NCBI GenBank assembly: GCA_030648055.1 | Contig: JAUSHI010000002.1 | Span: 178-64,177 of the forward strand | Direction: 5' to 3' | DNA: 64,000 nt | DNA from: a bacterium | GTDB taxonomy: Bacteria > Patescibacteriota > Minisyncoccia > Sungbacterales > SURF-37 | In this document: positions 1 through 64,000 of the stretch, piece after piece | How the letters are laid out: every line of letters starts with the position of its first letter | How positions within the stretch are numbered: the stretch's first letter is position 1 | Notes under the pieces: generated by a model | Seen by the model: only the letters and a program-made list of their open reading frames with translations | Databases searched by the model: none | What the model was told of the DNA's origin: nothing | Translations under genes and position numbers: made by a program

Positions 1-311
1 ACTACGATATGGGATCGACCTTACTACAAATGGCCAAGGAAGCGAGAAAGATTTATGTAAACCGAAGCAGTATTGAAATGGTCGACGACAAAAAACTGCT
101 TATGTCCCTTTTATTTTCGAACTCGACGATAAATGGCAAGAAAGTTGAGATTTCATACCACAAAGCCTTCAAAATGGTCTCCGACCGAGTAATGCAGATG
201 TTGGGAGAAAAGATAGACGAAAAAAACACTTTCGAACCGCCAAAAGAGCCCGTCAATAAAGGAAAAACACCAGCTTTCGCTGATGTTAATCCTATCTGGC
301 TCCCCGGGTAG
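1..311 (+). CDS. partial CDS (3' end only); tail resembles the C-terminus of large serine recombinases
   Basis: Frame is open from base 3 (..YDMGSTLLQ), so the gene enters from the left edge (track ORF 9..311). KKLLMSLLFSNSTINGKKVEISYHKAF matches my recalled pattern for serine-recombinase tails. No catalytic domain is in the window. The stop lies 15 nt inside the convergent tRNA-Asn. Confidence 0.35.
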   Translation, partial: YDMGSTLLQMAKEARKIYVNRSSIEMVDDKKLLMSLLFSNSTINGKKVEISYHKAFKMVSDRVMQMLGEKIDEKNTFEPPKEPVNKGKTPAFADVNPIWLPG

Positions 312-371
312 GGATCGAACCTACGACCGTCGCCTTAACAGGGCGCCGCTCTACCGCTGAGCTACCGGGGA
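297..371 (-). tRNA. tRNA-Asn (anticodon GUU), CCA encoded
   Basis: The reverse complement folds as a cloverleaf: acceptor TCCCCGG/CCGGGGA, D arm GCTC-AGCGGTA-GAGC, anticodon loop CTGTTAA, T arm GTAGG-TTCGATC-CCTAC, then G-CCA. Length 75 nt. Confidence 0.9.
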
Positions 372-496
372 ATAGTATTCACTTTTCGGTAGCGAAGCGA
401 TGGTGGGCCACCGTGGAAATACTTAATATATAGTGTAGCAATTTTTATTAAAACGCAAACTGTATTATACAATCCGCAATCCACCTACGCCAAAGT

Positions 497-534
497 TTCT
501 TACTCTGATGTTCTTGAGAACATCAGAGTAAGAA
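497..534. repeat. long palindrome, family variant (ttcttactctgatgttctTGagaacatcagagtaagaa)
   Basis: 18-nt perfectly complementary arms around a TTCTTGAGAA-type centre. It lies between tRNA-Asn and the 602 ORF. Confidence 0.8.
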
Positions 535-601
535 TATAAAAGATCCTGCCCGTACTTATCCACACTTCCATAAGGCGTTCTATTTATATATACTGGGGCT
601 A

Positions 602-997
602 ATGACAGAAGAAAAACGCCCCGAATTTAAAATTGATGTCGAGCAGGATGGTATTATTCATCTTTTGCTTTCGGGCCATATTAGTTCCGAGAACCTTCAG
701 GGATTGCGCACATGGGCTGAGGATGTTAAGAAAGTTGTTCGCGAAACACACGAAAAAACTGGCCGCAAGGCTCTTGTGGTAACCGATATTAGTAAATTAG
801 AAAATTATCATCCGGAAGCACTGAGTATCCTCGCTCAAATGTTGAAAGATAACGAACCGCATGTTGATAAATCGGCAACTTTTGGCGGAGGGTATTTTAT
901 TACGGTAGCGCAAGATATTGTCACCGCGCTTTCCGGCCGGGAAAATTTTAAAGGATTCAAAACGGAAGAAGAGGCGCTTAATTGGTTAAGGGAATAA
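602..997 (+). CDS. hypothetical protein, possibly STAS/SpoIIAA-like fold
   Basis: 131-aa ORF from the track. The assignment rests only on loose resemblance to STAS-type small alpha/beta proteins. Confidence 0.55.
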   Translation: MTEEKRPEFKIDVEQDGIIHLLLSGHISSENLQGLRTWAEDVKKVVRETHEKTGRKALVVTDISKLENYHPEALSILAQMLKDNEPHVDKSATFGGGYFITVAQDIVTALSGRENFKGFKTEEEALNWLRE

Positions 998-1025
998 AGC
1001 GCACCCCAGATTATTTTAAAAGAGC

Positions 1026-1619
1026 ATGATTACACGACTCATTGGTTTTGGTTTATTCGGGGGTTCTTTAAAAAATCAGCCTGAAAAAAATGAAATACCG
1101 ACGGAGGACGTAAAAACTACCCGCGCCCGTCAGGAAGTTATTGAATCAATTGAGGCGCGTCTCGGTGCTCGTCGCACTTTCGGGGAGCGTTTTGCCGATG
1201 TCCTTGTTAAGCTGTCCGGTAATTTTAGTTTTGCGATTTTGCACATCCTGGCGTTTGCGGCCTGGATTATTATTAACCTCGGCTTTGTTCCAGATGTTCC
1301 TGCGTTTGACCCTTATCCTTTCAATCTTCTTACCATGACTGTTTCGCTTGAGGCGATATTTCTTTCCATATTCGTGCTTATCAGTCAGAATCGGGAAACA
1401 AAAACAAGCGATCTTCGCCAGGAAGTTGATTTACAGGTGAACATGATTGCCGAGCGCGAAATCACAAAGCTTATTCATCTTGTCGCTTATCTTATGAAGC
1501 ATCTTAATGTGCCCTATGAAAAGGACCCTGAACTGAAGCACATGATGAAACCGCTGGATACCGAAGAAATCCGTTCTGAACTTGAGCGTCAACTCGGTCT
1601 TCCACATCAGCAGAAATAA
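1026..1619 (+). CDS. DUF1003-family membrane protein
   Basis: FGERFADVLVKLSGNFSFAILHILAFAAWIIINL...FDPYPFNLLTMTVSLEAIFLSIFVLISQNR is the typical DUF1003 core with two TM helices. Confidence 0.75.
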   Translation: MITRLIGFGLFGGSLKNQPEKNEIPTEDVKTTRARQEVIESIEARLGARRTFGERFADVLVKLSGNFSFAILHILAFAAWIIINLGFVPDVPAFDPYPFNLLTMTVSLEAIFLSIFVLISQNRETKTSDLRQEVDLQVNMIAEREITKLIHLVAYLMKHLNVPYEKDPELKHMMKPLDTEEIRSELERQLGLPHQQK

Positions 1620-1663
1620 AATGAGAAAAATCAGCTGTATCATCTATCGGATTTTTATTACTG

Positions 1664-1697
1664 TTCATTCCAACGTTCTTAAGAACGTTGGAATGAA
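1664..1697. repeat. palindrome family copy (ttcattccaacGttcttaagaaCgttggaatgaa)
   Basis: Perfect 34-nt palindrome 45 nt after the stop of the 1026..1619 ORF. It is followed by the conserved tail ATTTGGGTTTTTTGCGTTTAAACGCGG (1701-1727), which is also found at 6612-6639. Confidence 0.85.
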
Positions 1698-1806
1698 CTA
1701 ATTTGGGTTTTTTGCGTTTAAACGCGGCTCAATTTTATATTTAATGCAAAAATTTTAGCTGACATTTTGTGGGGCGCAGAGCAAATTGAATCAATTGTTC
1801 CTTATA

Positions 1807-1832
1807 AAAGCCGACATACGTCGGCCTTTTTT
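1807..1832 (+). terminator. intrinsic terminator with no ORF upstream
   Basis: GCCGAC-ATAC-GTCGGC hairpin followed by C-TTTTTT, with an A-tract upstream. Confidence 0.7.
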
Positions 1833-1861
1833 AATTACAGAGTTAAAAGATTGTACCCCAT

Positions 1862-1897
1862 CTTCATTCCAACATTCTTAAGAATGTTGGAATGAAG
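1862..1897. repeat. palindrome family copy (cttcattccaacattcttaagaatgttggaatgaag)
   Basis: Perfect 36-nt palindrome. Confidence 0.85.
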
Positions 1898-1967
1898 ACC
1901 TTATGTGTTAAAATCTTTGCATCGCCTTTTGTTGACATAAAATATTGTTTTTTGTTACGAATGAGAT

Positions 1968-2237
1968 ATGCAAAAACCACGCCATCTTGAACGAATTGTA
2001 AAGGGATTTTCAAACCATCGTCGCATTGAGATATTGCAACTTCTAAACAAACAGCCAGAGCTTTCGCTTTTTGATATTGCCGACACGCTAGGCATTAACA
2101 CTAAGACAGCACACGAACACATACGCCGTCTTGTGATTGCGGGTCTAGTCATGAAGCGTAGCGACGGCAAGGCGGTACGTCACGCGCTTTCAGAGGTTGG
2201 TAAAACCGTCTTTAAATTTTTGACAACCCTTGATTAA
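1968..2237 (+). CDS. ArsR-family winged-helix transcriptional regulator
   Basis: 89 aa. HRRIEILQLLNKQPELSLFDIADTLGINTKTAHEHIRRLVIAGLVMKR is a typical ArsR/SmtB HTH. Confidence 0.8.
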   Translation: MQKPRHLERIVKGFSNHRRIEILQLLNKQPELSLFDIADTLGINTKTAHEHIRRLVIAGLVMKRSDGKAVRHALSEVGKTVFKFLTTLD

Positions 2238-2246
2238 GGATCAAAA

Positions 2247-2278
2247 ACATTCCAACATTCTTAAGAATGTTGGAATGT
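2247..2278. repeat. palindrome family copy (acattccaacattcttaagaatgttggaatgt)
   Basis: Perfect 32-nt palindrome 10 nt after the ArsR stop. Confidence 0.85.
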
Positions 2279-2317
2279 AATAATTATATAAATAATTTAA
2301 ATTAATTAAAAAGTTTT

Positions 2318-2956
2318 ATGGAACAAAACGCAGAAATAAATTCGGAAGCATCAAAAAGTTCGCGAATAAAAAAGATTTTATTGTGGACAGTGGCGGTTGT
2401 CGTCGGCGCATTTATTGCGTTGGTTATTTACCGTATTCCGCACGCGATTGAACAGCAAAAGACCGCCGAGGTAGTGGCAAAAATTCATGCCACCAAACTT
2501 ACGTTAGACGATGTGATGGGGAAAAATCTGCCGCCCGAACCTGATCCGGCCGTGAAGGATGCCACTCTTGAAGGAGTTGACGCAAACGGCAATGGTATCC
2601 GCGATGATGTGGAACTCGCCATTTTCAAATTGCATCCTGATTCGGCTCGTATTCGCGCGGCAGAGTTGCAGTATGTGAAAGCATTGCAAATAGAATTGAC
2701 GACGGACGTTTTCAATTCGGAAACATTGGTGGCGACGGTTTGGGAAGAAAGTCGGGGATACTTTTGTATCGATAGAGCAATGCCTAATGTTATCGATTCA
2801 GTATTTTATTCAACGGTAGAAAAAGTCAAGGCCTTCGTCCTTAATACGGAATCACGAAAAAACAAAAAAGAAGAGATTCTAAAAAAATATATGAGTTCAC
2901 ATGCAAATCCTTCAGATAAATTTTGTGACATAGCTCTTAATACACTCCCTAATTAA
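2318..2956 (+). CDS. membrane-anchored hypothetical protein
   Basis: 212 aa with an N-terminal TM helix (ILLWTVAVVVGAFIALVIY). It has a DANGNGIRDDVE Ca-binding-like loop. The stop abuts the ATG of the next gene. Confidence 0.7.
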   Translation: MEQNAEINSEASKSSRIKKILLWTVAVVVGAFIALVIYRIPHAIEQQKTAEVVAKIHATKLTLDDVMGKNLPPEPDPAVKDATLEGVDANGNGIRDDVELAIFKLHPDSARIRAAELQYVKALQIELTTDVFNSETLVATVWEESRGYFCIDRAMPNVIDSVFYSTVEKVKAFVLNTESRKNKKEEILKKYMSSHANPSDKFCDIALNTLPN

Positions 2957-5900
2957 ATGAAGTTTTTTATTATAGTTTTAGCTGCAATTTTCTTGTTTTT
3001 ACCTTTTGGGGTATTTGCCTTATGTAGCTCCGACGGTTATACAATTGTATATATTAACGGCATTCGTACAAAGAGTATAGACGATGCAAACACCGACCTC
3101 AATGAGTTGCAAAGAAAATTTATAAAATATTCGTATTTAAATGGAGTCGTATTTCATACTGGTTACAATCCTTCGCACCTTGCCGGCGCGGGTGATCTAA
3201 TTGAGTCGGCATCTCAATTATTTGATTCTTCCGTAAGCGATTATGACTTCAAAAATATTCTTCTTCAGATATATCCGGAAGTGACGACACGGAAAATTCT
3301 TCTCGTGGGGCATTCGCAAGGAACTTTCTATGCTAATAAAATCCACGATTACCTTCTCGCGAACGGCGAAGAGAAAGGGGCGGTTGGTATATATAATGTT
3401 GCGACGCCAGATAGTTCTGTTGCGGGTTATGAAAATGTTCCAAGTCAAGGGGCATATCTTACTTCTCAAAACGATAAAGTTATCAATGCCGTGCGCGCAG
3501 TAGCTTTAAAAGTCGGAGCTAAGCAGCCACTTCCGGCGAACATTGATATCGCGCTTACTCCGCAGGAGGCTGCCGACCCTAATGGTGGCCATTCTTTTAG
3601 CGGTGTATATCTCTCTAACGCTCCGGTTCGCATGGTTTCTGAGATGGAAGACGCGCTTAACAAACTTAACGTATCGGAAGCTCAAGACATACAAGATGGC
3701 GTCGGTTGTTTTATTCCACCGCCGAAAAATTTTTCTTATCGTGTGCAACAAGGACTTTTTGCCGTTGCCGATCCTATGGCGAGCGGCGCAGTTTCTGCTT
3801 ATAATGCAGAGCAGGCCATGGGAACTGCTTTGGGTAACGCGCTTGCGGGCGCCGCGAAAGAAATAAAAAATACAGCAATGGTCCTTTTGGCGTTTAGACA
3901 AAACGCGCCGCAAGCCCCACAAACCGTTTTGCCAACAAGTTTGTCTCAAGTTATTTCAACGCCAGCTCCAAAGACTTCGCAAAAGGCAAACACCAACGAA
4001 ACCCAAATATTAGCGTCAGCGGAATCAATTACGGATAATGTCGGCGGTGCGTCAGATACGGTTTTTGAAAATAATGTTCCGGCGTTAACCCCTGATCCCG
4101 AAATCGCGAATAATCCATCACCGTCGGGTGGTGGTTCTTCCGGCGGTTTTCTTGGCAGTATTTCCGCTCCGGGAGCTGGGGCCGCGCCAGATCCGGTTAA
4201 TAGTTCTGTTTCAATTCAAGAAACATCCACTTCAACTCCGCCATCTCCACCGCCCCCTCCGCCTGCGGATACGGCCGCTCCGGATATTGCTTTTTCAATC
4301 AGTGAATGCGATTCGTCGCTTTCCAGCGATATATGTTTTTTAACTAATCCGGCACTGCATTTGTCGTGGTCGTCAAGCGCAAGTGATACAGATCACTTTG
4401 AAATTGTTTGTGAAGTAAACAGCTCGCCATGCGCGGGTCTTTCTTTTGCTCCGACCAGTGCTACATCAACAGAATATAGCGTGCCAACCGAAAAACAGAC
4501 ATACATTTTCAAAGCAAAAGCGGTTGATGTTACGGGTAATGCGAGTGTGGAAGTTATTCAGACAGTATCTTTCGCCGCAACGCCTGTTGTTATCAACGAA
4601 GTTGCTTGGATGGGAACCGGTTCTAGCGCGACCACAAACAAAGATGAATGGATTGAATTGTATAATTCCACTGATTACTCCGTAAATCTTTCCGGATTTT
4701 CAATTTTATTTTTAGCACCAGGAACAACAACTCCAGCGCAAACTATTTTGCTTACCAATACAATTCCCTCAAAAGGATTTTATTTGATTGAGCGCACAAA
4801 CGATACGGCGGTGTCGGATGTTGCCGCCGATCTTGTTTTTTCATTTGGCGCGAGTGGGCTTTTAAATAGCGGCATGATTTTGCGTCTTGAAAGAGGCGGG
4901 GCGATTATTGACCGTACGCCTGATCTCTGTAGTTCAGCATGGTGCGCCGGTTCATCATCAACATATCAGACAATGGAGCGGATTGGCCCCTTGGCGTCAG
5001 GTGATGGCGCGTCAAACTGGGGAACAGCTCTTAGTGAGTTTATTTTGAATGGCAAGAATGCCGACGGGCAAAATATTAAAGGTACGCCCAAAAAACGAAA
5101 CAGTAAAAATTATTTAATTAGTCAGACCGGCACGATTGTTCAAAATAAAACGCTTACAAAAGCCGATTCGCCGTATATTATTTTACAATCTGGCTTGACC
5201 GTACAATCGGGTGTTACGCTCACGATTGATCCTGGCGTGGTTATGAAATTTGTTGTGCCGAATGAGCCGGCATTAACAGTTAACGGCGCTATTAAATCAA
5301 ATGGAACCGCCGCGGAGCCGGTGGTGTTTACTACTTTTGCCGACGATATATACGGCGGCGATATGAATGCGGACGGTGTGTGTGATTTGGGGAACGCGTC
5401 TTCAACTGCTTCTTGTCCGGCAGTGGGAAGCTGGAAACAGATATTTATCAGCGCATTGAGCGTTGGTTCGGAGTTTCATAATACTATTGTTCGCTATGGC
5501 GGGAAGTGGTTTTCCAATATGACATTTCGCGGCATGGTGGATGTTGATTCAACGCCGGTGGTATTTGACGCGGCAACTTTTGAATACGCGGAACAATACG
5601 GGTTGCAGTTGAGCGCTTCCGACTCTCAGATACAGAACAGCGTTTTTCGTAACAATAATAAGTACAGTGATTCTATTGGGCTTTATGCTGTTGGCGGTTC
5701 GCCGGTTATTTCTCAAAATACTTTCCAGCAGAATAGAACCGGCCTTCAGCTTGTGGGCTCTTTGGCGACAGTAGGCGGCAATACTTTTACTGATAATAGT
5801 TCTTATGCTGTTTATTCATCGGGATTGGCCGGCATGTTTACACAAAACTCCGGTTCGGGTAACGGAAAAAATGGTATTTTGCTTTTTGGCCAGATTGTTG

Positions 5901-6538
5901 CTGTGGGGGCCACAACAACACTGGAAGCCAATTCCATTCCATATATAATTAGCAGTTCCGATGTAACTTTGCCTGGTGGCGCCGGATTAGTAGTGAATCC
6001 AGGAACTGAATTTAGGGGTGATTATGACGCGGCTTTAAACGTGAACGGAACGATGACTCTTGGCGGTGTTAATAAAAGCGATATAATTTTCACATCTCTT
6101 AGCGATTCTGCCTCGATATGGGGAGGGTGGAAAGGAATTTTAGTGAATGCCGGAGGATTTGTTTCCGGAGGAGGGTTTACTCTTCGTTATGGCGGCGGCT
6201 CTCCATCGGTTTGTCTTTCTTCTTGCGCCGGTTTCAGGATTAATGGCGGCAGAGTTGAGCTTACAAACGCATTGATTGAAAAAAATTATACGGCGGGAAT
6301 GAGGATTATTAACAGCGCTTCAACAACCCTTTCCAATTTTGAATTTAACCAGCACCGGACTCCGAGCGGCCAGTCTACCGGTTTAATCCTTTCAGGGTCC
6401 AGCATGGCTTTGGATAGCGCTTCATTTTCTGATAACGATTTCGGCATTTCTTCTAGCGCGTCTTCTATATCTTTGATGAATGCGCCGATTTTTATTAATA
6501 ATGGGGTTAACACATCTCCGGCGAATTTGTTTCCATAG
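2957..6538 (+). CDS. giant secreted multidomain protein: lipase-like alpha/beta hydrolase, Pro-rich linker, lamin-tail (LTD) domain, right-handed beta-helix repeats
   Basis: 1193 aa with a signal peptide. It has a nucleophile elbow LLVGHSQG and a PPSPPPPPP linker. The LTD signature is VVINEVAWMGT..DEWIELYN. Many NS/GG-rich parallel beta-helix-type repeats fill the C-terminal half. Confidence 0.85.
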   Translation: MKFFIIVLAAIFLFLPFGVFALCSSDGYTIVYINGIRTKSIDDANTDLNELQRKFIKYSYLNGVVFHTGYNPSHLAGAGDLIESASQLFDSSVSDYDFKNILLQIYPEVTTRKILLVGHSQGTFYANKIHDYLLANGEEKGAVGIYNVATPDSSVAGYENVPSQGAYLTSQNDKVINAVRAVALKVGAKQPLPANIDIALTPQEAADPNGGHSFSGVYLSNAPVRMVSEMEDALNKLNVSEAQDIQDGVGCFIPPPKNFSYRVQQGLFAVADPMASGAVSAYNAEQAMGTALGNALAGAAKEIKNTAMVLLAFRQNAPQAPQTVLPTSLSQVISTPAPKTSQKANTNETQILASAESITDNVGGASDTVFENNVPALTPDPEIANNPSPSGGGSSGGFLGSISAPGAGAAPDPVNSSVSIQETSTSTPPSPPPPPPADTAAPDIAFSISECDSSLSSDICFLTNPALHLSWSSSASDTDHFEIVCEVNSSPCAGLSFAPTSATSTEYSVPTEKQTYIFKAKAVDVTGNASVEVIQTVSFAATPVVINEVAWMGTGSSATTNKDEWIELYNSTDYSVNLSGFSILFLAPGTTTPAQTILLTNTIPSKGFYLIERTNDTAVSDVAADLVFSFGASGLLNSGMILRLERGGAIIDRTPDLCSSAWCAGSSSTYQTMERIGPLASGDGASNWGTALSEFILNGKNADGQNIKGTPKKRNSKNYLISQTGTIVQNKTLTKADSPYIILQSGLTVQSGVTLTIDPGVVMKFVVPNEPALTVNGAIKSNGTAAEPVVFTTFADDIYGGDMNADGVCDLGNASSTASCPAVGSWKQIFISALSVGSEFHNTIVRYGGKWFSNMTFRGMVDVDSTPVVFDAATFEYAEQYGLQLSASDSQIQNSVFRNNNKYSDSIGLYAVGGSPVISQNTFQQNRTGLQLVGSLATVGGNTFTDNSSYAVYSSGLAGMFTQNSGSGNGKNGILLFGQIVAVGATTTLEANSIPYIISSSDVTLPGGAGLVVNPGTEFRGDYDAALNVNGTMTLGGVNKSDIIFTSLSDSASIWGGWKGILVNAGGFVSGGGFTLRYGGGSPSVCLSSCAGFRINGGRVELTNALIEKNYTAGMRIINSASTTLSNFEFNQHRTPSGQSTGLILSGSSMALDSASFSDNDFGISSSASSISLMNAPIFINNGVNTSPANLFP

Positions 6539-6576
6539 TTTTTAGGCTGCGTTAAAATCTCAAAACGCTTACAAAC

Positions 6577-6606
6577 CATTCTCAAATTCTTAAGAATTTG
6601 AGAATG
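6577..6606. repeat. palindrome family copy with different arms (cattctcaaattcttaagaatttgagaatg)
   Basis: Perfect 30-nt palindrome 39 nt after the stop of the giant ORF, followed by the same conserved tail at 6612-6639. Confidence 0.85.
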
Positions 6607-6657
6607 AATTTATTTGGGGTTTCTTGCGTTTAAGCGCGGTGTGATATAACAAAGGTA

Positions 6658-7746
6658 ATGCGGATTATTTTTCATATTGATATGGACGCGTTTTTTGCCT
6701 CCGTTGAGGAGCGGGATAAGCCATGGCTGAAGGGCAAGCCGGTTGTGGTGGGTGCGGATCCGAAGCACGGCAAAGGACGGGGCGTGGTTTCAACCGCGAA
6801 CTACAAAGCGCGGGAATATGGGATTCATTCGGCGCAACCAATATCGGTCGCGTGGAGGTTGTCGGAAAATGCGGTAAGAGAAGGAAAACCGCGGGTGTAT
6901 TTTTTGGGTGGCGATTTTCAGTCATACGGAAAAGCATCCGGCGAGATAATGGCGATATTGCGGAAGCACGGCGATAAAATAGAGCCGGCTTCAATTGATG
7001 AGGCGTATTTGGATGTAACAAGCGCGGAAAGTTTTGAGAAGGCAGAAAAGCTCGCGCAAAAAATTAAAAATGAAATAAAAAAGAAAGAGCGTCTTACCGC
7101 TTCAATCGGCATCGGCCCGAATAAGCTCATTGCCAAGATGGCCTCCGGAATGAATAAGCCCGACGGGCTTACGGTTATTCAGCCCGAAGACGTTCAAAAA
7201 TTTCTTGACTCGCAACCGGTTGAAGCAATTCCTGGTATTGGCCCTAAGAGCGGAAGAATTTTAAAATTTAAGGGCATTAAAACTATTGCCGACCTTCGTA
7301 AGATGGCGCGCGCCGAACTTATCAAAGCATTCGGTAAATGTGGCGAGGGGATGGCGGAGAGCGCGAGAGGGGTTGATGACAGCGCGGTGACCGAAGAGCG
7401 CGAAACGAAATCAATCGGCGAGCAGGAAACATTTGAAAAAGATACGCTCGATCCCGGCATACTAATAAAAGCACTTCAAGGTTTGGCTGAAAGCGTTTTT
7501 AATTCGGTGCAAAAGGGAAAATTAATTTTTAAAACCGTTTCTATTGCGGTGCGCTTTGAAGATTTTGAGACCAAAAGCCGCGCGCATACTCTCAAAAAGG
7601 CGATTAGCGATAACAAAACTTTTGAAGCCGAGGCGCTAAAATTATTTTTACCGTTTTTAGACAGGCGAGAAAACCCAAAAAAGAAATTAATCCGCCTTAT
7701 TGGCGTCAGAGCCGAACACCTTCAGCGCCAAGGCGAACTTTTTTGA
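6658..7746 (+). CDS. dinB: DNA polymerase IV (Y-family)
   Basis: MRIIFHIDMDAFFASVEERD...VSTANYKAREYGIHSAQP and the full-length 362-aa layout are typical of DinB. Confidence 0.9.
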   Translation: MRIIFHIDMDAFFASVEERDKPWLKGKPVVVGADPKHGKGRGVVSTANYKAREYGIHSAQPISVAWRLSENAVREGKPRVYFLGGDFQSYGKASGEIMAILRKHGDKIEPASIDEAYLDVTSAESFEKAEKLAQKIKNEIKKKERLTASIGIGPNKLIAKMASGMNKPDGLTVIQPEDVQKFLDSQPVEAIPGIGPKSGRILKFKGIKTIADLRKMARAELIKAFGKCGEGMAESARGVDDSAVTEERETKSIGEQETFEKDTLDPGILIKALQGLAESVFNSVQKGKLIFKTVSIAVRFEDFETKSRAHTLKKAISDNKTFEAEALKLFLPFLDRRENPKKKLIRLIGVRAEHLQRQGELF

Positions 7747-7753
7747 AAAGTTC

Positions 7754-7781
7754 ATTCCAACATTCTTAAGAATGTTGGAAT
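7754..7781. repeat. palindrome family copy (attccaacattcttaagaatgttggaat)
   Basis: Perfect 28-nt palindrome 8 nt after the dinB stop. Confidence 0.85.
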
Positions 7782-7857
7782 TATGAAGGATTTCTTGAAA
7801 AACAAAAGCCCGCAAGAGGGCGGGCAGGATATAAAAAAGAAAGAATAAGGAAGAAAG

Positions 7858-8043
7858 TTACATGCTTGGCCTGCTTTGCATCGAGGCGTGAAGTTTGATT
7901 GCATCCGCAATCTCTTTCATGGCGGCCGCTTGCGCAAGAGTTGCGTAGGCGAGTGCTAAACGCGTGTCTGCTCCGTTGTATTGTTTATAATTCGTTAATG
8001 CTTCGATGGCTTTGTCGCGAAGCTCTCGGAAACAAGACTTCAT
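7858..8043 (-). CDS. small hypothetical protein (61 aa)
   Basis: An internal ATG (MKSCFRELRD..) is preceded by AAGGAGGAAT. The longer track ORF 7858..8106 lacks an RBS. Confidence 0.5.
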   Translation of the reverse strand: MKSCFRELRDKAIEALTNYKQYNGADTRLALAYATLAQAAAMKEIADAIKLHASMQSRPSM

Positions 8044-8250
8044 GTTTTTATTCCTCCTTGGTTTATTTTTAAATAACAATTTTATTAGTTGCATTTTTTC
8101 GCGCACAAGTCAAGGGGTTGTACGGTTAACCTTATAAGGCGACAATCTTGCGTGATTGAGGCGAGCTTTTTTGAAAATTGACCGCGGAATCCGTTTTCTG
8201 CTACATTTGGGTCAAGCACCTTGAATGTAAATATTACGGAGGCAACTCGG

Positions 8251-8409
8251 ATGACTACATGCCCCATCTGCGCGAATTACCGAACGGAAGAAGTAAATTT
8301 CGTGACACGGCGATGCCCACGGTGCGATTTTTCGTGGAATCCATGGGCGTACCACTGGGCGATTGAAAAGGCGGTGCAGGCGTATTTCAGAAGGAGGGCT
8401 AACGGATGA
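8251..8409 (+). CDS. small zinc-ribbon protein (52 aa)
   Basis: CPIC...CPRC pair. The ATG at 8251 is preceded by GGAGG with 8-nt spacing. Confidence 0.5.
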   Translation: MTTCPICANYRTEEVNFVTRRCPRCDFSWNPWAYHWAIEKAVQAYFRRRANG

Positions 8410-8430
8410 TAGCGAAAAAACGGATAAATA

Positions 8431-8460
8431 AAAAATCCCTGCGAGTGCAGGGTTTTTTTC
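8431..8460. terminator. bidirectional intrinsic terminator
   Basis: AAAAAATCCCTGC-GAGT-GCAGGGTTTTTTT lies between the convergent 8251..8409 and acyl-CoA dehydrogenase genes. Confidence 0.7.
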
Positions 8461-8465
8461 TTTTT

Positions 8466-9650
8466 TTATAGTTTGACGCCGTACGGGCGCAGAAATTCGC
8501 GGGCGATGATAAGCTCCTGGATGTCGGATGTTCCTTCGTAGGTTGTGAGAACACGCGAGTCGGCAAGAATCCACGAAATTGGAGTTTCAGCCATGAAGCC
8601 CATGCCACCGTGGAGCTTTGCCGCAACTGTGGCGATTTCTTCCGCGGCCTCCGAGGCAAAGAGCTTTGCTTTTGAGGCCTTTGCCATCACGGTGTCGGGC
8701 GAGAACTCCTCGGCGTTGTCAATAACCCATGCGGCCTGGTATGTAAGAAGTTCCGCGGCTTCAATCAAGAGCGCCATCCGCGCGAGCTTTGATTGAGTCA
8801 TCTGGAAGTCGGCGATGCGCTTTCCGAACTGTTTCCGCTCAAGGGTGTATTTCATCGCTTCTTCAAAGGCGGCTTTCGCGACACCGACGCTTTGTGCCGC
8901 AATCATGGGACGTGAGGCGGTGAGCGTTGCCATCGCGATAAAAAATCCTTGTCCGATATTCCCAATGATGTTTGATCCCGGCACCCGGCAGTTTTCAAAA
9001 TAGAGGGAAGAAGTCGGCGAGCAATGGAGGCCCGTTTTGTTGAAGTCCTTTGTGATTGTGAGCGTTCCTTCGGCTCTCGCTTTATCCGCACCAACCAGTA
9101 CCATCGTGAGGTCGTTGCGGGGATGAGAGTCGTCGGTCCGAAGAAGAACGAGAATGAGGTTCGCGATTGAGCCGTTCGTGATGAACTGCTTTTCACCGGT
9201 GATGACCACATCGCCGTTTTCAGTACAAGTTCCGCGCGTGCGGATCGCGCCGACATCGGAGCCAGCTCCCGGCTCGGTTTGGGCGTATGCGGCGATGACT
9301 TCGCCTGAGGCGATTTGCGGGAGCCATCTGTTCTTCTGCTCGTTGTTTCCGAAAAGCACCAGTGGCTTTGCGACGAGTGACTGCGAAGCACCAATAGAAA
9401 GCCCGATGCCGGCATCCGCCCGGCAAAGTTCCATGGTGAGCATGGCGTAGGAAATATTGTCTAGTCCCGCGCCGCCGTATTCTTGCGGAATAATGGCGCC
9501 TGCAAATCCCGCTTCAACCATCTTCGCAAAGATATCGCGCGGGAATTCCTTTTTCCGGAGCTGTTCGCGGTGAGGCATGATTTCGCGCGTTGCGAAATCC
9601 CGCGCTTCCTGCTGGAGCATCCTCTGTTCGTCGGTTAAGCGGAAATCCAT
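8466..9650 (-). CDS. acyl-CoA dehydrogenase family protein
   Basis: MDFRLTDEQRMLQQEARDFA...AYAQTEPGAGSD...YEGTSDIQELIIAREF are typical ACAD motifs. The start at 9650 is preceded by AAGGAGGG. Visibly G+C richer than its neighbours. Confidence 0.9.
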   Translation of the reverse strand: MDFRLTDEQRMLQQEARDFATREIMPHREQLRKKEFPRDIFAKMVEAGFAGAIIPQEYGGAGLDNISYAMLTMELCRADAGIGLSIGASQSLVAKPLVLFGNNEQKNRWLPQIASGEVIAAYAQTEPGAGSDVGAIRTRGTCTENGDVVITGEKQFITNGSIANLILVLLRTDDSHPRNDLTMVLVGADKARAEGTLTITKDFNKTGLHCSPTSSLYFENCRVPGSNIIGNIGQGFFIAMATLTASRPMIAAQSVGVAKAAFEEAMKYTLERKQFGKRIADFQMTQSKLARMALLIEAAELLTYQAAWVIDNAEEFSPDTVMAKASKAKLFASEAAEEIATVAAKLHGGMGFMAETPISWILADSRVLTTYEGTSDIQELIIAREFLRPYGVKL

Positions 9651-9995
9651 CGCACCCTCCTTATATATGTAAATGTTCTGCCTTCGGTATAGCAAGGAAA
9701 TTCGTTTTCGGCAATGCGGGAAAAAATAAAAATCATCCGTTTTTATTCGGCGTTTTATAGAGATAAAACTTATCCACAGCTAGCGTTGCGCCTCGTGCCG
9801 CTTGGGATATAATAGATATGAAGCACCTTCGAGAGGAGTTTTCGCAAAGCAGGCCTCGCAGAGCAAGGCAATTCCAGAAAGCCAAGCACTCCGATTGCTT
9901 AGCAAAGACTCTTTTCACTTCACCAGCTCATTTACACCCACAACAACCAACAACCATAGGGCAGCAAACGCTGTCCTCCTTTTTTATATTTTTTG

Positions 9996-10436
9996 TTAAG
10001 GGTTTACGCTCGGGCACATGTTTGACGAAGGAAGCACTTTTGAAATTATTTTATCGGCCGTGTTTTTCAAAAATCCTTCATCGGCGTTATGGCTTTTCAG
10101 CTCTTCTAAAAGATCGGTTGTCTCTGCCGTAAGTTCAAGCGGGGTTTTTGTTCCGGCCTTATTTTGTTCTGGTGTTTTATTTTTTTGCCGGCCGTCTTCC
10201 AGTTCGTTTTGAAGAGCACCGAGGGATTCTTCTATTTTTTCAATAAGTTCAAGGCGTGTTTCCGCTGTATTTTTTCCGCCGAATAACGTTTTTGTGACCG
10301 CACCGGTAATACGGTCTTTAATTGAGCCGTCCGCTACGGCTAAGTTTTGCATATTTTTTGCCAAATCTCCCGGCAGGTTGGTAAACGCGAATGCCAGGAA
10401 AATAAGCACGATAATTGCGGCAAAAAAAGCTTTCAT
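9996..10436 (-). CDS. secreted hypothetical protein
   Basis: 146 aa with a signal peptide MKAFFAAIIVLIFLAFAF, then a charged helical region. Confidence 0.6.
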   Translation of the reverse strand: MKAFFAAIIVLIFLAFAFTNLPGDLAKNMQNLAVADGSIKDRITGAVTKTLFGGKNTAETRLELIEKIEESLGALQNELEDGRQKNKTPEQNKAGTKTPLELTAETTDLLEELKSHNADEGFLKNTADKIISKVLPSSNMCPSVNP

Positions 10437-10566
10437 ATTTTTATTATACTATATTTCAGCCGCGCGACCGCATGGAATAAGGCGGCAAGCTGGTTGAGCG
10501 GTTTGCGGTGTTAATTGTCCGGCTATTTAAAATAAGTCCTTAAATAAGGTATGCTAAAATAGAAAT

Positions 10567-11052
10567 ATGAACGATATCGGTATAAATCAGCTTTTAAAAT
10601 TTTTTGCGGTGATTACGATTATCGCGGTTTTACTTGTGGCCGGAGTGTATTTCTTTTTGAGGTGGTCGGTTAATATAGAGCCCGCACCCGATAATTCCGG
10701 TAAGGCCCCTGCTCCGGCTACTGGTGGTATGGAGGTTAAGATCAAAAGTCCGGCGGAATCCGAATTGACGCCTCAAATATTTTATGACGGGACCGGTTTC
10801 CAGCCGGCGCGTGTTACGCGCGACGGCAGCGGAAGTATCGGGTGTCTGGCGGTACTGATAAATCGTTCATTGCGTTCGCTCTCGCTGGGTGTCGGGCAGA
10901 ATGAGGCGAAGCAGGGTTATGGTACGGTAGCCGCGGGAGAAAAATTTATTTTTGACCCCCGTTTCGTCGGCATAACGGAGCTTAGGATGTATAACTTAGA
11001 TAATCCAAAACAGGAATTTTTTATTGAGCTCGGCCCTAATTGCAGAATATAA
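10567..11052 (+). CDS. membrane-anchored hypothetical protein
   Basis: 161 aa with an N-terminal TM helix. Confidence 0.6.
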   Translation: MNDIGINQLLKFFAVITIIAVLLVAGVYFFLRWSVNIEPAPDNSGKAPAPATGGMEVKIKSPAESELTPQIFYDGTGFQPARVTRDGSGSIGCLAVLINRSLRSLSLGVGQNEAKQGYGTVAAGEKFIFDPRFVGITELRMYNLDNPKQEFFIELGPNCRI

Positions 11053-11063
11053 ATTAATGTATG

Positions 11064-11369
11064 CCACCCCTCCCCAGTTTTATAAAATATGTCACAGCGA
11101 GCCGCTTCGCCCGTGGTGGGAGGTGCTATTTCACAGGGTTTACTGCTGCGGGAGCGAGCTACGCTCGCTTCCTCGCAAAACCCGTGAAAAGCTATTTAAA
11201 CGCTTTTCACCACACGCGGCCCGCAGAATATAAACTTACACATTTCTCCTCCAAGTTTTGCCTGCTATGATGGTAAAACTGGAGAGGGATGCTCACGCTT
11301 GTAGTGAAATTTATTTCGCTACACGCTTATAAATTTCAACAAGCATGGCAAAGCGCAAAGAAAAAATAG
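11064..11369 (+). promoter_or_regulatory. structured repeat element A with mini-ORF (26 codons) upstream of and overlapping the ftsK start
   Basis: Arms CCCCTCCCCAGTTTTA (11067-11082) and TAAAACTGGAGAGGGA (11274-11289) are complementary at 14/16 and enclose several hairpins. The 3' box is GGAGAGGGATGCTCAC. The mini-ORF 11289-11369 (MLTLVVKFISL..) overlaps the ftsK ATG out of frame. Confidence 0.6.
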
Positions 11370-13513
11370 TGCGGACGGTGGTTGAAAAGGGCAGGCCGAA
11401 AAAACGATGGCATGATGATATTGACCCGCATACTAAAAAAAGCATTTTCGCAGTGTTGTTTTTCGTGCTGACCGGAATCACGCTTCTTGCTTATTGGGGG
11501 AGAGCTGGAGTTTTGGGTGTATATCTGTTTGACATCCTTGATTATCTTATAGGCCGGGCTTATTTTTTGGCCCCCATAACTTTTCTTTTGATAGCGTTTT
11601 CGCTTATTTTTTCTTTTCAGAGAAAATTTTTTGCGGCAACTTTTATTGGTGGGGCCATTTTTTTAGTTTCGTCTCTTGCGCTGATTGATCTTCTGTTGAA
11701 GAACCATACTGCTGGAGCCGTGGGTTATTTTACGAATTTGCCTCTTTTTAAAATTTTTGATTTCTGGGCAAGCATGGTTATTGAAGCCGGTCTTTTGGTT
11801 GTCGGATTTTTAATTACTTTAAACATCCCGCTTTTCAAGAAAAGTGCGAGCGAGGAAGCTAAGGATATTGAAACAAGGGGGGTTGTAAAAGAGGCGGCAG
11901 AGGGATTGAAAGATTTTGCCAGTCAGATGAAAAATGTTGCAACGGAAATGAAAGAAGGCCTTGCCGGCGGAAAAGGAGAGGGCGGCAATGTTGCGGCCAC
12001 AAGTGCTGTTACGGTGGATGCCGGACGCAAGGCGCCAAAATCGGAAGAGCAGGAGACGGAGTTTAAACAGAAAAAAATTAAATCCAATTATAAAAAGCCG
12101 CCGCTTGATCTTTTGAGTGACGACCGCGGAACGCCTTCTTCCGGCGACATTCGCGCCAACGCTAACATCATCAGGCGCACTCTTCAAAATTTCGGCATTG
12201 ATGTTGAGATGGGCGAAGTATCGGTCGGGCCGACAGTTACTCAATATACACTGAAGCCAGCCGAGGGCGTGAAGCTCTCTAGGATTGAGGCCTTACATAA
12301 AGATTTGTCTTTAGCGCTCGCCGCGCATCCCATAAGAATTGAAGCGCCGATTCCGGGTAAGTCGCTTGTTGGGATTGAAATACCGAATCGGTCTATTGCT
12401 CTTGTCGGGCTTAGGAGCTTATTTGAAAATTCTATTTATCAAGAATCTGAGGCCGCCCTTCTTTTTGCTTTGGGACGCGATGTCGCGGGGGCTCCGGTTT
12501 ACGCGAATCTTGCCAAGATGCCGCATCTTCTTGTGGCCGGCTCAACCGGTTCCGGAAAATCGGTTTCAATTCACTCTATCATGATTTCTTTTCTCTATCG
12601 GAATTCTCCGGAGATGCTTAAATTTTTGGTCATAGATCCCAAGCGGGTTGAACTCGCGTCCTATTCTGGAATTCCCCATCTTTTAACCGCGCCCATCACC
12701 GATTATAAAAAAGCTATTGCCGCGCTTCGTTGGGCGGTAAGAGAAATGGAACACCGCTATGAAATTTTAGCCGGCGTTGGCGCAAGAGACCTTGTCGGCT
12801 ACAACAATATTATTTCCGGTAAAAAATCCGGAGAAGAAGAGCTGATGCCTTATATTGTTATCGTCATTGATGAGCTGGCTGATTTAATGGTTTCTTTCCC
12901 GAGAGAGGTGGAGGGCTCAATTATACGTCTTGCGCAAATGGCCAGAGCCGTCGGCATTCATCTTATTGTGTCAACGCAAAGACCGTCGGTTGAGGTTATT
13001 ACCGGACTCATTAAGGCAAACATTACTTCGCGCATTGCTTTTCAGGTTGCCTCACAAGTTGATTCGCGCACTATTCTTGATATGGGGGGCGCGGAAAAAC
13101 TTCTTGGGAATGGCGACATGCTTTTTTTGGCGGGGGATACGGCCAAGCCGCGGAGAATCCAGGGGGCTTTTGTTTCGGAAGGAGAGGTGAAAAAAGCAGT
13201 GGAATTTTTGAAAGAGCAAATGGAGGAAGAAGCGTCTTCGGGGGAAGAGATTTTTGCAAATGAACGCGCGAGCGAGTTTGATTCTGACGGAATTGGCGGA
13301 GACGGCGATGACCCTCTTTATGAGGAGGCGCGTGAACTTATAATTGAAGCTGGCAAGGCATCGGCCTCATATCTTCAGCGGAGATTGAAAGTAGGATACG
13401 CTAGGGCCGCGCGGCTTCTGGATATGCTTGAAGAGCAGGGCGTTATCGGGCCGGGTGAGGGTGCAAAACCCAGAGAGATTTTAATAGGAAAAGAGAATCA
13501 AGATTCTATTTAA
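11345..13513 (+). CDS. ftsK: DNA translocase FtsK/SpoIIIE
   Basis: N-terminal TM helices. Walker A LVAGSTGSGKSV, IVIVIDELADLM, and a C-terminal gamma winged helix ASASYLQRRLKVGYARAARLLDMLEEQGVIG. Confidence 0.9.
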   Translation: MAKRKEKIVRTVVEKGRPKKRWHDDIDPHTKKSIFAVLFFVLTGITLLAYWGRAGVLGVYLFDILDYLIGRAYFLAPITFLLIAFSLIFSFQRKFFAATFIGGAIFLVSSLALIDLLLKNHTAGAVGYFTNLPLFKIFDFWASMVIEAGLLVVGFLITLNIPLFKKSASEEAKDIETRGVVKEAAEGLKDFASQMKNVATEMKEGLAGGKGEGGNVAATSAVTVDAGRKAPKSEEQETEFKQKKIKSNYKKPPLDLLSDDRGTPSSGDIRANANIIRRTLQNFGIDVEMGEVSVGPTVTQYTLKPAEGVKLSRIEALHKDLSLALAAHPIRIEAPIPGKSLVGIEIPNRSIALVGLRSLFENSIYQESEAALLFALGRDVAGAPVYANLAKMPHLLVAGSTGSGKSVSIHSIMISFLYRNSPEMLKFLVIDPKRVELASYSGIPHLLTAPITDYKKAIAALRWAVREMEHRYEILAGVGARDLVGYNNIISGKKSGEEELMPYIVIVIDELADLMVSFPREVEGSIIRLAQMARAVGIHLIVSTQRPSVEVITGLIKANITSRIAFQVASQVDSRTILDMGGAEKLLGNGDMLFLAGDTAKPRRIQGAFVSEGEVKKAVEFLKEQMEEEASSGEEIFANERASEFDSDGIGGDGDDPLYEEARELIIEAGKASASYLQRRLKVGYARAARLLDMLEEQGVIGPGEGAKPREILIGKENQDSI

Positions 13514-13553
13514 ATCAAAAGCGGAGCTTGGTCCCGCTTTTGATTTACTTTGT

Positions 13554-14030
13554 TTATTTGCTTGGTAAATCTGGCCGTACTTGAATTGATTGTGCGCTGA
13601 TGCTTCCGTCTTGATTTGCCGTGCCGGTTACGGAAACCTGTTTTCCGATAGCGAGGTCTTGTGATGTTCCTGAAACATTTTTAGTTACAGGCGTTGTTCC
13701 CGTTAAGAAAATAATTTTTGAGCCCCCGTCGTTTAATTTTACCGTAATACTCTTGTCGTCTTTAGAAATTATTTCTCCGGCAGTGAACCCTCCGCCACCG
13801 CGCGTTGTTCCCCGCGGGCTTCCTCCTGCAAGGCCCGCGCTTCCAAATTGTTGCATGCGCGCTTGCCGCTCTTCTGGCGTAAGATTCGCTAATCCTCTGG
13901 CACCTTGAGTCGCTGCTGTATTTTGGCCGTATTTCATGCCGCCATAAAATGCCCCGCTTCCGACCACTACTGCGACCGCAATAACTATTGTAATTAGTTT
14001 GCTTGTATTGAAGGATGTTGAAGTATTCAT
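13554..14030 (-). CDS. secreted protein, DUF5666-like
   Basis: Signal/TM segment, Gly-rich region, then a beta-rich ITVKLNDGGSKIIFLTGTTPV..VSVTGTANQDGSISAQSIQV. Confidence 0.6.
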   Translation of the reverse strand: MNTSTSFNTSKLITIVIAVAVVVGSGAFYGGMKYGQNTAATQGARGLANLTPEERQARMQQFGSAGLAGGSPRGTTRGGGGFTAGEIISKDDKSITVKLNDGGSKIIFLTGTTPVTKNVSGTSQDLAIGKQVSVTGTANQDGSISAQSIQVRPDLPSK

Positions 14031-14086
14031 AAGATTTTTTAATTGATCAATTTTATTGAATCGCTCGACTAAGCAATTTATTTTTT

Positions 14087-15304
14087 TTATTCATATCTTA
14101 GTGCCTCAATCGGATTTAGTGATGCTGCACGGCGGGCCGGATAGTAGCCGAAGACAATTCCAATTGCGGCCGAGACGCCGAAAGCAAGAAGAATTGAAGA
14201 GATTGAAATGTTGGTTGCAATGCCGGCAAAACTGGAAACTGCGAAGGAAATTGTCCATCCGAGTATAACGCCGATAACACCCCCAAGAAAGGTGAGCATC
14301 ACTGCCTCCGAAAGAAACTGCAAAGAAATATCTTTTTTCTTGGCACCAATGGCCTTACGAAGACCAATCTCGCGCGTGCGCTCGGTGACAGTGGTGAGCA
14401 TCATATTCATAATTCCGATGCCGCCTACTATAAGTGAGATGCTGGCGACAGCAGCAAGAAAAATGGTGAAAGTATTTGTGACCTGCGTGAGCGTTCCGAT
14501 AATATCCGCTTGCGAGAGAATGGAAAAATCTGGGTTTTGCGGATCAACGCGATGTTTGGCGGCAAGTGCTGCGGTTGCGTCATTCTGCACTTGTGGCATA
14601 AGGTTTTTGTCTTCTACGTTTATGGCAATTGTTGAAAGAAAATCCGCGCCGGCAAGAATTTTTTGCATTGTAGTGAGCGGCACAAAAACCGTATCGTCAG
14701 GATTGAAAAATCCGGCGCTTCCTTTAGACGCAAGCACGCCAATAACTTTGAAATTTATTTTGTTAATGCGAATGGTTTTGCCTATTGAGTCTGAATCTGA
14801 GAAAAGATCGGTGGCGACTGTGGGCCCCAATACCGCCACTCGGCCCATACTGCGCAATTGGTTTTCCGCGATAAACGACCCCTGATCAACAGAAACATTT
14901 CTTACTAAAGGATACTCCGCGGTCACTCCGATAATGGTTGAGTTAGTGTTATTGCCGCCCGTAGAAGTTATCTGAAAACGCCGTTGAAGTTCCGGCGAAA
15001 TATAAGCCACGCCGGTAATCTGTTTTAAGACATCTAGATCTTCATTTTTAAGAGTTTGCGCCGCGCCACGACCGGAAGAAACAATGCCACGACCGGGTTG
15101 GATGACGCCGGGCAGTACAGTGAGAAGGTTTGAGCCAAGCCCTTCAATGCTTGATTGAATTTGCCCACTGGCGCCCTGGCCTATGGAAACCATAGCAATA
15201 ACCGATCCGATACCGATAACAATACCAAGCATCGTAAGGCCAGACCTGACCTTATTTGTCGAAAGTGCAGTATATGTTTCTTGAAATAAGTCTGAAATTA
15301 TCAT
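14087..15304 (-). CDS. ABC transporter permease, MacB/FtsX type
   Basis: 405 aa with the MacB periplasmic-domain layout and a C-terminal FtsX motif RTREIGLRKAIGAKKKDI. Confidence 0.85.
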   Translation of the reverse strand: MIISDLFQETYTALSTNKVRSGLTMLGIVIGIGSVIAMVSIGQGASGQIQSSIEGLGSNLLTVLPGVIQPGRGIVSSGRGAAQTLKNEDLDVLKQITGVAYISPELQRRFQITSTGGNNTNSTIIGVTAEYPLVRNVSVDQGSFIAENQLRSMGRVAVLGPTVATDLFSDSDSIGKTIRINKINFKVIGVLASKGSAGFFNPDDTVFVPLTTMQKILAGADFLSTIAINVEDKNLMPQVQNDATAALAAKHRVDPQNPDFSILSQADIIGTLTQVTNTFTIFLAAVASISLIVGGIGIMNMMLTTVTERTREIGLRKAIGAKKKDISLQFLSEAVMLTFLGGVIGVILGWTISFAVSSFAGIATNISISSILLAFGVSAAIGIVFGYYPARRAASLNPIEALRYE

Positions 15305-15325
15305 GTCGTTTTGTGGTTATTAACA

Positions 15326-16057
15326 TTATTCAGTATTAAGCCTGAACTTATCGAATGGCTTAATAACGCGACGATGGTGATTTGTATTATCGGTTACAAT
15401 TTCGCCATCTTTTATATGAATAATGCGCTCCGCATGTTCTGCGACATACTGCTCATGGGTAATGAGAATGATAGTTCGTCCTTGATTAGAGTGAAGTTCT
15501 TGGAAAGTGCCGAGCACCATTTCGCCAGTTTTGGTATCAAGATTACCAGTTGGTTCATCGGCCAAAATTAATGTGGGATTGTTGACAAGCGCGCGGGCAA
15601 TGGCAACCCTTTGCATCATTCCTCCGGAAAGCTGATTGGAATAATGATTCCAAAATTGCTCCGGGAATGCGGAGGCGATAAGCGCTTCTGTTGTTCGCTT
15701 TTCGCGCTCTCCTTTTTTTACTCCAGCATACACGAGCGGCAAACCTACATTGCGAAGCACTGTTGCCCGCGGCAGAAGATTATATGATTGGAATACAAAA
15801 CCTATTTTTTTCATGCGGATACTAGCCAGTTCATCATCGGAAAATGTTGAAACATCGTGTTCGTCAAGAAGATATTGACCGGAAGTTGGCGTATCAAGAC
15901 AACCCAAAATGTGCATAAGCGTTGATTTGCCGGAACCGGAAGGACCCATAATAGCCACGAATTCTCCGTTATTGATTTTAAATGAAATGTTTCTAAGTGC
16001 TTTTGTTTCAATACCGGCATTCTGATATATTTTGGCTATGTTTTTACATTCAATCAT
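15326..16057 (-). CDS. ABC transporter ATP-binding protein (MacB-type ATPase)
   Basis: Walker [10 protein letters not shown], signature [15 protein letters not shown], Walker [12 protein letters not shown]. The start is uncertain: ATG at 16057 or GTG at 16081. Confidence 0.9.
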
Positions 16058-16113
16058 GGTTCGATAGTTTGATAAGCTCACTAAACAACAAGCACACTCA
16101 CTATAAATAATAG

Positions 16114-17814
16114 TTAACGGCCGCCTCCTCCACCAAGGCCGGGTATTCTCAAACCGCTTGTTGGTTGTGTAGTGGGCGCTTTAACAGAATTCGAAATTGT
16201 TCTGACCGCAATAATATCGCCCTCCTTGAGACCATTTATTATTTCCGTAGATTCATCATTGGAAAGTCCGACTTCAACCGTTTGTTTGCGAGGAGTATTT
16301 TTTAGAACAATACCGTTTCCATTTGCAGTAGAAGCTGTAACAGCATCTTCACCTTCTATGATCTCTGCATAATGAGTGTTGCTTTGTGATTTTACCGCCG
16401 AAATTGGAATAAGCAACACATTTTGTTTTATATTGGTGATGATTGCCGCCGAAATGCTCATTGCCGTTTTAACTCTTTCGTCCTGCGTGTCAAAAGCTAT
16501 TTTAATTTTATAAGTTACCACCCCCTGCGAAACGGTTCCGATGGCATCAATTTCCGCGACTTGCCCGCTGATTGTAAGTTCGGGAATTGCGTCAAAAGTT
16601 AGTGTCGCCTTTTGGTCAATCTCTATTTTGGCAACATCCACTTCGTTTAAAGAAATTTCGGCGAGCTTTTGTTTTGTTATAAATGTTCCTATGATAGTTG
16701 CGGGTGATATCGAATCACCTTTTTCTAATTGAAGCTGGGCAACTATCCCGTTAAATGGCGCGCGGATGTAATAGTCGGCGAGCGCTTCCTCGGCGTCCCG
16801 TAAAGAATTTTCGCGTTGCTTGATGGTAAGTTTTTGGGATGTTATGTCCAAATCCGCGTTTAAGATAGCGTCCTTATCATTTTTTACGGTATTTCTTATG
16901 TTTGATAAGTTAAGAAGATGAGTGTTTGTTTTTCCGGTAAAGCCGTTCAAGCTTGATAAAAATGTAGTGGCAAGAGTATCTGGTTTCAAATTTTTTTCGG
17001 CGAACTTATCAACATAGAATTGTATTAGATTGTTTGCGCTTTTAACCGACTCTGCCACAGCTCTTGTCGTGTTGTACGATTCATTGATTAATGCCTCAAT
17101 GGTATTTTCATCGGAAGATCTGTTCGCGGCTTTGTAGTCGCCGAAGGCCTGGTCATAATTTTTTCGCGCTTCTTGATATTTGATGTAGGCATCATCTCTG
17201 AATTGCATTATTTTTTCATCATAATTTTTTGCCGCGTAAGAGAAGTAGTCTCCGTTCCATTGGCCCTTGCTGAAGTTTTCACCGTATAGCGTGTCGTGGG
17301 TGCCGCTGATAATACTCGGGAGGTCAAGAAAAGCGTTCGCGACGGTATTAAAGCCGTCCTCATAGGCCGCCTTGAGATCATCTTCCGCTTGTTTTTTATT
17401 TTTTGGTATGGCAAGGCCTTCCGGGCCGCTCAATTTTTCTAGTTGTAATTGCGCGCTTTCCAGATTTACCTTAGCGTCGCGCACTGTTTTTTTAGCGTTT
17501 CTGTCATCAAGTTGGGCGATTAGTGCACCTGCACCGATCTCTTGGCCGTTAATCACGCCGATATAAACAACATCACCAGAGACTTTCGGCTTTAGATCAA
17601 CTTGGTTGGAAGCGGATACTTGTCCGCTTCCAGTGATAGAGACAACGATTGTGTTTTTTCCGGTAGTGGCGACAATATAGCGGTTTTCAGTCGCCGTATT
17701 CCCGAATTTTTTATAGCCCCAGTATCCGCCACCGATAATTATAATAATACCAATAACTCCAAGCATTTTATGTGCTGAAGCGAATGTTTTTATTTTTTGA
17801 AAAATTTTGCGCAT
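16114..17814 (-). CDS. periplasmic adaptor (HlyD/MacA membrane-fusion family)
   Basis: N-terminal TM helix, long coiled-coil, and barrel-sandwich motifs. It is in an operon with the MacB-type genes. Confidence 0.75.
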   Translation of the reverse strand: MRKIFQKIKTFASAHKMLGVIGIIIIIGGGYWGYKKFGNTATENRYIVATTGKNTIVVSITGSGQVSASNQVDLKPKVSGDVVYIGVINGQEIGAGALIAQLDDRNAKKTVRDAKVNLESAQLQLEKLSGPEGLAIPKNKKQAEDDLKAAYEDGFNTVANAFLDLPSIISGTHDTLYGENFSKGQWNGDYFSYAAKNYDEKIMQFRDDAYIKYQEARKNYDQAFGDYKAANRSSDENTIEALINESYNTTRAVAESVKSANNLIQFYVDKFAEKNLKPDTLATTFLSSLNGFTGKTNTHLLNLSNIRNTVKNDKDAILNADLDITSQKLTIKQRENSLRDAEEALADYYIRAPFNGIVAQLQLEKGDSISPATIIGTFITKQKLAEISLNEVDVAKIEIDQKATLTFDAIPELTISGQVAEIDAIGTVSQGVVTYKIKIAFDTQDERVKTAMSISAAIITNIKQNVLLIPISAVKSQSNTHYAEIIEGEDAVTASTANGNGIVLKNTPRKQTVEVGLSNDESTEIINGLKEGDIIAVRTISNSVKAPTTQPTSGLRIPGLGGGGGR

Positions 17815-17829
17815 GTATTTTTAATAAAT

Positions 17830-18318
17830 TTATTTGGTATGTTGGTTTTTGTCCATTATCGGCTGGGGCGGATAGGGTAGGAGTCTTATGAGTTTGGCTT
17901 CAATTTGGGCGTTTTCATTCGGAGTTCCTATTATAACCGCGAATTCATCTGCTTTCATGTCTTCGGGTTTGATTGCGTCTTTTAACCGCCTAATGATTGT
18001 ATCGTCTTTAATTACAATAACTTTTTCAATATTGTCCGATCCGGCCAATATAAGTGTCGGCAGTTCTATTTTTATAATTTTTCCCATAGCTCCGTGCGCG
18101 CTGGAAAAATCCTTGTCGCGCGGCAAGTTTTCCATAAAATCTCCGTGGCGTTCGCCGAAGTTGCGATAATAGTTGTCCCCCCAGCGATAGGAAAACGCCG
18201 CTTTTCTATAGCCCACAAATATACCTGCTTGAAAAATCATAAGAATGACAATGACGCCCGCCAAACAATAAAGGGCGGTTTTAAACATTTTTGATTGCAG
18301 GAAATCTTTTATGGTCAT
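17830..18318 (-). CDS. membrane-anchored hypothetical protein
   Basis: 162 aa with one TM helix, located inside the sigma-efflux operon. Confidence 0.6.
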   Translation of the reverse strand: MTIKDFLQSKMFKTALYCLAGVIVILMIFQAGIFVGYRKAAFSYRWGDNYYRNFGERHGDFMENLPRDKDFSSAHGAMGKIIKIELPTLILAGSDNIEKVIVIKDDTIIRRLKDAIKPEDMKADEFAVIIGTPNENAQIEAKLIRLLPYPPQPIMDKNQHTK

Positions 18319-18342
18319 AAATATTATTTGATTTATTGATTA

Positions 18343-18759
18343 TTAGCTTGGTTGGGCGGGCTGGAATACATTTATCATGTTTTGCGCTGCCATTTTAATT
18401 GAGCCGAGGAGCATCAAGATTGTTGAAAGAAATATAGTAATGCTCAAAACCGGCAGTGACTCAACAAGCGACAAGAAAAATTCTTGCCAATAAACGAGTA
18501 CTGCTTCCGGGTCGGAGAATATGAGCGACACAAAGCCGGGAAGCCCTGAAGCGGTAGATTCTGTTTTTAGCATTTGATAACTTGGTATGAATGCTATGGC
18601 TGAGATTACTAAAAGTGATAAAAAGAAAAAAGTCTGTTTTTTTGCGGTTAAGCACTTTTCGGTTTCAATTTTATTTAAAATTCTTTTTAGAAGGTCCGGC
18701 GAGGGTTCGGGAGGCATAAGTCGTGGAGCCGGATTTTTGAAGTTTTTTTGTAAGGCCAT
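18343..18759 (-). CDS. membrane protein, positional candidate anti-sigma factor
   Basis: Immediately downstream of the ECF sigma gene, with TM segments. No zinc-binding anti-sigma motif was seen, so the call rests on position only. Confidence 0.35.
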   Translation of the reverse strand: MALQKNFKNPAPRLMPPEPSPDLLKRILNKIETEKCLTAKKQTFFFLSLLVISAIAFIPSYQMLKTESTASGLPGFVSLIFSDPEAVLVYWQEFFLSLVESLPVLSITIFLSTILMLLGSIKMAAQNMINVFQPAQPS

Positions 18760-18857
18760 TGTTTATTAATACGAAAAAAGGACGCATTTTGGTGCATCCT
18801 TTTTGCGGCTAGCCGGACGTAAGGTCGGAAAGTCCGGTAAGCACTCCTATTTTAGTT

Positions 18858-19436
18858 TTACGGCGCACGTTTGTCTTTTGGTGCGTTTAGCAATTTTTTT
18901 AATGCGATTAAGGCTCTCCTGTGGTGGCTTTTAACCGTATTTAGCGGTTTGCCGAGTGTTTTTCCGATTTCGTCAAAAGTAAAGTGACTATTATAGTGCA
19001 GGCGCAGCACTTTGCGGTAAGCGGGCGGCAATTGGTTTATGGTGTTTTCCAAAAATGCCCTGTCTCCGGATTGTATAGACAGCTCGTCTGGCAACGGCAC
19101 GCTGTCGGTAAGACTTTCCAGAAGCGGATTCGCGCCTTCTTCATTTTCAAAGTCCGAGAACACCAAGCTTTGTTTTTTCCGCACGCGGTCAATTGCCGTG
19201 TTTTTGGCAATGCTGAAAAGCCATGTTCTGAAGCTTGTTTCGGGTTTATACCGTTTCAGATTTTTCCATATTTTTATGAATACTTCCTGAGTGACGTCTT
19301 CCGCATCGGTTTTAGACCGGACGTATTTATAACTAAAATTATAAATAATACGAAGATACCGCGCGATCAGTTCGCGCAAGGCCGCTTCTTCGCCGCCGAG
19401 ATACGCTTTTATCAGTTCTTCATCGTTCTTGTTCAT
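18858..19436 (-). CDS. ECF-type sigma-70 family RNA polymerase sigma factor
   Basis: Region 2 DAEDVTQEVFIKIWKNLKRY and region 4 YRKVLRLHYNSHFTFDEIGKTLGKPLNTVKSHHRRAL. Confidence 0.85.
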   Translation of the reverse strand: MNKNDEELIKAYLGGEEAALRELIARYLRIIYNFSYKYVRSKTDAEDVTQEVFIKIWKNLKRYKPETSFRTWLFSIAKNTAIDRVRKKQSLVFSDFENEEGANPLLESLTDSVPLPDELSIQSGDRAFLENTINQLPPAYRKVLRLHYNSHFTFDEIGKTLGKPLNTVKSHHRRALIALKKLLNAPKDKRAP

Positions 19437-19682
19437 GATATGCCGTAATGATAGCGTATTTTTGTTAAAATTTCAATTCAGGATAAAAAAGCATGTCCAT
19501 TTTCATTTTTTGCCGGATAGTGTAGTATCAGATTTGCGTCTATGAATCCCGTAGTGAAAGTTTGAATGGGTCGCCGCTGGCGACTAAAAATGAATCATTA
19601 TGGGGGTTAAATGGACTAAGTTTTATTGAATAAGAATTATTAACAGACGCAACTGTTCTATAATTCAAACTTCCACTACGGG

Positions 19683-20318
19683 ATGACCATCGGACAAATT
19701 CTTCGCAGCGCGAGGGAAGAAATGGGTTTTTCGGAAAAAGAAGCGGCGGACGACCTGCAGATACCGCTTAAATTTATTATTTCTCTTGAGCGTGGCGAAT
19801 GGTCAAAATTGCCGGCAAGAGTATACGCAAGAGGTTTTTTAAAAAAATACGCCGATTATCTTGAACTTAAATCGGAGGAAATTGTCAAAGAGTTTGATAA
19901 AGAACTGGCGGATGTCGCGTCTTCAGAGGTTCTGGTCGGGATTCCGGAGCAGGAGAGTGGAGGGAGATGGCTTTTGTTTTTAAATCAGCAAAAAGTTGTT
20001 CTTATTATTTTTTGCGCGGCTATTATCTTTGCCGGCGCGTATTTTTTTTATGAGTTCCGTTTTGTTATCAGGCCTCCGGAACTCACAATTACTTCGCCTG
20101 CGAAAGACGAGGTCACGGCGGGGGATTCCTTCCCGATTTCCGGCGTTATTGAAAAAGAATCCACCCTGACTCTTAACGGCAGGACGGTCTATACGAATGC
20201 GGCGGGAGAATTTAGCGATTCGGCATTGCTTTCCAAGGGTTTGAATTCGCTTGAATTTGAAGTAAAAAATCGTTTCGGCAAGACAAATAAAGTGTTAAGG
20301 TATATATTGGTTAAGTAA
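19683..20318 (+). CDS. RodZ-like HTH (XRE-type) membrane protein
   Basis: N-terminal HTH IGQILRSAREEMGFSEKEAADDLQIPLKFIISLERGEW, ARGFLKKYADYL, a central TM helix and a C-terminal beta domain. Confidence 0.7.
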   Translation: MTIGQILRSAREEMGFSEKEAADDLQIPLKFIISLERGEWSKLPARVYARGFLKKYADYLELKSEEIVKEFDKELADVASSEVLVGIPEQESGGRWLLFLNQQKVVLIIFCAAIIFAGAYFFYEFRFVIRPPELTITSPAKDEVTAGDSFPISGVIEKESTLTLNGRTVYTNAAGEFSDSALLSKGLNSLEFEVKNRFGKTNKVLRYILVK

Positions 20319-20331
20319 AGGTAAGGTATTT

Positions 20332-20521
20332 CATCCCCCGCCAATTTTGCGGGGCAGTACTGGGCGAAGCGCTTCGCCCATAAAGGGCCGCGCTATTTGC
20401 GCACGCGCTTCGCGAGAGTTATACATGGGCGCTCTCTCTAAACAATCAGCCAAATTTATTAAGGCAAAATTGGAGGGGGATGCTCATGATTGTAACTAAA
20501 TTTTATTCATTAATATTCTAA
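20332..20521 (+). promoter_or_regulatory. structured repeat element B with mini-ORF (13 codons) upstream of recA
   Basis: Arms CATCCCCCGCCAATTTTGC (20332-20350) and GCAAAATTGGAGGGGGATG (20464-20482) are complementary at 18/19. The inner perfect hairpin is GGGCGAAGCGCTTCGCCC. The mini-ORF 20480-20521 (MLMIVTKFYSLIF) ends 13 nt before the recA ATG. Confidence 0.6.
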
Positions 20522-20534
20522 AATTTAGACAATC

Positions 20535-21566
20535 ATGGCAAAAGAAGAAAAACAATCAAAAAGCAAAATACTTGAAGATACCGTTAAAGCGATTCAGGAA
20601 AGGTTTGGCGAGGGCGCGATAATGAAGCTTGGGGACGTGCGAAAGGTTGATGTGGACGTTATACCTACCGGCTCGCTTGCGCTGGATTTAGCGCTTGGTG
20701 TCGGCGGTATTCCCAGGGGGCGGGTAATTGAGATTTTTGGCCCCGAGGCCTCCGGGAAAACCACGCTTGCTTTGAACATTATCGCCCAAGCGCAGAAAAA
20801 GGGGGGGCTTGCCGCGTTCATTGACGCGGAGCACGCCCTTGACCCCGACTATGCCAAGCGCATCGGAGTAAAAGTGAACGACCTTTTGATTTCCCAGCCG
20901 GATACCGGCGAGCAGGCCCTTGAAATCGTTGATTCGCTTGTCCGTTCCGCCTCGGTTGATGTCGTGGTTATTGATTCCGTTGCGGCACTTACCCCCAAGG
21001 CTGAGATAGAGGGTGATATGGGTCAGGTGCATATAGGTCTTCAGGCGCGCTTGATGTCTCACGCCTTGCGCAAGCTCACCGCGAGTGTTGCTAAAACAAA
21101 AACTACTGTTATTTTTATTAATCAGATACGCATGCAAATTGGCATAATGTTTGGGAATCCGGAAACTACTCCAGGAGGCAAGGCGCTTAAATTTTATTCT
21201 TCGGTGAGAATTGAAGTGAGAAGAGCCGCGCAGATAAAGAAAGGCGAGGAAGTTATAGGCAACCGGGTTAACGCAAAAGTAGTCAAAAACAAAGTTGCGG
21301 CACCTTTCAGGAGGGCTGAATTTGATATTTTCTTTAATGAAGGTATCTCTCCCGAAGCGGAGCTTCTGACTCTTGGCGAAAAATATGCCATTGTAAAAAA
21401 ATCCGGCGCCTCGTTTACGTATGGCAACGTGCGGCTTGGCATGGGTTTTGACAATGCGAGAGTATTTCTTAAAGAAAATCCTAAAGTAGCGGAAGAGATC
21501 ACGAAAAAGATAAAGAGCGCGGCCTCGGGCGGAGAAGTAAAAGAAGTTAAAGAAAAGGAGGCATAG
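20535..21566 (+). CDS. recA: recombinase RecA
   Basis: [19 protein letters not shown] (Walker A), [10 protein letters not shown] and VVIDSVAAL, over the full 343 aa. Confidence 0.97.
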
Positions 21567-21603
21567 TTGTTTTCTTGTCTACGGTTTTAATTGGTTTAAA
21601 TTT

Positions 21604-23016
21604 ATGAAATTTGAAGGAGCACCACAACAGCCAACGCCAGAGGACGAACTGAAAGTTGCAAAAAAAGAAACCCCGAGCTTTATTCGTGACTTTTCCCGAG
21701 AAAATAGCGCAGATGAACGGAGAGAAATGGAAGAGAAAATTCGTGGGGAGCGGAAAAAGTATTTTGAAGGCAACAAGCAACTTGAGGAGTTAGGTCATCG
21801 AGCTGAAGAACTAAATAAGACCCTTGATACATATAATGACGCCTCGTTTTTAAGAAGGGTTAAAGACTATTTCAAACTGCGTTCTCTTAAGGCAGAACTT
21901 GGCGTAGTTACCAAGCAGGAAGAAACATTAGGAGAATCTCTCAAGAAGGATGAAGTAGATCGGTCGGCAAAAGTTGATATCCAAGGTTTTTACGAACAAG
22001 AGAGAAAGAAGTGGGAAGACGCTCCTTATTCAAAAGAAGATATTCAAAATAATTTTTCTGAAAAGAATCTAGCCTCTCTTTCAATGGAAGATTATGTCTC
22101 TCTTTTGCGCCGTTTCCCATCAGAGATGGTGACCCATGTAACTCGGCAGGGCATTCGTGATCATGCAAACCTCGTGTATCACCAGGCCGGAGTCAATTTG
22201 TTACATAATGGGTTTGCTCGAATGCTTGAGGACGGGAATCTAAAGTCGCCACTCGGAGTACATTTAGCCGAAGAGAATAAACTCCAAGCTGTGGGGAAAT
22301 TTCTTGAAGGAATACACACATTTTCCGGATATCGAAAGTTCGAGACGAAACAGGAAGCGGAAACTTATCTTGACCGATTGACTTCCCATCAGACTGTCGG
22401 CACTTATGCAGATATGTCGGCAATTCATTTTGCGGCTGAAGAAGTCGCGGATGGCTACTACGGCTCTGAGCGAGGCAATGAAGTATTTGTTGCTTTTCCG
22501 GCCGCATTTGTTGCTTCACAGTATTATTTCGGGGGTTCAGGGGAATTAGCAGAGAGACCGGACGATGCACAGCATAATGATAAATGGGTTTGGACATCGG
22601 AAGAGCGCGGTATCGATCTTGATGCGGGTATTGTGTTTATTCCGAAAAATGCTCGGGTTGATTCAAAAACCGGCTCTCGTTATCAAATTGACAGCCGGGG
22701 CAACCCGATAGTCAATGCAGAAAAAAATGGCTATAAAATATCAGAGACAACAATCAGTTCACAAGAATACTGGGAAGAATATTTAAAGCAACATCCCGAT
22801 CAGAGGCCTTCAAAGATTGTATACTATGAGGGAGATAATCCAACAAAAGCACTTAATCGCTGGAGGAAGGAGCAAGGCTTAACAAAGAAATCAAAAGAAG
22901 AGAATCTTGGTTTTAGCGAGCGGCATATCTCTCCAGATTCTGAAATTGCAACAAGCGGAATGGATCGGTTCAAGAGTTTAGCACTTGAAGCAATTGACAG
23001 AAATTTTCTCGGATAG
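21604..23016 (+). CDS. hypothetical protein (470 aa), charged coiled N-terminus plus unknown globular domain
   Basis: Long ORF with no recognisable motifs. It is co-oriented with recA and starts 38 nt after it. Confidence 0.7.
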   Translation: MKFEGAPQQPTPEDELKVAKKETPSFIRDFSRENSADERREMEEKIRGERKKYFEGNKQLEELGHRAEELNKTLDTYNDASFLRRVKDYFKLRSLKAELGVVTKQEETLGESLKKDEVDRSAKVDIQGFYEQERKKWEDAPYSKEDIQNNFSEKNLASLSMEDYVSLLRRFPSEMVTHVTRQGIRDHANLVYHQAGVNLLHNGFARMLEDGNLKSPLGVHLAEENKLQAVGKFLEGIHTFSGYRKFETKQEAETYLDRLTSHQTVGTYADMSAIHFAAEEVADGYYGSERGNEVFVAFPAAFVASQYYFGGSGELAERPDDAQHNDKWVWTSEERGIDLDAGIVFIPKNARVDSKTGSRYQIDSRGNPIVNAEKNGYKISETTISSQEYWEEYLKQHPDQRPSKIVYYEGDNPTKALNRWRKEQGLTKKSKEENLGFSERHISPDSEIATSGMDRFKSLALEAIDRNFLG

Positions 23017-23033
23017 ATATTTTTAGTTTAAAT

Positions 23034-23094
23034 ATAAAAAAATCTCCCCGAAAAGGGATTTTTTGTTATCTGAGTGCGTAGGGCACGAGGCCTA
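23034..23094. repeat. direct repeat copy 1: degenerate terminator hairpin plus the last 29 nt of rpsR
   Basis: ..TTGTTATCTGAGTGCGTAGGGCACGAGGCCTA is identical to 23241-23272. Confidence 0.85.
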
Positions 23095-23145
23095 TATTAG
23101 TTTAATAAATCCTAAGTTCTACTATTTGGTACGCAAAGAGTTTAG

Positions 23146-23181
23146 CGTCGCAACATTGACCGATCGGTCAATGTTGCGACG
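23146..23181. repeat. 36-bp perfect palindrome
   Basis: CGTCGCAACATTGACCGA|TCGGTCAATGTTGCGACG lies between the two repeat copies. Confidence 0.85.
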
Positions 23182-23209
23182 GATGAAGAACGTAACGAGA
23201 AAATATAGT

Positions 23210-23272
23210 ACAAAAAATCTCCCCAGTAAGGGGAGATTTTTTGTTATCTGAGTGCGTAGGGCACGAGGCCTA
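23210..23272. repeat. direct repeat copy 2 (functional rpsR 3' end plus bidirectional terminator)
   Basis: AAAAAATCTCCCC-AGTA-AGGGGAGATTTTTT hairpin, then the true rpsR stop region. Confidence 0.85.
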
Positions 23273-23480
23273 AGTAACGGGCGCGCTTTATCGCGGTTGA
23301 GACCTTGCGCTGGTGTTTGGCGCAGACGCCGGAGCGGAAACTTCGTGCGATTTTCATCTGGCCCGACAAAAACGGCCGGAGCGATTCTGGGTTTTTGTAG
23401 TCAACGTATTTTTGGTTTTTAGTGCAGAAAACACACTGCTTTTTATCGTTCATAAGAGTCATGGTCGTATGTGGTGTCAC
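23244..23480 (-). CDS. rpsR: 30S ribosomal protein S18
   Basis: CVFCTKNQKYVDYKN...RSGVCAKHQRKVSTAIKRARYLGLVPY. Confidence 0.88.
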   Translation of the reverse strand: MTPHTTMTLMNDKKQCVFCTKNQKYVDYKNPESLRPFLSGQMKIARSFRSGVCAKHQRKVSTAIKRARYLGLVPYALR

Positions 23481-23930
23481 TTAAAAAGGTATTTCATCGG
23501 GTTTTAATTCTTCTTCGGCATCATTCGGAGGGTATTGAACGGTGGCGACTTCTTCCGGTTCCGGGGTCTGGGAACGCGCTTCTTCTCCTTCAGCACCTCC
23601 TCCTCGCTTCGGCCCCATTTGCATGGTTTCGGCGACAATTTCTGTCCAGAATTTTTTCTGTCCTTGCTGGTCTTGCCATGACCTTGTTTGGATTCTTCCC
23701 TCTATAAATACCAGCCCGCCTTTTTTGAGGTATTGGCCGCAAATCTCGCCAAGCCGCCCCCAGGCGACGATATTATGAAATTCAACTTGGGATTTTTGTT
23801 CTCCGGAAGGGCTTTTCCATACCCTATTGGTAGCAACACCAAAAGAGGCAACTGATTGTCCCGATGGAGTATGCCGGAGTTCAGGATCGCGCGTTACGTT
23901 GCCGAGAACAAAAGCTTTGTTGAAATTCAT
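23481..23930 (-). CDS. ssb: single-stranded DNA-binding protein
   Basis: MNFNKAFVLGNVTRDPELRHTPSG...FHNIVAWGRLGE and the acidic tail ..DEIPF. Confidence 0.92.
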   Translation of the reverse strand: MNFNKAFVLGNVTRDPELRHTPSGQSVASFGVATNRVWKSPSGEQKSQVEFHNIVAWGRLGEICGQYLKKGGLVFIEGRIQTRSWQDQQGQKKFWTEIVAETMQMGPKRGGGAEGEEARSQTPEPEEVATVQYPPNDAEEELKPDEIPF

Positions 23931-23973
23931 AATTTATTTTTGAGCGTTAGCCGTTAAATTTATTAGCCCCCCT

Positions 23974-24411
23974 TTATTTTCCTAAAATTTCTTCCAGCCG
24001 TTTATTGAGTTCTTCCATGTTCACTTTTTCTTCGCCCGCGGTCGGGGTCTCATCTGGTTTTGCGAGAGCCACAGGGGCTTGCGGCCGTAAAATTCTTGTT
24101 CTGACCGGCTCCTCTTCCGCCTCAACTATAAGATAGCGCATGATTGCTTTTTCAAGTTTCAATTTTTTTTCAAAATCAGCCAGGGCTTCTGGTTTTACCG
24201 TAAAACGAGTCCAACCGAAATAAGCATCGCGGGATTTGTTGATGGGGTAGGCAAGCCGTATTTGTTTAGGCTCGGCAATGTGGTCAATAAGCCCATTAGC
24301 CGTGTCTTGGATAAAACCGGTTATTTTGCCGGCCTCGCCGAAAACTTCCTCCTCCTTTGTTTTTGGGGAAATGAGATAGGCAATTTCGTATTGTTTTCCT
24401 TCAATATCCAT
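23974..24411 (-). CDS. rpsF: 30S ribosomal protein S6 (extended C-terminus)
   Basis: YEIAYLISP...IRLAYPINKSRDAYF..MRYLIV, in the rpsF-ssb-rpsR gene order. Confidence 0.85.
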   Translation of the reverse strand: MDIEGKQYEIAYLISPKTKEEEVFGEAGKITGFIQDTANGLIDHIAEPKQIRLAYPINKSRDAYFGWTRFTVKPEALADFEKKLKLEKAIMRYLIVEAEEEPVRTRILRPQAPVALAKPDETPTAGEEKVNMEELNKRLEEILGK

Positions 24412-24512
24412 ACTTCGGCAATGCTAACATATTTTATTTTCGGGCACAAGACAGATATACTCGCGCCCAAAAAGCAATTGCTGGTTATTATAGAAGCCAA
24501 GCGTAGGTCTTT

Positions 24513-25613
24513 TTAAATTCTGAATTCAACAACGTCTCCGTCCTCTACTATATACTCTTTGCCTTCAGTTTTTATCCATCCAAGTTCGCGGGCTTTCGCC
24601 ATTGAGCCCGCTTCAATAAGTTTTTGGTATGGAATTATTTCCGCACGGATGAATTTTTCTTCAAAATCCGAGTGGATGGCGCGCCCAGCTTTCGGCGCGG
24701 GCGAGCCTTTTTGTACAGTCCACGCTCTTGTCTCGTCTTCTCCGGTGGTTAGAAATGTCATTAAGTTGAGTGTTTTGTAACTCAAGCGTATAAGTTGATT
24801 GAGCCCCGATTCTTTAAGGCCGAGATCCAGCAAATATTCTTTTCTTTCTTCCGGTTCAAGCGAATTGAGCTCGTCTTCGGTTTTAGCCGAAATAAGAAGC
24901 TGTGGTTCTACGCCTATTTTTTGAAGTAGTTCGTCGTCGGGTTGCCAGTGTTCTTTGGCCTGTTTTTCGGAGCCGTTCAATATAAAAATGCGTGGTTTAG
25001 CGGTTAAAAGCGATAATTCATTTAGGAATATTTTTGATTCTTTTGTGGCAAGGTCAACACCGGTTTTTTTAAGAATTTCGGAGGCGCGCATTCCGTTTTC
25101 TAATCCCGTTTTTAATTCACCGAGAAGTTCTTTTTGCGTTATCGCGAATTTATTTCCAGCCCTCGCTTCTTTCTCAATTGAGGTAAGCCGCGAAGTCACT
25201 GTTTCAACGTCTTTGAAAATCAGTTCAAGCTCTATAATTTCAATATCGCGTACGGGGTTTATGGCGTTTTCCACATGTATTATTTCGCTGTCTTCAAACA
25301 CGCGGACGACTTCCGCGATCGCGTCTACTTCTTTAATATGCGAAAGGAATTTATTGCCGAGCCCTTCGCCTTCAGCCGCCCCCTTAACGAGTCCCGCAAT
25401 GTCAACAAATTCAACAACCGCGCTAATTTTTTTCTTTGAGCGGGAAAGTTCCGCGAGCTTATCCACCCGTTCGTCGGGAACCTCAACAATGCCGATATTC
25501 GGCTCGATGGTAACGAAAGGATAGTTATCAATATTTATTTGTTTTTTGGTGAGCGCCCTGAAGAGCGTGGATTTGCCCACATTCGGCAGGCCGACAATTC
25601 CAATTTTGAGCAT
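24513..25613 (-). CDS. ychF: ribosome-binding ATPase YchF
   Basis: [22 protein letters not shown]...[11 protein letters not shown] and the C-terminal TGS region [29 protein letters not shown]. Confidence 0.92.
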   Translation of the reverse strand: [366 protein letters not shown]

Positions 25614-25676
25614 ATGTAAATTCTAATAAAAAAGTCAGTGGCATTCCACTGACGGAGTTAGCAGGTGGGGAAGATT

Positions 25677-25961
25677 TTACCATGAACATCTGGCACCAAG
25701 GGACAATTGCTCTGTGATTTCAGTAACCAGCATTTTTACTCCATATCTAAATTCAAAACGGAAACCACAGCTTGAGCAAAAAAGTCCGGCGCGGTAAATT
25801 CCGCCATAGACCTTGTTACTGATGCGAAAATTCATCTTCGTGGGGTCCATATAACGTCCATACTCGGCTGGGTACTCCATGCAATGATGTATAGCCATCG
25901 GAATATTATCGCTTGGGAAGGCCACCTCAACCGTTCCGCTTCTGAAGTTAAATTTTTCCAT
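25677..25961 (-). CDS. small hypothetical protein (94 aa)
   Basis: The ATG at 25961 (MEKFNFRSG..) is preceded by GGAGGGGG. Four Cys residues. Confidence 0.5.
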   Translation of the reverse strand: MEKFNFRSGTVEVAFPSDNIPMAIHHCMEYPAEYGRYMDPTKMNFRISNKVYGGIYRAGLFCSSCGFRFEFRYGVKMLVTEITEQLSLGARCSW

Positions 25962-26239
25962 TTTGTTCCCCCTCCATTTGTAAAGTGAAAGTGCCACATT
26001 TAGCTTATCATTATATTTGGTGTTGTCAAACCCATGTATGCATCCAGCCCTCTCAATTTATTATTTTTATCATTTCATTCAGTCAAAATTAACCGATAGG
26101 AATTTTTTGACTGAATAGGGCGCAAAGGGTGCAAGAAGAAAACGCGGTCAACATGAATGAGAAAAAGTGGCCAACATGAGAGAGGCGGCTGTCAAAGTCA
26201 GTATATATGTTGTCGGGCAAAGTGCGGTATAATATAAAT

Positions 26240-27604
26240 ATGTCAATCAATCCCGATATTTTTAAAGCATACGATATTCGCGGTGTCGTGCCGAAACAGC
26301 TTGACACGGAAGGCGCAAAAAAAATTGGCAATGCTATTGTGGTGTTTTTAGCCCGCAAATACAAAAAACAGGCGCTTACTATTGTGGTCGGCGCGGATGT
26401 TAGGGCTTCTTCACCCATGATTAAAAAAGCTCTTATTGAGGGCATTACTCTTCATGGCAGTTCGGTTATTGATATCGGCACCGTGACGACTCCGCTTTTT
26501 TATTTTCTGCTCCAGGAGCATGCCTCTGACGGTGGAGTTATGGTGACCGCCTCACACAATCCCCCCGAATATAACGGATTTAAAATACGTGGACGAAACA
26601 CTGTTGCTATTGCGGAAAATTCCGGGCTTAAGACGATTCAGAAATTAACTGGCAAAAAAGAACTTATCCGCGGAAAGAAATTAGGGAGCATTAGTGAGAA
26701 AAAAAACGGCGCGGATAAATATATCGCCTATCTTTTAAAAAAGGTGAAGCTTGGAAAAGCGCGGGTGGTGGTGGACGCATCGGGGGGTGCCGCAACTCTT
26801 ATTCTTCCAAAACTGCTTTCCCATTTTCCGGGAGTTTTATATAAGCCTCTTTTTTTTAAACCTGACGGAAGTTTTTCGCATCACGACCCGAATCCGGTGA
26901 AACCCGAGTCGCAGGAGTTTATAAAGGAAGAGCTCGCGTCGGGCAGTTTTGATTTTGGCGTAGTATTTGACGGTGATGGCGACCGCATAGTGTTTTTTGA
27001 CGAATTCGGGCGGGAAGTCCGCGGAGATTTTATTGTGGCACTTCTTGCCGGAGAGCTTTTAAAAGAACACCCTAAAAGTTTTGTGGTTATGAACGCGACC
27101 GCGTCAAAAGCAGTGGAAGAATATATAACTTCTCTTGGAGGGAAGTTTGTGCGGACAAAACAGGGGTATGTTTATATTTCATCTGTAATGCGGGAAAAGC
27201 GGGCTATTCTCGGCGGAGAAACTTCGCATCATTTTTATTTTCGCGATTTCGGGTGCAACGAATCAAGCATGTACGCGCTTCTTAAGATGCTTGAGATCAT
27301 GGCGCGAACACCCAAAAAGCTCTCGCATCTTGTCGGGCCGTTACAAAAATATGTTACAGCGCCTGAAACAAATTTTGAGGTTGGAGATAAAGCGAGGGTT
27401 ATTCGTGCGGTGCTTAAGTATTTTAAAAAAGATGGAAAGGTGTCCCGCCTTGACGGCATTACTATTAATTTTCCCGATTGGTGGTTTATTATCCGGCCGT
27501 CAAACACCGAGCCCTTAATTCGCCTGACTGTTGAGGCTAAAACCCAGGAACTTTTTGACGAGAAGCTAAAAGAACTTTCGGAATTTATAAAAAGAGCTTC
27601 GTAA
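26240..27604 (+). CDS. phosphomannomutase/phosphoglucomutase (alpha-D-phosphohexomutase)
   Basis: FKAYDIRG, active-site loop TASHNPPEYNGFK, metal loop FDGDGDR. TATAAT lies 6 nt upstream of the ATG. Confidence 0.9.
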   Translation: MSINPDIFKAYDIRGVVPKQLDTEGAKKIGNAIVVFLARKYKKQALTIVVGADVRASSPMIKKALIEGITLHGSSVIDIGTVTTPLFYFLLQEHASDGGVMVTASHNPPEYNGFKIRGRNTVAIAENSGLKTIQKLTGKKELIRGKKLGSISEKKNGADKYIAYLLKKVKLGKARVVVDASGGAATLILPKLLSHFPGVLYKPLFFKPDGSFSHHDPNPVKPESQEFIKEELASGSFDFGVVFDGDGDRIVFFDEFGREVRGDFIVALLAGELLKEHPKSFVVMNATASKAVEEYITSLGGKFVRTKQGYVYISSVMREKRAILGGETSHHFYFRDFGCNESSMYALLKMLEIMARTPKKLSHLVGPLQKYVTAPETNFEVGDKARVIRAVLKYFKKDGKVSRLDGITINFPDWWFIIRPSNTEPLIRLTVEAKTQELFDEKLKELSEFIKRAS

Positions 27605-27670
27605 ATTTTCTGGTGTTGTTTAATTTTTTACGCGGAGTTATTGTTTTAAATTTCAATTCGGGGCAATTAC

Positions 27671-30397
27671 ATGATTGAACAGAATTTGTCGGCGCAAAAT
27701 CATATTCAGAAGGACGGACATATAAACTGGCATAGTTTATATCTTGAAGAGGTATATGAAATACTGCGGACAAAGCCGGGCGGGCTGAGCCAAGAAGATG
27801 GCAGCGGCCGGCTTTTTAAATATGGACCGAATGAATTTGAGGAATTTAAAAGAAGAGGATTATTTTCTATTTTTTTTGATCAACTCAAAGGAATTTTTAT
27901 AGTTATTCTTATTATTGCCGCGGTTATTTCATTTTTTTTAGGCGATACGCCGGACGCGGTAATTATTCTGGCTATAGTCTTGCTGAATTCCACGGTAGGT
28001 TTTGTCCAGGAATATAAAGCCGACAAAACTTTTCGCCTGCTTCAGGAATCTCTTGAAAAAAAAGCGGTTGTGATAAGAAATGGCGAAGAAATGGAAATTT
28101 TAAGGCGCTTAGTTGTTCCCGGGGACATCGCGGTTATTGAGCGCGGAAGAGTGGTGCCGGCCGACTGCCGGATAATAGAATCTAAAAATCTGCTTGTGAA
28201 CGAGTCTGTACTTACCGGGGAGTGGATGGCGGTTAAAAAGACGGCCGACGTTTTTGCAGAAGAGATGGCGCTTGCTGACAGGACAAATATGCTTTTTATG
28301 GGGACCGTTGTTGAAGATGGTTTAGCTAGAGCCGTTGTGGTTTCAACCGGACGCGATACTGAATTTGGAAAAATAGGGGAAAAAGCCCAGGCCGCTTACG
28401 ACACTAACACCCCGCTTGAAAAAGCACTGCAGAAGTTTTCGTTGTTTTTGGGTTTGTTTATTTCAGCCGTTGTGGCGCTACTTTTTGTTTTGGGTTTGAT
28501 AAAAAATGTGCCACCCCTGCAGATGTTTTTGAGTTCCGTAGCTTTGGCCGTCGCCGCAGTACCGGAAGGGCTTGCTGTCGCACTTACCATAATTCTCGCC
28601 ATAGGTATGAAGAGGATTCTTCAGCACCGGGGTTTGGTGCGGAAGCTTCTGGCCGCCGAAACTCTGGGCTCGGTATCGCTTATCGCGACGGATAAAACCG
28701 GAACCATTACAGAGGCGCGCATGCAGGTTTCGCATGTTATTACTGGTACGAAGGAGCTTTTTCGAGATGGCGATGGACGCATGCCCGCGCTTGGGTCGGC
28801 CTCAAGCGATGAATCGCACATGCTTGCCTTGAAATTTGTTGCTATAACAAGCGAGGCGGTTATTGAAAATCCTGAAGCTGAGCTTGAGGAATACAGAATT
28901 CGCGGCCGACCGACTGATCGGGCGCTTACCGAGGCCGCGCTGGAAGCTGGCTTGCGAAAAGATGATTTTGCGGCTAAAGGCGGAATCCTTGATACTTTAT
29001 CATTTGATGAAACAAGAAAGTTTAGTGCCGCGATTATCCGCGGGGAAAAAGAAAATACTCTTGCCGTGGTTGGTGCGCCCGAAAAAATTCTTGAAAATTC
29101 GCGGGAGCTTCATGTGGACGGCCACACTGCCTCACTGAAGTCGGAATATTTTCAAAAAATTAGTGAACGCTACGCATATTTGGTCCGGTCCGGATTGCGG
29201 GTTGTTGCGGTCGCGCACAAAGACACAAACGAGATAAAAATAAATCTAAAAAGCGAAACACTTATCTCTGGATTATCCTTCGTAGGTTTTATTGCTATGC
29301 GCGATCCGGTTAGAAAGGAAGTGGCCGAAGCCATAGTCGCATCCAGGGAAGCTGGCATTAAAACGGTCATTATAACGGGAGATCACGCTTCAACCGCGCG
29401 GGCCGTTGCCGCTGAAGTCGGTCTTAAAATTTCTGAAAAAGAAACAATGGAAGGAAGCGAGCTTGAAACTTTAAGCCAGGAAGCATTGCGGGAGCGAGCC
29501 GGGAGCATTATTCTTTTCGCGCGAGTCTCTCCTGAACATAAAGTTCGTATTGTTGAGGCTTTTCAAAAAAATGGCGAATCGGTGGCTATGGTCGGCGACG
29601 GAATTAATGATGCCCCGGCTTTAAAGCAGGCAGAAATCGGCGTGGTTTTGGAGAGCGGGACGGATGTCGCTAAGAGCTCCGCGGACCTGCTGCTTTTAAA
29701 TAATAGTTTCGCGACCATTATTGCCGCAATCCGCGAAGGCAGAACTATCGTTGAGAATTTGCGCAAGACGCTTGTTTTTCTTCTTTCCGACGGTTTTACC
29801 GAGGTTGTCATCGTTGCTTTGAGCATTTTGTTTCATTTTCCTCTGCCGCTTTTGCCCGCGCAGATTTTATGGATAAATCTGATTGAAGATAGCTTGCCGT
29901 CCTTGGCTTTAGCTTTTGAAAAGGGCAGTCCTGAATTAATGCGTATGGGGCCTGAAAAAAAATTAAAACTTTTAGATGGGAAATTAAGCATGCTTATAGT
30001 TTTTTTCGGGGTGATAGTCAGCGTTTCTGCTTTCGGCTTATTTTGGTGGCTATACAAGACCGGCGGCTCTATAGAATACGCGCGAACCATGGTTTTAGCG
30101 CTTGTCGGCGTAAATTCTTTATTCTATGTGTTCAGTGTTAAAAATTTGCGAGGCACAATTTTCAGCGGGCGATTATTTGATAATCTTTTTCTTATTGCTT
30201 CTCTTTTTGTCGGTTTTCTTCTTATGGCTACGGCGGTTTATGCTCCGGTTTTACAAAAACTTCTGGAAACAGTTCCGCTTCACGCTTTGGATTGGGCCGT
30301 GATTGTGGTATTTGGCGTATTTAACATTGTTTTGATTGAGATTCTGAAATTTGTTTTTCTTCGTTTCGCCCCGCGAAACGGGTTTTTTAAGATATGA
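27671..30397 (+). CDS. cation-transporting P-type ATPase (type II, Ca2+-ATPase-like)
   Basis: DKTGTITE phosphorylation site, TGDHASTA, GDGINDAPALKQAEIG, and about 10 TM helices over 908 aa. Confidence 0.9.
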   Translation: MIEQNLSAQNHIQKDGHINWHSLYLEEVYEILRTKPGGLSQEDGSGRLFKYGPNEFEEFKRRGLFSIFFDQLKGIFIVILIIAAVISFFLGDTPDAVIILAIVLLNSTVGFVQEYKADKTFRLLQESLEKKAVVIRNGEEMEILRRLVVPGDIAVIERGRVVPADCRIIESKNLLVNESVLTGEWMAVKKTADVFAEEMALADRTNMLFMGTVVEDGLARAVVVSTGRDTEFGKIGEKAQAAYDTNTPLEKALQKFSLFLGLFISAVVALLFVLGLIKNVPPLQMFLSSVALAVAAVPEGLAVALTIILAIGMKRILQHRGLVRKLLAAETLGSVSLIATDKTGTITEARMQVSHVITGTKELFRDGDGRMPALGSASSDESHMLALKFVAITSEAVIENPEAELEEYRIRGRPTDRALTEAALEAGLRKDDFAAKGGILDTLSFDETRKFSAAIIRGEKENTLAVVGAPEKILENSRELHVDGHTASLKSEYFQKISERYAYLVRSGLRVVAVAHKDTNEIKINLKSETLISGLSFVGFIAMRDPVRKEVAEAIVASREAGIKTVIITGDHASTARAVAAEVGLKISEKETMEGSELETLSQEALRERAGSIILFARVSPEHKVRIVEAFQKNGESVAMVGDGINDAPALKQAEIGVVLESGTDVAKSSADLLLLNNSFATIIAAIREGRTIVENLRKTLVFLLSDGFTEVVIVALSILFHFPLPLLPAQILWINLIEDSLPSLALAFEKGSPELMRMGPEKKLKLLDGKLSMLIVFFGVIVSVSAFGLFWWLYKTGGSIEYARTMVLALVGVNSLFYVFSVKNLRGTIFSGRLFDNLFLIASLFVGFLLMATAVYAPVLQKLLETVPLHALDWAVIVVFGVFNIVLIEILKFVFLRFAPRNGFFKI

Positions 30398-31353
30398 CGA
30401 CCACTTGGATTTTTATACTTTTTGTGTTTGGCATCGCGCTTTTGGTGCGTACCAGCGGCTGGATGGTGTCGCTTTTAACGTGGATAGCGCGCTATTTGAA
30501 GATGAGCGAATACACGGCCGCCTTTATTTTGATGGCCGCGGCCACTTCTATTCCCGAGCTTTTTGTGGGCATCAATTCGGCACTCACCGGCTTTCCCGTG
30601 CTTTCTTTTGGTAACATTCTTGGCGCAAATATTTTGAATGTAACGCTCGTGCTCGGAGTGGCCGCAATTTTTCGGGCGATTACATTGGAAGACGAACGTA
30701 TTATTCACGGCGCAAGCTTCATATTCACACTTACCTTTACTCCGCTAATCATGCTTCTTGACGGAGTTCTTTCCCGGATTGACGGAGCTCTGCTTATTCT
30801 GGTTTTCTTTGCTTATCTCAGGTATTTGTTTGTTATTTCGCACAATTTGGGACAAGCCATAAATAACATTGAGCAGACCGTGTCAACGTTCGGCGAGTTC
30901 GTTAAAAAAATTTTTCTTTTTATCGGCGGAGTGGTTATATTGCTTATCGCGAGCCGCATTGTGGTATTTGCCGCCGAGGCCTTAGCGGTCCGCTTTGGCA
31001 TTTCTGCGTTTCTTGTCGGGCTGGTTGTAATTTCTTTGGGTACCACCCTGCCCGAACTCACCTTTAGTATCCGTTCTACGCTTAGTCGCAAGGGCGCTAT
31101 GAGTTTTGGCAATGCCATCGGCAGCGTAGTATTCAATCTTTTATTCATTCTCGGGGTGGTAGCGGTAATTCAGCCTATCGTGCTTCAAGGTACAAAAACT
31201 CCGGTGTTTATGAGTTTGTTGACCGTTACCGGAATTTCTTTGCTACTTTACATAACCTCTCGTATTTTCGGGCGGATTTCACGTCTCATGGGAATTTTTC
31301 TCGTTGCGGTATACATTACGGTTGCGTTGTTTATTTTTCAACTTTCTTTTTAA
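30394..31353 (+). CDS. Ca2+/cation antiporter (CaCA/YrbG family)
   Basis: Two alpha-repeats, GNILGANILNVTLVLG and GNAIGSVVFNLLFILG. The start overlaps the ATPase stop by 4 nt. Confidence 0.8.
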   Translation: MTTTWIFILFVFGIALLVRTSGWMVSLLTWIARYLKMSEYTAAFILMAAATSIPELFVGINSALTGFPVLSFGNILGANILNVTLVLGVAAIFRAITLEDERIIHGASFIFTLTFTPLIMLLDGVLSRIDGALLILVFFAYLRYLFVISHNLGQAINNIEQTVSTFGEFVKKIFLFIGGVVILLIASRIVVFAAEALAVRFGISAFLVGLVVISLGTTLPELTFSIRSTLSRKGAMSFGNAIGSVVFNLLFILGVVAVIQPIVLQGTKTPVFMSLLTVTGISLLLYITSRIFGRISRLMGIFLVAVYITVALFIFQLSF

Positions 31354-31377
31354 CAGTAAGAATGTTAGTTTATCGGT

Positions 31378-32472
31378 ATGGAAGCGGTTTTTCTTATTAT
31401 GGTGCTTGTTATTGTTGTTGTCGGTTTTGCCGGAATTTTTTGGCTATTGTCAATGAAAAAAAATGCCCCCGGGGAATCAGAAAAATTAGGAGCGTTTATG
31501 GAACGGCTTTCACAACTTGTCGAACAAAATCGTGAATTGCGCCAGACACTTGATGCGAAACTTAGCGAAACTCATCGGGTAAATCAGCAACAATTCACTC
31601 AAGCCACTCAACTGATGCAGGGAATTTCCGGCCAATCGGCCAAACTTATTGCCGAAGTGACGGAAAAATTGACCAAGCTTGATGAGACCAATAAACAAGT
31701 TATTAATTTTTCCGGACAACTCCAAAATCTCCAGGATATTTTAAAAAATCCGAAACAGCGCGGAATTCTGGGAGAATATTATCTGGAAACGGTACTTAAA
31801 AATGTTTTACCGCCGGGGTCATATCAAATGCAATATCCGTTTTCCGATAAGGTTATCGTGGACGCGGTTGTTTTTCTTGATAAGCGCATTATTCCCATTG
31901 ATTCAAAATTCAGCCTTGAAAATTATAATCGTATTTTAGAAGCCCGCGATCCAACTGAAAAAAAGCGTTATGAGGCGGCTTTGGTCGCGGACCTTAAAAC
32001 CCGAATTGATGAAACGGCAAAATATGTTAAACCGGAAGAAAATACGACAGATTTTGCGTTTATGTTTATTCCGTCTGAAGCGGTGTATTATGACTTGCTG
32101 ATTAATAAGGTCGGCGCTGTGGAGGACAACACAAGAAATCTGATCCACTACGCGGGGCAAAAGAAGGTTATCATCGTTTCTCCAACGTCATTTTTAGCTT
32201 ATTTGCAGACCGTGCTTCAGGGTCTAAAAAATCAAAAAATTTCAGAGCAAGCTAAGGTGATTATAAAACAAGTTGAAAATTTGGGTAAACATTTAATATC
32301 TTTTGAAGACTATCTTCAGCGTATAGGGAAAAATTTAGGAACGACGGTAAGTATGTATAACAATGCGTATAAAGAATTCGGTAAAATTGATAAAGATGTG
32401 TTTAGAATTACGGGTGAGGCGCCGGGTATAGAGCCGGTTGTTATAAAAAAACCGGAAGACGTGGAGGAGTAG
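31378..32472 (+). CDS. rmuC: DNA recombination protein RmuC
   Basis: N-terminal TM helix, coiled coil and the nuclease-like core GEYYLETVL...VDAVVFLDKRIIPIDSKF. Confidence 0.85.
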   Translation: MEAVFLIMVLVIVVVGFAGIFWLLSMKKNAPGESEKLGAFMERLSQLVEQNRELRQTLDAKLSETHRVNQQQFTQATQLMQGISGQSAKLIAEVTEKLTKLDETNKQVINFSGQLQNLQDILKNPKQRGILGEYYLETVLKNVLPPGSYQMQYPFSDKVIVDAVVFLDKRIIPIDSKFSLENYNRILEARDPTEKKRYEAALVADLKTRIDETAKYVKPEENTTDFAFMFIPSEAVYYDLLINKVGAVEDNTRNLIHYAGQKKVIIVSPTSFLAYLQTVLQGLKNQKISEQAKVIIKQVENLGKHLISFEDYLQRIGKNLGTTVSMYNNAYKEFGKIDKDVFRITGEAPGIEPVVIKKPEDVEE

Positions 32473-32514
32473 GGAACTTGCAAAGATGGCGAGTTTTTGT
32501 TAAATTCGTTAGGT

Positions 32515-32829
32515 ATGTCTTTTGCAGTAATTAAAACCGGCGGGAAGCAGTACAGGGTAGAGCCGGGCCAAAAATTAAGAATAGAGAAGTGTGAGGCTGA
32601 AAAGGGCGGCGAAATTAGTTTTGATGAAGTTTTGCTTATTGTAGACGGCGATAAAGTTGAAATTGGAATGCCGCGCATAAGAAACGCTAAAGTTGAGGCC
32701 GAGGTTTTGGAGCAAGGCCGGGAAAAGAAAAAAATTGTTTTTAAATATCACGCCAAATCCCGATACCGCAAACTTAAAGGACATCGACAGCCGTTTACGG
32801 AAGTTATGATAAAAAAGATAGTCTGCTGA
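32515..32829 (+). CDS. rplU: 50S ribosomal protein L21
   Basis: MSFAVIKTGGKQYRVEPGQKL...KYHAKSRYRKLKGHRQPFTEV. Confidence 0.92.
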   Translation: MSFAVIKTGGKQYRVEPGQKLRIEKCEAEKGGEISFDEVLLIVDGDKVEIGMPRIRNAKVEAEVLEQGREKKKIVFKYHAKSRYRKLKGHRQPFTEVMIKKIVC

Positions 32830-32851
32830 TTTTTTTCAAAAGGCAAAAGTT

Positions 32852-32874
32852 AAAAGGCGCGCTTGCGCCTTTTG
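32852..32874. terminator. bidirectional intrinsic terminator
   Basis: AAAAGGCGC-GCTT-GCGCCTTTT. Confidence 0.7.
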
Positions 32875-32896
32875 TGATTTTTCAAAAAGTTAGATT

Positions 32897-33421
32897 TTAT
32901 ATTTGTTCGCGGAAGCGTAGCATCCATTCGTCGGCGATTGATGATTCACATAGCCACAGCATAATATCCTCCGCTGTGAAGTTTTTCGGTTCTTCTCGCA
33001 GATGAATGGTTTTTCCTCCGCGTTTCTCTATGATGTGGTTTTGTGGCCGTAGCGCTTCTTGCGCGCTCTTCCTTTCGGCTATAGCGACAAGCCGTTCTCC
33101 AATTTTTTCCCAGAGCGTTCCTGTTTTGGGATACCCCTGCCCCCAGATTGCTAATAGTGAGGCAAGTTGTGTTTCTTCTTTGGGATGTAAAGCGGTCCAC
33201 CGCGCGAGATGTTCTTGGAATTTATAACACAAGGAACTTATTGTATTTTCATCCGCATGTTCTGATTTATTTGGCACAAGGTCATCTCGGCTTTCCAGAT
33301 CAAAAAGGACGCCCTCAACGTAAGTTCTTTCAAAGCCGGTGCGGGTGATAATGTCGTTTTTTTTCAGGCCATCACGCCACAACGCCACAACACATTCTTT
33401 ATTGGTCGGTCTCGGCCGCAT
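32897..33421 (-). CDS. hypothetical protein with putative N-terminal HTH
   Basis: The start at 33421 (MRPRPTNKEC..) is preceded by AAAAGGAGG. It overlaps the upstream gene end by 23 nt. Confidence 0.5.
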   Translation of the reverse strand: MRPRPTNKECVVALWRDGLKKNDIITRTGFERTYVEGVLFDLESRDDLVPNKSEHADENTISSLCYKFQEHLARWTALHPKEETQLASLLAIWGQGYPKTGTLWEKIGERLVAIAERKSAQEALRPQNHIIEKRGGKTIHLREEPKNFTAEDIMLWLCESSIADEWMLRFREQI

Positions 33422-33914
33422 CGGTTGCCTCCTTTTGCTGGTAAAGTGATTTGAAGCGATTGGCGTTCGTGCCCATTTTGTCGCCATGAAGATCTAACTT
33501 CAATCCATGGGCTTTCATTTGCACGCCGTTATACGTCCGACCAAGGGCTAGGGCAATTTGTAGGATTGTCAGTTCTTTTCCGCGCGTTTCCAAGAACTCA
33601 ATCTCCCGCATGGTCCATTCCTGTCCTCGCTGCCGCGCCGAGGGCAGGGTTATTTCTTGGTGTTTTGTGTTCATTAGGCGTTGCATCTTTCTGTGCTCTT
33701 CGGGGTGGTCTTTTTTGTAGCTTTTTCTATATTTGTTTACGCGAGATCTGTTTTTGTTTATCCAGCGCTTGGACGCGGCGGCACTTGAGCCGGGGTGTCT
33801 GATATCACTTAAAACATTAGAGATGTAGCCGCGCGAAAAGCCGGTAATGGCGTGTATTTCTCCAATTGTTTCTCCTCTTCTGTGTAAGTCTTCAATCCGC
33901 GTTTTTTTGGTCAA
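33399..33914 (-). CDS. DNA-binding protein: N-terminal HTH plus GcrA/Myb-like domain
   Basis: GETIGEIHAITGFSRGYISNVL (HTH). EWTMREIEFLETRGKELTILQIALALGRTYNGVQMKAHGLKL matches the GcrA N-domain pattern W-T-x-E..L..IA..LG...N-x-V..K..RL. Confidence 0.55.
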   Translation of the reverse strand: MTKKTRIEDLHRRGETIGEIHAITGFSRGYISNVLSDIRHPGSSAAASKRWINKNRSRVNKYRKSYKKDHPEEHRKMQRLMNTKHQEITLPSARQRGQEWTMREIEFLETRGKELTILQIALALGRTYNGVQMKAHGLKLDLHGDKMGTNANRFKSLYQQKEATDAAETDQ

Positions 33915-34166
33915 CAGCGCCTCCTTTTAAGTTGGAAAAGAACACAAGTAATTTGTAGCACAATATCTGTCGCTGTCAAGGCCTTTTTAGTATGTTTAGA
34001 ATGTTCCAAATAATAAGCGGTCGCTCGCTATTTGGAACATTTATTTGCATCTTATTTTTATCGGCGGGCGATAACAGATGCCAATATTTTTAGCTTTGAC
34101 GGTGAAGGTTTATTCATGTTATGCCTTAAGCAAGGTTTATGTTCTTTTACAAAAGGAGAAAAAGAG

Positions 34167-34463
34167 ATGTTTATCCTTCTTCTTGTTTTTGCCGGATTGG
34201 TTATCGTTGTTGTTTGTGCTTTGCGTATTTTTGAAATTCGCCGTAATAGGGCAATGGATCGGCTTTCCGGAATGGTGGATTTCGGAGAAATCGAAAAGAT
34301 GCTTGTTGTATGGAAAGCCCAAAATCCAGATAAGAATTATTCGCATCCCGAAGCCCAGCGCCTGATCAGGGCATGCATCAGCGAGATAGCCCGCCACAGA
34401 AGCGACAACCCGCATGGCGACGCGGAACAACACATCTCCAAGCTCATAATGATGCTTAATTAA
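34167..34463 (+). CDS. small membrane-anchored hypothetical protein (98 aa)
   Basis: The ATG at 34167 is preceded by AAAAGGAGAAAAAGAG, and there is an N-terminal TM helix. A terminator follows at about 34470-34495. Confidence 0.5.
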   Translation: MFILLLVFAGLVIVVVCALRIFEIRRNRAMDRLSGMVDFGEIEKMLVVWKAQNPDKNYSHPEAQRLIRACISEIARHRSDNPHGDAEQHISKLIMMLN

Positions 34464-34562
34464 AAAAACCGCCACGTAGTTGTGGCTTTTTTCTTTTTTA
34501 AAAGATATTCATTGTATTTGGCACTTACTTGCTATAGCAGATAAGTGCTATAAAGAGGATTT

Positions 34563-35183
34563 TTATTTTCTGTTTGCCAGCGCGTTTACAATTGTCATTT
34601 CATCCGAGTATTCAAGTTCGGTTCCGGTGGTGAGGCCCCGGCCGAGGCGGGATATTTTAATTTCTAAAGGCCGCAGTACTCTTTCAAGATAGAGAGCGGT
34701 TGAGTCACCATCCGTAGTGGCGTTCGTCGCGAGAATTATTTCAACGTCATTTCCCGAATTTTTAAGGGTTTTCGTTCGCTCAAATAATTCTTTAATATGC
34801 AGTCGTGCTGGCGCGGATGAATCCAGTGGGTCAATGGTACCGTTTAATACGTGATACACGCCGTTGAATTTTCCAGTGCGTTCAATGTTGGCCAGATCCG
34901 CTTCTTTTTCCACCACCATAAGAACGGTTTTTGCGCGACTGCCGCCGCGGCAATGTTCGCAGAGATTGTTCGCCGGTTTTTCTGTTAACTCAATTGACTT
35001 ATAGCAGGAAGCGCAAAATCCGACTTTGCCGTGAAGATTTTTTATGGTGTCAGCCAAGCGCGTTACGGTTTCTCTGTTCTCACCCAAAAGATGGAAGGCA
35101 AAACGCGCCGCTTGGCGCGGCCCGATTCCCGGAAAACGGGTAAAGGCGTCAATTAGTTTTTGGATTGATTGGGGATAGGCCAT
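34563..35183 (-). CDS. recR: recombination protein RecR
   Basis: IQKLIDAFTRFPGIGPRQAARFAF (HhH), a C4 zinc finger CASC..CEHC, and the Toprim region. Confidence 0.9.
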   Translation of the reverse strand: MAYPQSIQKLIDAFTRFPGIGPRQAARFAFHLLGENRETVTRLADTIKNLHGKVGFCASCYKSIELTEKPANNLCEHCRGGSRAKTVLMVVEKEADLANIERTGKFNGVYHVLNGTIDPLDSSAPARLHIKELFERTKTLKNSGNDVEIILATNATTDGDSTALYLERVLRPLEIKISRLGRGLTTGTELEYSDEMTIVNALANRK

Positions 35184-35311
35184 AAAGAAATTATTCTTTT
35201 GGGACTTGACAGAAGTAAGCCATTGCGTTAGTATTATTCTATAAAGGGCTGGCCTTCGTGCCATTTACGCCCAATAGACAATGGTCGCCTTCGGGCGGCC
35301 ACTTTTTTTTA

Positions 35312-36670
35312 TTAAAACGCGCTTTCTTCAGAATTCTTCGCAAGGTCGTAAAAACTCACCGTGTTTTCATCAAATCCAAGCTCAATACTACCGGTCGGGC
35401 CGTTTCTATGTTTGGCGATAATAATTTCAGCAATGCCTTTCTTTTCCATGTTCTTTTTGGCAAGGTCGGGGCGATAAATAAACATAACCACATCGGCATC
35501 CTGTTCAATTGAGCCCGACTCTCTCAAGTCGGAAAGTTTTGGAACCGCGTCCTGGCGCATTTCTACCGCGCGCGAAAGCTGGGATATGGCAAGCACCGGC
35601 AGATTAAGCTCTTTGGCGAGGGCCTTCAGCGACCGCGATATTTCGGACACTTCCTGCACCCTGTTTTCGGAGCGGTCAGAGCCCTGTATCAGTTGAAGAT
35701 AGTCAACAATGACGAGGCCGAGCTTTTTTTCCTGCGCCTGCAGGCGGCGGGCCATTGCGCGAATTTGCATTACGGTCGGCGAGGCAACATCGTCCAAAAA
35801 GATCGGCGCTTTGGAAAGAGTGTTCATCGCTTTTTGAATTTCGCCCAAATCGTCATCGGAAAGATTTCCAGCTCTTAATTTCCACAAATCAACTCCGGCC
35901 TCGGAGGCGAGCAATCTGTCAATGAGCTGGTCTTTGGACATTTCAAGCGAAAACACGCCGACGGGGATATTATTTTTCGCGGCCCTTCGCGCGATATCAA
36001 GCGCGAGAGTTGTTTTGCCCAAGCTCGGCCGCGCGGCGAGCACCACAAGGTCGGACTTTTGAAGGCCGGACAATTTTTTATCAAGGTCAATGAAGCCCGT
36101 CTCAACTCCACGGTACTTATGTTTTCCCGATTGCATATCCTCAATTCTTAGCCAGGCGGCCTCCAGCACTTCTTTTACATGGAGAAAGGCTTGTTGCAGA
36201 GAATTTTGCGAGATGCCGAATATTTTTTGTTCAGCCTCGTCTAGTAGTTTTTCAATGTCTCCTTTTTCGTCGTAAGCGATTTCCGAAATGTGTGATGCCG
36301 CGGAAATAAGGTCGCGGTGGATGCGTTTTCTTTGCACGACTTTCGCCCAGTGGTTGACGCTGGATGACGTGGGCACGGTGTTTACAAGGGATGTGAGGTA
36401 AGTCATGCCTCCGACCGTTTCAAGTTCTTTTGTTTCTTTAAGGCGGCTCTTTACACTGACCACATCTATCGGTTCACTTTTTTCAGCGAGGTCAAGCATC
36501 GCCTTGTATATTAATTGATGGGTCGGCTTATAGAAATCAACCGGTTGGAGTAATCCAAGAATGCGGAAAATAGCTTCTTTATCAAGCATAAGCGCGCCGA
36601 GGACGGACATTTCGGCGTCTATATTTTGGGGCGGAATCCGCACCCCTATTTTTTCTAAATCTCGAGCCAT
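35312..36670 (-). CDS. dnaB: replicative DNA helicase DnaB
   Basis: PPQNIDAEMSVLGA, Walker A LAARPSLGKTTLAL, IVDYLQLI and SQLSRAVE. The start MARDLEK is at 36670. Confidence 0.92.
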   Translation of the reverse strand: MARDLEKIGVRIPPQNIDAEMSVLGALMLDKEAIFRILGLLQPVDFYKPTHQLIYKAMLDLAEKSEPIDVVSVKSRLKETKELETVGGMTYLTSLVNTVPTSSSVNHWAKVVQRKRIHRDLISAASHISEIAYDEKGDIEKLLDEAEQKIFGISQNSLQQAFLHVKEVLEAAWLRIEDMQSGKHKYRGVETGFIDLDKKLSGLQKSDLVVLAARPSLGKTTLALDIARRAAKNNIPVGVFSLEMSKDQLIDRLLASEAGVDLWKLRAGNLSDDDLGEIQKAMNTLSKAPIFLDDVASPTVMQIRAMARRLQAQEKKLGLVIVDYLQLIQGSDRSENRVQEVSEISRSLKALAKELNLPVLAISQLSRAVEMRQDAVPKLSDLRESGSIEQDADVVMFIYRPDLAKKNMEKKGIAEIIIAKHRNGPTGSIELGFDENTVSFYDLAKNSEESAF

Positions 36671-36885
36671 GAATATATTATACTCTACGTTAAGAGCGCG
36701 AATCAGCGCAAGGTTTATTGTCTGGGTATAAAGTGTGGGTGGCTTAATGTTCATATAACATCCAGTGGCTTGACTTATCATTGGCATATGCTATCCTAAT
36801 GCAAGTTCTTAAGGTACCGCACGGCTCGTCAATAAGGCGGGTTATGGATCGGTGCCACAATTAAATAAAAAGAAAGGAGTTGTTG

Positions 36886-37662
36886 ATGAATGGTTTCATG
36901 CAGTGGTTCAGGGAAAAGAAAAAGGAAACGCTCACCGCGCTTGCGTTGACGGTTTTCTTAGGCGTAACGGTGGGGCCGTTTCTTGCCGCACGTTTGTATG
37001 GTTTCGCAACCGATCTTCTCGGCACCGTAGTCGCGTTACTCGTGCTCGCCGGAATCATTGTTCTCACGCCAACCATACTTTATCGGATTTCTCTTTTGGC
37101 GTATCGCGACAAGCAGAGAGCTATTGAAAAAGATCCAACAGCGGCTCTCATGATTGATCTTAAGGGGTTTCGTGAAGATGTTGCTGAGGGCGAAAAGACA
37201 CTTAGCGCGTTTGACGGCGATATCGCCGCAATCGATGAAGTACTGCGGGTCAGGGCCAAACATTTGAGGCCTGAAGACGTTGCCTTTTTCAAAGAGCAAC
37301 AGAGGGTGTTGGTTGAGGACCGCGGAACTTTCGAGCGCGGGCTTACAGAGAATTGTCACGAGCTCGGGGAATTTGAAGCCGAAGTCGTGCGAGCCGGTGT
37401 CATGCAGGATATCGGCAATCGGATGCAGAAGGCGGCTGACCGTTTGGCGCCAACTCATAAGCGAGGTATGGAGAGCGATGAGACTCTTACTGCTCTTCGG
37501 GCTTTGGCCAGCAGGGTGGCATCCGCCCGTTCTCAGCTCAGAATAAGTCTTGAGCGGAGTACGCTTGCAGTGCTTCAGCTTCCGGCCGGAGGGAATGTTT
37601 CGGTTTTTGAACTTCCCAGTCAGAAGCCTCGGGTTCTGGTTCAGCGTAATCCAACACCGTAG
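36886..37662 (+). CDS. hypothetical 2-TM protein with helical C-terminal domain (G+C-rich island gene 1)
   Basis: The ATG is preceded by AAAGGAG. Two N-terminal TM helices, then a charged helical region of about 170 aa. Confidence 0.6.
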   Translation: MNGFMQWFREKKKETLTALALTVFLGVTVGPFLAARLYGFATDLLGTVVALLVLAGIIVLTPTILYRISLLAYRDKQRAIEKDPTAALMIDLKGFREDVAEGEKTLSAFDGDIAAIDEVLRVRAKHLRPEDVAFFKEQQRVLVEDRGTFERGLTENCHELGEFEAEVVRAGVMQDIGNRMQKAADRLAPTHKRGMESDETLTALRALASRVASARSQLRISLERSTLAVLQLPAGGNVSVFELPSQKPRVLVQRNPTP

Positions 37663-37677
37663 GAAGGAGGTGACACC

Positions 37678-37830
37678 ATGCGGCGAATCGTAGCCATTGG
37701 TATTCTCGTCTTTGTTGTTCTGGCCGGAATCGCGTTTCTTGTTCTTCGTGACGACGGTAGTTCGTCCAGTTCGCGTTCGGCGCCTTCGGCTCCTGCCGGT
37801 GGCGGGCTCAAGGACTTCCGCGTTCCGTAG
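37678..37830 (+). CDS. small single-TM protein (50 aa), not in the ORF track
   Basis: The ATG is preceded by GGAAGGAGG (7-nt spacing). MRRIVAIGILVFVVLAGIAFLVL.. The third-position G+C bias is consistent with its neighbours. Confidence 0.45.
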   Translation: MRRIVAIGILVFVVLAGIAFLVLRDDGSSSSSRSAPSAPAGGGLKDFRVP

Positions 37831-37892
37831 TTCCAAACGCGGCGCTCGGAAACGGTCTTGCAGTTAACCTCTAACAAGAAAGGGAGGAACTC

Positions 37893-38864
37893 ATGAAGCT
37901 GACGAAGATCATGTTTGTGGCGGTTCTCGCCGTGGCGATCATCTCCATCGGTTTCGCCGACGCTCAAGTTCTGACGAAGCTTCGCATGGCTTCGGGCGGA
38001 GAGGGCGGGACCTATTACGTGATGGCCAATAACATGGCCACCTACTGCGGTGAAGGTCTCGCTCTTGATGTGCAGGCAACGGGAGGTTCGGACGACAACG
38101 TCGAGCGTCTGATCAACAACAAGGCCGATGTGGCGATCGTGCAGAAGGACATTCTCTTCAAGCGGGCCAAGTTCAACAACGACGCGGCCGTGAAGAACTT
38201 TCTCGCGGTCATGCCGCTTCACTACGAGGCGATGCACGTCGTGGTGCTCGAGAAATCGGGCATCGTGAAGTTCAGCGACCTCGGCGCGATGAAAGGCCGT
38301 TTTTACGGCGGTAGTCCCGGCAAGAAAGTCGGCGCTTACGGTGGTTCCATCGAATCGGCCGAGATAGTCAAGGCGATGAGTGATGTCGCCTATGAAATCG
38401 TGGTCGTTGAAAACCAGAAAGCGGCAGTGGCTGCTCTAAATAGTGGGCAGATTGACGCAATTTTGGCGATGGGTGGCACTCCACTAAAGTGGGTCGGTGA
38501 AGAGCTGAAGCGCGGTCAGCACCGGCTTGTCCAGTTCGACGTGCCGATTGACAAGGTCGCGGGCGCCTACAGGAAGGCGAACGTCACGTACACCAGGCTC
38601 GGCGCTAACGCCGTGCCAACGATTTCGACGGACGCCGTGCTCATCACCCGCAACTTCACCACTGCGGAGAAGGTCCGGGCGGTATCGCTTCTTCGCAAGT
38701 GCGTCTGGAGCGAGCTCACCCGGATGCAGGAAGCTGACGATACCCATGGCCAGTGGCAGAATGTCCAGAAGGACACGCAGGTTGAGGGGTGGTCGTGGTT
38801 TGCAGGAATGCAGGTTCAGTGGCCGTCCGGTGGCGGAAGCGCGCCGGTTCCGAAGAGGAAGTAA
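37893..38864 (+). CDS. TAXI-family TRAP-type solute-binding protein (orphan, no permease nearby)
   Basis: Signal peptide. ASGGEGGTYYVMANNMA...ATGGSDDNVERLINNKADVAIVQKD..MPLHYEAMHVVV fits the TAXI (TIGR02122-like) signature. A strong SD AAAGGGAGG precedes the ATG. Confidence 0.75.
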   Translation: MKLTKIMFVAVLAVAIISIGFADAQVLTKLRMASGGEGGTYYVMANNMATYCGEGLALDVQATGGSDDNVERLINNKADVAIVQKDILFKRAKFNNDAAVKNFLAVMPLHYEAMHVVVLEKSGIVKFSDLGAMKGRFYGGSPGKKVGAYGGSIESAEIVKAMSDVAYEIVVVENQKAAVAALNSGQIDAILAMGGTPLKWVGEELKRGQHRLVQFDVPIDKVAGAYRKANVTYTRLGANAVPTISTDAVLITRNFTTAEKVRAVSLLRKCVWSELTRMQEADDTHGQWQNVQKDTQVEGWSWFAGMQVQWPSGGGSAPVPKRK

Positions 38865-38884
38865 TAATTCGCCGTAAACACGGC

Positions 38885-38920
38885 AAAAGCGCGTGGGGAA
38901 ACCATCCCACGCGCGTTTTT
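38885..38920 (+). terminator. intrinsic terminator closing the island
   Basis: AAAAGCGCGTGGG-GAAACCAT-CCCACGCGCGTTTTT. Confidence 0.7.
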
Positions 38921-38955
38921 ATTTCTCTATTTTTTTAGAAATTTACGGAATATAT

Positions 38956-40359
38956 TTAATTTTTATTTATTTTTGGTCCTTGCGGCGCATCTTCAATTAA
39001 AAACCCCATTTTTTTTATTTTTTCACGGATTTTGTCGGCCTCTTTCCATTTTTTTTCTTTGCGTAGCTCTTCGCGTTCGCTAACGAGATTTTGAACAGCT
39101 TCAGGAATAGTAGCTCTTGGAGATGGCCTGTTGAATTTTAGGCCGAGCACTTTATCAAAATCAAAAACAGTCTGCCGGATAAGGAGCGCTCCGCGACCGG
39201 TTAAAAGATTTTTATCAAACAAAGCATTGCCGTAGCGCAAAAGTTCGTTTAATACGGCAAGCGCTTTGGGTGTGTTAAGGTCGTCGGATACGGCCGATGA
39301 GAAATCTCTTTGAGAGGTAATGATTACCTTAAGCGTTTCGTTCTCGTCCTTGAGTGATCCTTTATAAGGGCCGCGGTCTATTCGTTCAAGCGAATTTAAA
39401 ATGCCAAGGCGGGCATGCTTTGAAGCCTCAAGCGAGGTCCATGTAAAATTAAGTTGTGTTCGGTAATGCGCGCCGAGGATTAAGTAGCGGAAATCAATCG
39501 GGTCGTAATTTTTGGCCTCAAGGGCGCGAAGCGTAAATACGTTGCCTAGCGACTTGGACATTTTTCTGCCATCTACTAGCAAGTGCTCACCTTCAATAAA
39601 ATATTTAGCAAATGGTTTTCCGGTAGCGCCTTCAGATTGGGCGATTTCGTTTTCGTGGTGGGGGAATAGCAAATCAACTCCGCCGGCGTGTATGTCAAAA
39701 GTGTTTCCAAGGTATTTCATTGACATGGACGAGCATTCAATATGCCAGCCCGGACGCCCGGCCCCGTATGGCGCTGACCATGACGGTTCTCCCGCCTTTT
39801 TTATTTTCCACAAAGCAAAATCTCGCGCCTCGTTTTTGGTATATTCATCAGCGGCAACCCTTGTTCCGGTTTTAAGCCCGCTTTTTTTAAGCCGCGAAAG
39901 TTTTCCGTAAGGCCGGAACTTAGAAATATCAAAATAAACCCCACCCTCGGTTTTATAGGCCAGCTTCTTTTTGAGGAGTAAATTAATCAGTTTTATCATG
40001 TCGGGAATATGAGCGGTGGCTTTGGGATATTTAGTTGCTGGAATCAGATTGAGCCTTTTTGTGTCTTTTAAAAATTCGCGGGCATAGAAACTTGTGAACT
40101 CTTTCAGTGTTTTTCCGGCCTTAATTGAGCCGCGGATGGTTTTATCGTCAACATCCGTCAGGTTCATGATGTGCGTAACTTTATAGCCGGAGCGTTCAAG
40201 GACTCTCCGCAATATGTCTTCAAAAATAAAAGTGCGCAGATTACCTATGTGGGCGTAGTTGTAGACCGTCGGACCGCAGGTATAAAGACCAACTCGCGCC
40301 TTGCGGATGGGCTGAAAAATTTCTTTTTTGCGGGTAAGGTAATTGTAGAGTTTTAGCAT
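38956..40359 (-). CDS. cysS: cysteine--tRNA ligase
   Basis: YTCGPTVYNYAHIGN (HIGH), KMSKSLGN (KMSKS), WHIECS. Confidence 0.96.
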   Translation of the reverse strand: MLKLYNYLTRKKEIFQPIRKARVGLYTCGPTVYNYAHIGNLRTFIFEDILRRVLERSGYKVTHIMNLTDVDDKTIRGSIKAGKTLKEFTSFYAREFLKDTKRLNLIPATKYPKATAHIPDMIKLINLLLKKKLAYKTEGGVYFDISKFRPYGKLSRLKKSGLKTGTRVAADEYTKNEARDFALWKIKKAGEPSWSAPYGAGRPGWHIECSSMSMKYLGNTFDIHAGGVDLLFPHHENEIAQSEGATGKPFAKYFIEGEHLLVDGRKMSKSLGNVFTLRALEAKNYDPIDFRYLILGAHYRTQLNFTWTSLEASKHARLGILNSLERIDRGPYKGSLKDENETLKVIITSQRDFSSAVSDDLNTPKALAVLNELLRYGNALFDKNLLTGRGALLIRQTVFDFDKVLGLKFNRPSPRATIPEAVQNLVSEREELRKEKKWKEADKIREKIKKMGFLIEDAPQGPKINKN

Positions 40360-40467
40360 GGATCACTGAACATGAAGCATAAAGCAATGAAGCATCAACA
40401 GGTGTCTTTATTTCCTCCTCCATGTCAAGCTCCATGTTTTATGTTACATGTTTCAGGCTTTAAGATG

Positions 40468-41379
40468 TTATATCCATTTTTTCTTTTTGAAAATGCCGAG
40501 AATTGTAAGCGCGGTTGTCGCGAGGATGCCGAGTATAATCCAGAAATCAGCAGGATGACCGGCAAGGGGATTTGAGACGGTGTTTGAGACAAGCAGTGTT
40601 GCTAAGACCGCCAGCGGGAATGTCATGAAAGCCATGACGGTAAGGGTTTTCATGACGTCGCTTTGTTTGATGTTCAAAAGCGTGGTGTTGGTCTCATAGA
40701 GAGCGTCAAGCGTTTCTTTGTGGTTTTCAAGAAGCCCCCAGAGTTTTTGGTATACGCCAGCCAAGTCTTCCAAAAAAGGAAGCACGTCGCTTGAGAAGAG
40801 TGATTGGGCCTGCGCGGCAAGCGATGTTAGAGTTATTTCCTGCGGTTTTAGAGAGCGGCGAAAATCAATAATGTCCCTGCCGACAACGGAAATCTCCTTG
40901 ACCACTTCACGCTCTTTTCCTGAAAATATTTCTTCTTCAATTATGGAAATTCGTTCTTGAATGTGGTCAAGCTCTCTCATGGAAAATTCGTAGAAGTTGC
41001 TGATCAGATAGTACAAAAGATGCATGGTGTTTTTTGAGGCGTAAAGTTCTTTGCACGATTTGTCTATAGCGCATTTTTTGAAAAAATCTTCCAGCGGCGG
41101 AATTGGTTCAAAAGAGACGGTTATCAGTTCCTTTTTTGTAAGTATAAAATCAATCTCGCGTGGGTAAGTTTTACGTTCCGTTTCGTCAAAAATCGGGAAG
41201 TGGAGTACGAGATAAAGATATCCGTCGTATTTTTGGACTTTCGGGCGGATGGTCGGCTTCATTAGCTCGGCAAGGACAAGTTCGTGGAAATTAAAATGCT
41301 CTCTCAACCAGTTGATGTTTTCTTTGGTGGGGCGGTAGATGTTGTGCCACACCACGGCTTTGCTTTTTATGGTTTCCAT
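40468..41379 (-). CDS. corA: CorA-family divalent cation transporter
   Basis: 303 aa with the CorA cytoplasmic domain layout and two C-terminal TM helices. The loop motif is MAFMTFP in place of the canonical YGMNF. Confidence 0.75.
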   Translation of the reverse strand: METIKSKAVVWHNIYRPTKENINWLREHFNFHELVLAELMKPTIRPKVQKYDGYLYLVLHFPIFDETERKTYPREIDFILTKKELITVSFEPIPPLEDFFKKCAIDKSCKELYASKNTMHLLYYLISNFYEFSMRELDHIQERISIIEEEIFSGKEREVVKEISVVGRDIIDFRRSLKPQEITLTSLAAQAQSLFSSDVLPFLEDLAGVYQKLWGLLENHKETLDALYETNTTLLNIKQSDVMKTLTVMAFMTFPLAVLATLLVSNTVSNPLAGHPADFWIILGILATTALTILGIFKKKKWI

Positions 41380-41530
41380 AATTCTTTAAATTTTGAGTTT
41401 AATGGACGGAAAAATAATTAAGAGGTCCATATTCAAATTTTACTATAAGGGCTATTATTCCGCAAAGAAAGTAGCGAGGCGGGCTTAAACGAAACTCCAT
41501 ATGCTGGTTTGAAGGTATCTTTAAGAGCTG

Positions 41531-41557
41531 TTAGCACTCTATTGACATGACTGCTAA
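41531..41557 (+). promoter_or_regulatory. CIRCE operator (HrcA binding site) overlapping the hrcA promoter
   Basis: TTAGCACTC-N9-GACTGCTAA versus the consensus TTAGCACTC-N9-GAGTGCTAA (1 mismatch). TTGACA (41542-47), N16, TACAAT (41564-69). Confidence 0.85.
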
Positions 41558-41590
41558 CCGGAGTACAATGGGGGAGGTATAAATTATTAC

Positions 41591-42298
41591 ATGGTTACTG
41601 AACGCCAAAAAGCCATATTAAACGCTATTGTTCGGGAGTATGTTTCCACAGCCGAGCCGGTTTCTTCAGGTGAGCTTGTAAAGAAGTATAGAATGCCTTA
41701 TAGCTCGGCAACGGTAAGAAACGAGCTTCTGTCTTTGGACAAAGAAGGCCTCACTCTTCAGCCGCATACTTCCGCAGGCCGTATTCCAACTGACAAGGGC
41801 TACAGGTTTTTTATCAGTGAAAACATTCCCGATAAAAAAGCGGATAAGAAAATTGAAAAATCGTTTCGCAATTTGCGTGAAATTGAGGACGATTTTGATT
41901 TTTTGCGCCAAGCCAGCCGTATGCTTGCGCATTTTTCAGGAGAGTTCAGTATGGCCGGTTTTTCCGGAAAGGGCATGCTTTATAAGTCAGGGATAGCTGA
42001 AGCGTTTAACGATCCTGAATTTGCCGATGGGGCCAGAATGCACGAATTCGGCGAGCTGGTGGATTTTCTTGACGAAGGATTTAAGAATTTTTTTGAACCG
42101 GAAGATATTAAGGAGCCGAGAGTATTCATAGGCGAAGAAAATCCAATTCGCGAGGCGAGGAATTATACGATGATCGTTTCAAGCGCGCCCACACCTTTCG
42201 GTGAAGACGGAATTTTCGGGATTCTCGGTCCGCGAAGAATGGATTACAATAAAAATCTTGCCCTTTTAAGAGCAATGCAAAAACTTTTTAACGATTAA
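41591..42298 (+). CDS. hrcA: heat-inducible repressor HrcA (short form, 235 aa)
   Basis: ERQKAILNAIVREYVSTAEPVSSGELVKKY..SSATVRNELLSLDKEGL..PHTSAGRIPTDKGYRFF. Confidence 0.85.
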   Translation: MVTERQKAILNAIVREYVSTAEPVSSGELVKKYRMPYSSATVRNELLSLDKEGLTLQPHTSAGRIPTDKGYRFFISENIPDKKADKKIEKSFRNLREIEDDFDFLRQASRMLAHFSGEFSMAGFSGKGMLYKSGIAEAFNDPEFADGARMHEFGELVDFLDEGFKNFFEPEDIKEPRVFIGEENPIREARNYTMIVSSAPTPFGEDGIFGILGPRRMDYNKNLALLRAMQKLFND

Positions 42299-42313
42299 TT
42301 TTTAATATATATA

Positions 42314-42847
42314 ATGAGTAAAGATAACGAAGAAAAAACAGAAATAGTTCCTGACGAGGAATTTGAAGCGGCAGACGCAATGGGTAAGGTAAAAAAACTG
42401 AAAGACGAATTGAAGAAGTGCGACGCCGAAAAGAAAGATTATCTTGACGGCTGGCAGAGGGCGAAAGCTGACCATATCAACTACCGGAAAGACGAGGGGA
42501 AGCGTTTTGAAGATATGGCGCGATTCGTAACCGCGGGATTTGCTGATGATATTCTGCCAGTGCTTGATAGTTTTGACTTAGCGCTTTCGCATGGGTTTTC
42601 ATCAGAGGCGCAAAAAGGTGTGTTAATGATACGGGCTCAATTTGGGGATGTGCTAAAGAGGCGAGGCGTCACCGAGATAAAGGTTGAAGCGGGAGAGGAA
42701 TTTAATCCCGCGCGCCATGAGAGTATCGGCGAGGTTGAATCGGAATATCCCGAGGGGCGAGTGGCCGAGGCAGTGCAGAAGGGATATTTTATCGGGGAAA
42801 GGGTTTTGCGTCCGGTAAGAGTGAGGATTGCGAAACATGGGGCATAG
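42314..42847 (+). CDS. grpE: nucleotide exchange factor GrpE
   Basis: YLDGWQRAKADHINYRKD...FNPARHESIG..GYFIGERVLRPVRV. Confidence 0.9.
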   Translation: MSKDNEEKTEIVPDEEFEAADAMGKVKKLKDELKKCDAEKKDYLDGWQRAKADHINYRKDEGKRFEDMARFVTAGFADDILPVLDSFDLALSHGFSSEAQKGVLMIRAQFGDVLKRRGVTEIKVEAGEEFNPARHESIGEVESEYPEGRVAEAVQKGYFIGERVLRPVRVRIAKHGA

Positions 42848-42899
42848 AGCATAAAACATGAATCATAAAGTATAAAAGATAATTTAAATAAAATATATT

Positions 42900-44840
42900 A
42901 TGTCTAAGATATTAGGAATAGATTTGGGGACAACAAATTCGGCGATGGCGATTATTGAAAGCGGGGAGCCGAAAATAATTGAAAATAATGAAGGCAATAG
43001 AACCACGCCTTCTATTGTCGCGACAACCAAAGTGGGAGAGCGTTTGGCGGGGCTTCTTGCCAAGCGTCAGGCGGTGACAAATCCCAAGGACACGCTTTTT
43101 TCCATAAAGCGGTTGATTGGCCGCAAATTTAATGATGCTGAAGTGAAGCGCGACAAGGCCTGGCTTCCCTATGAAATTCATGAATCCGCCAATGGCGGGG
43201 TTGAAATAAAAACAGGAGATAAGTGGTTTAGACCAGAAGAAATTTCCGCGATGGTTTTGCAAAAGTTAAAGCAGGACGCGGAAGAAAAAACCGGAGAAAA
43301 AATAACCGAGGCGGTAATCACTGTTCCGGCTTATTTTGACGACTCACAAAGGAAAGCGACGCAAGCCGCCGGAGAAATAGCAGGGCTGAAAGTCCGTAGA
43401 ATTTTGAACGAGCCCACAGCGGCCGCGCTTGCCTACGGTTTCAATAAGAAAAAAGATGAGCAGATCGTGGTATACGATTTCGGAGGCGGGACTTTTGATC
43501 TTTCTGTTCTTGAGGTTACCGCGGACACGATTGAAGTTAAGGCGGTGGGAGGCGATACGCATTTGGGTGGGGATGATTTTGACCAGCGGATTATCAAATA
43601 CATCGCCGATGAATTTAAAAAAGACCAGGGTATTGATCTCGCTAAAGATGTTTTAGCGCTTCAACGCCTTAAAGAAGCGGCCGAGAGGGCAAAGCACGAG
43701 CTTTCGTCAACGGTTGAGACGGAAATCAATATCCCTTTTATTACTTCGGATGCTTCGGGCCCAAGACATTTAGTAATGAAATTTACGCGGGCTAAATTGG
43801 AAGAACTTGTGGGCGACATGATAGAAAAATCGGTAAATATAACCAGACAAGTGGTGAAGGACTCGGGTTTTGCTCTAGCTGATATTGAAGAAGTAATTCT
43901 TGTCGGAGGGCAAACTAGAATGCCCGCAATTCAGGAAGCGGTTAAAAAACTTTTCGGCAAAGAGCCGAATAGAACCATTAACCCGGATGAAGTGGTTGCG
44001 ATGGGGGCCGCGGTGCAGGCCGGAATTTTGCAGGGTGACGTTAAAGATGTGTTGCTTCTTGACGTTACTCCTTTAAGTTTGGGCATAGAGACATTGGGGG
44101 GCGTTATGACGAGAGTTATTGAACACAATACGACAGTTCCTACAGCGAAATCGCAGATTTTTTCAACCGCGTCCGATAGCCAGCCACAGGTTGAAATTCA
44201 CGTATTGCAGGGAGAGCGCGAAATGGCAACAGATAACAAAACACTCGCCCGATTTATTTTGGATGGACTTCCTCCCTCTCCGCGAGGCGTGCCACAGATT
44301 GAGGTGACTTTTGATATTGATGTCAACGGAGTTCTTTCGGTGAAAGCCAAAGACAAAGCGACTAATCGCGAACAGTCGGTGCGTATTGAGGCCTCAGCCA
44401 GTCTTTCTAAAGAAGATATTGAGAAAATGAAAAAAGATGCCGAGTTGCATGCCGAAGAAGACAGAAAAAAGAAAGAAACGGTTGAGACCAAAAACATAGC
44501 TGACGCCATGGTTTATTCGGTTGAAAAAGCTCTTCGCGACGCGGGTGATAAAGTTCCGGCGGAAACCAAAAAAGATATTGAGGAAAAAATTGAAGCGCTT
44601 AAGAAAGTAAAAGACGGCGGCGATAATGAGGCCATAAAAAAGGCCGCCCAAGAGCTTTCGGTTGCTTCGCAAAAGATCGGTGAGCTATTATATAAGAAGT
44701 CCACCGAAGGCGGCACTAACTCTGGCGGAGAAGACACTAAAGATAAGAAAGACGAGAATGTGAAAGAGGCGGAATTTTCCGAAGAAGATGGATCCGCCTC
44801 TGGCGGAGAAGAAAAGAAAGACGACTCGGAATCCCAATAA
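42900..44840 (+). CDS. dnaK: chaperone DnaK (Hsp70)
   Basis: [28 protein letters not shown], over the full 646 aa. Confidence 0.98.
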
Positions 44841-45090
44841 AAATTTAATTCGGATTTGGACAAAATCGCCGCGCATGCTTCGCAAAATGTCGCTTAAAAA
44901 TTTAAACTCAACCGCGCCTATGGCGCGGGATTCAAACAATAAATTTTTCAGATTTTGCTCGCATGCTCTGGCTCATTGTTCACCAAATCCTCGAAATGAA
45001 TTTTTATTGGCATGCCTCGTTGGCGGGGAGATTGACGATTGGAAAAAAATAAAATAGCAGTTTTGTGTCATGCTATAGGACAGCAAGGAA

Positions 45091-45306
45091 TTAGATATCC
45101 TTGCGCTTCAACCAGATGAGCTCGGAATCCCACCCAATAGAAGCTGTGACCATGAGTTCCTCGAAAGGAACCTCAGGAAACTCTTTATTGGCGGCCATGA
45201 CTATCTCGGCGAGGGCTGGAAAGCCTCGACCATACTTGTTACTTTCCCAACGAAGTTTCTTTGGTGCCGGCAACGGGCGTGGATCCGGAGTCACTTCATA
45301 GGCCAT
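45091..45306 (-). CDS. small hypothetical protein (71 aa)
   Basis: The ATG is preceded by AAAAGGAGGATTAACC. It lies between dnaK and dnaJ on the opposite strand. Confidence 0.5.
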   Translation of the reverse strand: MAYEVTPDPRPLPAPKKLRWESNKYGRGFPALAEIVMAANKEFPEVPFEELMVTASIGWDSELIWLKRKDI

Positions 45307-45346
45307 GGTTAATCCTCCTTTTCTCGAGTTTGTGCTAAAAACAGTA

Positions 45347-46288
45347 ATGAGTCAAGCCACTTTCTATAAAGAAATAATCATCGCGGTTTTAGCGGTAGCA
45401 ACAGGAATTGCTAACGCCTATTTTTGGAAAGTTTTGATTTTTTCCGGAAGTTACTCAAGCCCCACTATTTTTTCAATTCCCGCCGCCCTGCTTTTTCTTT
45501 TCGCGATTTTCTTTTCGTTTTTAGCGCTTTTTGGCGTGAGCCGTACTTTGGGACTTATGGCAATTGCTATTGTATCCGTCGGGTCTTTTCTTTTTATAAC
45601 GGCCGGAACCGTAGCTTTTGTAGGAATCGTTTTGTCGTTTTTTGGTTTTCAGTGGGCGTATTCAAGAATCCGGAATGAAGCGAAGCTTTCGGTTTCGTTT
45701 AGTCTTTCTAAAATTCTGAGACAGGGTTTGCCACTGTTTTTTACCGCTATCGCCGTTATGGTTTCCGTGTTTTATTTTTCATCCATAAGCCAAGAAAAGA
45801 ATCAGACATTTTTGCCCAAAGCCGTATTTGAACTTTCTTTACCGCTCTTGCAGAATTCATTACAGGGCATAATTCCGGGGTTTAGGCCGGATGCCACGAT
45901 TGATCAGCTACTTATTGGGGCGGCCCAGAAACAGACCGGAAACGCGGTGGATATTTCAAAAGTCCCGAAAGACCAGCTTGAAAAATTTCTTCAGGAAGAG
46001 CGCGCGGCACTCAGTAAAGGATTGGGTGTGGCGGTTACCGGCAAAGAAAAAGCGGGCGATCTTCTTTATAATCTGGCAAATCAGAAACTGGAGGATTTTG
46101 TCGGCCCGTATAAACAATATCTTCCGTATTTAACGGCGTTTGGCTTTTTTCTGGCGGTAAAAGCGCTTACTCTGCCCTTATATTTTGTTACACTTATTCT
46201 TGTCTGGTTAGCGGTTCGGCTTCTGCTTGCCGTTAAGTTGTTAAAAAAAGAGATTGGCATGGTACAAACGGAAAAGGTGACATTGTAA
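45347..46288 (+). CDS. polytopic membrane protein, unknown function
   Basis: At least 6 predicted TM helices. I prefer the ATG at 45347 (MSQATFY..) over 45305, which would abut the divergent gene start. Confidence 0.6.
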   Translation: MSQATFYKEIIIAVLAVATGIANAYFWKVLIFSGSYSSPTIFSIPAALLFLFAIFFSFLALFGVSRTLGLMAIAIVSVGSFLFITAGTVAFVGIVLSFFGFQWAYSRIRNEAKLSVSFSLSKILRQGLPLFFTAIAVMVSVFYFSSISQEKNQTFLPKAVFELSLPLLQNSLQGIIPGFRPDATIDQLLIGAAQKQTGNAVDISKVPKDQLEKFLQEERAALSKGLGVAVTGKEKAGDLLYNLANQKLEDFVGPYKQYLPYLTAFGFFLAVKALTLPLYFVTLILVWLAVRLLLAVKLLKKEIGMVQTEKVTL

Positions 46289-46432
46289 GTTGAGGTACGG
46301 CACTTCTTTTTAGTTTTACACCCGGTAGAACGGCGGCGCGATAGTATTTGAGGGTCTGGCTATTCGCCACCGCGCGCCGCACCATGGATTACTTAATTAA
46401 TGGCGATTCATTAGTTGTACAAAAGTAGTATA

Positions 46433-46516
46433 GTAAAATTGGGGGGGATGCTCATTTTTGTAGCTACTCGCCCCATTTATAAACAAAAATGGCAAAAGAT
46501 TATTACAAAATTTTAG
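46433..46516 (+). promoter_or_regulatory. repeat element C (right half only) with mini-ORF (22 codons) overlapping the dnaJ start
   Basis: GTAAAATTGGGGGGGATGCTCAT. The mini-ORF 46448-46516 (MLIFVATRPIY..) overlaps the dnaJ ATG out of frame. I found no matching left arm. Confidence 0.5.
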
Positions 46517-47571
46517 GTGTCCCGAGGAACGCTTCTAAGGAAGATGTAAAACATGCTTATAGAAAGCTGGCGCATTTACATCACCCCGATAAAGCAGGTG
46601 GCAACGAGGCGAAGTTTAAAGAAATTAACGAGGCCTATCAGGTGCTGGGAGATGAAAAGAAGCGTTCACAGTACGACCAATTCGGGCGGGTGTTTGAGGG
46701 GGGCGGCGGAAGTCCTTTTGGCCAAGGCGGGTTTAGTTTTGGAGAAGAGTTTCGGGGTTTCGGCGATTTTGACTTTTCAGATATTTTTGAAGATGTTTTG
46801 GGCGGGATGGGTTTTGCCGGGGGGAAACGCGAGCCGCATTCAAAAAAAGGAAGAGATATACAAATTGATTTGGAAATTCCTTTTGAAGAAATGATTTTTG
46901 GTGGCAAGCACGAAGTATCGTTGCAGAAACTTGGGAAGTGCGAACGTTGCGGAGGGACAGGGGCAGAGGCCGGCTCAAAGATGGTTACGTGCAATACCTG
47001 CCATGGCTCCGGAAAGGTTGAGAAAATCCAACGGACTATTTTGGGTGTGTTTTCGCAAGTGAGCATTTGTTCAACCTGCAATGGTAAGGGCGAGGTGCCT
47101 GAAGTAACATGCAAAAATTGCGGAGGCAGGGGAGTTCTTCGCGCGGAGGATCGTATTGAAATTTTTGTGCCGGCCGGAGTTAATGGTAATGAGCTTCTGA
47201 AAGTTTCTGGAAAAGGCGAGGCGTCAGTTACTGGAGGCGTGCCGGGCGATCTTTTTGTGAAAATTCACGTGATGTCTTCAAAAATTTATAAAAGGCAGAG
47301 TAACGATGTAATTATGATGCTTTCGGTGAAATTTACCGACGCGGCTTTGGGGGCGAAGGTTGATTTGGGAACTCCTGACGGTAAAATCGTGATGAAAATT
47401 CCTGAAGGCACGGAGTCCGGAGATATTTTAAAAGTTCGCGGCAAGGGCGTTCCGCACCTTTCGGGGTACGGCAGGGGAGATCTTTTGATTGAGATTAAAG
47501 TTGAAACGCCCAAGAAACTTTCGCGCAAAGCAAAAGAGATGATTGAAAAATTAAAAGAAGAAGGAGTTTAA
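46489..47571 (+). CDS. dnaJ: chaperone DnaJ
   Basis: J domain with HPD (LAHLHHPDK), a G/F region, and four CxxCxGxG zinc motifs. Confidence 0.96.
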   Translation: MAKDYYKILGVPRNASKEDVKHAYRKLAHLHHPDKAGGNEAKFKEINEAYQVLGDEKKRSQYDQFGRVFEGGGGSPFGQGGFSFGEEFRGFGDFDFSDIFEDVLGGMGFAGGKREPHSKKGRDIQIDLEIPFEEMIFGGKHEVSLQKLGKCERCGGTGAEAGSKMVTCNTCHGSGKVEKIQRTILGVFSQVSICSTCNGKGEVPEVTCKNCGGRGVLRAEDRIEIFVPAGVNGNELLKVSGKGEASVTGGVPGDLFVKIHVMSSKIYKRQSNDVIMMLSVKFTDAALGAKVDLGTPDGKIVMKIPEGTESGDILKVRGKGVPHLSGYGRGDLLIEIKVETPKKLSRKAKEMIEKLKEEGV

Positions 47572-47650
47572 ACGTGGCTGTAAAATTCGCAAAACTCCGG
47601 CGTGTTTTGATAATTGCGCTTGCTATGGTTTTTTATTTCTTTGTAGTTTG

Positions 47651-47717
47651 TTCATTCCAACATTCTCTCTCTTTCGCGCGAGGCTTCGGACGGGCAAGGT
47701 AAGAATGTTGGAATGAA
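47651..47717. repeat. palindrome family copy with a 35-nt insertion at its centre
   Basis: The arms TTCATTCCAACATTCT (47651-66) and AGAATGTTGGAATGAA (47702-17) are separated by CTCTCTTTCGCGCGAGGCTTCGGACGGGCAAGGTA. Confidence 0.8.
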
Positions 47718-48093
47718 AAATGGGCGGGGCAGATGGTTGAGGGCGCTGTGCCGGATAACAAGAACACTCCGCAGTATTGCGGAGTGTTTTGAAATTCAGC
47801 ACCTTTCTGTCATTTCTTGTCTTATCGGATTTATTATTTTCGGCGCTTTGCTTTCCCTTTTTTTGCTTTTTTTGCCATTTTGATTTTTAGATTTAAATGA
47901 GCTAATTAATAAATTTATTCGGGAGCTATTTCCCTCGGCCTTTGGCATAAGTATACCATACTTTTATTGCAATTTTATTTTTTGCAACGCAATGTGTGGA
48001 TAACTTAAGGACGTTTGATTTTTTTCAAAAGCAAGTTATAATTGTTTTGCCCTCAGTTTTTGAAATAAAGATAAATTTTTTACGATTTTTTAC

Positions 48094-48214
48094 GCGCCCA
48101 TAGCTCAGTTGGGTGAGAATCCGTTTAAATAGGATTCTCACGGGCATTGCGAGCAGTCCCGACGTTTTGTCGGGACAGCACAGCACCATGCCCCGGAAGA
48201 GCAGCTCCCTTTTT
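48094..48214 (+). pseudogene. tRNA-Lys 5' fragment (positions 1 to 36) carrying an 86-nt hairpin-rich insertion in the D loop
   Basis: 48094-48112 equals 48536-48554, and 48199-48213 equals 48557-48571 of the intact tRNA-Lys. The insertion 48113-48198 contains GTGAGAATCC..GGATTCTCAC and GTCCCGAC-GTTTT-GTCGGGAC hairpins. Similarity stops after anticodon TTT. Confidence 0.7.
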
Positions 48215-48270
48215 CAGCCAGAGGCTGATCCGCCTTTGGCGGAAAGGAGAAGACCGATTTCAAAAAGCGT

Positions 48271-48513
48271 ATGCCCTATGTCTATGTTCTAAAAAGTTTG
48301 AAAAACGGAAAGCGTTATGTTGGTAGTAGTAATTTGGATCCTCAAGAACGGTTAAAGAAACATAATTCGGGATCAAATAAATTTACAAAAGGAAACAAAC
48401 CATTTATATTGATTTATCAAGAAGGATGCGCATCAGTTAGGAAAGCAAGGCAAAGAGAGAACTTTTTGAAATCCGGCGTTGGTAGGAATTTTCTTGATGA
48501 TATGTTTAAATAA
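48271..48513 (+). CDS. GIY-YIG nuclease domain protein (COG2827/YhbQ-like, 80 aa)
   Basis: PYVYVLKSLKNGKRYVGSSNLDPQERLKKHNSG....RENFLK is the GIY-(x)-YVG..R..H/N..E pattern. Confidence 0.8.
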   Translation: MPYVYVLKSLKNGKRYVGSSNLDPQERLKKHNSGSNKFTKGNKPFILIYQEGCASVRKARQRENFLKSGVGRNFLDDMFK

Positions 48514-48535
48514 TTTTACATTAAACTTTTATTAC

Positions 48536-48608
48536 GCGCCCATAGCTCAGTTGGTAGAGCAGCTCCCTTTTAAGGAGATGGTCGCAGGTTCGAATCCTGC
48601 TGGGCGCA
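48536..48608 (+). tRNA. tRNA-Lys (anticodon UUU), no encoded CCA
   Basis: GCGCCCA-TA-GCTC-AGTTGGTA-GAGC-A-GCTCC-CTTTTAA-GGAGA-TGGTC-GCAGG-TTCGAAT-CCTGC-TGGGCGC-A. Confidence 0.93.
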
Positions 48609-48681
48609 AACAGAGGCTGATCCGCCTTTGGCGGAAAGGAGACGCAAGTTCTGCGCCAGAGGCGCACTCGCCTCAGGCGAG

Positions 48682-48698
48682 GAATCCTGCTGGGCGCA
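48682..48698 (+). repeat. duplicated tRNA-Lys 3' end (17 nt)
   Basis: GAATCCTGCTGGGCGCA is identical to 48592-48608. A 32-nt box CAGAGGCTGATCCGCCTTTGGCGGAAAGGAGA is also duplicated (48219-48250 and 48611-48642). Confidence 0.8.
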
Positions 48699-48801
48699 TT
48701 GAGCAAAGCGAGAAAAGGAATTTTTATAGTGATTTTTTTTATGATGTTAGAATACAAACGCTAAATTTATAAAAATATCAGACGCTTATATAAGTTTTAA
48801 C

Positions 48802-48835
48802 GGGCCTATAGCATAGTGGCAGTGCAGCCGGTTTG
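48802..48835 (+). pseudogene. tRNA-Ala 5' fragment (positions 1-35) of a disrupted older copy
   Basis: GGGCCTATAGCATAGTGGCAGTGCAGCCGGTTTG is 30/34 identical to 49143-49176. Confidence 0.75.
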
Positions 48836-48857
48836 TCCCGATTTATACAAATTTAAA

Positions 48858-49103
48858 ATGTTTTATCTTTATATCTTAAAGTTGGTAAAATATGGGACAT
48901 ATTATATTGGAATTTGTAAGGATATCGGGAGTCGCTTATATCTGCACAATAATGGTAAAGTAAAATCAACAAAATTTAAGAGATCACGGGTACTTATTTG
49001 CACAAAAGAATTTAATATTTTATCTGAAGCTAGAAAATTAGAAATTAAATTGAAATCCATGAAGAAGCGTTCGTATTTAGAGAAGCTGATAAAACATTTC
49101 TAA
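48858..49103 (+). CDS. GIY-YIG nuclease domain protein (81 aa)
   Basis: MFYLYILKLVKYGTYYIGICKDIGSRLYLHNNG...EARKLEIKLK. The ATG at 48858 is preferred over the track GTG at 48816, which lies inside the tRNA fragment. Confidence 0.75.
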   Translation: MFYLYILKLVKYGTYYIGICKDIGSRLYLHNNGKVKSTKFKRSRVLICTKEFNILSEARKLEIKLKSMKKRSYLEKLIKHF

Positions 49104-49142
49104 AATTTGTATATAAATCGAGGATCCTCGTTAAATCGCGGT

Positions 49143-49213
49143 GGGCCCGTAGCATAGTGGTAGTGCATCCGGTTTGCATCCGGAGGGCGGGAGTTCGATT
49201 CTCCCCGGGTCCA
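49143..49213 (+). tRNA. tRNA-Ala (anticodon UGC) with G3:U70
   Basis: GGGCCCG-TA-GCAT-AGTGGTA-GTGC-A-TCCGG-TTTGCAT-CCGGA-GGGC-GGGAG-TTCGATT-CTCCC-CGGGTCC-A. Confidence 0.93.
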
Positions 49214-49240
49214 TTATGGGCCCACCACGATTTATCGGGA

Positions 49241-49265
49241 CATCCGGCGGGCTGGAGTTCCTCCG
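49241..49265 (+). pseudogene. tRNA-Ala 3' fragment (from anticodon position 36 into the T arm) of the disrupted copy
   Basis: CATCCGGCGGGCTGGAGTTCCTCC aligns with CATCCGGAGGGCGGGAGTTCGATTCTCC of the intact gene, with a 4-nt T-loop deletion. Its CCGGC pairs with GCCGG in the 48802 fragment. The acceptor 3' strand is missing. Confidence 0.7.
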
Positions 49266-49366
49266 ATTTTGTCTTCGCTTTGCGGAGTTACAAAATCGAG
49301 AGTCCTCGATGCGATTACCAAATTGAAAATTTGGTTCGCATCGGGAGATTCTCTCATGGTTCATTT

Positions 49367-49404
49367 CACACACAAAAACACCCGCTATGGGTGTTTTTGT
49401 GTGT
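49367..49404 (+). terminator. intrinsic terminator after the tRNA cluster
   Basis: CACACACAAAAACACCC-GCTA-TGGGTGTTTTTGTGTG. Confidence 0.7.
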
Positions 49405-49454
49405 ATAACTAAGTTTTGTTATAGATACTATTATACAATATACTAAGAGAAGTC

Positions 49455-49736
49455 ATGCCTCCGGCCGACAATTTAAAAATAAAATTTATTGCGCTTGCAA
49501 TTTTGGTCATCCTGCTTGTCGCGGCTGGTTTTTGGTATTGGTATCAAAAAAGAGCCAAAGTTCTAAAGGAAACAAGCCGGAGTGCTCAATTTTTTGGGAA
49601 AGTGCAGAATCCGATGGAAAAACTTCCCGAGACCAATCCTTTCAAGGTTCAAAGCAATCCTTTTTCAGCCGACGCTAATCCTTTGAGTAGCTCCAACCCC
49701 TTTAATGAGATCTATAAAAATCCGTTCGGTCAATAA
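49455..49736 (+). CDS. small membrane-anchored protein with NPF repeats
   Basis: 93 aa with an N-terminal TM helix. The C-terminus carries TNPF..SNPF..ANPL..SNPF..KNPF. Confidence 0.55.
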   Translation: MPPADNLKIKFIALAILVILLVAAGFWYWYQKRAKVLKETSRSAQFFGKVQNPMEKLPETNPFKVQSNPFSADANPLSSSNPFNEIYKNPFGQ

Positions 49737-49740
49737 ATTC

Positions 49741-52167
49741 ATGCCAGCCAATATTCAAAAATTACTCTTCAGAGGAATAATATTGTTTGGACTTTTTGCG
49801 GCGGCATTAATAGTGCAGGCGCAAGCGGCCCGCGTCTCTTCCATTACGCTTGAAAAAGGCAGTTCTTTCGGTCTTTTCATATTGACCGTTGCTGACCCCG
49901 ACGGCGTAAGGGAATTCTCACTGCAGCCGCCGGATAAATTCCCCTACGGCGGCGGGGTTAATTGTCCAAAGACATTTAAAAATAATAATGTAATTTTTTC
50001 TCTGGAAGATTTTACTCCGGAGATGACCGCGCATGTGCTTGATTGCAAGGACAATCGCGTTGAGTTCACCATTCTTCCTCCGAAAGACGGCGTTACTCGC
50101 GGTAGTGTAGTAGCCGCCCCTTCTTTGAAGCCAGTTTCAGTGCCAGCCAAACCGGCAGAGGAAGTTAAGAAGCCAGTTGGCGAAGATGAATTTGTTTTTC
50201 CAGTCGCGGAATTGGGAAATTGCAAGAGCGAAGACGATTGCAGAATTTATTGCGAAAGCCCGAGCCATTTCCGAGCCTGTTTAGCGTTTGCCGAAAAGTA
50301 TGACGCGATGAGTAAAGAAGAATTGACCGAGGCAAAGAAATTCGCCAAGGTAGTTGAAGACGGCGGTCCTGGCGGTTGCCGAACCGAGCTGGAATGCCAA
50401 GCGTATTGTGAAAATTCAGACCACTTTGAAGAGTGTGTTGCTTTTGCCGAAAAGTATGATTTGTTAAGTCCGGACGAATTGGCTAACGCCAAAAAGTTTC
50501 TTCCGCTTATTAAATCCGGCGAGATGCCGGGGGGCTGTAAAACCGAAAACGAATGCGAGGCGTATTGCTCGCAAAGCGCGAATTTGGAAGGATGCATTGC
50601 CTTTGCCGAGCGGCACGGCGTTATTTCTGCGAAAGAGCTGGCAGAAGCCAAGAAGTTTCTCCCACTCATTAAATCCGGCCAAACGCCGGGCGGCTGTGAT
50701 AGCAAATTAACATGTGAGACCTACTGCGCCCAGGATAAAAATATGGATGAATGTCTTGCGTTTGCCGAAGAAAATGACATATTGTCGCCCGAAGAACTCC
50801 AAATGGCAAAAAAAATGCTGCCTTTAATGAAGAGCGGCGAAACGCCTGGCGCTTGTAAGAGCCGCGCCTCGTGCGAAGAATATTGCGCAATAGGCATCAA
50901 TATTGATGAGTGTCTTTCTTTCGCGGAAAAACAGGGCCTTATGACCCCCGAAGAACTGGAAGAAGTTAAAAAAATTCTTCCGTTTATGAAATCCGGCGAA
51001 CTACCCGGAGGGTGCACATCAAAAGAGGGCTGTGAGGCGTATTGCGAAGAAGACGACAATCTTGATGAGTGCTTGGCTTTCGCTGAAAAAGCAGGGCTTA
51101 TCTCGCCGGAAGAATTGGAAATAGCCAAAAAAACAGGGGGCAAGGGCCCGGGTGATTGTCGCGGGAGAGCGTGCGCAACATTTTGCGAAGACCCCGATAA
51201 TTTTATTATTTGCCGTGAATGGGCAGAAAAAAATGGTTTTACTGACGAGCTTTCCGGTACTTTAAGCAAAGGCGGGTTTACGGGTGGTCCGGGAGGATGC
51301 AAAACTGTTGAAGAATGCCAGGCATTTTGTCAGGAGAACCCGGATAAATGCCCTGGCCCGGGAAAACAAGGCCAGCATTGTTGCATTTCCCCAATTCCGG
51401 AATTAGAGGATAATTTACCGGGTTGTATTAAGTATTGCCAGGGGAATCCGGAAAATTGTCGAAAAGCAGAAGAAGCGTGGTGCCTGGATAATCCGGAATA
51501 TTGTCCTGATGGAAAGTTTGTTCCGCAGTGTGGTAATGGCGGCTCGGGTGGCGACTCCGGAGGAGGCCCAGGCGGATGCAAATCCCCAGAGGAATGCCAA
51601 GCTTATTGTCAGGAACATCCGGCAGAATGCGGCATCGGTGGAGGCGGGGGTGCCGGTGGTGGTCCTTCAAGAGGTGGGGGTGGACCGCCGCCAAACTGCT
51701 CCTTTGAGGAATTAAATCCTGTCTGCGCAGCAGTGAGTCCAGGTAAACATCACACTTTTAATAACGAATGCTTTGCGAAAGCTTTTGGAGCCACAAACCT
51801 GCGGCCGGGAGTCTGCCCCGGAGATGTACCCTGTTCGACGGTTCGTGATCCGGTCTGTGCTGTTAAAAGCGGAGCCACTAGGAGCTATTTCAATGGGTGT
51901 GCCGCCGAAGGAGACGACGCGGGAATTCTCTATGCGGGTGAGTGTAAAACCGATGGACCGCTACCATCCGTGGTGCCTCAGTTCCCAACATCAGGAGGAC
52001 AACCACCCACCATTCCTACCCCCGCACAAATCCAGCAACAAATAGAACAGCAAATTCAACAACAAGTTGATTGTTCTCTTTTCGCTTCCGTGCCGGAATG
52101 TTCTTTTGCGGGTCCAGAAGGTTCGCAAAACTACAACCACTGCAAACAGTGTTATCCGGATAAATAA
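49741..52167 (+). CDS. secreted Cys-rich repeat protein with two C-terminal Kazal-like modules
   Basis: Signal peptide. 7 full and 2 truncated repeats of about 48 aa (PGGC-x5-C-x2-YC-x7-C-x2-FAEK..S.EEL..AKK). The Kazal-like modules are C-x7-PVC-x13-C-x14-C, twice. Gly-rich and Gln-rich tails follow. Confidence 0.8.
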   Translation: MPANIQKLLFRGIILFGLFAAALIVQAQAARVSSITLEKGSSFGLFILTVADPDGVREFSLQPPDKFPYGGGVNCPKTFKNNNVIFSLEDFTPEMTAHVLDCKDNRVEFTILPPKDGVTRGSVVAAPSLKPVSVPAKPAEEVKKPVGEDEFVFPVAELGNCKSEDDCRIYCESPSHFRACLAFAEKYDAMSKEELTEAKKFAKVVEDGGPGGCRTELECQAYCENSDHFEECVAFAEKYDLLSPDELANAKKFLPLIKSGEMPGGCKTENECEAYCSQSANLEGCIAFAERHGVISAKELAEAKKFLPLIKSGQTPGGCDSKLTCETYCAQDKNMDECLAFAEENDILSPEELQMAKKMLPLMKSGETPGACKSRASCEEYCAIGINIDECLSFAEKQGLMTPEELEEVKKILPFMKSGELPGGCTSKEGCEAYCEEDDNLDECLAFAEKAGLISPEELEIAKKTGGKGPGDCRGRACATFCEDPDNFIICREWAEKNGFTDELSGTLSKGGFTGGPGGCKTVEECQAFCQENPDKCPGPGKQGQHCCISPIPELEDNLPGCIKYCQGNPENCRKAEEAWCLDNPEYCPDGKFVPQCGNGGSGGDSGGGPGGCKSPEECQAYCQEHPAECGIGGGGGAGGGPSRGGGGPPPNCSFEELNPVCAAVSPGKHHTFNNECFAKAFGATNLRPGVCPGDVPCSTVRDPVCAVKSGATRSYFNGCAAEGDDAGILYAGECKTDGPLPSVVPQFPTSGGQPPTIPTPAQIQQQIEQQIQQQVDCSLFASVPECSFAGPEGSQNYNHCKQCYPDK

Positions 52168-52246
52168 ACGCGGCTAAAGATTGTAAAGAAAACGGCTTAC
52201 TGCCGTTTTTTGCTTTAACGGGGATTTTTTGGTTTTATAAATAGTA

Positions 52247-53395
52247 ATGACTCTGTTGCAAAGAATTATAATTCCGGCGATAAGCGTTTTTATTTTGGAG
52301 ACTTTGGCCGTTCTTTCTTTGGTCAGGACTTATCCGCAAAAAGGGCAAAGAGAATTGGAAACTCCGTCGGTTGTAACTGGAATAGCGACAACAGCAGAAA
52401 CCGCGACAACAACGCCTGCGGTTAAAACAGAAGTTGGACTCTTAGCCACGACAACAAAAACAGTTACCGAAAAACCGCGAATTGCGGAAAAAAGGGTTGC
52501 GCCACCCAAAATACTCACGCCATCCCCAGCGCTTCCTCCGCGGGCATTCCCGGAAGAAATTGCGATGACAACCCGGCCGGAGGCCGCGACAACAATACCC
52601 GCCGTTCCAGAGATCAAAGTTCCGCCGATTGATGAGGAAGAATTAATGCGGGCGGCGGTAAGAATTAGATGCGGGCGCGTATATGGTTCCGGCTTTGTTG
52701 TAACTCCGGACGGCCTTGTTCTAACCGCCGCGCATGTTCTTATGGGTGCGATTGAGTCCAATACCGCGACCTGCGACGTAATTTTTCCAAGAAAGCATCC
52801 GGAATTCGGATATTACCACGAAACGTACTATAGAACAGGAACAATACTTGACCCACAGCAGATTAAAAAGTTTTATACCGAGCAGGGTTTTGATGTCGCG
52901 GTATTAAAAGCCTCACTTCTTGAAAATGATCCGGTTTTTCAAAATGAACTTCCTTATGTAAAATATCCTTTTTGCGGTGCGGATACGTTAGACGACAAAA
53001 TTTTACTTTTCGGATACGCGGCCAATATCGGCACTTCCCCTGGTTTTCTGGGTTCAATTTTGTCGCGTTTTGGAGGCGCGGTTTTGCAATACGGCGATGT
53101 AACGGGAGTTAGAAAAGAGATATCACAGATTTATTCCGGCGGATATGACTATTTTCCTGATTTCGCATATACTTTGGACGCAACTCTTTCGCATTCAACT
53201 GTAATAATTTATAGTAATAATAATTTCGCGGGCGCATCCGGCGGACTGGTGTTTGATACTTCAAAAAATTGCATCATCGGCGCAAACAGCGCGATAGGAA
53301 CGATTGTCGGAGATCCGCGGGTATTTGGCTTTATATCCAATTTTGAGATTGGCGCGGTATCAGCATGGCGCAAAACGCTCGAGAGCGCGCAATAA
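52247..53395 (+). CDS. trypsin-like serine peptidase (S1 family), membrane-anchored
   Basis: N-terminal TM helix and a T/P-rich linker. Catalytic-triad contexts are LTAAHV (His), DVAVLK (Asp) and GASGG (Ser). Confidence 0.75.
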   Translation: MTLLQRIIIPAISVFILETLAVLSLVRTYPQKGQRELETPSVVTGIATTAETATTTPAVKTEVGLLATTTKTVTEKPRIAEKRVAPPKILTPSPALPPRAFPEEIAMTTRPEAATTIPAVPEIKVPPIDEEELMRAAVRIRCGRVYGSGFVVTPDGLVLTAAHVLMGAIESNTATCDVIFPRKHPEFGYYHETYYRTGTILDPQQIKKFYTEQGFDVAVLKASLLENDPVFQNELPYVKYPFCGADTLDDKILLFGYAANIGTSPGFLGSILSRFGGAVLQYGDVTGVRKEISQIYSGGYDYFPDFAYTLDATLSHSTVIIYSNNNFAGASGGLVFDTSKNCIIGANSAIGTIVGDPRVFGFISNFEIGAVSAWRKTLESAQ

Positions 53396-53441
53396 GGTTT
53401 AACAATAGTTTAAACGGATAATATTAAACCTCACCACGCTA

Positions 53442-53479
53442 AATACGCTTTAATATGCTATAGCATATTAAAGCGTATT
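53442..53479. repeat. 38-bp perfect palindrome upstream of ddl
   Basis: AATACGCTTTAATATGCTA|TAGCATATTAAAGCGTATT, ending 20 nt before the ddl ATG. Confidence 0.85.
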
Positions 53480-53499
53480 GTTTGCAACAATCTTCAAAT

Positions 53500-54483
53500 A
53501 TGAAGAAAAAATCTAATAAAAAAATTCGCCTCGCGGTTATTATGGGTAGTGCGTCCAGTGAGCACGAAGTATCGCTTGCGACTGGGCGCGAGGTCTTAAA
53601 GAATCTTGACCGGAAAAAATATATTCCGCGTTCAATTGTGATTTCAAAAAAGAACCGATGGTTTATCGGGAAAGCGTGGTTTAGCCCCTCCAAAGCTTTG
53701 CGCGGGGTTGATGTTGTTTTTAACGCGATGCACGGCGAATACGGTGAGGACGGCAGGGCGCAGAAACTTTTTGAATTTTACGGAGTGCCGTATACCGGCT
53801 CGGGAGTTGAGGCGTCAGTTCTCGGGATGAATAAATTCGCGAGCCGGAAGATTTTCGCGGCGCGGGGATTAATTACGCCCAAAACACTTTGCTTCACAAA
53901 AAAAGAATATCTCGCCGGTAAAAAAGTGGTAAAGGCCAAGATTTTGAAGACCTACAAAAATGGCTTGTGCGTAATTAAGCCGGTAAGTTGCGGTTCAAGT
54001 GTCGGCGTTTCCGTGGTGAATAATCCGCAAAAAATTGAAGCGGGGTTGCGCCTTGCTTTTGCGCTGGATAGCGGTGTTCTTGTTGAAGAATATCTTAACG
54101 GGCGGGAGCTTACCGTGCCTGTTTTAGAAAAGAAACGGGGTAAACCGAAGGCCTTACCTGTTATTGAAATCAGGCCGCGAAAAGGAAACTTTTTTGATTA
54201 TAAAGAAAAATATAGCGCCGGCGGAGCGGAGGAAATAGTTCCCGCGCGGCTTTCCAAGGGGGAGCGCGAAAAAGTCGTGATGGCCGCGCTTGTTGCCCAT
54301 AAAGCGCTTGAATGCCGCGGGTATTCAAGGGCGGATTTTATTCTCGTAAAAGGCGTTCCCTATATTCTTGAAATTAACACTCTACCGGGCTTAACAAGCA
54401 ATTCTCTTTTTCCAAAATCGGCGAAAAAAGCAGGCATTGCCTTTTCAAAGCTATTGGATATACTTGTTGCGAGCGCACTTTAA
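53500..54483 (+). CDS. ddl: D-alanine--D-alanine ligase
   Basis: FNAMHGEYGEDGRAQKLFEFYGVPYTGSG, the ATP-grasp core, and C-terminal ILEINTLPGLT. Confidence 0.92.
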   Translation: MKKKSNKKIRLAVIMGSASSEHEVSLATGREVLKNLDRKKYIPRSIVISKKNRWFIGKAWFSPSKALRGVDVVFNAMHGEYGEDGRAQKLFEFYGVPYTGSGVEASVLGMNKFASRKIFAARGLITPKTLCFTKKEYLAGKKVVKAKILKTYKNGLCVIKPVSCGSSVGVSVVNNPQKIEAGLRLAFALDSGVLVEEYLNGRELTVPVLEKKRGKPKALPVIEIRPRKGNFFDYKEKYSAGGAEEIVPARLSKGEREKVVMAALVAHKALECRGYSRADFILVKGVPYILEINTLPGLTSNSLFPKSAKKAGIAFSKLLDILVASAL

Positions 54484-54511
54484 AAACAAAGGCAGAAGAA
54501 GGAGGGCATAA

Positions 54512-55363
54512 ATGAAGATTCTGAAATTCCCATGGGAAGCGGGGGGCGGGGCGAAAAGCATCGGTTCAAGTTACGGGCCTGATGCGATTGAGACCCAGTT
54601 CAATAAGTACCCGTGGCGGTGTTCTGAAAGCGGAGTTCCGGCGCGTGATGTTCAGTTTTTGGATGTAAAGGCCGTGCAGAGCAGTTCAATGCATCGAGCG
54701 TTCGGGGTTGGGGTACAAGCTATTCTTAACCATGAATCTTCGCTCGCCGTGCTTTCCGGAGATAATTCGTGCAGTTTTTACACGGTAATGAACGTTGCCA
54801 AGCGCTTTCCAGACCCGCAACTTGTGGTGCTGGACGCGCATCTTGATGCTTGCGATACCAAACACGACGCGCACGCGAGCTGGGTGCGGCGGCTTTGGGA
54901 GAACGACATCGTGCGTCCGGAGAAAACCATTTTTTTTGGAATTCGCGACGCTGAAGCCGAGGAGCTCTCTTACGCGAAAGAGAAGGGGGCAATTATTTAT
55001 CTATGCCGAAATCTCTTCATCAATGCTGATATGGCGCGCATTGTTTTGGGGCTTGAGACCACCATGCGCGTTGATACGTCTTCAGCTCTTATACTGGTTG
55101 TTGATATAGATGTGGTTGACCCCTCGCAGGCGCCAGCTACTGGAGTGCTACGCGCCCCCGGCCTTGATCTTAGACAGGTCCTTTCTATTATCCGTGCCTT
55201 TGGTGAGCTTCATTTTCCAGTGAAAGTTGGCGAGATTTGCGAAGTGATTCCCGAAGAGGGGAATATGATGCGGCCGCCGTGCGACAAGCGCCCGGACCCC
55301 ACGGGACTCACTGTGCTTGCCACGGAGGCCATTCTTCGGGAAATGATTTGTTCTTTTGCTTAA
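54512..55363 (+). CDS. arginase/agmatinase/formiminoglutamase-family (ureohydrolase) protein
   Basis: DAHLDACD and VVDIDVVDP metal motifs are present. The usual GGDHS is SGDNS here. Confidence 0.7.
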   Translation: MKILKFPWEAGGGAKSIGSSYGPDAIETQFNKYPWRCSESGVPARDVQFLDVKAVQSSSMHRAFGVGVQAILNHESSLAVLSGDNSCSFYTVMNVAKRFPDPQLVVLDAHLDACDTKHDAHASWVRRLWENDIVRPEKTIFFGIRDAEAEELSYAKEKGAIIYLCRNLFINADMARIVLGLETTMRVDTSSALILVVDIDVVDPSQAPATGVLRAPGLDLRQVLSIIRAFGELHFPVKVGEICEVIPEEGNMMRPPCDKRPDPTGLTVLATEAILREMICSFA

Positions 55364-55422
55364 GTTTAGTAAGTTAGCAAGCCCTTTATATAGGGCTTTT
55401 TTAATAGAATATGCATAAATAC

Positions 55423-55450
55423 TTGACAAATTTTGTCAGTTTGCTATAAT
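55423..55450 (+). promoter_or_regulatory. near-consensus sigma-70 promoter with palindromic -35 region
   Basis: TTGACA-N16-TATAAT. TGACAAATTTTGTCA forms an imperfect palindrome over the -35 region. Confidence 0.65.
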
Positions 55451-55482
55451 GTGGTTAAAATTCGTAGCATTAGGAAGGGAGA

Positions 55483-55686
55483 GTGGAAACCGTGGAGTTG
55501 ACAATGGATGGTCATGTTGTCGGCGAGTGCGATGAGGACATTTTCGAGATCGTGGTGGCCTACTTGGCCGATGGGCGTTCGCAGGCAGATGTCGCCAAGG
55601 AGCTTCTGGCCTCCGGCGTTCCGCATGCGCTTGATGTTGTTGTGAACGCAAAGCGTGTGCTCAAGGAGCGCGGTATCCTGGTGTAA
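55483..55686 (+). CDS. small acidic hypothetical protein (67 aa), G+C-rich cassette gene 1
   Basis: GTG start preceded by AGGAAGGGAGA. High third-position G+C. Confidence 0.5.
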   Translation: METVELTMDGHVVGECDEDIFEIVVAYLADGRSQADVAKELLASGVPHALDVVVNAKRVLKERGILV

Positions 55687-55719
55687 CAACATCCACGCGA
55701 GAGAAAGGTGGTGAATGCC

Positions 55720-55929
55720 ATGCAGATTCGCAGACAGCTTCGTGCAAGTTCGGATGCGTTCGCCAAGGACCGCCGGCTCGCGGTGTGCCCCGAGGAGAAC
55801 ACGCACCGCGGACTCGGCAAGGTGTGCGGACTCGGGTACACTCATTCCAAGTATGTCCGCACGCGTTTCAAGTCCCGCGCGCGGCACCACGGGACGGCGC
55901 CACGCCACACCAAGAAGGGCGGCCAGTAG
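55720..55929 (+). CDS. small basic hypothetical protein (69 aa), G+C-rich cassette gene 2
   Basis: The ATG is preceded by AAAGGTGG. Of the three overlapping plus-strand frames, this one has the strong third-position G/C bias. Confidence 0.45.
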   Translation: MQIRRQLRASSDAFAKDRRLAVCPEENTHRGLGKVCGLGYTHSKYVRTRFKSRARHHGTAPRHTKKGGQ

Positions 55930-56304
55930 TCTGTCGCAAAAGGGGATCATGCACCCCCGGCGCTCAAAGACCAAACGGTCAATGAGCGTCATTTTTATTT
56001 ATTCGTCTAAATTTTTATAGAGTATCAAATATTCTTGTTGGTCTAATTCGCGCGAATAGTGGAATAAGACCGGATGTAAATAAAATTTAGCAACAAATAA
56101 ATAGCCCAGCCCTCTATGCTCTCAGAAATACCGCTAGTTTCTAAAAGCGCGTAAATATTTTTGCTATGTAATATTATATTGCAAACTGCTTAGAGGGCTG
56201 GGTGAACAACCGCGTATACCGCAAGCTTGTGTGATATCGCATCGCTTGCGGTGCAGTTGTTCATTGTTTCAAAAGATGTTATTTTTGTTAGGTACTCGCA
56301 ATTT

Positions 56305-57738
56305 ATGGAACGCGTTTTAATAAAAGAAACATTGGCAAAGATCGGGGAAAAAGTCCGCTTGGCGGGCTGGGTTTCGGTCAGGCGCAATCACGGAAAAATT
56401 ATTTTTATTGACCTCCGCGATCGCTCGGGGGTTTTTCAGGTTGTTTTTACGCCTAAAAATGCGGAAGTGTACGCAATTGCCGAGACGCTTCGTCCGGAAT
56501 GGGTGATTGCCGTTGAAGGAATAGTTCAAAAGAGGCCGAGCGGCATGGAAAACGCCGAACTTGAAACCGGTCAGATTGAACTTCCTGCCGAAAGTATTGA
56601 AATATTGAACAAGGCCGAAACAGTGCCTTTTGATATTCACGGCGACGGAAAAGAAATTGAAGAGGAGGTCCGCCTTAAATATCGCTATATTGACCTTCGG
56701 AGGCCGCGGTTGCAAAAGAATATGCGGAATCGCGCCAAGGCTATTAAGTTTATACGCGATTATCTTTCGCCGTTGGATTTTGTTGAAATTGAAACGCCGG
56801 TTTTATCCAAGTCCACTCCTGAAGGCGCGCGCGATTACCTTGTGCCTTCACGGGTTCACTTGGGAAAATTTTACGCTCTTCCGCAATCTCCCCAACAATA
56901 TAAACAGCTTCTAATGGTGTCTTGTTTTGAGCGGTATTTTCAGATCGCGCGTTGTTTCCGGGACGAAGATACGCGTGGAGACAGACAGCCGGAGTTTACA
57001 CAACTTGATCTGGAAATGAGTTTTGTTAAGAGGGAAGACGTGATGGACTTGATTGAAGACATGTTCATTAAGCTTGTCGGTTCACTTTATCCGGAAAAGC
57101 GCATTCAAAAAATTCCTTTCCCCCGCATTTCACACAAAGAAGCAATGGAAAAATACGGTACAGATCGGCCAGACTTGAGGGAGGATAAAAATGACCCAAA
57201 TCTTCTTGCCTTCGGGTGGGTGATTGATTTTCCGTTTTTTGAAAAAGTTGAAGATGAGCGAAGTCTAAAGCTATCTGACGATGGCTCGGCTAAATGGACA
57301 TTTACCCACAATCCTTTCTCGGCTCCCAAGCCGGAGCATATGGAGTGGCTTATAGAGAAAAAGAATATCGGTGAAATTCTTACTACGCAATATGATATCG
57401 TGCTTAACGGCTATGAAGTAGGCGGGGGAAGCATTCGTAATCATCAGCCGGAGGCGCTTAAAAAAGTTTTTGAGATTATGGGTTTTTCCGAAGAGCGGAT
57501 TATGGCCAATTTCGGGCATATGATCCAGGCGCTTGCTTTCGGGGCTCCGCCCCACGGCGGAATTGCTCCGGGAATTGATCGGCTTATTATGATATTGGAA
57601 AACGAGCCGAATATCCGCGAGGTAATCGCGTTTCCGAAAACCGGAGACGCCAGGGATCCGATGATGGACGGGCCATCGGAAGTTTCTAAGGAACAGCTGA
57701 AGGAACTCGGCATTAAGTTTGAAAAGGAGAAAAAGTAA
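56305..57738 (+). CDS. aspS: aspartate--tRNA ligase (bacterial-type core, lacks the GAD insertion)
   Basis: GWVSVRRNHGKIIFIDLRDRSG, QSPQQYKQLLM, FRDEDTRGDRQPEFTQLD, GGIAPGIDRL. RPDLR is followed almost directly by WVIDFPFFE. Confidence 0.93.
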   Translation: MERVLIKETLAKIGEKVRLAGWVSVRRNHGKIIFIDLRDRSGVFQVVFTPKNAEVYAIAETLRPEWVIAVEGIVQKRPSGMENAELETGQIELPAESIEILNKAETVPFDIHGDGKEIEEEVRLKYRYIDLRRPRLQKNMRNRAKAIKFIRDYLSPLDFVEIETPVLSKSTPEGARDYLVPSRVHLGKFYALPQSPQQYKQLLMVSCFERYFQIARCFRDEDTRGDRQPEFTQLDLEMSFVKREDVMDLIEDMFIKLVGSLYPEKRIQKIPFPRISHKEAMEKYGTDRPDLREDKNDPNLLAFGWVIDFPFFEKVEDERSLKLSDDGSAKWTFTHNPFSAPKPEHMEWLIEKKNIGEILTTQYDIVLNGYEVGGGSIRNHQPEALKKVFEIMGFSEERIMANFGHMIQALAFGAPPHGGIAPGIDRLIMILENEPNIREVIAFPKTGDARDPMMDGPSEVSKEQLKELGIKFEKEKK

Positions 57739-57745
57739 AACTCGC

Positions 57746-57777
57746 ACATTCTCACATTCTTGAGAATGTGAGAATGT
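57746..57777. repeat. palindrome family copy (acattctcacattcttGagaatgtgagaatgt)
   Basis: 32-nt palindrome 8 nt after the aspS stop. Confidence 0.85.
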
Positions 57778-57844
57778 CAGTTCTGTGTTTTTTGTTTGTT
57801 TACTTTTGGTAGTGGCGCGAATTTTAAAATAAATAACTCCAAAA

Positions 57845-58555
57845 ATGACGCACATCGTTAAGCAGGAAAAATTTGAAGGGCCGCTTGAGCTTTTACTTGA
57901 GCTTATTCAGAAAGAAAAACTTTCTATAAACGAGGTTTCTCTAGCCAGGGTTACCGATCAATATGTTTCAGAGATAGAGAAGCTTGCCCGAGAGGGCCGC
58001 ATTGATCAGGAGGCGCTGGCGGAATTTTTAGTTATTGCTGGCGAGCTTCTTTTGATAAAATCCAGGAGCCTTCTTCCTGAATACGCGCAAACTTCGGAGG
58101 AGCAGGCATCAGTTGAAGAATTGGCAAGCCGGCTTGCCGCACTCAAGCGCATACGCGATGCTTCTCAGGAGCTCGGCAAATTAGGGCGGAGGCGGCAGTT
58201 TATTTTTTCGCGGGAGCCGTATTTGGGAATTGATCCGGTTTTTTATCCGCCGGAAAAGTTTTACGTGGACAATCTTCGGGTTGCTTTCTTAAAAGTGTAT
58301 GAGGCCCTGCCTAAGCTCGAAAAGCTCGTGGAGGAAAAAATACAGCGTATTGTGTCCATGGAAGAAAAGATTAAAGAATTGCAGGAATTGTTTACGGCTA
58401 AAGTAGAGCGACTTTTTTCCGAAGTTATTAAGGGCGGGAAGGAAAAAGCCGAAATCATCGTGAGTTTTTTGGCAATTTTGGAATTAGCCAAGCAGAAGTT
58501 GTTTGAACTTGATCAGGATAAAATTTTCGGCGATATTCGTATTCGTAAAATCTGA
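57845..58555 (+). CDS. scpA: segregation and condensation protein A
   Basis: FEGPLELLLELIQKEKLSINEVSLARVTDQY. Confidence 0.85.
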   Translation: MTHIVKQEKFEGPLELLLELIQKEKLSINEVSLARVTDQYVSEIEKLAREGRIDQEALAEFLVIAGELLLIKSRSLLPEYAQTSEEQASVEELASRLAALKRIRDASQELGKLGRRRQFIFSREPYLGIDPVFYPPEKFYVDNLRVAFLKVYEALPKLEKLVEEKIQRIVSMEEKIKELQELFTAKVERLFSEVIKGGKEKAEIIVSFLAILELAKQKLFELDQDKIFGDIRIRKI

Positions 58556-58561
58556 TTTTTT

Positions 58562-59131
58562 ATGGACACAAAACAATCGCTTGAAAGCATTTTATTTTTA
58601 CAGGGTGAGCCGATTTCTGTTGAGCGGCTTTCAAAATTGACGGGCAAAAAGAAAGAGCAAATTTTAAAGTCCTTGGAAGAGCTTTGCGAGGAATACAAAG
58701 AGCGGGGGATAGTCGTTATGGAAAAAAACGGCGAGTGGCAGTTTGGAACGAACCCGGCGTGCCGTGAACTGGCGGAAAAGTTCGTAAAAAGCGAGTTTAC
58801 GGGAGAGCTGACCAAAGCCGCGCTTGAGACCATAGCCATAGTCGCTTATAAGGGGCCTTTGACGAGGGCCGAGATTGAATATATCCGAGGTGTTAATTCA
58901 TCGTTCATTGTCAGGAATCTTTTGATGCGCGGACTTGTTTCGCGCAAAGAAAACCCGAAGGACGCCAGGTCGTTTATATACGAAGTAAGTTTTGATTTTT
59001 TGAAGTATTTTGGATTGACGCGGATGGAAGATTTGCCGCAATACGCGGAACTTTCCAAAAAAGAAATAGCCATACCTGAAGCGGAAGACATAGAAGTGCC
59101 GCAAAAAAATTCTTCAAGTCAACAAGTATAA
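58562..59131 (+). CDS. scpB: segregation and condensation protein B
   Basis: LESILFLQGEPISVERL...TKAALETIAIVAYKGPLTRAEIEYIRGV. Confidence 0.85.
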   Translation: MDTKQSLESILFLQGEPISVERLSKLTGKKKEQILKSLEELCEEYKERGIVVMEKNGEWQFGTNPACRELAEKFVKSEFTGELTKAALETIAIVAYKGPLTRAEIEYIRGVNSSFIVRNLLMRGLVSRKENPKDARSFIYEVSFDFLKYFGLTRMEDLPQYAELSKKEIAIPEAEDIEVPQKNSSSQQV

Positions 59132-60102
59132 TGACATTCGCTTCGGAACACAAAAAGAGTATTTTAATCCTTCTCGTTTTGGCGGGCGTTTTTATTTTTG
59201 TCTCCGCTTTATTTGAATTCGCGCCAGCGGAGTATAAATCCAAGGCAGTTGGGGTAAGAGAGCCCAAAAAAACGCTCGCCACACTTCTGCGCATAAATTC
59301 CAATCCGCCGCCGTTCGTTTTGGCCGAATCGGTATTTGTGGAACGGCTTTTATCGCACGAAGTGATATTCGCCAAAAACGAAGATAAGACCTTCGCGCCC
59401 GCAAGCTTGGCTAAGCTTATGACCGCACTTCTATATGTTGAAGGAATGTCTTCGCTTGATTTGGTATCAATTTCGGAAGATGCAAAATCTGTCTTGCAAA
59501 GCGATGAAAAGAGATCGCGCGTAGACGCGGGGCAGGCCATTAAAAGCGAGGACCTTCTTAAGCTGATGGTCGCCGAATCCGACAATGATGCCGCTTACGC
59601 GGCCGCTGATGTCTTGGTGCAGAGAAGGGAGACGGCTTTGAAAGATGCGGATTTTGAGGCGCGCATTCATCGTTTTGTTTTTCTTATGAATCAGAGGGGT
59701 GAGGTGCTTGGCCTAAAAAATACTAATTTTACCAATCCGGCCGGCAAGGATGAGGCGGAAAATTATTCAAGCGCTCGGGATTTAGCGCGGATAGCGGAGG
59801 AAATTTTTATAAGGTCACCCCAAATTTGGGACACCTCCAGAATAATTGAAGGGGAAATTTATTCAGAAGACGGCGGGAAGTATCACTTTGAAAATACGGA
59901 TGTTTTGCTTAAAGAATTTCCCGCGCTTTTTGGCTCAAAAACCGGCTTTACGGATGAAGCCGCCGGGGCGCTGATACTGCTCTATGAACTCGCACCCCGT
60001 GATCCGATTGTCGTGGTTATTTTGAAAAGCAACGAGCGCTTTAACGATGGCCGCGCTATTTTGAGATGGCTTGATGATTCTTTTAGGATACAATCTAAGT
60101 AA
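59131..60102 (+). CDS. D-alanyl-D-alanine carboxypeptidase (S11, PBP5-like)
   Basis: SxxK (ASLAKLMT), SxN (ESDND) and KTG (GSKTGFT). Confidence 0.8.
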   Translation: MTFASEHKKSILILLVLAGVFIFVSALFEFAPAEYKSKAVGVREPKKTLATLLRINSNPPPFVLAESVFVERLLSHEVIFAKNEDKTFAPASLAKLMTALLYVEGMSSLDLVSISEDAKSVLQSDEKRSRVDAGQAIKSEDLLKLMVAESDNDAAYAAADVLVQRRETALKDADFEARIHRFVFLMNQRGEVLGLKNTNFTNPAGKDEAENYSSARDLARIAEEIFIRSPQIWDTSRIIEGEIYSEDGGKYHFENTDVLLKEFPALFGSKTGFTDEAAGALILLYELAPRDPIVVVILKSNERFNDGRAILRWLDDSFRIQSK

Positions 60103-60110
60103 AGAATAAT

Positions 60111-61181
60111 ATGAACGAGACGGAAATAATTTTAAACGTTGTTAAAGTTTTCGGCCTTGCGGCGGTGAGTTTTTTTATCGCTCTTCTTTGGACGCCGCTT
60201 TTGACGCACATTCTTTATAAATATCGCCTTTGGAGAAAAGAAGCGCGAACTACCGCACCTGACGGCTCGGCCACTCCGCTTTTTCACGAGCTTCATAAGG
60301 AGCGGGAAGTAAGGGCTCCGCGCATGGGCGGGCTTTTAATTTGGGTGACGACGATTTTTGTCGCTTTCGCGGTGTTAATTCTCGCGGATATGACCGGAAG
60401 CTCATTTCTTTCAAAGCTTAATTTTGTAAGCCGAAATCAGACATGGCTTCCGCTTTTTACGCTTTTTGCCGCCGCTATGCTCGGTCTGGTTGATGACTTT
60501 CTTCAGGTGTTCCATAGGGGCGGGTATGTCGCTGGAGGGCTGGCGTTTTGGAAACGGCTTTTTGTTGTTTTTATAATCGCCTGCGTGGGTGCTTACTGGT
60601 TTTATTTCCGGCTTGGCCAGCATTCAGTTTTTATTCCATGGTTCGGGGACATTGAAATAGGGATTTTATTTATCCCGTTTTTTATCACGACCATGTTCGC
60701 GACGTTTTCAACGGGAGTTATTGACGGGCTGGACGGCCTTGCCGGAGGCGTTTTTGCCTCCATTTTTGCCGCATACGGCGGCATTGCTTTCTTTCAAAAT
60801 CAAATTGACCTTGCGGCTTTTTCTGCCGTACTTTTGGGCTCACTTTTAGCGTTTTTATGGTTTAATATTCCGCCGGCGAGATTTTATATGGGAGAAACGG
60901 GGATATTGGGTTTGACCACAACACTTACCGTTATTGCATTTTTGACTAATTCGGTTATTGTTTTGCCGATTATCGCTATTGTTCCGGTAGTTGAGGCCAT
61001 GTCGGTAATAATTCAGCTTGGCTCAAAACGGTTTTTTGGGAGGAAAATATTTTTAATTGCACCCCTGCATCATCATTTTGAAGCCATCGGCTGGCCACAT
61101 TATAAAATCACTATGCGGTTTTGGGTCATCAGTTTCGTATTCGCAATGATGGGAATGGTTATAGCGCTCATCGGGCGCTAA
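60111..61181 (+). CDS. mraY: phospho-N-acetylmuramoyl-pentapeptide transferase
   Basis: 10-TM layout, DDFLQV, DGLDGLA, and APLHHHFE near the C-terminus. Confidence 0.93.
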   Translation: MNETEIILNVVKVFGLAAVSFFIALLWTPLLTHILYKYRLWRKEARTTAPDGSATPLFHELHKEREVRAPRMGGLLIWVTTIFVAFAVLILADMTGSSFLSKLNFVSRNQTWLPLFTLFAAAMLGLVDDFLQVFHRGGYVAGGLAFWKRLFVVFIIACVGAYWFYFRLGQHSVFIPWFGDIEIGILFIPFFITTMFATFSTGVIDGLDGLAGGVFASIFAAYGGIAFFQNQIDLAAFSAVLLGSLLAFLWFNIPPARFYMGETGILGLTTTLTVIAFLTNSVIVLPIIAIVPVVEAMSVIIQLGSKRFFGRKIFLIAPLHHHFEAIGWPHYKITMRFWVISFVFAMMGMVIALIGR

Positions 61182-61200
61182 GACACGCGGCGCGTGAAAG

Positions 61201-61228
61201 AAATATAAAAAGTGTCACAGAAAATAAG
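61201..61228 (+). repeat. direct repeat, left copy, flanking the CPBP gene
   Basis: AAATATAAAAAGTGTCACAGAAAATAAG versus 61591-61618 AAATATAAAAAGTGTCATAGGTAATAAG (25/28). Confidence 0.8.
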
Positions 61229-61229
61229 T

Positions 61230-61571
61230 ATGAAAATCATTGAAAAATGGCAAGGAGTTACTGTTAAAATAGAACCTTGGTGGACGTTGATAGGTGCGCC
61301 AGTTATACAAGAATTTATATTTAGGTTTTTGCCATTTCAGCTTTACCTTGTCTATGGAAGGTTCTACGAAATAGGTATTCTAAGCTCGCTACTATTTGTT
61401 ACAATCCACTGGTATTTCAACAAATGGTTCGTATTGTACTCATTTCTGTGGGGATTAATTCTATGGGTGGTAATGGCGAATTATGGATTCATGGCGGTTG
61501 TAGTTCTTCACGGATTATTGAATGTTATACATTTATGGTTAGGAATACTACCAAACAGAAGAAAAAGCTAA
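61230..61571 (+). CDS. CPBP-family (CAAX/Abi-like) intramembrane protease homologue, short
   Basis: QEFIFRFLPF (EExxxR-like) and HGLLNVIH motifs with 4 TM helices. Confidence 0.55.
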   Translation: MKIIEKWQGVTVKIEPWWTLIGAPVIQEFIFRFLPFQLYLVYGRFYEIGILSSLLFVTIHWYFNKWFVLYSFLWGLILWVVMANYGFMAVVVLHGLLNVIHLWLGILPNRRKS

Positions 61572-61590
61572 TCCATGTGGCGGCGGTAAT

Positions 61591-61618
61591 AAATATAAAA
61601 AGTGTCATAGGTAATAAG
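61591..61618 (+). repeat. direct repeat, right copy
   Basis: See 61201-61228. The two copies are 390 nt apart. Confidence 0.8.
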
Positions 61619-61752
61619 GATAGAAAAAACGCATAAAACCGCCGTAGCCGCGTGTTCCCCTTATGGGTTTTTTTGTTAGTATATAAAAATATATGGCTTA
61701 CGATATTGTAATTAAAAAAGACAAAAAGCTTCTGTAATTTCCAGCACCGAAT

Positions 61753-61780
61753 CAACTTGAACAACTTGAAATCAACTTGA
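61753..61780 (+). promoter_or_regulatory. three phased direct repeats CAACTTGA upstream of the AAA+ gene
   Basis: CAACTTGA at 61753, 61762 and 61773. An extended -10 TGCTACAAT (61804-12) lies 6 nt before the ATG at 61819. Confidence 0.55.
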
Positions 61781-61818
61781 TGTTTGCTTTTTATCAATAT
61801 TCATGCTACAATTAAAGC

Positions 61819-63495
61819 ATGATGTCCCCAGAAAAAATGCCACATACTCCAGAAGTAAAAACCACGCCAGAGCGTGTTCTTGAAGAGGCGGGTCAGGAAG
61901 CAGAGGCATCTAAAGAAAGGCTCTCGCCGGAGGAAATAGAGGTACGGGTAACAGAATTGGCTGATCTTTCAGCTGCCCGTCCCGAGGTCTCCAAGCATGT
62001 ACGAGAGACCTGGGGAGGACTCACCAAAAAAGAACGAGAAGAATTGAAAGCCAAAGGAGAAGAGGCTGTTATCGCACACCTCGAATCTCTCAAGATCGAC
62101 CCGGAACTCCGCGAATTTGAAGAATCGACTCTCGCCGAGACAGACGGGCGCATAAAAGAACTCGCCTCGCACCCGGACGTACTTGCTGCCTATAAAGACC
62201 GCTTCGAAACTCTAAAGGGAACTCTCGCCAAAGTTCTTGCTTTTGACCATCTGCAAAAAGAACTGCACGCCGCAGAAAACACCGAGCAAAAACTGCGGCT
62301 TTTTTATGAACAATACGGTCGCAGCCCTGGCCCGATTGAGCGCAAAAAATTGGAAGGGCTTGCCAATCGAGTAACTGAACTCAAAGGAGAACTACAAGGG
62401 TTTGAACTTGATGAAGCTACGTATAGATATGCTGGCCGGAGAGAAATCAGAGGCATGCAGCGAGACCTTGCGCGTTACAGCTTCGCTGAAACAGAATCAC
62501 GCACCGAACTCATTCGCGAAGTTCTGCCAGACCTTATGCAGGGCGCGCCAGTTCTTTTTCAGGGAGAAACCGGTTCGGGCAAGACACAGCTTGCAAAATA
62601 TATTTCTCAAAAATACCTCGGCAAAGAGCCGGCTGTCATTTCGGTAAGCGAGCAGATTAAAGAATCCCAAATTCTGGGAACGCGAGGACTTGAGGCCGGC
62701 GAGACAATTTTCAAATATTCCGAATTCGTAAAAGCGCAAAAGGAAGGCCGGCCGGTAATTCTCGATGAAGTGAACTTAATGCCCCACGAATTTGCGGGGA
62801 TTCTTCATGACTTCTTGCAAAAACGCGTGGGCGATGTCTGGATTCATCCAGTCACCGGAGAGCAAATCACTATCACCGCGCCGATTATGGCGACGGCTAA
62901 CCTCAAATCAGAACGATATAAACAACGTTACGAGCTCGATGTCGCCACCCTTCGCCGTTTCATCGGTGGAGCGGGTGCTCGAGAAATTCATTACCTTGAT
63001 ATCAATAAGAAAGATAATGGCGGCGGCTATATTGCTCCAGAGACATTGAAAATTTTGGGATCGGTGCTTGCCGATCGTCACGGAAATATTGAGTGGGGTG
63101 AGGCGGAGGCGCCCAAAAAAATGGAGGAGTTAAAAAGATTTGTGTCCGCCTGCCGAAAGATTCAGGAAGATTTCACGCTTTCCATCCGCGAAGGAGGCGA
63201 AGAATCGCTTGCGAAAACCGACCGACTCGCGTTTCGGGAGTTAGTCATCACTCTCAAAGACCAAATAGAGATCATGAAGGCCTGGAAAGCCGGGGGGTTC
63301 AAGGAGCCACTGCAACAGATTATTCTCCGCGAGTTTTTCCACAAAGCGGAGATCAGCGGCCGTGCCGCAAAAGACCGAGAAAACATGGCACGGGTGTTTA
63401 TCGCCAACAAATTCTTCAAGGACACTAAGCCGGAAGATTTCAAAATACAAGGCCTTGCCGCTCAATCTCTTCGTCAGTGGCAGGGCAAAGAATAA
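61819..63495 (+). CDS. AAA+ ATPase (AAA_5/MoxR/dynein-related type) with long coiled N-terminal region
   Basis: Walker A GETGSGKTQLA, Walker B PVILDEVNL, sensor IMATANL, and an Arg in ATLRRF. The N-terminal 230 aa are E/K-rich and helical. Confidence 0.8.
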   Translation: MMSPEKMPHTPEVKTTPERVLEEAGQEAEASKERLSPEEIEVRVTELADLSAARPEVSKHVRETWGGLTKKEREELKAKGEEAVIAHLESLKIDPELREFEESTLAETDGRIKELASHPDVLAAYKDRFETLKGTLAKVLAFDHLQKELHAAENTEQKLRLFYEQYGRSPGPIERKKLEGLANRVTELKGELQGFELDEATYRYAGRREIRGMQRDLARYSFAETESRTELIREVLPDLMQGAPVLFQGETGSGKTQLAKYISQKYLGKEPAVISVSEQIKESQILGTRGLEAGETIFKYSEFVKAQKEGRPVILDEVNLMPHEFAGILHDFLQKRVGDVWIHPVTGEQITITAPIMATANLKSERYKQRYELDVATLRRFIGGAGAREIHYLDINKKDNGGGYIAPETLKILGSVLADRHGNIEWGEAEAPKKMEELKRFVSACRKIQEDFTLSIREGGEESLAKTDRLAFRELVITLKDQIEIMKAWKAGGFKEPLQQIILREFFHKAEISGRAAKDRENMARVFIANKFFKDTKPEDFKIQGLAAQSLRQWQGKE

Positions 63496-63601
63496 TACCA
63501 TGCCATTCGAAGTTTACCCCGTGAAATAATTTTGTTTCACAAAATTAGCGCAAAGCGCTATTTCACGGGGCAGGCAAACTTTATCGAATAAATTAAACAA
63601 T

Positions 63602-64000
63602 ATGCCATTCCCAGCTTACGAACTATATCGTCCATACGAAGACCCAGACAAATACAAAACCTCCACCCAAAAGAAAGCGGAGGGTGTATTGAAAGAGGCC
63701 GATGAAATGAAGCGGGCTCAAGGCAAAGAAACGATCTCTGGCGTCGAGTTTCAAGAAGCCAGAGAGCTTTTAGGCGAAGACCTCATCGGACCGGAAGAGA
63801 TTGAAAAAACCTGGGGTGTGCGGCCGGAGGACGTCCCGGAGATTCCGTTTTCCCGTGAAGAACTCGAGCGAGCAAAAGAAATGGGACAAATGTTAGTTCT
63901 TCGAGTCGATAAAACAGAAGATGGCAAACCGATGTCGATGGAGGCGATGAACACTATTCTGGCAAAGCGCTGGGAGAAAGAGAAAAAAGGCGGGCTACTC
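63602..64000 (+). CDS. hypothetical protein, 5' part (runs off the right edge), not in the ORF track
   Basis: The ATG at 63602 opens a frame for 133 codons to the window end (MPFPAYELYRPYEDPDKYK...). It is co-oriented with the AAA+ gene. Confidence 0.55.
   Translation, partial: MPFPAYELYRPYEDPDKYKTSTQKKAEGVLKEADEMKRAQGKETISGVEFQEARELLGEDLIGPEEIEKTWGVRPEDVPEIPFSREELERAKEMGQMLVLRVDKTEDGKPMSMEAMNTILAKRWEKEKKGGLL

Follow-up and report, generated by a model that had tools for sequence, protein, structure and literature searches.

A G+C-rich cassette with a TAXI-type solute-binding protein gene in a Patescibacteria genome, and its counterparts in phages

The window analysed here is a 64-kb stretch of DNA (64,000 nucleotides) from a Patescibacteria (CPR) bacterium. 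Between its dnaB and cysS genes lie three genes for a 258-aa protein with two transmembrane (TM) helices, a 50-aa peptide with one TM helix, and a solute-binding protein of the TAXI type. A sequence-only reading of the same DNA had regarded this trio as probably acquired by horizontal transfer, and had pointed out that the binding protein is accompanied by two small membrane proteins of unknown function instead of a TRAP permease. The locus raises the question of where the trio comes from and what a TAXI protein may do in such company.

An inserted transcription unit between cysS and dnaB

The cassette region (36.8-38.9 kb) has a G+C content of 0.54-0.63, against a window mean of 0.45. In 300-nt windows the values are 0.547-0.630 between 37200 and 38849 and 0.39-0.48 in the flanks; a 1-kb scan of all 64 kb (mean 0.451, sd 0.035) gives 0.543-0.560 for the three successive windows that begin at 37001, 37501 and 38001, each more than 2 sd above the mean. 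Both scans agree with the sharp change of composition described by the sequence-only reading, whose hand counts (38/60 G+C at 38521, 18/60 at 39001) are exact, and the long antisense ORFs that it reported are present as shadow ORFs of 266 and 198 aa. Codon usage, which it had proposed as a check, sets only one of the genes clearly apart: the TAXI gene has a third-position G+C (GC3) of 0.744, where native genes average 0.460 (sd 0.060; z = 4.7), whereas the GC3 of the 2-TM and peptide genes is only about 1.1 sd above native.

The left flank is the native dnaB gene for the replicative helicase (35312..36787, minus strand; Pfam DnaB_C, E 9e-104) and the right flank the native cysS gene for cysteinyl-tRNA synthetase (38956..40359, minus strand; Pfam tRNA-synt_1e, E 9e-110). 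The top genome matches of the dnaB flank come from Patescibacteria MAGs and do not exceed 54% identity; the closest of these MAGs has cysS directly upstream of dnaB. In the closest CPR genomes corA-cysS-dnaB-recR are contiguous and co-directional, with a cysS-dnaB spacer of 200-1000 bp, and homologues of the TAXI or 2-TM protein were found at 0 of 80 related loci. Because the nearest relatives have these four genes contiguous and without the trio, the cassette is recognised as an insertion. It spans 36770-38925 and is foreign DNA, horizontally acquired and inserted between cysS and dnaB, so that the earlier proposal of horizontal acquisition is upheld by composition, GC3, broken synteny and the related loci alike. 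The unit contains no recombinase gene (integrase or transposase), it is 10 kb away from the nearest tRNAs, and the search for flanking direct repeats returned A+T-rich chance repeats only.

That the island is a chimeric mis-assembly, or native DNA made G+C-rich by its amino-acid composition, is most improbable. The contig does belong to a metagenome-assembled genome, but the work of a second assembler, the Logan assembly of SRR13727527, is identical to window positions 35483-48233, both junctions included, with 0 mismatches (possibly from the same reads), and other low-GC genomes, from unrelated samples, have counterparts of the cassette at other loci, likewise G+C-rich and with a homologous promoter and terminator. 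A native origin is opposed by the excess of G+C in the TAXI gene, which falls at third codon positions, and by the related genomes, in which the locus is empty.

The cassette is a self-contained transcription unit consisting of a promoter, a leader hairpin, three genes led by Shine-Dalgarno (SD) sequences, and a terminator. A consensus scan gave a sigma-70-type promoter at 36770..36797 on the plus strand (TTGACT, 16 nt, TATCCT, with a TG extension), and TTGACT-16/17-nt-TAnnnT is present at the equivalent position upstream of the cassette in L004, L103, L104 and L010, which represent differing chromosomal loci. A 5' leader stem-loop of about 44 nt (36813..36856, plus strand) begins a few bases past the predicted transcript start; the segment 36805-36888 has a minimum free energy of -22.9 kcal/mol (z = -2.5), and an Rfam search with the stem-loop gave nothing at E <= 1. 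Across six cassettes, pairing holds in 86.5% of cells, a share that drops to 27-44% on sliding the partner, and two-sided changes are found in 8 of 16 pairs; by this comparison the predicted hairpin shows compensatory changes and is conserved among cassettes. The SD sequences are AAAGGAG upstream of the 2-TM gene, GGAAGGAGG upstream of the peptide gene and AAAGGGAGG upstream of the TAXI gene. As the sequence-only reading had noted, strong SD sequences (core of at least 4 nt at -18..-4) distinguish the island genes (3/3) from the native ORFs (4/39, an approximate count, since native starts were taken as the first in-frame start codon), and the island is closed by a terminator of its own. The 3' end (38868..38924, plus strand; terminator scan) comprises a small hairpin at 38868-38887 and then the intrinsic terminator, with a stem of 10 bp, 8 of them G-C pairs, at 38889-38914 and a T-run. 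Homologous GCGCGTGGG...CCCACGCGC terminators with a T-run end the cassette in L006, L103, L104, L016 and L010. Low-GC genomes carry the trio as an autonomous unit, equipped with a conserved promoter, leader hairpin and terminator of its own.

The three proteins

The TAXI gene (37893..38864, plus strand) encodes an exported protein of 323 aa that matches PF16868 NMT1_3 (E 1.9e-24, 87.2 bits, cut-off 27), phrog_6856 (E 4.2e-32) and, as a marginal pass, TIGR02122 TRAP_TAXI (85.2 bits, cut-off 84.35). Its N-terminus carries a hydrophobic segment (residues 6-24) with an Ala-rich end (GFA/DAQ), from which export by the Sec pathway is predicted. The AF2 model (pLDDT 80) has a two-lobed Venus-flytrap fold, and its top seven PDB matches are TAXI structures (E 4e-15 to 7e-14, TM 0.56-0.70). 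The sequence is only 16-20% identical to solved TAXI proteins, and the phage TAXIs are about 20% identical to characterised ones. Cys52 and Cys270 are invariant. Residues Y41, S66, Q84, E112 and M193 align with Y45, S75, Q93, E125 and M201 of VcGluP, and the VcGluP contacts Y45, Q93 and E125 are kept in 25 of 25 cassette and phage TAXIs, S75 in most. In place of the pocket residue Tyr200 of VcGluP the window protein has Ala, and the other copies have Val, Ile, Met or Phe. The Tyr/Gln/Glu contact set binds the alpha-amino group of glutamate in VcGluP (PMC11574862); as an argument for the ligand the pocket is weakly specific, because the conserved Tyr is found in 78% of all TAXIs (PMC11574862).

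The 258-aa membrane protein (36886..37662, plus strand) has predicted TM helices at residues 16-34 and 47-65. According to the positive-inside rule this N-terminal hairpin has both termini inside (N-in, C-in), and the approximately 170 aa beyond it are predicted to form a cytoplasmic antiparallel coiled coil. The AF2 model, built from nine sequences and only moderately confident, is all-helical (pLDDT about 90 at residues 90-160, mean 65). The match to phrog_27316 is weak (E 3.6e-5, compared with 1e-35 to 1e-40 for the homologues adjoining other TAXI genes) because the window protein belongs to a divergent subtype of which five sequences are known in all; its best BFVD fold match is the equivalent protein of phage RP12 (E 5e-3). 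Searches of Pfam, PADLOC and NCBIfam gave no match, and none of the PDB fold matches was significant. The SLATT-like or TelA-like fold that the sequence-only reading had offered as an example found no support, since 0 of 78 family members match those Pfam families at E <= 0.01 and both the PDB profile search and Foldseek yielded generic coiled coils only (fold E > 0.1). The phrog_27316-type family has 620 clusters among 1.84 billion representatives, and all seven tblastn matches of the 2-TM protein in INPHARED (7/7) fall within 2 kb of a TAXI match.

The 50-aa peptide (37678..37830, plus strand) is bitopic, with one TM helix at residues 4-22. It consists of MRR, a 20-residue TM helix, a linker rich in Ser, Pro, Ala and Gly, and the C-terminal tail LKDFRVP; the Ser/Pro/Gln-rich tail is predicted to face the cell exterior, and its ending, L[KR]x F[RKT][VI]P, is kept in the close family. 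A peptide gene of like architecture is located directly upstream of the TAXI gene at all loci examined, with a product of 43-58 aa in most copies and 122 aa in RsoM2USA.

Purifying selection acts on all three genes, with dN/dS values of 0.10-0.15 for the 2-TM gene, 0.19-0.53 for the peptide gene and 0.09-0.21 for the TAXI gene. The family cut-offs, the fold, the contact residues and dN/dS suggest that the TAXI protein is functional.

Occurrence of the trio in phages and bacteria

The order 2-TM/peptide/TAXI on one strand, whose conservation in other genomes the earlier reading had wished to see checked, recurs widely. It is found in the window and in L003, L004, L007-9, L010, L014, L016, L103 and L104, as well as in the cultured phages Motura, RYC, RP12, K406, Va1 and RsoM2USA. 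Lytic jumbo phages of Ralstonia, Achromobacter and Vibrio are among the carriers; phage-like high-GC contigs (L003, L007-9, JGI 3300071358), which also carry genes for tape measure, integrase, Acb2/Tad1 and DUF5131, have it as well. An acidobacterial carrier, the Terracidiphilus MAG L014, and low-GC carriers at four further loci (L004/L006, L010, L016/L017 and L103/L104; the locus differs in each) complete the range. Cassette G+C in the low-GC carriers is 0.50-0.61, against 0.42-0.52 in the flanks, and with the window included the G+C-rich cassette occupies at least five different loci in low-GC genomes. Two departures from the order were seen: in L002 a DNA methyltransferase replaces the 2-TM gene directly upstream of peptide and TAXI, and in phiRSL1 the trio is interrupted, the 2-TM gene being three genes upstream. 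From this gene order the trio of 2-TM coiled-coil protein, peptide and TAXI protein appears as a conserved mobile module of fixed order, and the tie between the TAXI protein and two small membrane proteins first noticed in the window extends over phages and several bacterial lineages. What is new here is the recognition of the trio as a phage-associated module of phrog_27316, peptide and phrog_6856. The phage genome records label the genes of the trio solely as 'TRAP transporter solute receptor like', as 'transporter substrate-binding domain-containing protein' or as hypothetical, and the literature search found no functional study of the trio.

The module is rare, with 17 close homologues among 5.8 billion clusters, 0 in IMG/VR and 0 in GTDB representatives. 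The phage TAXIs form their own clade, which spans phages of unrelated hosts and is unlike the TAXIs of the hosts; this independence from the host argues that the partner travels with the gene. Phylogeny of the TAXI protein, suggested earlier as a way to the donor, did not identify the donor lineage: comparison with any of the known copies shows saturation at synonymous sites, and a rough tree places the phage copies within the cellular ones. At one locus, L103 and L104 share their flanks (DnaG 92% identical) and differ in the subtype of the 2-TM protein, their TAXIs being 72% identical.

The genes around the module vary. WtpA/WtpB-like ABC genes are the neighbours in RP12 and polyamine synthesis genes in Motura; NAD salvage genes are found nearby in phiRSL1, RYC and the JGI contig, and the library protein P0113 is an in-frame fusion of a 2-TM protein with a NAMPT fragment, which points to adjacency of the two genes. 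Anti-defence genes (Lar, DNA methylase, Acb2/Tad1) adjoin the module in several phages; such neighbours, and the turnover of versions at one locus, are also typical of defence or exclusion genes. As stated by the sequence-only reading, there is no TRAP permease partner in the window: neither DctQ/DctM nor GltS is present among the multi-TM ORFs of the 64 kb, and the phage and cellular loci examined all lack a DctQ/M or GltS gene next to the module.

Possible functions and comparison with known systems

The best explanation as a whole, with a probability of about 0.55, is that the trio is an acquired, phage-shared cassette for a binding-protein-dependent membrane system without a TRAP (DctQM) permease. 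Co-occurrence suggests that the three proteins act jointly, and their site would be the cytoplasmic membrane. The exported TAXI protein would close on a small ligand with an alpha-amino-acid-like head group, which is proposed because the Tyr/Ser/Gln/Glu contacts are kept while Tyr200 has become Ala. It may be held at, and dock on, a three-helix membrane unit of peptide and 2-TM protein, in which the peptide would serve as tether or adaptor through its disordered tail and conserved C-terminal motif and the 2-TM protein would probably oligomerise via its coiled coil. Three TM helices per protomer set are far too few for a carrier, so uptake would need an oligomeric channel or an unlinked host permease. 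The absence of a directly upstream 2-TM gene in L002 implies that the 2-TM protein may not be essential.

The uptake or sensing module suggested by the sequence-only reading would still be the likeliest kind of function. Capture or uptake of a nutrient resembling an amino acid is put forward tentatively as the output; if true, it would support the replication of phages in infected cells and help an auxotrophic CPR cell to scavenge. Ligand sensing or signalling is a rather unlikely output. It is possible, if somewhat doubtful, that the trio represents a new class of phage-invented or phage-spread system, in which the TAXI protein acts via the peptide and an oligomeric 2-TM protein and not via a carrier. 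This could take the form of a channel gated by the solute-binding protein (SBP), or of a surface sensor in which the peptide tail L-K/R-x-F-R/K-V/I-P-COOH would be a tether or ligand of the TAXI protein. Phages would then use the trio during infection, and it would have been taken up time and again, as a plug-and-play cassette, by ultra-small CPR bacteria and others.

The protein could also be an ordinary orphan TAXI that feeds a TRAP-TAXI (DctQM) or GltS permease whose gene lies in another part of the genome or in the host of the phage, with the peptide as a membrane tether at most and the 2-TM protein as an unrelated or accessory neighbour. The passed family models, the kept ligand residues, L002 with its missing adjacent 2-TM gene, and a permease survey that covers only 64 kb of this genome are in line with this, and cyanophage PstS is a precedent for a phage binding protein using a host permease. 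Orphan TRAP SBPs are known (PMC12344293). This explanation is nevertheless unlikely, given that all loci examined have the peptide directly upstream and nearly all have the 2-TM gene, in phages whose hosts are unrelated as well as in several bacterial phyla, and that the cassette moves as a unit with shared promoter and terminator. A single host-independent phage clade with about 20% identity to characterised TAXIs is also a poor fit with docking on many host permeases, and CPR genomes are generally poor in transporters of the TRAP and GltS type.

A phage-derived envelope defence is distinctly unlikely. In this reading the exported protein, together with its partners in the membrane, would block DNA entry or a receptor (superinfection exclusion or anti-phage activity), and the module would have become a domesticated, mobile defence cassette in CPR and other bacteria. 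Such a defence would suit the carriage by phages, in accessory regions near Lar (phiRSL1), a DNA methyltransferase (L002), an Acb2/Tad1-like gene (L007) and NAD-salvage genes, together with the patchy and rare distribution, the many different loci in cellular genomes and the replacement seen between L103 and L104. Yet the three window proteins have no PADLOC match at E <= 0.01 and a homologue gives coiled-coil noise only, a result that leaves room for undescribed defence systems; the small-molecule pocket residues are kept over the whole clade, selection is strongly purifying with no diversifying sign, and the trio is also carried by lytic jumbo phages, to which exclusion is less obviously useful. 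It is very unlikely that the module scavenges NAD precursors, the TAXI protein binding nicotinate, nicotinamide or a related pyridine carboxylate and the module supplying phage enzymes for NAD+ salvage or reconstitution. The module is one to three genes from NMNAT/Nudix and pncB/NAMPT in phiRSL1, one to three genes from ribose-phosphate pyrophosphokinase, phosphatase and nicotinate phosphoribosyltransferase in RYC, and 6-8 kb from Nudix, PRTase and NAMPT in the JGI contig; the P0113 fusion points the same way, and CPR bacteria depend on salvage. Against this, the module has no NAD gene next to it in Motura, RP12, K406, Va1, RsoM2USA, L002, L003 or L007, nor in any cellular cassette, the window included, and the conserved Tyr, Gln and Glu are the set that holds an alpha-amino group in VcGluP.

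A binding-protein-dependent membrane system without a TRAP permease would differ from each of the known systems that it resembles. Cyanophages carry PstS, a periplasmic binding protein presumed to boost nutrient acquisition in infection; their PstS copies are similar to host genes and work with the host PstCAB permease, whereas the TAXI clade does not depend on the host, and two membrane proteins of its own travel with it. The arbitrium pair AimP/AimR and Phr/Rap have a small pro-peptide gene beside that of its receptor, a cytoplasmic TPR protein. The cassette peptide shares with them a 43-58-aa product, an N-terminal hydrophobic segment and a short conserved C-terminal motif, and as in phage AimP/AimR its gene is directly beside that of a ligand-binding protein; in contrast, its hydrophobic segment of about 20 residues is anchor-like and not a cleavable signal, its neighbour is an extracytoplasmic SBP, and no processing site is evident.

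With the TAXI-TRAP systems (VcGluP-VcGluQM of Vibrio cholerae, TtGluBP of Thermus thermophilus) the window protein has in common the TAXI fold, the predicted export, the Venus-flytrap architecture and the Tyr/Ser/Gln/Glu/Met contacts of the glutamate-binding site. The cassettes are set apart by having no linked fused DctQM gene at the loci examined, by a TAXI that is always preceded by the bitopic peptide and nearly always by the 2-TM coiled-coil protein, and by a TAXI clade that is phage-carried. TAXI proteins can serve non-TRAP membrane partners, as in BP0403-GltS of Bordetella pertussis, a binding-protein-dependent TAXI-GltS symporter (PMC12344293), and membrane-anchored TAXI SBPs are reported (Roden et al. 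2023). TAXI-GltS is a precedent for a TAXI coupled genetically and functionally to a membrane partner other than a TRAP permease. Its partner is a multi-helix elevator-type Na+/glutamate symporter, while the cassette partners have one and two TM helices, the larger is mostly cytoplasmic coiled coil, and no gltS is adjacent. The phage trios, RP12 ORF195-194-193, Motura QDH83683-83685, RYC VCPH_00047-00045 and phiRSL1 ORF096/100/101 (PHROGs 27316 and 6856), differ from the window in that their TAXI copies are 26-34% identical to that of the window and sit inside long phage operons without a private promoter, leader or terminator. Architectures, sizes and the design of the peptide are shared with the window, as is the order except in phiRSL1, and homology at the HMM and fold level joins the 2-TM proteins and likewise the TAXI proteins.

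Composition and setting of the island

The island between dnaB and cysS contains three co-directional genes, encoding a 258-aa protein with two transmembrane (TM) helices and no Pfam match (2-TM protein, 36886-37662), a 50-aa peptide with one TM helix (37678-37830), and a 323-aa TAXI-type solute-binding protein (37893-38864; PF16868, E 1.9e-24; TIGR02122, 85.2 bits with a cut-off of 84.35). A terminator with a 10-bp stem (8 GC) and a T-run closes the unit at 38889-38914. The G+C content in 300-nt windows is 0.547-0.630 between 37200 and 38849, compared with 0.42-0.50 on the dnaB side and 0.39-0.46 on the cysS side; in 1-kb windows over the entire 64 kb (mean 0.451, sd 0.035), three consecutive island windows lie more than 2 sd high. 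GC3 reaches 0.744 in the TAXI gene (native mean 0.460, z = 4.7) and is only about 1 sd above the native mean in the 2-TM and peptide genes. Antisense shadow ORFs of 266 aa and 198 aa are present in the island. Strong Shine-Dalgarno (SD) sites precede all three genes, whereas a core of at least 4 nt was found at 4 of 39 native ORFs, an approximate count because native starts were set mechanically at the first in-frame start. Initiation in this organism seems to depend little on SD sequences, so that the three perfect sites of the cassette stand out; native ORFs mostly have A+T-rich leaders. The sequence-only reading had described a sharp change in composition, which the sliding windows of both sizes confirm, and its hand counts (38/60 and 18/60 G+C) are exact on recount; the SD sites unlike those of many native genes, the long antisense ORFs and the island's own terminator were likewise correctly seen.

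The Logan assembly of SRR13727527 is identical to positions 35483-48233, with zero mismatches. Among 185,579 species genomes, the closest matches of DnaB come from Patescibacteria (CPR) MAGs and do not exceed 54% identity. In the closest of these loci (L020, L021, L024, L025 and L050) corA, cysS, dnaB and recR all run in one direction, and cysS and dnaB are 200-1000 bp apart. The window keeps these four genes and carries the 2.1-kb unit between cysS and dnaB in the opposite orientation. No TAXI or 2-TM homologue was detected by tblastn in 80 related loci, so the horizontal acquisition proposed earlier withstood the synteny test. A search around the island for mobility genes and flanking direct or inverted repeats gave nothing convincing, and no recombinase or tRNA target marks the insertion. 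The earlier statement that a TRAP permease partner is missing also holds: the multi-TM ORFs of the 64-kb window (FtsK, an FtsX/MacB-type permease, a P-type ATPase, an Na/Ca exchanger, a family-4 glycosyltransferase and one unmatched ORF) include neither a TRAP nor a GltS permease.

The remaining 1-kb windows more than 2 sd high coincide with three other G+C-rich ORFs: an acyl-CoA dehydrogenase gene at 8466-9695 (minus strand; GC 0.546, GC3 0.63), a gene for an arginase-family protein at 54512-55363 (plus strand; GC 0.526) with a strong GAAGGAGG SD site, and a 182-aa ORF without a family match at 55444-55992 (minus strand; GC 0.583, GC3 0.67). These may be additional foreign genes in a small genome. 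The 1193-aa protein encoded at 2957-6538 (plus strand), in which an N-terminal segment (TM or signal) is combined with a lamin-tail domain and a right-handed beta-helix region, is probably a large CPR cell surface protein.

Architecture of the three proteins

No branch of TRAP transport is less well understood than the TAXI proteins. Every tested feature of the family was found in the island protein, which also matches phrog_6856, a phage protein family without a listed function. The best matches of its AF2 model (pLDDT 80) are all solved TAXI proteins (E 4e-15 to 7e-14). In VcGluP, a TAXI protein of Vibrio cholerae, glutamate is contacted by Y45, S75, Q93, E125, Y200 and M201, of which Y45 and Q93 are critical (PMC11574862). 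The ligand pocket is intact in the island protein, where the aligned residues are Y41, S66, Q84, E112, A192 and M193. The contact Tyr, Gln and Glu occur in 25 of 25 cassette and phage TAXI proteins compared, and the position of Y200 is occupied by Ala in the close family and by Val, Ile, Met or Phe in others. This pattern argues for a small-ligand site retained for an alpha-amino-acid-like head group, with an altered side-chain pocket, and is weak on specificity, since the contact Tyr occurs in 78% of all TAXI proteins (PMC11574862). Two invariant cysteines and an export signal fit an extracytoplasmic location.

All copies of the peptide start with a basic N-terminus and a hydrophobic helix of some 20 residues; a linker enriched in Ser, Pro, Thr, Ala, Gly, Gln or Asn leads from there to a short tail. 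The tail reads L-[KR]-x-F-[RKT]-[VI]-P in the close family; distant phage peptides end in aromatic or aliphatic residues, e.g. GYKL, KYKF, SSPF and NTFG. A role as cleaved signalling pro-peptide was rated low, the hydrophobic segment of about 20 residues being anchor-like.

The 2-TM protein belongs to phrog_27316, again without a listed function, which matches phage-type proteins at 1e-35 to 1e-40 and the 258-aa protein of the window, a divergent subtype known from five sequences, at E 3.6e-5. A profile search of 1.84 billion representatives collected 620 clusters at E <= 1e-3, of which 95 reach E <= 1e-30; almost all are 230-270 aa long. No Pfam, NCBIfam or PADLOC model covers the family, and no solved structure is related to it. 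Scans of the window protein and 78 relatives with these three libraries gave scattered coiled-coil noise (HBL, CEP63, Holin-X) and single matches to PspA and to DctM, also noise, and a PDB profile search returned only de novo helix bundles and keratins. The AF2 model is all-helical (mean pLDDT 65, about 90 over residues 90-160), with a TM hairpin that is followed by two long antiparallel helices, another helix and a disordered tail. Its best fold match in BFVD is the protein beside the TAXI gene of phage RP12 (E 5e-3). Foldseek against the PDB yielded nothing significant; bMERB, Vipp1 and BAR-type coiled coils appeared at E >= 0.1 and were discarded as grounds for any assignment, a PspA/ESCRT-III-like one included. 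The TM hairpin has basic residues on either side, which by the positive-inside rule suggests a cytoplasmic coiled coil. In P0075, a family member of 574 aa, the 2-TM part is followed by a signal-like hydrophobic stretch and then by a beta-rich non-TAXI domain of some 300 aa, a hint that other exported proteins, too, may be partners of the 2-TM platform.

Distribution and history of the trio

Among 5.8 billion clusters the TAXI protein has 17 close homologues (55-73% identity), whose contexts split into phage-like high-GC contigs and low-GC cellular loci. The phage-like contigs have 0.60-0.65 G+C, and the trio is compositionally native there. One of them (L003) has a tape-measure gene and a trio with 264-aa and 48-aa membrane proteins; L007-9 combine a trio of 239 aa, 45 aa and TAXI with Acb2/Tad1-like, Thg1 and DUF5131 genes; a 40-kb contig of JGI 3300071358 has integrase, NAMPT and Nudix genes and a trio of 247 aa, 47 aa and TAXI; and L002, with amidase and RecT genes, has a DNA methylase gene followed by those for a 45-aa peptide and the TAXI protein. 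In L007 an Acb2/Tad1-hairpin protein (6133-6507; anti-CBASS/Thoeris sponge family) and a Thg1-like protein are encoded about 2-4 kb upstream of the trio.

In the low-GC cellular loci, too, the trio stands out as a G+C-rich island (0.50-0.61 versus flanks of 0.42-0.52), each time elsewhere: between PAP2 phosphatase and UbiE-type methyltransferase genes (L004/L006), upstream of rpsL-rpsG-fusA-tuf (L016/L017), between a proline-dehydrogenase-like gene and dnaG (L103/L104), and in one further locus (L010). A more distant copy lies amid ordinary chromosomal genes in a MAG of Terracidiphilus (Acidobacteriota). Scanning IMG/VR and the GTDB representative genomes with the TAXI alignment gave no confirmed relative, and a metagenome scan added one locus only (L004/L005).

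By tblastn, TAXI genes with 26-34% identity are present in 25 of 50,697 phage records. The module of the window belongs to a phage gene trio without a name of its own: in phages Motura (Achromobacter), RYC, K406, Va1 (Vibrio), RP12 and RsoM2USA (Ralstonia) a single-TM peptide gene precedes the TAXI gene and is itself preceded by a gene for a TM-hairpin and coiled-coil protein of 243-308 aa. In phiRSL1, ORF100 (peptide) adjoins ORF101 (TAXI) and ORF096 (2-TM) lies three genes upstream. Genes of NAD+ salvage or reconstitution, including NMNAT/Nudix, NAMPT/pncB and ribose-phosphate pyrophosphokinase, recur near the module in phiRSL1 (L011, 4413-6876), RYC (L013, 4413-6909) and the JGI 3300071358 contig, and in one library protein (P0113) a 2-TM protein and a NAMPT fragment are joined in frame. 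The trio of RP12 is followed directly (L099, 4888-6413) by genes for a tungstate/molybdate binding protein resembling WtpA and an ABC permease resembling WtpB, both annotated as hypothetical in the record; RP12 was reported to encode MoaA (PMC5468394). Polyamine synthesis genes neighbour the Motura module.

Cassettes in low-GC genomes open with a conserved TTGACT-16/17-TAnnnT promoter and are closed by a homologous GC-rich terminator. Directly after the promoter, at the 5' end of the transcript, is a stem-loop of about 44 nt, found in the window (36813-36856) and in L004, L010, L016, L103 and L104. In these six sequences only, pairing holds in 86.5% of cells versus 27-44% with the partner slid, and both sides have changed, in compensatory fashion, in 8 of 16 pairs. 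The stem-loop matches no Rfam family at E <= 1; it may stabilise or regulate the mRNA.

The TAXI gene has dN/dS values of 0.09-0.21, the 2-TM gene of 0.10-0.15 and the peptide gene of 0.19-0.53; all three genes are therefore functional. Synonymous sites of the window copy are saturated or nearly so against every other copy (pS 0.59-0.80); it was therefore not recently transferred from any sampled source. The island's G+C would suit a donor pool at about 0.58-0.65, similar to the phage contigs. In a neighbour-joining tree, which carries no support values, the high-GC phage copies group as a single clade within those of the low-GC genomes, and the cultured-phage and acidobacterial copies fall outside that grouping. 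L103 (1497-3469) and L104 (1923-3899) have flanks in common (DnaG 92% identical, dS 0.58) and nearly alike peptide tails (NPLRDFKIP), but different 2-TM subtypes and TAXI proteins 72% identical (dS 1.15). This points to replacement of the cassette at that locus or recombination inside the module.

Possible function and relation to known TAXI systems

The three genes are co-inherited, and we infer that their products act together. The chief argument is that one TAXI clade occurs alike in phages of unrelated hosts, unlike genes captured host by host to serve a host permease. A membrane partner of the TAXI protein should therefore travel with its gene, which leaves the peptide and the 2-TM protein, its sole constant companions, as candidates. 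TAXI-GltS sets a precedent for an unexpected, non-TRAP membrane partner (PMC12344293), and membrane-anchored TAXI binding proteins are also reported (Roden et al. 2023). The preferred reading, tentative at a probability of about 0.35, is that the module would capture or import an amino-acid-like solute, with the peptide serving as tether or adaptor and an oligomer of the 2-TM protein as membrane partner. This reading agrees with the metabolic neighbours in several phages (WtpA/WtpB-like genes in RP12, NAD salvage in phiRSL1, RYC and the JGI contig, polyamine synthesis in Motura) and retention in auxotrophic CPR cells. A conventional orphan binding protein feeding an unlinked permease is unlikely, and a signalling output of the module is equally so. 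Lar, methylase and Acb2/Tad1 neighbours, together with cassette turnover at one locus, suggest a module for exclusion or defence, which is nevertheless judged improbable, and scavenging of NAD precursors is a very improbable function.

Searches of 8 million full texts found phage TAXI/TRAP binding proteins in annotation mentions only, and no functional work; PMC5468394 names such a gene in a list only. The interest of the module is that it is widespread and, being present in cultivable phages, directly testable. The TAXI clade is phage-borne, also in jumbo phages of Ralstonia, Achromobacter and Vibrio that are cultured and amenable to genetics, and is strictly tied to two small membrane proteins, one of which defines a family of several hundred clusters without a Pfam entry. 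As a compact cassette with promoter, leader and terminator, it entered tiny CPR genomes several times. Should the three proteins work as one unit, this would represent a novel coupling between the membrane and an extracytoplasmic binding protein, a novel type of phage auxiliary function, and a concrete case of phage-associated genes shaping how host-dependent, ultra-small bacteria deal with their surroundings. From TAXI-TRAP systems the module differs by the absence of a linked DctQM-type membrane partner, and from TAXI-GltS systems by the absence of a linked GltS.

Follow-up and report, generated by a model that had tools for sequence, protein, structure and literature searches.

In fungal mitochondria, mobile open reading frames (mORFs) have been described that import a foreign version of a gene's end, the native version persisting as a remnant, for example in atp6 of Allomyces macrogynus and in atp6, atp9, cox2 and nad3 of Glomus (PMC3630166). 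In these systems, a free-standing endonuclease gene (LAGLIDADG; GIY-YIG in atp9) moves with a foreign part of its host gene, and this part, which differs in sequence from the native one, functionally replaces it, the native part being left nearby and unexpressed. Phage T4 encodes a free-standing GIY-YIG homing endonuclease, SegB, in a tRNA gene cluster (PMC2330249), which cuts the tRNA region of a related genome that lacks the gene, resulting in co-conversion and preferential inheritance. In Patescibacteria, tRNA genes can be interrupted at position 35/36 by group I introns, some with homing endonuclease genes, these being of the HNH, PD-(D/E)XK and LAGLIDADG types and not GIY-YIG (PMC13011429). 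UPF0213 or bacterial Slx1-like proteins, such as BH0048 (PDB 1ZG2) and EF2693 (PDB 1YWL), are stand-alone proteins made of a single minimal GIY-YIG domain of 80–100 aa (PMC1564403), and the literature searched describes neither a genomic role or tRNA linkage for UPF0213 nor any other link of GIY-YIG/UPF0213 genes to tRNA genes.

The locus reported here lies in a 64,000-nt stretch of Patescibacteria (CPR) DNA, called the window below, and resembles each of these systems in part. It differs from the mORFs in that it is on a bacterial chromosome, the putative target is a tRNA gene and the cargo would be an entire tRNA or the 5′ part of one. The nuclease here belongs to the minimal 80-aa UPF0213 type, hairpin modules (DH30 or inverted ends, see below) form the bounds, and native fragments lie on both sides in a nested arrangement. 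Foreign inner copies and, in the window, degenerate outer copies are what a gene-replacing mORF would leave, and this analogy is one of function, not homology. As with SegB, a GIY-YIG gene sits amid tRNA genes, but SegB is a phage gene and has no nested or split tRNA, spare tRNA or hairpin module. The Patescibacteria introns share both the phylum and the site, which is the Ala-type insertion site and the end point of Asn-type fragments, but there the gene is rescued by splicing, whereas here there is a spare tRNA copy and no ribozyme. The literature searched gave no description of a cassette of GIY-YIG gene and spare tRNA such as is nested here in many tRNA genes of uncultured bacteria.

Layout of the two loci

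The initial annotation of this region described a 5′ fragment of tRNA-Lys, a GIY-YIG ORF, an intact tRNA-Lys and a duplicated 3′ end. Both intact genes hold up: the 80-aa ORF is at 48271–48513 (PF01541, E=3.3e-15), and the tRNA-Lys(UUU) at 48536–48608 is called by ARAGORN and scores 74.9 bits with Rfam (these and all following features are on the forward strand). The anatomy around them had to be revised. The outer copy resumes downstream of the intact gene, and therefore a complete second tRNA-Lys (48094–48698), broken and decayed but whole, encloses both the ORF and the intact gene. It is interrupted in three loops: D, anticodon and T. The inner copy is the functional one and would be the cargo of the cassette.

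The outer gene begins with positions 1–19 (48094–48112; the 5′ strands of the acceptor and D stems and the first part of the D loop), which are 19/19 identical to the inner copy, and continues with positions 20–36 (AAGAGCAGCTCCCTTTT, 48197–48213), which have one mismatch (T20A). Between the two is the D-loop insert already reported, about 84–86 nt long (from 48113 to 48196, or to 48198), whose two strong hairpins are evident from its fold (−47.5 kcal/mol, z=−8.6). It holds GTCCCGAC-GTTTT-GTCGGGAC, a sequence which resembles the ends of the Ala-type element (described below) joined together. Exactly at anticodon-loop position 36/37 comes the first copy of a 30-nt double hairpin, DH30 (TCAGCC-AGA-GGCTGA + TCCGCC-TTT-GGCGGA, 48214–48243). 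Positions 37–43 (AAGGAGA, 48244–48250) then form the last part of the upstream outer fragment, which extends to position 43–49 in relatives. The similarity, which had been taken to end right after the anticodon, thus continues past it on the far side of the hairpins.

Downstream of the inner tRNA, DH30 copy 2 (48611–48635) is truncated at its 5′ end (TCAGC, the first 5 nt of hairpin 1, is lost). In relatives it is preceded by the usual trailer stem and tRNA positions 25–36, which are deleted in the window. A 32-nt box had been noted on both sides (48219–48250 and 48611–48642), and the two are indeed identical, but what they contain is the portable DH30 plus tRNA positions 37–43. Alignment of the reassembled outer gene to the inner one assigns 48636–48651 to positions 37–43 again (AAGGAGA, 48636–42), a C as one variable-loop base, and GCAAG-TTC (48644–51), where GCAAG is the T-stem 5′ strand with one mismatch and TTC the start of the T loop. 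Exactly after TTC, in the T loop, is DH30 copy 3 (48652–48681), a variant (TGCGCC-AGA-GGCGCA + CTCGCC-TCA-GGCGAG) whose insertion left no target duplication and whose stems recur in one related locus (L068). The last 17 nt (48682–48698; the 3′ side of the T loop, the 3′ strands of the T and acceptor stems, and the discriminator) are the exact repeat seen before, 17/17 identical to the inner copy.

Inner and outer sequences agree wherever the outer one is preserved. With the inserts taken out, the outer gene still has its T-stem mismatch and gives no ARAGORN tRNA call, and because 4 variable-loop bases are absent even then, we regard it as a pseudogene. The locus in its present state therefore combines an intact ORF with an outer tRNA that has three hairpin inserts and a 4-nt deletion, and with a truncated second DH30. 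About 50 nt upstream of the outer gene, a promoter-like TTGATT-16-TATAAT (48015–48042), with 10/12 consensus matches, is probably the original tRNA promoter. By this consensus match, it would be the putative promoter of a single transcript of fragment, ORF and tRNA.

The neighbouring tRNA-Ala is nested likewise, as first observed, and its GIY-YIG cassette is distantly related to that of the Lys locus. Outer positions 1–35, ending in TTTG (48802–48835), are 88% identical to the inner copy and are followed by a 405-nt cassette with 7-nt inverted ends, TCCCGAT / ATCGGGA (48836–49240), inserted at TTTG^CAT (35/36). The cassette contains a GIY-YIG ORF (48858–49103), a hairpin (49115–49130) and the inner tRNA-Ala (49143–49213), the latter within a leader/trailer stem (49129–49151 with 49215–49237). 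Outer positions 36–56 (49241–49260) come next, then, in the outer T loop, an 86-nt derivative of the Ala-type element that has no ORF (49261–49346, fold z=−7.7), and then the last 17 nt (49347–49363). When joined, the outer pieces are called as tRNA-Ala but have acceptor-stem mismatches. The ~86-nt inserts of the Lys and Ala genes have no second copy in the window or in the 220 loci compared. At the end of the Lys–Ala cluster, an inverted repeat forms a perfect 16-bp hairpin (49368–49404) which is probably a terminator, a putative one at which the terminator scan made no call.

The GIY-YIG protein

Both ORFs score above the Pfam PF01541 cut-off of 22.6 bits (Lys 56.6 bits, Ala 38.7 bits). Y5, Y16, G18, R27, H31, N32 and E63 are invariant across 21 aligned sequences, and the Lys ORF has all residues of the catalytic motif. 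Its matches among solved structures are PDB 1ZG2 (E=7.5e-12), 1YWL (E=5.6e-11) and SLX1 (E=4e-4), the closest being UPF0213 proteins, a functionally uncharacterised family. The Lys product is, on these matches, a minimal stand-alone single-domain GIY-YIG protein of the UPF0213/Slx1-like type. It falls outside the I-TevI type, in which an N-terminal GIY-YIG domain, a linker and a C-terminal DNA-binding domain make up about 245 aa: it has 80 aa and scores 21.4 bits with NCBIfam grpIintron_endo, for which the cut-off is 56. Known GIY-YIG homing enzymes differ from the Lys protein, which has no DNA-binding domain; SegB, for example, is bigger and includes a DNA-binding part. An exact-sequence look-up of the Lys ORF returned no record, and the identical protein in the homology search is an NCBI MAG protein.

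The DH30 double hairpin

DH30 is a conserved 30-nt double hairpin with GCC..GGC cores and 3-nt loops, the polarity of which is purine then pyrimidine. Chance is excluded because shuffles of the window yield about 0 such double hairpins. Copy 1, at its tRNA position, is common to all Lys-clade relatives examined, and 60/80 related loci have a DH30 30–120 nt upstream of the ORF. The outer 5′ fragment always ends within 3–17 nt of it, a closeness which suggests that DH30 is coupled to the breakpoint. Copies in the T loop also occur in L012, L025 and L052, and insertion into outer-copy loops is exact, adding 30 nt without target duplication. At Asn-type loci, DH30 is within the anticodon stem, at 29/30, and some clades have other hairpins in its place. 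The outer stem positions vary as complementary pairs, with the GCC/GGC core and loop polarity fixed, in a covariation set that was picked by a hairpin filter, making this result partly circular.

Copies of DH30 also lie on phage and metagenome contigs at a great distance from tRNA and GIY-YIG genes, so its link to the nuclease may be indirect. We rejected a phage origin, as the DH30 pattern was in only 15 viral stretches, and 0 of these had a GIY-YIG gene or a tRNA close by. We also rejected the idea that DH30 is merely an intron in otherwise intact tRNAs: its removal alone gave a full tRNA at 1 of ~120 sites, and that site (L014) adjoins an intact copy. Among 80 metagenome loci, there was no tRNA-Lys that lacked the ORF but had both of its halves and one DH30. 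REP/REPIN elements are short dispersed hairpins associated with a RAYT nuclease gene that is flanked by repeats, and Paquin, Laforest and Lang are said to have described double-hairpin elements of Allomyces mitochondrial DNA in 2000. Both resemble DH30 in being short, dispersed, apparently mobile and composed of two hairpins, and they go together with mobile endonuclease ORFs or with a cognate nuclease gene. DH30 differs from them in having its own sequence and a GIY-YIG rather than an HUH protein as its candidate partner.

Related loci

The initial annotation proposed to test whether GIY-YIG ORFs are enriched beside tRNA genes and tRNA fragments in related genomes, and they are, overwhelmingly. 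A tRNA is within 300 nt in 65/80 related loci from reference genomes, nearly always 0–40 nt downstream on the same strand, against roughly 4% expected for a random gene in a ~1 Mb genome (a rough estimate). In nearly all loci with a downstream tRNA, the ORF is also preceded by a 5′ fragment of this tRNA, and the alignment score of the fragment has a median of 32 vs 16 in control windows. Metagenomes gave about 30 further Lys-type cassettes. Over 100 independent assemblies, drawn from several projects and phyla, have the nested layout, a recurrence which rules out the assembly artefact that had been raised as a concern and which, together with the shuffles, bears out the earlier view that a mechanism and not chance is at work.

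In well-preserved loci the order is DH30, a short leader, the 80-aa GIY-YIG gene, a complete tRNA-Lys in a leader/trailer stem, which covaries, and a second DH30. Deleting everything from the first to the last DH30 in silico gives an ARAGORN-callable tRNA-Lys in L001, L114, L127 and L140, and deleting TCCCGAT..ATCGGGA restores tRNA-Ala in L219. Lys-type cassettes have a ~50-nt segment (anticodon arm + DH30) duplicated at both ends. A fixed staggered cut as the origin of this arm was not supported, as the duplication boundaries vary (positions 20–31 and 43–49).

In L005, L007 and L219, the two parts of the outer copy, 5′ and 3′, are complementary to one another and have compensatory differences from the inner tRNA, and L059 is a mixture of three tRNA-Ile alleles. 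These allele differences, which rest on loci read by eye (the automated comparison of outer and inner acceptor stems was noisy), indicate that the tRNA carried as cargo is foreign to its site. Ala-type elements with identical ends occur with a tRNA (L219/L220) and without one (L216/L217). The latter two interrupt a pair of paralogous genes within a single genome, each at AATTG^CAAA. Around the element, identity between these genes is 100% over 26 nt upstream and ~40 nt downstream, and 50–60% beyond. We interpret this tract as co-conversion, which is a homing signature for the Ala-type family as read from these alignments; for the Lys type, co-conversion is indicated by allele mosaicism only.

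As is characteristic of free-standing homing genes, cassettes sit at cognate tRNA loci and are present in some genomes and absent from others. They are located within conserved tRNA clusters, and the protein clades follow tRNA identity. For example, the tRNA-Asn of the window has no cassette and the tRNA-Asn genes of many relatives have one, and several GIY-YIG cassettes are directly upstream of tRNA-Asn genes with a group I intron. Close relatives of the window organism yielded no cassette-free allele. The length of the outer fragment and the position of DH30 range widely (8 to 47 nt).

Interpretation

The explanation we favour, and consider fairly probable, is a selfish cassette of the homing type with a replacement tRNA as its cargo, with the nuclease activity, the target and the role of DH30 all putative. 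The Lys region of the window would, with similar likelihood, be an old and decayed copy of this kind of cassette living in tRNA genes. The cassette would enter the resident tRNA-Lys exactly at anticodon-loop position 36/37, splitting and inactivating it, and the cassette tRNA would substitute for the split gene. Insertion into an essential, usually single-copy tRNA gene would be survivable because the cassette tRNA takes over. The resident promoter would drive the fragment, nuclease gene and spare tRNA as one transcript, so host silencing of the nuclease gene would cost the tRNA. The putative nuclease may cut cassette-free alleles, or DNA beside DH30, whereupon repair would copy the cassette in (homing) and co-convert flanking tRNA sequence. 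Later, direct repeats may delete parts, the nuclease gene may decay and the outer fragments may gather hairpin mini-elements. Several observations count against homing. The 80-aa protein is without the DNA-binding domain of known GIY-YIG homing enzymes, its closest solved relatives are functionally uncharacterised, DH30 is also found away from tRNA and GIY-YIG genes, and no cassette-free allele came from close relatives of the window organism. An intact tRNA as target would expose the cassette's own tRNA to cutting, and simple homing does not explain the ~50-nt duplication at both ends of Lys-type cassettes.

A bolder reading, possible but in our judgement doubtful, is that these are autonomous mobile elements of 0.3–0.45 kb, a class not previously recognised, whose sole protein, the 80-aa GIY-YIG, would have the hairpins at the ends of the element itself (DH30 or TCCCGAT/ATCGGGA) as its substrate. 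The spare tRNA would permit insertion into essential genes, and ORF-less hairpin mini-elements would arise and spread in CPR bacteria, Omnitrophota and their phages. If true, the elements would be among the smallest known.

The remaining explanations differ in what they take to be mobile. A REP/RAYT-like system, which we think unlikely, would make DH30 a dispersed mobile palindrome and the minimal GIY-YIG its structure-specific nuclease, with no homing into clean tRNA genes. On this reading, the tRNA duplications would come from breaks or replication slippage at palindromes, and the ORF would stay near tRNAs for their promoters. Much of the behaviour of DH30 fits: its occurrence in non-tRNA contexts and phage contigs with no GIY-YIG near, its exact entry into outer-copy loops without target duplication, its constant closeness (3–17 nt) to the outer 5′ fragment end, the complementary variation of its outer stems around a fixed core and loop polarity, and the presence of SLX1, a structure-specific nuclease, among the solved relatives. 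However, the Ala-type family follows the same cassette logic with non-DH30 ends and clear co-conversion tracts, some clades have non-DH30 hairpins, the inner tRNA may be a foreign allele, and the covariation is partly circular owing to the hairpin filter. A guide-RNA-like system, modelled on transposon-encoded RNA-guided nucleases, would use the transcribed tRNA 5′ fragment as guide and DH30 as protein-binding scaffold, sending the nuclease to tRNA genes. The constant order of target-derived segment, structured hairpins and nuclease gene suits this analogy, as does an outer fragment which at several loci matches an allele other than the cassette tRNA, yet we find it hardly credible. The fragment is identical to the inner tRNA in many loci, which would make the cassette its own target; the loci differ widely in the length of the fragment and in where DH30 is placed (8 to 47 nt); a hairpin scaffold of this kind is missing from the Ala-type element; and no RNA-guided nuclease is known that comes near the small size of an 80-aa single-domain protein.

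Splicing at the RNA level would instead leave the outer tRNA-Lys functional, with the inserts, including the ORF and inner tRNA, removed from the transcript in a protein-dependent way, perhaps with the GIY-YIG as an RNA endonuclease. We rate this very unlikely, even though the inserts are mostly within tRNA loops, the outer exons make a perfect tRNA in well-preserved relatives, group I introns have been proven at 35/36 of Patescibacteria tRNAs (PMC13011429) and the leader/trailer covariation points to selection on RNA structure. The outer genes of the window are damaged (4 variable-loop bases missing and a T-stem mismatch in Lys, acceptor-stem mismatches in Ala), DH30 is in the anticodon stem (29/30) at Asn-type loci, and the outer pieces in L003, L022 and L059 are non-pairing and of different alleles. 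Moreover, an intact copy is always there, cargo-less copies break protein-coding genes, and the non-coding sequence is too short for a ribozyme. A group I intron or other ribozyme was rejected after an Rfam scan of 47500–49600, which at E<=10 gave only the two tRNAs and noise. As to archaeal-type tRNA introns or split tRNAs, the junctions when inspected by eye showed no bulge-helix-bulge motif (3-nt bulge / 4-bp helix / 3-nt bulge), and the organism is bacterial. Ordinary causes, i.e., an integrase element with att-site duplication, tandem duplication and decay, or an assembly artefact, have a probability we put close to nil. Partial tRNA copies beside tRNA genes are common leftovers of integrating elements, but here there is no integrase, the insert is ~0.45 kb with the GIY-YIG as its only ORF, what is duplicated is not just the 3′ end but 5′ parts and entire arms, and an artefact would not give the same detailed layout in so many independent assemblies. 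A tRNA-targeting integrative element was rejected on these grounds.

If the homing-type cassette with a replacement tRNA is the correct explanation, it would give a biological role to the large, uncharacterised family of minimal GIY-YIG (UPF0213-like) proteins. It would also give a selfish element a route into the essential single-copy tRNA genes of highly reduced genomes, namely by bringing a replacement tRNA along and using the tRNA promoter. Such cassettes would account for odd tRNA fragments and seemingly duplicated or missing tRNA genes in annotations of uncultured bacteria, and they suggest possible horizontal exchange of tRNA alleles between lineages. DH30 is of interest as a conserved 30-nt double hairpin common to several phyla and phages, and a very small site- or structure-specific nuclease, if real, would be of practical interest.

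Variation and decay of cassettes

Several loci depart from the well-preserved order, and between them they represent every stage of the proposed life cycle. Fragment, DH30 and ORF are repeated in tandem in L060 and L143, and L051 and L063 have matching DH30 spacing. The ORF is truncated in L125. L151 is an ORF-less relic, consistent with deletion between direct repeats, and ORF-less Ala relics are present at the syntenic tRNA-Ala locus in L002 and L005.

Nested tRNA loci in the window

ARAGORN and Rfam place two intact tRNAs in this region, tRNA-Lys(UUU) at 48536-48608 and tRNA-Ala(UGC) at 49143-49213, and upstream of each, on the same strand, is an ORF of 80-81 aa with a GIY-YIG domain (Lys ORF, 48271-48513, catalytic-domain match E=3.3e-15; Ala ORF, 48858-49103, E=1.3e-9). 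ORF and intact (inner) tRNA together form a cassette, nested in a broken (outer) copy of the same tRNA.

When the sequence is read in tRNA register, the Lys ORF and intact tRNA-Lys are enclosed by a second tRNA-Lys which is complete but broken. Its D loop, between positions 1-19 (48094-48112) and 20-36 (48197-48213), holds a hairpin insert of 84-86 nt (between 48112 and 48197), and its anticodon loop holds a double hairpin of 30 nt (48214-48243); positions 37-43 (48244-48250) follow, then the ORF and intact tRNA. A second double hairpin, truncated at its 5' end, follows the intact tRNA (48611-48635). Next, positions 37-43 are repeated with one variable-loop base, the 5' strand of the T stem and TTC (48636-48651), a third double hairpin occupies the T loop (48652-48681), and the last 17 nt complete the gene (48682-48698). 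All repeats listed in the initial annotation were recovered by our repeat search. Removing all inserts leaves the outer copy with three differences from its inner counterpart (T20A, a 4-nt variable-loop deletion and a T-stem mismatch), and ARAGORN makes no tRNA call on it, so it is a pseudogene.

The Ala locus had been described as having the same nested layout, and it does. Outer tRNA-Ala positions 1-35 (48802-48835) and 36-56 (49241-49260) flank a 405-nt insert with the ORF and intact tRNA-Ala (between 48835 and 49241), and an 86-nt hairpin insert in the T loop (between 49260 and 49347) precedes the last 17 nt (49347-49363). The repeat search identifies this T-loop insert as an ORF-less derivative of the Ala-type element. 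The joined outer pieces are still called as tRNA-Ala, with stem mismatches. There is a promoter-like site upstream of the outer tRNA-Lys and a perfect 16-bp hairpin downstream of the outer tRNA-Ala, so the Lys-Ala cluster is probably a single transcription unit. The tRNA-Asn of the window has no cassette.

Within the Lys locus, the ORF's 5' leader at 48256-48267 (GATTTCAAAAAG) is perfectly complementary over 12 nt to 48462-48473 in the same ORF, which encodes the conserved FLKS motif. This complementarity, not seen among the relatives read, could reflect regulatory pairing or chance.

Recurrence among relatives

The initial annotation had argued for a mechanism over chance and proposed looking for enrichment of GIY-YIG ORFs beside tRNA genes or fragments. 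A scan with one genome per species yielded 375 relatives, and we examined the best 80 of the 375 loci. The enrichment is present: a tRNA lies within 300 nt in 65 of these 80, nearly always on the same strand as the ORF and 0-40 nt downstream. Upstream of the ORF, at a distance of 40-100 nt, nearly every locus also has a 5' piece of that tRNA (local alignments score a median of 32, versus 16 in control windows). In the closest relatives, the ORF is always upstream of tRNA-Lys; in other clades the downstream tRNA is Asn, Val, Ile, Ala, Ser, Gln, Pro, Phe, His, Met or Tyr, and in a rough tree tRNA identity is tracked by protein clades. Loci without an ARAGORN call after the ORF mostly have a tRNA-Asn split by a group I intron at 35/36, an intron class recently described in the same phylum (PMC13011429). 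In the Lys clade, the tRNA 3' half also occurs ~60 nt downstream of the intact tRNA, often perfectly identical, and a metagenome scan found ~30 further Lys-type cassettes with the same layout. Neither chance nor assembly error can account for this recurrence; the phenomenon is real, and broader than first supposed.

Some loci (numbered L001, L002, etc., from relatives' genomes or metagenomes) have further features. In L021, L027, L031, L064, L069, L075 and L077, the inner tRNA is the intron-bearing tRNA-Asn (group I, 35/36), and the outer 5' Asn fragment stops exactly at 35, i.e., the intron insertion site. In L060 (2501-3102), the GIY-YIG ORF runs into the downstream tRNA with its stop codon (TAG) at tRNA positions 8-10, so RNase P processing would strip the stop codon from the mRNA. 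At other loci, too, the tRNA starts at or within the last bases of the ORF match.

The DH30 double hairpin

The 32-nt box of the initial annotation is present, but it is actually a 30-nt element of two 15-nt hairpins (DH30) followed by tRNA positions 37-43. The DH30 consensus is TC[CA]GCC-RRA-GGC[GT]GA + YC[CA]GCC-YYN-GGC[GT]GR. Its GCC/GGC cores are invariant and its three outer stem pairs vary as complementary pairs, though any pairing percentage is circular because the sequence set was picked with a hairpin filter. In 60 of the best 80 of 375 loci, DH30 precedes the ORF by 30-120 nt, and its orientation at ORFs is constant (first loop purine-rich, second pyrimidine-rich). Its site in the outer fragment depends on the clade: Lys-clade copies lie at 36/37 in the anticodon loop, those of most Ile, Val and Ala clades at 17/18 in the D loop, and those of many Asn loci at 29/30, within the anticodon stem. 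The distance from DH30 to the fragment end is always 3-17 nt. Extra copies are inserted precisely, without target duplication, in the T loops of outer copies (the one at 48652-48681 in the window, and in L012, L025 and L052). In some clades, other GC-rich hairpins replace DH30 at the same place.

DH30 also occurs in 15 phage contigs, remote from any tRNA or GIY-YIG gene and several times immediately 5' of a co-oriented ribosome-binding site and start codon, as well as in many metagenome contigs away from such genes. These occurrences make it an independent dispersed element. In the cassette, it could be a nuclease binding or cleavage site, a module that stabilises or processes the 5' leader, or a passenger mini-element.

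At L099, L102, L105, L118, L158, L163 and further metagenome loci, non-tRNA copies are often flanked on either side by short repeats of NACTTT(T), a unit of 6-7 nt (e.g., GACTTTT-DH30-GACTTTTGACTTTT). Because CTTTT to the left was imposed by the search pattern, information comes from the right-hand repeats alone. L063, an Ignavibacteriales contig, has two DH30 variants with four copies each (100-432 and 1462-2469), one with a period of 101 nt and the other with a period of 326 nt leading up to a GIY-YIG ORF. A generic double-hairpin scan of the window found another adjacent pair of 15-nt palindromic hairpins at 10793-10822 (CCGGTTTCCAGCCGG CGCGTGTTACGCGCG), which is of a type other than DH30.

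Insertion, foreign cargo and decay

Insertion is precise: deleting the span from first to last DH30 restored an ARAGORN-callable tRNA-Lys in L001, L114, L127 and L140. The cargo is foreign. In L005 and L007, the two acceptor strands of the outer copy, 5' and 3', are complementary to each other and carry compensatory changes relative to the inner tRNA. The difference is confined to the outer 5' piece in L003 and L022, and L059 combines three tRNA-Ile alleles. Cassettes sit in conserved tRNA clusters (e.g., Lys then Ala, or Leu(GAG) then Val(UAC)) and are therefore in place at the native locus. In the Lys type, the whole anticodon arm plus DH30 is duplicated at both ends, with variable boundaries.

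The inner tRNA of the Lys clade lies inside a leader/trailer stem (median 11 pairs, versus 4 in controls). Its sequence differs between loci while pairing is retained, which suggests an RNA-processing signal that frees the tRNA from the ORF transcript. The stem is lost at the window's Lys copy and present at its Ala copy.

The clearest evidence of mobility comes from the Ala-type family, with just four relatives found. A single insert at TTTG^CAT (35/36) is all that interrupts an otherwise perfect outer tRNA-Ala in L219/L220; it has the ends TCCCGAT...ATCGGGA and carries a different tRNA-Ala allele. In one Nomurabacteria genome, two paralogous genes each contain, near their start, the same element without a tRNA (~313 nt), inserted at AATTG^CAAA. 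The genes are 50-60% identical, but identity rises to 100% over a stretch that begins 26 nt before the element and ends ~40 nt after it. This stretch is a co-conversion tract, the classical trace of homing. In this genome (GCA_026396065.1; L216, L217), the cargo-less element breaks the first 9 codons of both paralogs, which are Cys-rich (~570 aa, CxxC motifs), and gene calls resume at an internal Met 12 codons downstream.

All life-cycle stages expected of the cassette are seen. L114, L127, L140 and L219 have well-preserved nested cassettes; L060 and L143, read directly, have tandem repeats of fragment, DH30 and ORF, which the DH30 spacing in L051 and L063 matches. The decay series comprises a truncated ORF (L125), an ORF-less relic that fits deletion between outer and inner 5' halves (L151), ORF-less relics at the syntenic tRNA-Ala loci of L002 and L005, and decayed copies whose outer fragments have accumulated hairpin inserts (the window, L001-L003, L007 and L032).

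Some Lys cassettes are followed by tandem arrays whose repeat unit, 102-105 nt in period, comprises trailer, anticodon arm with DH30 and tRNA-Lys 3' half (L107 1-230, L134 1-330, L127 5176-5380). Between the tRNA-Lys cassette and tRNA-Ala, the syntenic relatives L002 (2940-3440) and L005 (2780-3460) have toxin-antitoxin-like gene pairs, named by eye from translations (a RelE/ParE-like 87-aa ORF and a MazF/PemK-like 125-aa ORF, respectively).

The cassette protein

The window's Lys and Ala GIY-YIG proteins are only 37% identical. A protein identical to the Lys product is annotated in an NCBI metagenome-assembled genome, and relatives at 56-74% identity come from Patescibacteria (Giovannonibacteria, Zambryskibacteria and others) and also Omnitrophota. 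GIY-YIG motif residues are kept across the family. Among solved structures, BH0048 and EF2693, both UPF0213 proteins, match best, and SLX1 comes next with a weak match; the protein is therefore a minimal stand-alone GIY-YIG domain. Family-model comparison rejected an I-TevI-type enzyme with a DNA-binding domain.

Proposed mechanism and known systems

We favour, with moderate confidence, a homing-type endonuclease element that replaces the gene it interrupts. The GIY-YIG protein would make the initiating break, in cassette-free tRNA genes or beside DH30, and repair would copy the cassette in. The spare tRNA would then stand in for the interrupted gene, with transcription driven by the resident tRNA promoter. 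Our confidence in the molecular details is low. Speculatively, the nuclease may bind DH30 and cut a few bases downstream, which fits the constant distance to the fragment end; the left end might prime on the donor's outer fragment and the right end anneal to the donor's intact tRNA.

The closest analogue, functional and not homologous, is found in the mobile ORFs of fungal mitochondria, which bring with them the C-terminal part of a gene from a foreign source, with its native counterpart persisting as a remnant (PMC3630166). The GIY-YIG homing enzyme SegB of phage T4 lies inside a tRNA cluster, but it has neither nesting nor a spare gene (PMC2330249). Patescibacteria group I introns share site 35/36 with the cassette but depend on splicing, and the endonucleases of tRNA introns in that survey are HNH, PD-(D/E)XK and LAGLIDADG (PMC13011429). 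Our literature search, in a collection with few subscription-journal papers, found no account of the cassette or of a link between GIY-YIG/UPF0213 proteins and tRNA genes, and an earlier description is possible.

Other features near the loci

Two features lie outside the tRNA cassettes: a long inverted repeat downstream of a dnaJ-like gene (47647-47720), for which Rfam gave only weak miRNA-like noise, and an 11-bp terminator-like hairpin on the minus strand (47763-47788). An 820-aa ORF at 49705-52167 contains many tandem Cys-rich units of ~50 aa (...PGGC.TE.EC.AYC....ECLAFAEK..L.SPEELAEAKKF...) and ends in a Gly/Pro/Gln-rich tail.

Follow-up and report, generated by a model that had tools for sequence, protein, structure and literature searches.

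Integrase islands and prophages that reside in tRNA genes carry a partial tRNA copy, regenerate the gene and leave a duplicate at their far end; they are of kilobase scale, use a tyrosine or serine recombinase, and cross over in the 3' half of the tRNA. In organelles, free-standing homing-endonuclease ORFs reportedly bring along a replacement gene end, the displaced piece being left as a pseudogene. This is attributed to work of Paquin et al. from 1994 and 2000, the later paper being cited in PMC2800124, who are also said to have described short double-hairpin elements without flanking duplications in Allomyces. SegB is a multi-domain phage protein of about 200 residues located between tRNA genes; it is not known to duplicate or replace its target, and does not lie inside a tRNA gene.

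SegB of phage T4 is a GIY-YIG protein and a free-standing homing endonuclease in a tRNA cluster. It targets a 27-bp site with a conserved T-stem-loop motif in tRNA genes and spreads its own gene together with the neighbouring tRNA genes through break repair (PMC2330249). In CPR bacteria, rRNA genes carry GIY-YIG-encoding insertions that are not introns (J Bacteriol 2024, PMC11270868); these do not match group I or group II introns. Most insertions in rRNA are located at the tips or bases of stem-loops. Genes for tRNA-Asn and tRNA-Asp of Patescibacteria contain group I introns at position 35/36 (mSystems 2026, PMC13011429), which are self-splicing IA ribozymes with 5' exons ending in U. Few of these introns encode an endonuclease, which is then of the HNH type, and standard tRNA finders overlook the genes (PMC13011429). 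The UPF0213 proteins BH0048 (1ZG2) and EF2693 (1YWL) are described as prokaryotic "Slx1-like" minimal GIY-YIG domains (PMC1564403); in a term search of this source, no passage was found that ties the family to tRNA genes or mobility.

The locus presented here lies in a window of 64,000 nt, which is the whole stretch of DNA that was analysed. Except for the central palindrome and the 86-nt insert, which are given without a strand, all features described below are on the + strand. Loci from other assemblies are given L-numbers. At 48802-48835, positions 1-35 of an outer tRNA-Ala(UGC) gene resemble, as an earlier note had stated, the start of an intact inner copy (30/34 identical, 88%; blastn-short E=4e-7 in a 1.9-kb search space), and the similarity breaks off right after anticodon base G35. 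A continuation 405 nt further on had been proposed for 49241-49265; it was found for positions 36-56, CATCCGGCGGGCTGGAGTTC, at 49241-49260 (18/20 identical, E=0.006), whereas the nucleotides beyond 49260 belong to a second insert and not to a tRNA. Behind this insert of 86 nt, GATTCTCTCATGGTTCA at 49347-49363 provides the remaining T loop, the 3' strand of the T stem, the 3' strand of the acceptor stem, and the discriminator. This refutes the claim that four nucleotides of the T loop and the acceptor 3' strand were lost; therefore, the feature spans 48802-49363 and not 48802-49265. The three outer pieces joined have a length of 71 nt and are called as tRNA-Ala(UGC) by ARAGORN at default settings; the T stem of this tRNA has one mismatch, and its acceptor stem has two at the base. 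The program thus finds the inner tRNA-Ala and, once both inserts are removed, the outer one too. In the anticodon stem, the outer tRNA has G:C at pair 27:43, where the inner one has T:A; this compensated pair supports the notion that the outer pieces are a former gene of a different allele. Directly 3' of the outer gene, an inverted-repeat search identified a perfect, terminator-like hairpin of 16 bp (49368-49404); similar hairpins stand 3' of the outer genes in L120, L130, and L146. 48802-49363 was once one tRNA-Ala(UGC) gene, which was probably interrupted twice at the DNA level by one family of palindromic mobile elements with double hairpins.

The first interruption, between G35 and C36, is a cassette of 405 nt (48836-49240) with the termini TCCCGAT (48836-48842) and ATCGGGA (49234-49240); it is made up of two hairpin modules. 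Module A carries in its loop an intact GIY-YIG ORF of 81 codons plus stop (48858-49103; Pfam), whose product is of the UPF0213/Slx1-like minimal type. This is the sole sizeable sense-strand ORF in 48836-49240, and the cassette contains no ORF for a site-specific recombinase. The cargo of module B is the inner, intact tRNA-Ala(UGC) with G3:U70 (49143-49213; Rfam 68.4 bits, ARAGORN). It is bracketed by a leader/trailer inverted repeat (49129-49151 and 49215-49237), the sequence of which changes between loci while complementarity is kept. Both modules are joined by the central palindrome ATCGAGGATCCTCG (49117-49130), which consists of invariant alignment columns; no other non-coding motif of the family is as highly conserved. 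A repeat search found both inverted repeats, the one around the ORF and the one around the inner tRNA; the anatomy of the cassette given in the earlier note, namely its length, termini, 81-codon ORF, and complete tRNA-Ala, was correct in these respects. The inner tRNA-Ala(UGC) is presumed to be the working copy in place of the broken gene.

The second interruption (49261-49346) disrupts the T loop of the outer gene behind GGAGTTC, the last base of which is 49260. This short double-hairpin element of 86 nt contains neither an ORF nor a tRNA and has the termini CTCCGAT...ATCGGGA; an insert is found at the same T-loop position in L130. An alignment with six other short copies showed invariant ends and an invariant centre, and all seven fold as two hairpins. 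The short copies are located in D and T loops and, in L025, in an intergenic spacer. With dispersed copies and conserved ends they qualify as double-hairpin miniature elements, and their flanks contain no target duplication. Their occurrence at non-homologous sites looks more like transposition than homing. When metagenomes were searched with a pattern of 14 specified bases, nearly all matches were due to chance, L120 and L025 being the real ones.

The case is not isolated. The nuclease family is linked to tRNA genes across phyla, and 700 nt upstream a tRNA-Lys locus (48094-48698) repeats the nested arrangement, including a second GIY-YIG ORF. The parts of the outer tRNA-Lys(UUU) were delineated by a repeat search and BLAST. 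Its 5' part (48094-48250) comprises positions 1-19 (48094-48112), a D-loop insert of approximately 82 nt (48113-48194), the stretch from the 3' side of the D arm to U36 (48195-48213), a 30-nt double hairpin TCAGCCAGAGGCTGA TCCGCCTTTGGCGGA (48214-48243), which is found at the same site in L212-L231, and AAGGAGA (48244-48250). The Lys-type ORF of 80 codons (48271-48513) and the inner, intact tRNA-Lys(UUU) (48536-48608; Rfam 74.9 bits, ARAGORN) come next. The 3' part (48611-48698) is composed of a partial double hairpin (48611-48635), AAGGAGA (48636-48642), CGCAAGTTC (48643-48651), a second double hairpin located in the T loop (48652-48681), and the 3' end GAATCCTGCTGGGCGCA (48682-48698); 48219-48250 and 48611-48642 form an exact 32-nt repeat. 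With the inserts removed, ARAGORN calls no tRNA; the outer tRNA-Lys is dead because of a 4-nt deletion in the variable loop and a mismatch in the T stem. The intron mode of ARAGORN misses the outer genes, and its "tRNA-Leu" over 48094-48608 is spurious. No significant additional tRNA fragments were found in the spacer 47572-48094. All homologues of the Lys-type nuclease that were examined (73-74% identity) sit before a tRNA-Lys(UUU). A cassette-free tRNA-Lys is present in L120.

Both nucleases match the Pfam family PF01541 (cut-off 22.6 bits), the Ala-type ORF with E=1.3e-9 and 38.7 bits, the Lys-type ORF with E=3.3e-15 and 56.6 bits. Residues Y3, Y5, Y16, G18, R26, H30, N31, and E62 are invariant in the nuclease alignment and, judged by the family, are presumably of catalytic type. 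The 81-residue protein looks functional as a nuclease; we infer that it is an active DNA endonuclease, and likewise where it would cut. The nearest solved structures are 1ZG2 (E=1.5e-10) and 1YWL (E=4.8e-10). The protein has no DNA-binding domain; its site specificity is therefore unexplained, which counts against homing. The earlier note had likened the cassette to phage T4 SegB. This comparison is appropriate with respect to logic but not with respect to family: the Pfam model of the SegE-type GIY-YIG domain gave E=0.054, and this for the Lys-type protein only, which does not place the nucleases among the T4 Seg proteins, and no tblastn match was found in 50,697 phage records.

The same element is inserted at G35|C36 of a tRNA-Ala(UGC or CGC) gene in at least 13 further CPR assemblies (loci L004/L003/L005, L006, L120, L128, L130, L134, L138, L142, L143, L145, L146, and L149). 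Thus, as expected of a homing gene, the nuclease ORF occupies one defined site in different genomes. The identity to the window nuclease is 54-62% for the five proteins measured (L003/L004/L005, L006, L120). Most of these loci possess an inner tRNA-Ala and the ends T(C/T)CCGAT..TCGG(G/A)A; the right end is degenerate or was not recovered in L120, L128, and L134, and the cassette ends and modules recur in L004, L120, L128, L130, L138, L142, L145, L146, and L149. Ala elements with an ORF are always inserted exactly at 35/36, and the 3' flank always begins with CA. In L128 the design is nested twice: a second element interrupts the inner tRNA, again at 35/36, and contains the innermost tRNA-Ala, which is intact. 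Further inserts interrupt the D loops of the outer tRNA genes in L120, L128, L136, and L149, and the T loop in L149. As the same nucleotide and the same architecture are found in independent JGI, ENA, NCBI, and Logan assemblies, an assembly artefact and chance similarity are excluded. The recurrence at one site and the re-invasion in L128 strengthen the central claim of the earlier note, a resident tRNA-Ala of a different allele broken by a selfish cassette with a predicted nuclease, which supplies a replacement. Relatives without an ORF had been named as a sign of plain duplication decay. However, L152, an ORF-less version of the element, and the short copies keep the element ends and hairpins, and are therefore degenerate elements rather than products of such a decay.

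After removal of the inserts, ARAGORN calls seven of eleven outer genes (window Ala, L004, L120, L130, L142, L146, L212). The other four are not called: the window Lys gene, L138, where the T loop has become a hairpin, and L143 and L145, where the anticodon stem is destroyed. Regarding their state, the outer genes are perfect in L004, L120, L142, and L146, and irreparable in L138, L143, and L145. In L146, the T arms of the outer and inner copies differ, with compensation. Around 35/36, the inner tRNA has the sequence of the reconstructed target, over 56 nt without any difference in L130; in the window (pair 27:43) and in L120 it deviates at one or two positions of a stem. Carriers are thus not protected in the way known from homing genes: the outer target is disrupted, and the inner tRNA keeps the site sequence. 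A simple homing enzyme with sequence specificity would be expected to cleave the tRNA that it carries as cargo, an immunity paradox which simple homing does not explain. A cassette-free allele of the locus was not recovered via dnaJ synteny in five loci of four relatives (L207-L211), where DnaJ is 72-84% identical and no tRNA genes follow dnaJ. As no comparison of presence and absence was recovered, mobility is deduced from the distribution of the element.

Nuclease-with-tRNA designs recur in many bacterial phyla. At E<=1e-3, the relatives of the nuclease amount to 1346 cluster representatives, and a scan of species-representative genomes confirmed at least 547; an exact-sequence look-up of both window nucleases gave nothing on record. 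Of 80 genome loci with such relatives, 65 have a complete tRNA on the same strand within 150 nt, whereas the tRNA density of the window predicts about 1%; the tRNAs near these loci belong to 14 isotypes. Fragments of the very same tRNA usually flank the nuclease ORF and are often 100% identical to it. In many loci fragment and complete copy agree at 100%, which makes it necessary to assume very recent events or gene conversion. The majority of the family members have a fragment on one side only. A few elements split rpmE, topA, or another protein gene instead of a tRNA gene; in L135, the split and the complete rpmE differ at 5/34 nt, and four of the five differences are synonymous. The terminal inverted repeats and the central palindrome are conserved across phyla, cultured Mucilaginibacter included, and closely related nucleases are found in unrelated genomic contexts. 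Cultured carriers are Mucilaginibacter straminoryzae RS28 (L150) and Pedobacter puniceum HX-22-1 (L165).

With a probability of roughly 0.65, we regard the locus as the outcome of a DNA-level cassette of the homing type, which breaks an essential gene by means of a predicted nuclease and supplies the replacement. The nuclease would cut the target where the cassette is still missing, at a ..TG|CA.. site, and the break would be repaired by copying the cassette from the carrier allele, with the flanking tRNA halves serving as homology; this would be homing without an intron. The cassette would bring its own tRNA, in sister families just the displaced part of the gene; because the essential function is never lost in this way, the insertion would be tolerated. 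Subsequently, the split copy may decay and gather more short copies, of which the 86-nt element, lacking ORF and tRNA, would be one that was inserted in the T loop of an already dead outer tRNA-Ala. We infer that the element is moved by repair-mediated copying and not by transposition.

Several other explanations were weighed against this one. A transposition guided by structure, in which the nuclease reads the shape of DNA (hairpins, cruciforms, or a four-way junction resembling a cloverleaf, as may be extruded by a tRNA gene or by the element), is unlikely, but it would account for several observations. ORF-less copies would be moved in trans into tRNA loops and other palindromic sites, and the replacement tRNA would merely make an insertion into an essential gene survivable. 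Inserts in the D, anticodon, and T loops of outer tRNA genes and in the plain spacer of L025, the missing target-site duplication, and the 14 tRNA isotypes are consistent with this explanation. The same is true for the element stems, which vary by locus yet stay complementary and thus point to selection on shape, and for a protein of 81 residues without a DNA-binding domain, among whose nearest relatives is the structure-specific SLX1. However, the invariable position 35/36 of ORF-bearing Ala elements and their CA flank speak for a recognition of sequence too, and the sites in rpmE and topA have no obvious hairpin. We consider it quite improbable that there is no mobility at all, i.e., that a host nuclease is co-transcribed with tRNAs and the fragments result from tandem duplication, slippage, and decay. 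In agreement with such an origin, tandem 100-nt units range from one to at least four copies depending on the sample (L212, L213, L217), tandem arrays occur in L140 and L160, fragments are often identical to the complete copy, and the inner copy is not visibly immune. On the other hand, the breakpoint is at the same nucleotide across tRNA-Ala alleles and anticodons, the split copy and the complete one represent different functional alleles, and L128 was invaded a second time. The conservation of terminal repeats and palindrome from CPR bacteria to Mucilaginibacter, the insertions in protein genes, and the unrelated contexts of close nuclease relatives likewise argue for a mobile element.

Splicing at the RNA level was considered as well. 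A group I intron is rejected, as no ribozyme matches, the 5' exon ends with ..TTTG and not with U, and the insert ends with ..GGGA and not with G; the exon/insert boundary at G35|C36 cannot be shifted. Rfam intron families gave no match at E<=10 in 47500-50000, and no group I or group II intron or other RNA family reached the gathering threshold in the whole window, so that the self-splicing fold which would have spoken against the cassette was not found. An archaeal or eukaryal bulge-helix-bulge intron, in which a 4-bp helix separates two 3-nt bulges with the splice sites, is rejected too, since the junctions face each other in a continuous helix (G35-TCCCGAT / ATCGGGA-C36), and so is an archaeal origin, as the host is bacterial (DnaB, FtsK, DnaK). 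Alternatively, a protein endonuclease, perhaps the GIY-YIG protein, and an RNA ligase might excise the inserts and restore the outer tRNA, which would amount to protein-dependent tRNA splicing in a bacterium. This is highly improbable, although the ends of the insert form a helix which places the exon ends next to each other, and folding of the entire 563-nt region is favourable (z=-7.8). Upstream of the outer Lys gene there is a promoter-like site, the outer genes are followed by hairpins, and over 56 nt the outer exons of L130 agree with the inner copy at 100%. Moreover, seven of the eleven outer genes give a valid tRNA after removal of up to three inserts; such formally intact genes are also expected under selection on a spliced product. 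In contrast, no excision could restore the other four (window Lys, L138, L143, L145), the outer gene is redundant given the intact inner copy, and in most family members the fragment is one-sided. Arrays of split fragments that change their copy number between samples indicate a process at the DNA level, and neither a bulge-helix-bulge motif nor a matching ribozyme family is present. Strand asymmetry, which would have pointed to structure at the level of RNA, was looked for and not found: the fold energy summed over 14 elements was -493.1 and -493.7 kcal/mol for the two strands, with 24 and 27 G-U pairs, respectively. The hairpins have no strand bias, which together with the missing Rfam intron match argues against an RNA device.

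If a cassette of the homing type is assumed, it has consequences beyond this locus. A very large family of tiny nucleases, which so far has had no function, would acquire a definite biological role. By break-and-replace, an element of 0.4 kb could persist inside a single-copy gene that is essential, since it brings the substitute along, a logic similar to that of a gene drive, on bacterial chromosomes. As a prediction, horizontal transfer of the cassette should also exchange tRNA alleles and the 5' ends of genes like rpmE and topA. The cassette would also account for the tRNA fragments, nested tRNAs, and apparently missing tRNAs that confuse the annotation of CPR and Bacteroidota genomes, and a site- or structure-specific nuclease of 81 residues would, if true, be among the smallest known and a possible tool. 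Quite tentatively, we put forward a broader conjecture: Slx1-like GIY-YIG proteins of 80 residues, which are annotated by the thousands as "GIY-YIG nuclease family protein", might drive an unrecognised class of bacterial mobile DNA, namely double-hairpin elements, that is targeted by shape to the loops of hairpins or of a cloverleaf extruded by tRNA genes, survives in essential genes through the replacements it carries, mobilises ORF-less copies in trans, and replaces tRNA alleles across phyla.

A literature search, which did not extend to most subscription journals, found no published description of tRNA-embedded GIY-YIG cassettes; the design appears to be previously undescribed. A comparison with the systems introduced above shows what is shared and what is specific. 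By description, the cassette resembles the CPR rRNA insertions in host group, nuclease superfamily, and a structured-RNA target. However, an rRNA insert, once excised, can leave a working fragmented rRNA, whereas a split tRNA cannot work in this way, and the cassette carries a full substitute. With the Patescibacteria introns it has in common the phylum and the unusual anticodon-loop position 35/36; it is distinguished from them by the missing ribozyme match, the G of its 5' exon, the A at the end of the insert, and the second tRNA inside. The window nucleases consist of 80-81 residues, in contrast to roughly 200 in SegB; they agree with the UPF0213 proteins BH0048 and EF2693 in size and in having no accessory domain. 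The organellar ORFs concern mitochondria and protein genes, usually their 3' ends, whereas the cassette is found on bacterial chromosomes, mostly in tRNA genes, and sometimes has the whole gene replaced and nested in the element. Compared to integrase islands, finally, it is only 0.4 kb in length, encodes nothing but a nuclease of 81 residues, has its breakpoints in loops, and can be nested.

In the window, the tRNA-Ala locus (48802-49363) comprises an outer gene in pieces and an element (48836-49240) nested within it. The 5' piece of the outer gene, 48802-48835, is identical at 30 of 34 positions to the start of the intact gene (direct repeat D4; E = 4e-7) and ends after G35 of the anticodon; its continuation, CATCCGGCGGGCTGGAGTTC, is found at 49241-49260. 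The insert of 405 nt between them begins with TCCCGAT, ends with ATCGGGA, and contains, besides an intact tRNA-Ala that is flanked by a 23-nt inverted repeat (I3), an ORF of 81 codons encoding a GIY-YIG domain (Pfam E = 1.3e-9). Nearly every detail that the earlier note had read from this locus was recovered; the exception is the claimed loss of the outer 3' end. The gene continues with GATTCTCTCATGGTTCA at 49347-49363, behind a second insert of 86 nt (49261-49346; CTCCGAT...ATCGGGA), which directly follows GGAGTTC, i.e. the T stem and the first three T-loop bases of the outer tRNA. The stretch GGAG TTC CTCC (49253-49265), previously taken for a shortened T arm and also flagged in the terminator scan, is a hairpin that arises by accident between the T-stem 5' strand of the outer gene and the short element's first bases. 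This 86-nt insert reproduces the large element on a small scale: its ends are the same, so is its central motif (AAATCGAGAGTCCTCGAT vs AAATCGAGGATCCTCG), and short hairpin loops occupy the places of the ORF and the tRNA. When the three outer pieces are joined, ARAGORN calls the resulting 71 nt as tRNA-Ala(UGC) at default settings. The T stem of this sequence has one mismatch and the acceptor stem has two, at its base, which gives the outer gene the look of early decay, not of truncation. A perfect 16-bp hairpin follows at 49368-49404 (inverted repeat I6).

The source of the window is a bacterium, as DnaB, FtsK, DnaK and CysS match bacterial models; the label of the nearest DnaJ relatives is Candidatus Sungbacteria, a group within the CPR/Patescibacteria. 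In the whole 64 kb, ARAGORN and Rfam found no more than three tRNA genes. Two of them are adjacent: the intact inner tRNA-Lys(UUU) (48536-48608) and the intact inner tRNA-Ala(UGC) (49143-49213). In relatives with a syntenic dnaJ, tRNA genes are absent at this position, and the whole tRNA block is thus lineage-specific there. The roughly 520 nt past dnaJ (47572-48093) are devoid of a convincing gene or tRNA fragment and contain a 19-bp inverted repeat (47648-47666/47702-47720) and a GC-rich 11-bp hairpin (47763-47788). Just downstream of the tRNA block, an 820-aa ORF (49705-52167) is built of many Cys-rich repeats of about 45 residues (..GGC.(T/S)E.EC.AYC....ECL(A/S)FAE..).

The same nested design is seen 700 nt upstream of the Ala locus, at 48094-48698, where an outer tRNA-Lys(UUU) is split by inserts in the D loop, the anticodon loop and the T loop. 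Positions 1-19 (48094-48112) are followed by a D-loop insert of about 82 nt (48113-48194), by positions ~20-36 (48195-48213) and, at 36/37, by a 30-nt double hairpin (TCAGCCAGAGGCTGA TCCGCCTTTGGCGGA) and AAGGAGA. Next come a second GIY-YIG ORF (48271-48513; Pfam E = 3.3e-15) and the intact tRNA-Lys, after which hairpin and AAGGAGA are repeated (48219-48250 = 48611-48642; D3, an exact 32-nt direct repeat). The outer 3' part consists of CGCAAGTTC, a T-loop insert that is again a double hairpin, and the last 17 nt (48682-48698), which are 100% identical to the inner copy. Four variable-loop bases are missing, the T stem has one mismatch, and ARAGORN found no tRNA once the inserts were removed: this outer gene is dead. 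Its D-loop insert contains GTCCCGACGTTTTGTCGGGAC (about 48158-48178), that is, both Ala-type terminal repeats joined by 5 nt; this might have been left by an excision, or be a hairpin copy of minimal size. Upstream of it lies a 10-bp hairpin, GTGAGAATCC..GGATTCTCAC.

Loci from other assemblies (L numbers) were reached via the closest proteins, 58-62% identical (L003-L006), as a salvaged metagenome hit (L120), and by a protein-alignment scan of one genome per species, which gave 80 further loci among the matches listed. The Ala element occurs at exactly G35|C36 of tRNA-Ala(UGC) or (CGC) in L004, L006, L120, L128, L130, L134, L138, L142, L143, L145, L146 and L149, and as an ORF-less form in L152. 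Complete Ala elements have two hairpin modules each, A (TCCCGAT...ORF...ATCGAGGA) and B (TCCTCGAT-leader-tRNA-trailer-ATCGGGA). The stems vary in sequence between loci with complementarity kept; the leader/trailer pairs are AAATCGCGG/CCACGATTT in the window, AAATAATGCC/GGCATTATTT in L004 and ATAGTTCTGG/CCAGAGCTAT in L142. In the window (49215-49233), L004 (525-545), L149 and L152, the inner tRNA-Ala is separated from the trailer by a short spacer and, after it, another copy of an acceptor 3' strand (GGGCCCACC in the window, CGGTCCGGC in L004). This copy resembles what would be left of a former cargo tRNA, and suggests that recombination can swap the cargo.

The outer genes form a decay series. 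With the inserts removed, those of L004, L120, L142 and L146 are perfect; the L120 gene has a second insert in the D loop and encodes CCA. No excision can restore those of L138, where a 20-nt hairpin stands in place of the T loop, or of L143 and L145, where the anticodon stem is destroyed. L128 (1850-2532) is doubly nested: a second, ORF-less element, with an innermost intact tRNA-Ala, interrupts its inner tRNA at 35/36, and inner copies are therefore themselves targets for further invasion. The outermost L128 gene has a D-loop short copy and the ORF-bearing element; the contig stops before its 3' pieces. ORF-less short copies of 67-90 nt are located in the D loops of outer genes in L120, L128, L136 and L149, in the T loops in the window, L130 and L149, and once, in L025, in plain spacer. 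In the short-copy alignment A2, neither their ends nor the central palindrome vary.

Among the matches listed, 65 of the 80 genome-scan loci have a complete tRNA on the same strand within 150 nt of the nuclease ORF, about 1% being expected by chance from the window's tRNA density; the tRNA is downstream in 52 loci, and the tRNAs cover 14 isotypes. Of the other loci, several have tRNA fragments. The hosts include CPR groups, Bacteroidota, Gammaproteobacteria, Elusimicrobia, Pirellulales and others, and the element motifs occur across phyla. Pieces of the same tRNA lie beside the ORF, often 100% identical, with isotype-specific breakpoints: Gly(GCC) 1-25/26 in four genomes, Cys 1-33 in three, Tyr 1-35 in two. 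In Bacteroidota, the complete tRNA is upstream and a 3' fragment downstream of the ORF. The cultured Mucilaginibacter straminoryzae RS28 (L150, 1860-2330) has a complete tRNA-Leu with terminator, the ORF, the hairpin GTCCCGATTTACATCGGGAT (TCCCGAT..ATCGGGA), and a duplicated tRNA-Leu 45-87 with the same terminator. Cultured Pedobacter puniceum HX-22-1 (L165) also carries a family member, and these cultured carriers would make experiments possible.

The Lys-type homologues examined, 73% and 74% identical to the window's nuclease (two contig sets), all lie upstream of tRNA-Lys(UUU), with the same double hairpin at 36/37 of the flanking copy. In one Giovannonibacteria population, sampled in different metagenomes (L212, L213, L217, L218; about 1840-2160), a 100-nt unit of spacer and double-hairpin-split tRNA-Lys 3' part is present in 1, 3 or at least 4 tandem copies, depending on the sample. 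This is a copy-number polymorphism within a population, in which DNA-level turnover is seen directly. At many unrelated loci, split tRNA copies have an anticodon or T loop replaced or interrupted by GC-rich hairpins, single or double and 18-35 nt long (L153 1950-1986; L199 1956-1990; L138 2388-2407; L143; L148 1971-1988). These hairpins may be mini-palindromes that are mobile, or else footprints of repair.

The nearest tRNA-less relatives split protein genes. The same element type interrupts the first codons of rpmE (ribosomal protein L31; L135, 1980-2580) and topA (L139), and likewise a gene for a 578-aa CxxC protein (L127, L129, L131), each time with the 5' fragment upstream and the complete gene downstream. 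The L127 and L129 copies sit between paralogous genes of ~560-590 aa in one Nomurabacteria genome. Split and complete rpmE differ at 5 of 34 nt, four changes being synonymous; they are two alleles, both functional, which is what a foreign replacement arriving with the element would produce.

The most likely reading is a selfish cassette of homing-endonuclease type that acts at the level of DNA. It would insert into a conserved essential gene, and the host would survive as the cassette brings along a substitute for the displaced part or for the gene as a whole. The nuclease would cleave the cassette-free target, and repair of the break would copy the cassette, the tRNA halves serving as homology arms. 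Judged by its sequence, the nuclease is a minimal GIY-YIG domain, UPF0213/Slx1-like, that has invariant motif residues and whose best solved relatives are 1ZG2 and 1YWL; the element encodes no recombinase gene. Alternatively, a nuclease recognising hairpin or cloverleaf DNA might guide transposition by structure. We consider this variant improbable relative to homing but keep it alive, because four points misfit simple sequence-specific homing: the inner tRNA has the target's own site (identical over 56 nt in L130), the protein is without a DNA-binding domain, short copies sit at non-homologous loop positions, and fragment and complete copy are often identical.

Excision of the inserts at the RNA level is very unlikely, since some outer genes are irreparable, fragments are one-sided in most family members, and the hairpins show no strand bias. 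For 14 elements, the hairpins' fold energy was -493.1 kcal/mol on one strand and -493.7 on the other, with 24 vs 27 G-U pairs; this equality points to DNA palindromes and not to selected RNA structure. A group I intron is at odds with the junctions, the 5' exon ending in G and the insert in A, against group I rules, and Rfam models at E ≤ 10 gave no group I or II intron and no other plausible family. The motif of a bulge-helix-bulge intron is absent, the junctions lying opposite each other in one continuous helix.

The closest published relatives are the insertions in CPR rRNA genes, T4 SegB, the 35/36 introns of Patescibacteria, and organellar endonuclease ORFs together with the Allomyces elements. 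Organellar endonuclease ORFs reportedly bring a replacement end of their target, and double-hairpin elements are said to occur in Allomyces; such work is cited in PMC2800124. A full-text literature search gave no account of minimal GIY-YIG cassettes that are embedded in a tRNA gene and carry a replacement tRNA, and the passages of the 2006 superfamily survey retrieved by a term search did not tie Slx1-like standalone domains to tRNA genes or mobility. The CPR rRNA insertions are non-intron and encode GIY-YIG proteins (PMC11270868), the SegB recognition site includes a tRNA T-stem-loop motif (PMC2330249), and the introns at 35/36 of Patescibacteria tRNAs are of group I (PMC13011429). The cassette shares its logic with homing cassettes; new, as far as could be established, are the double-hairpin element with its 81-aa nuclease as the carrier, the bacterial chromosomal tRNA target class, the complete nested replacement, and the cross-phylum breadth.
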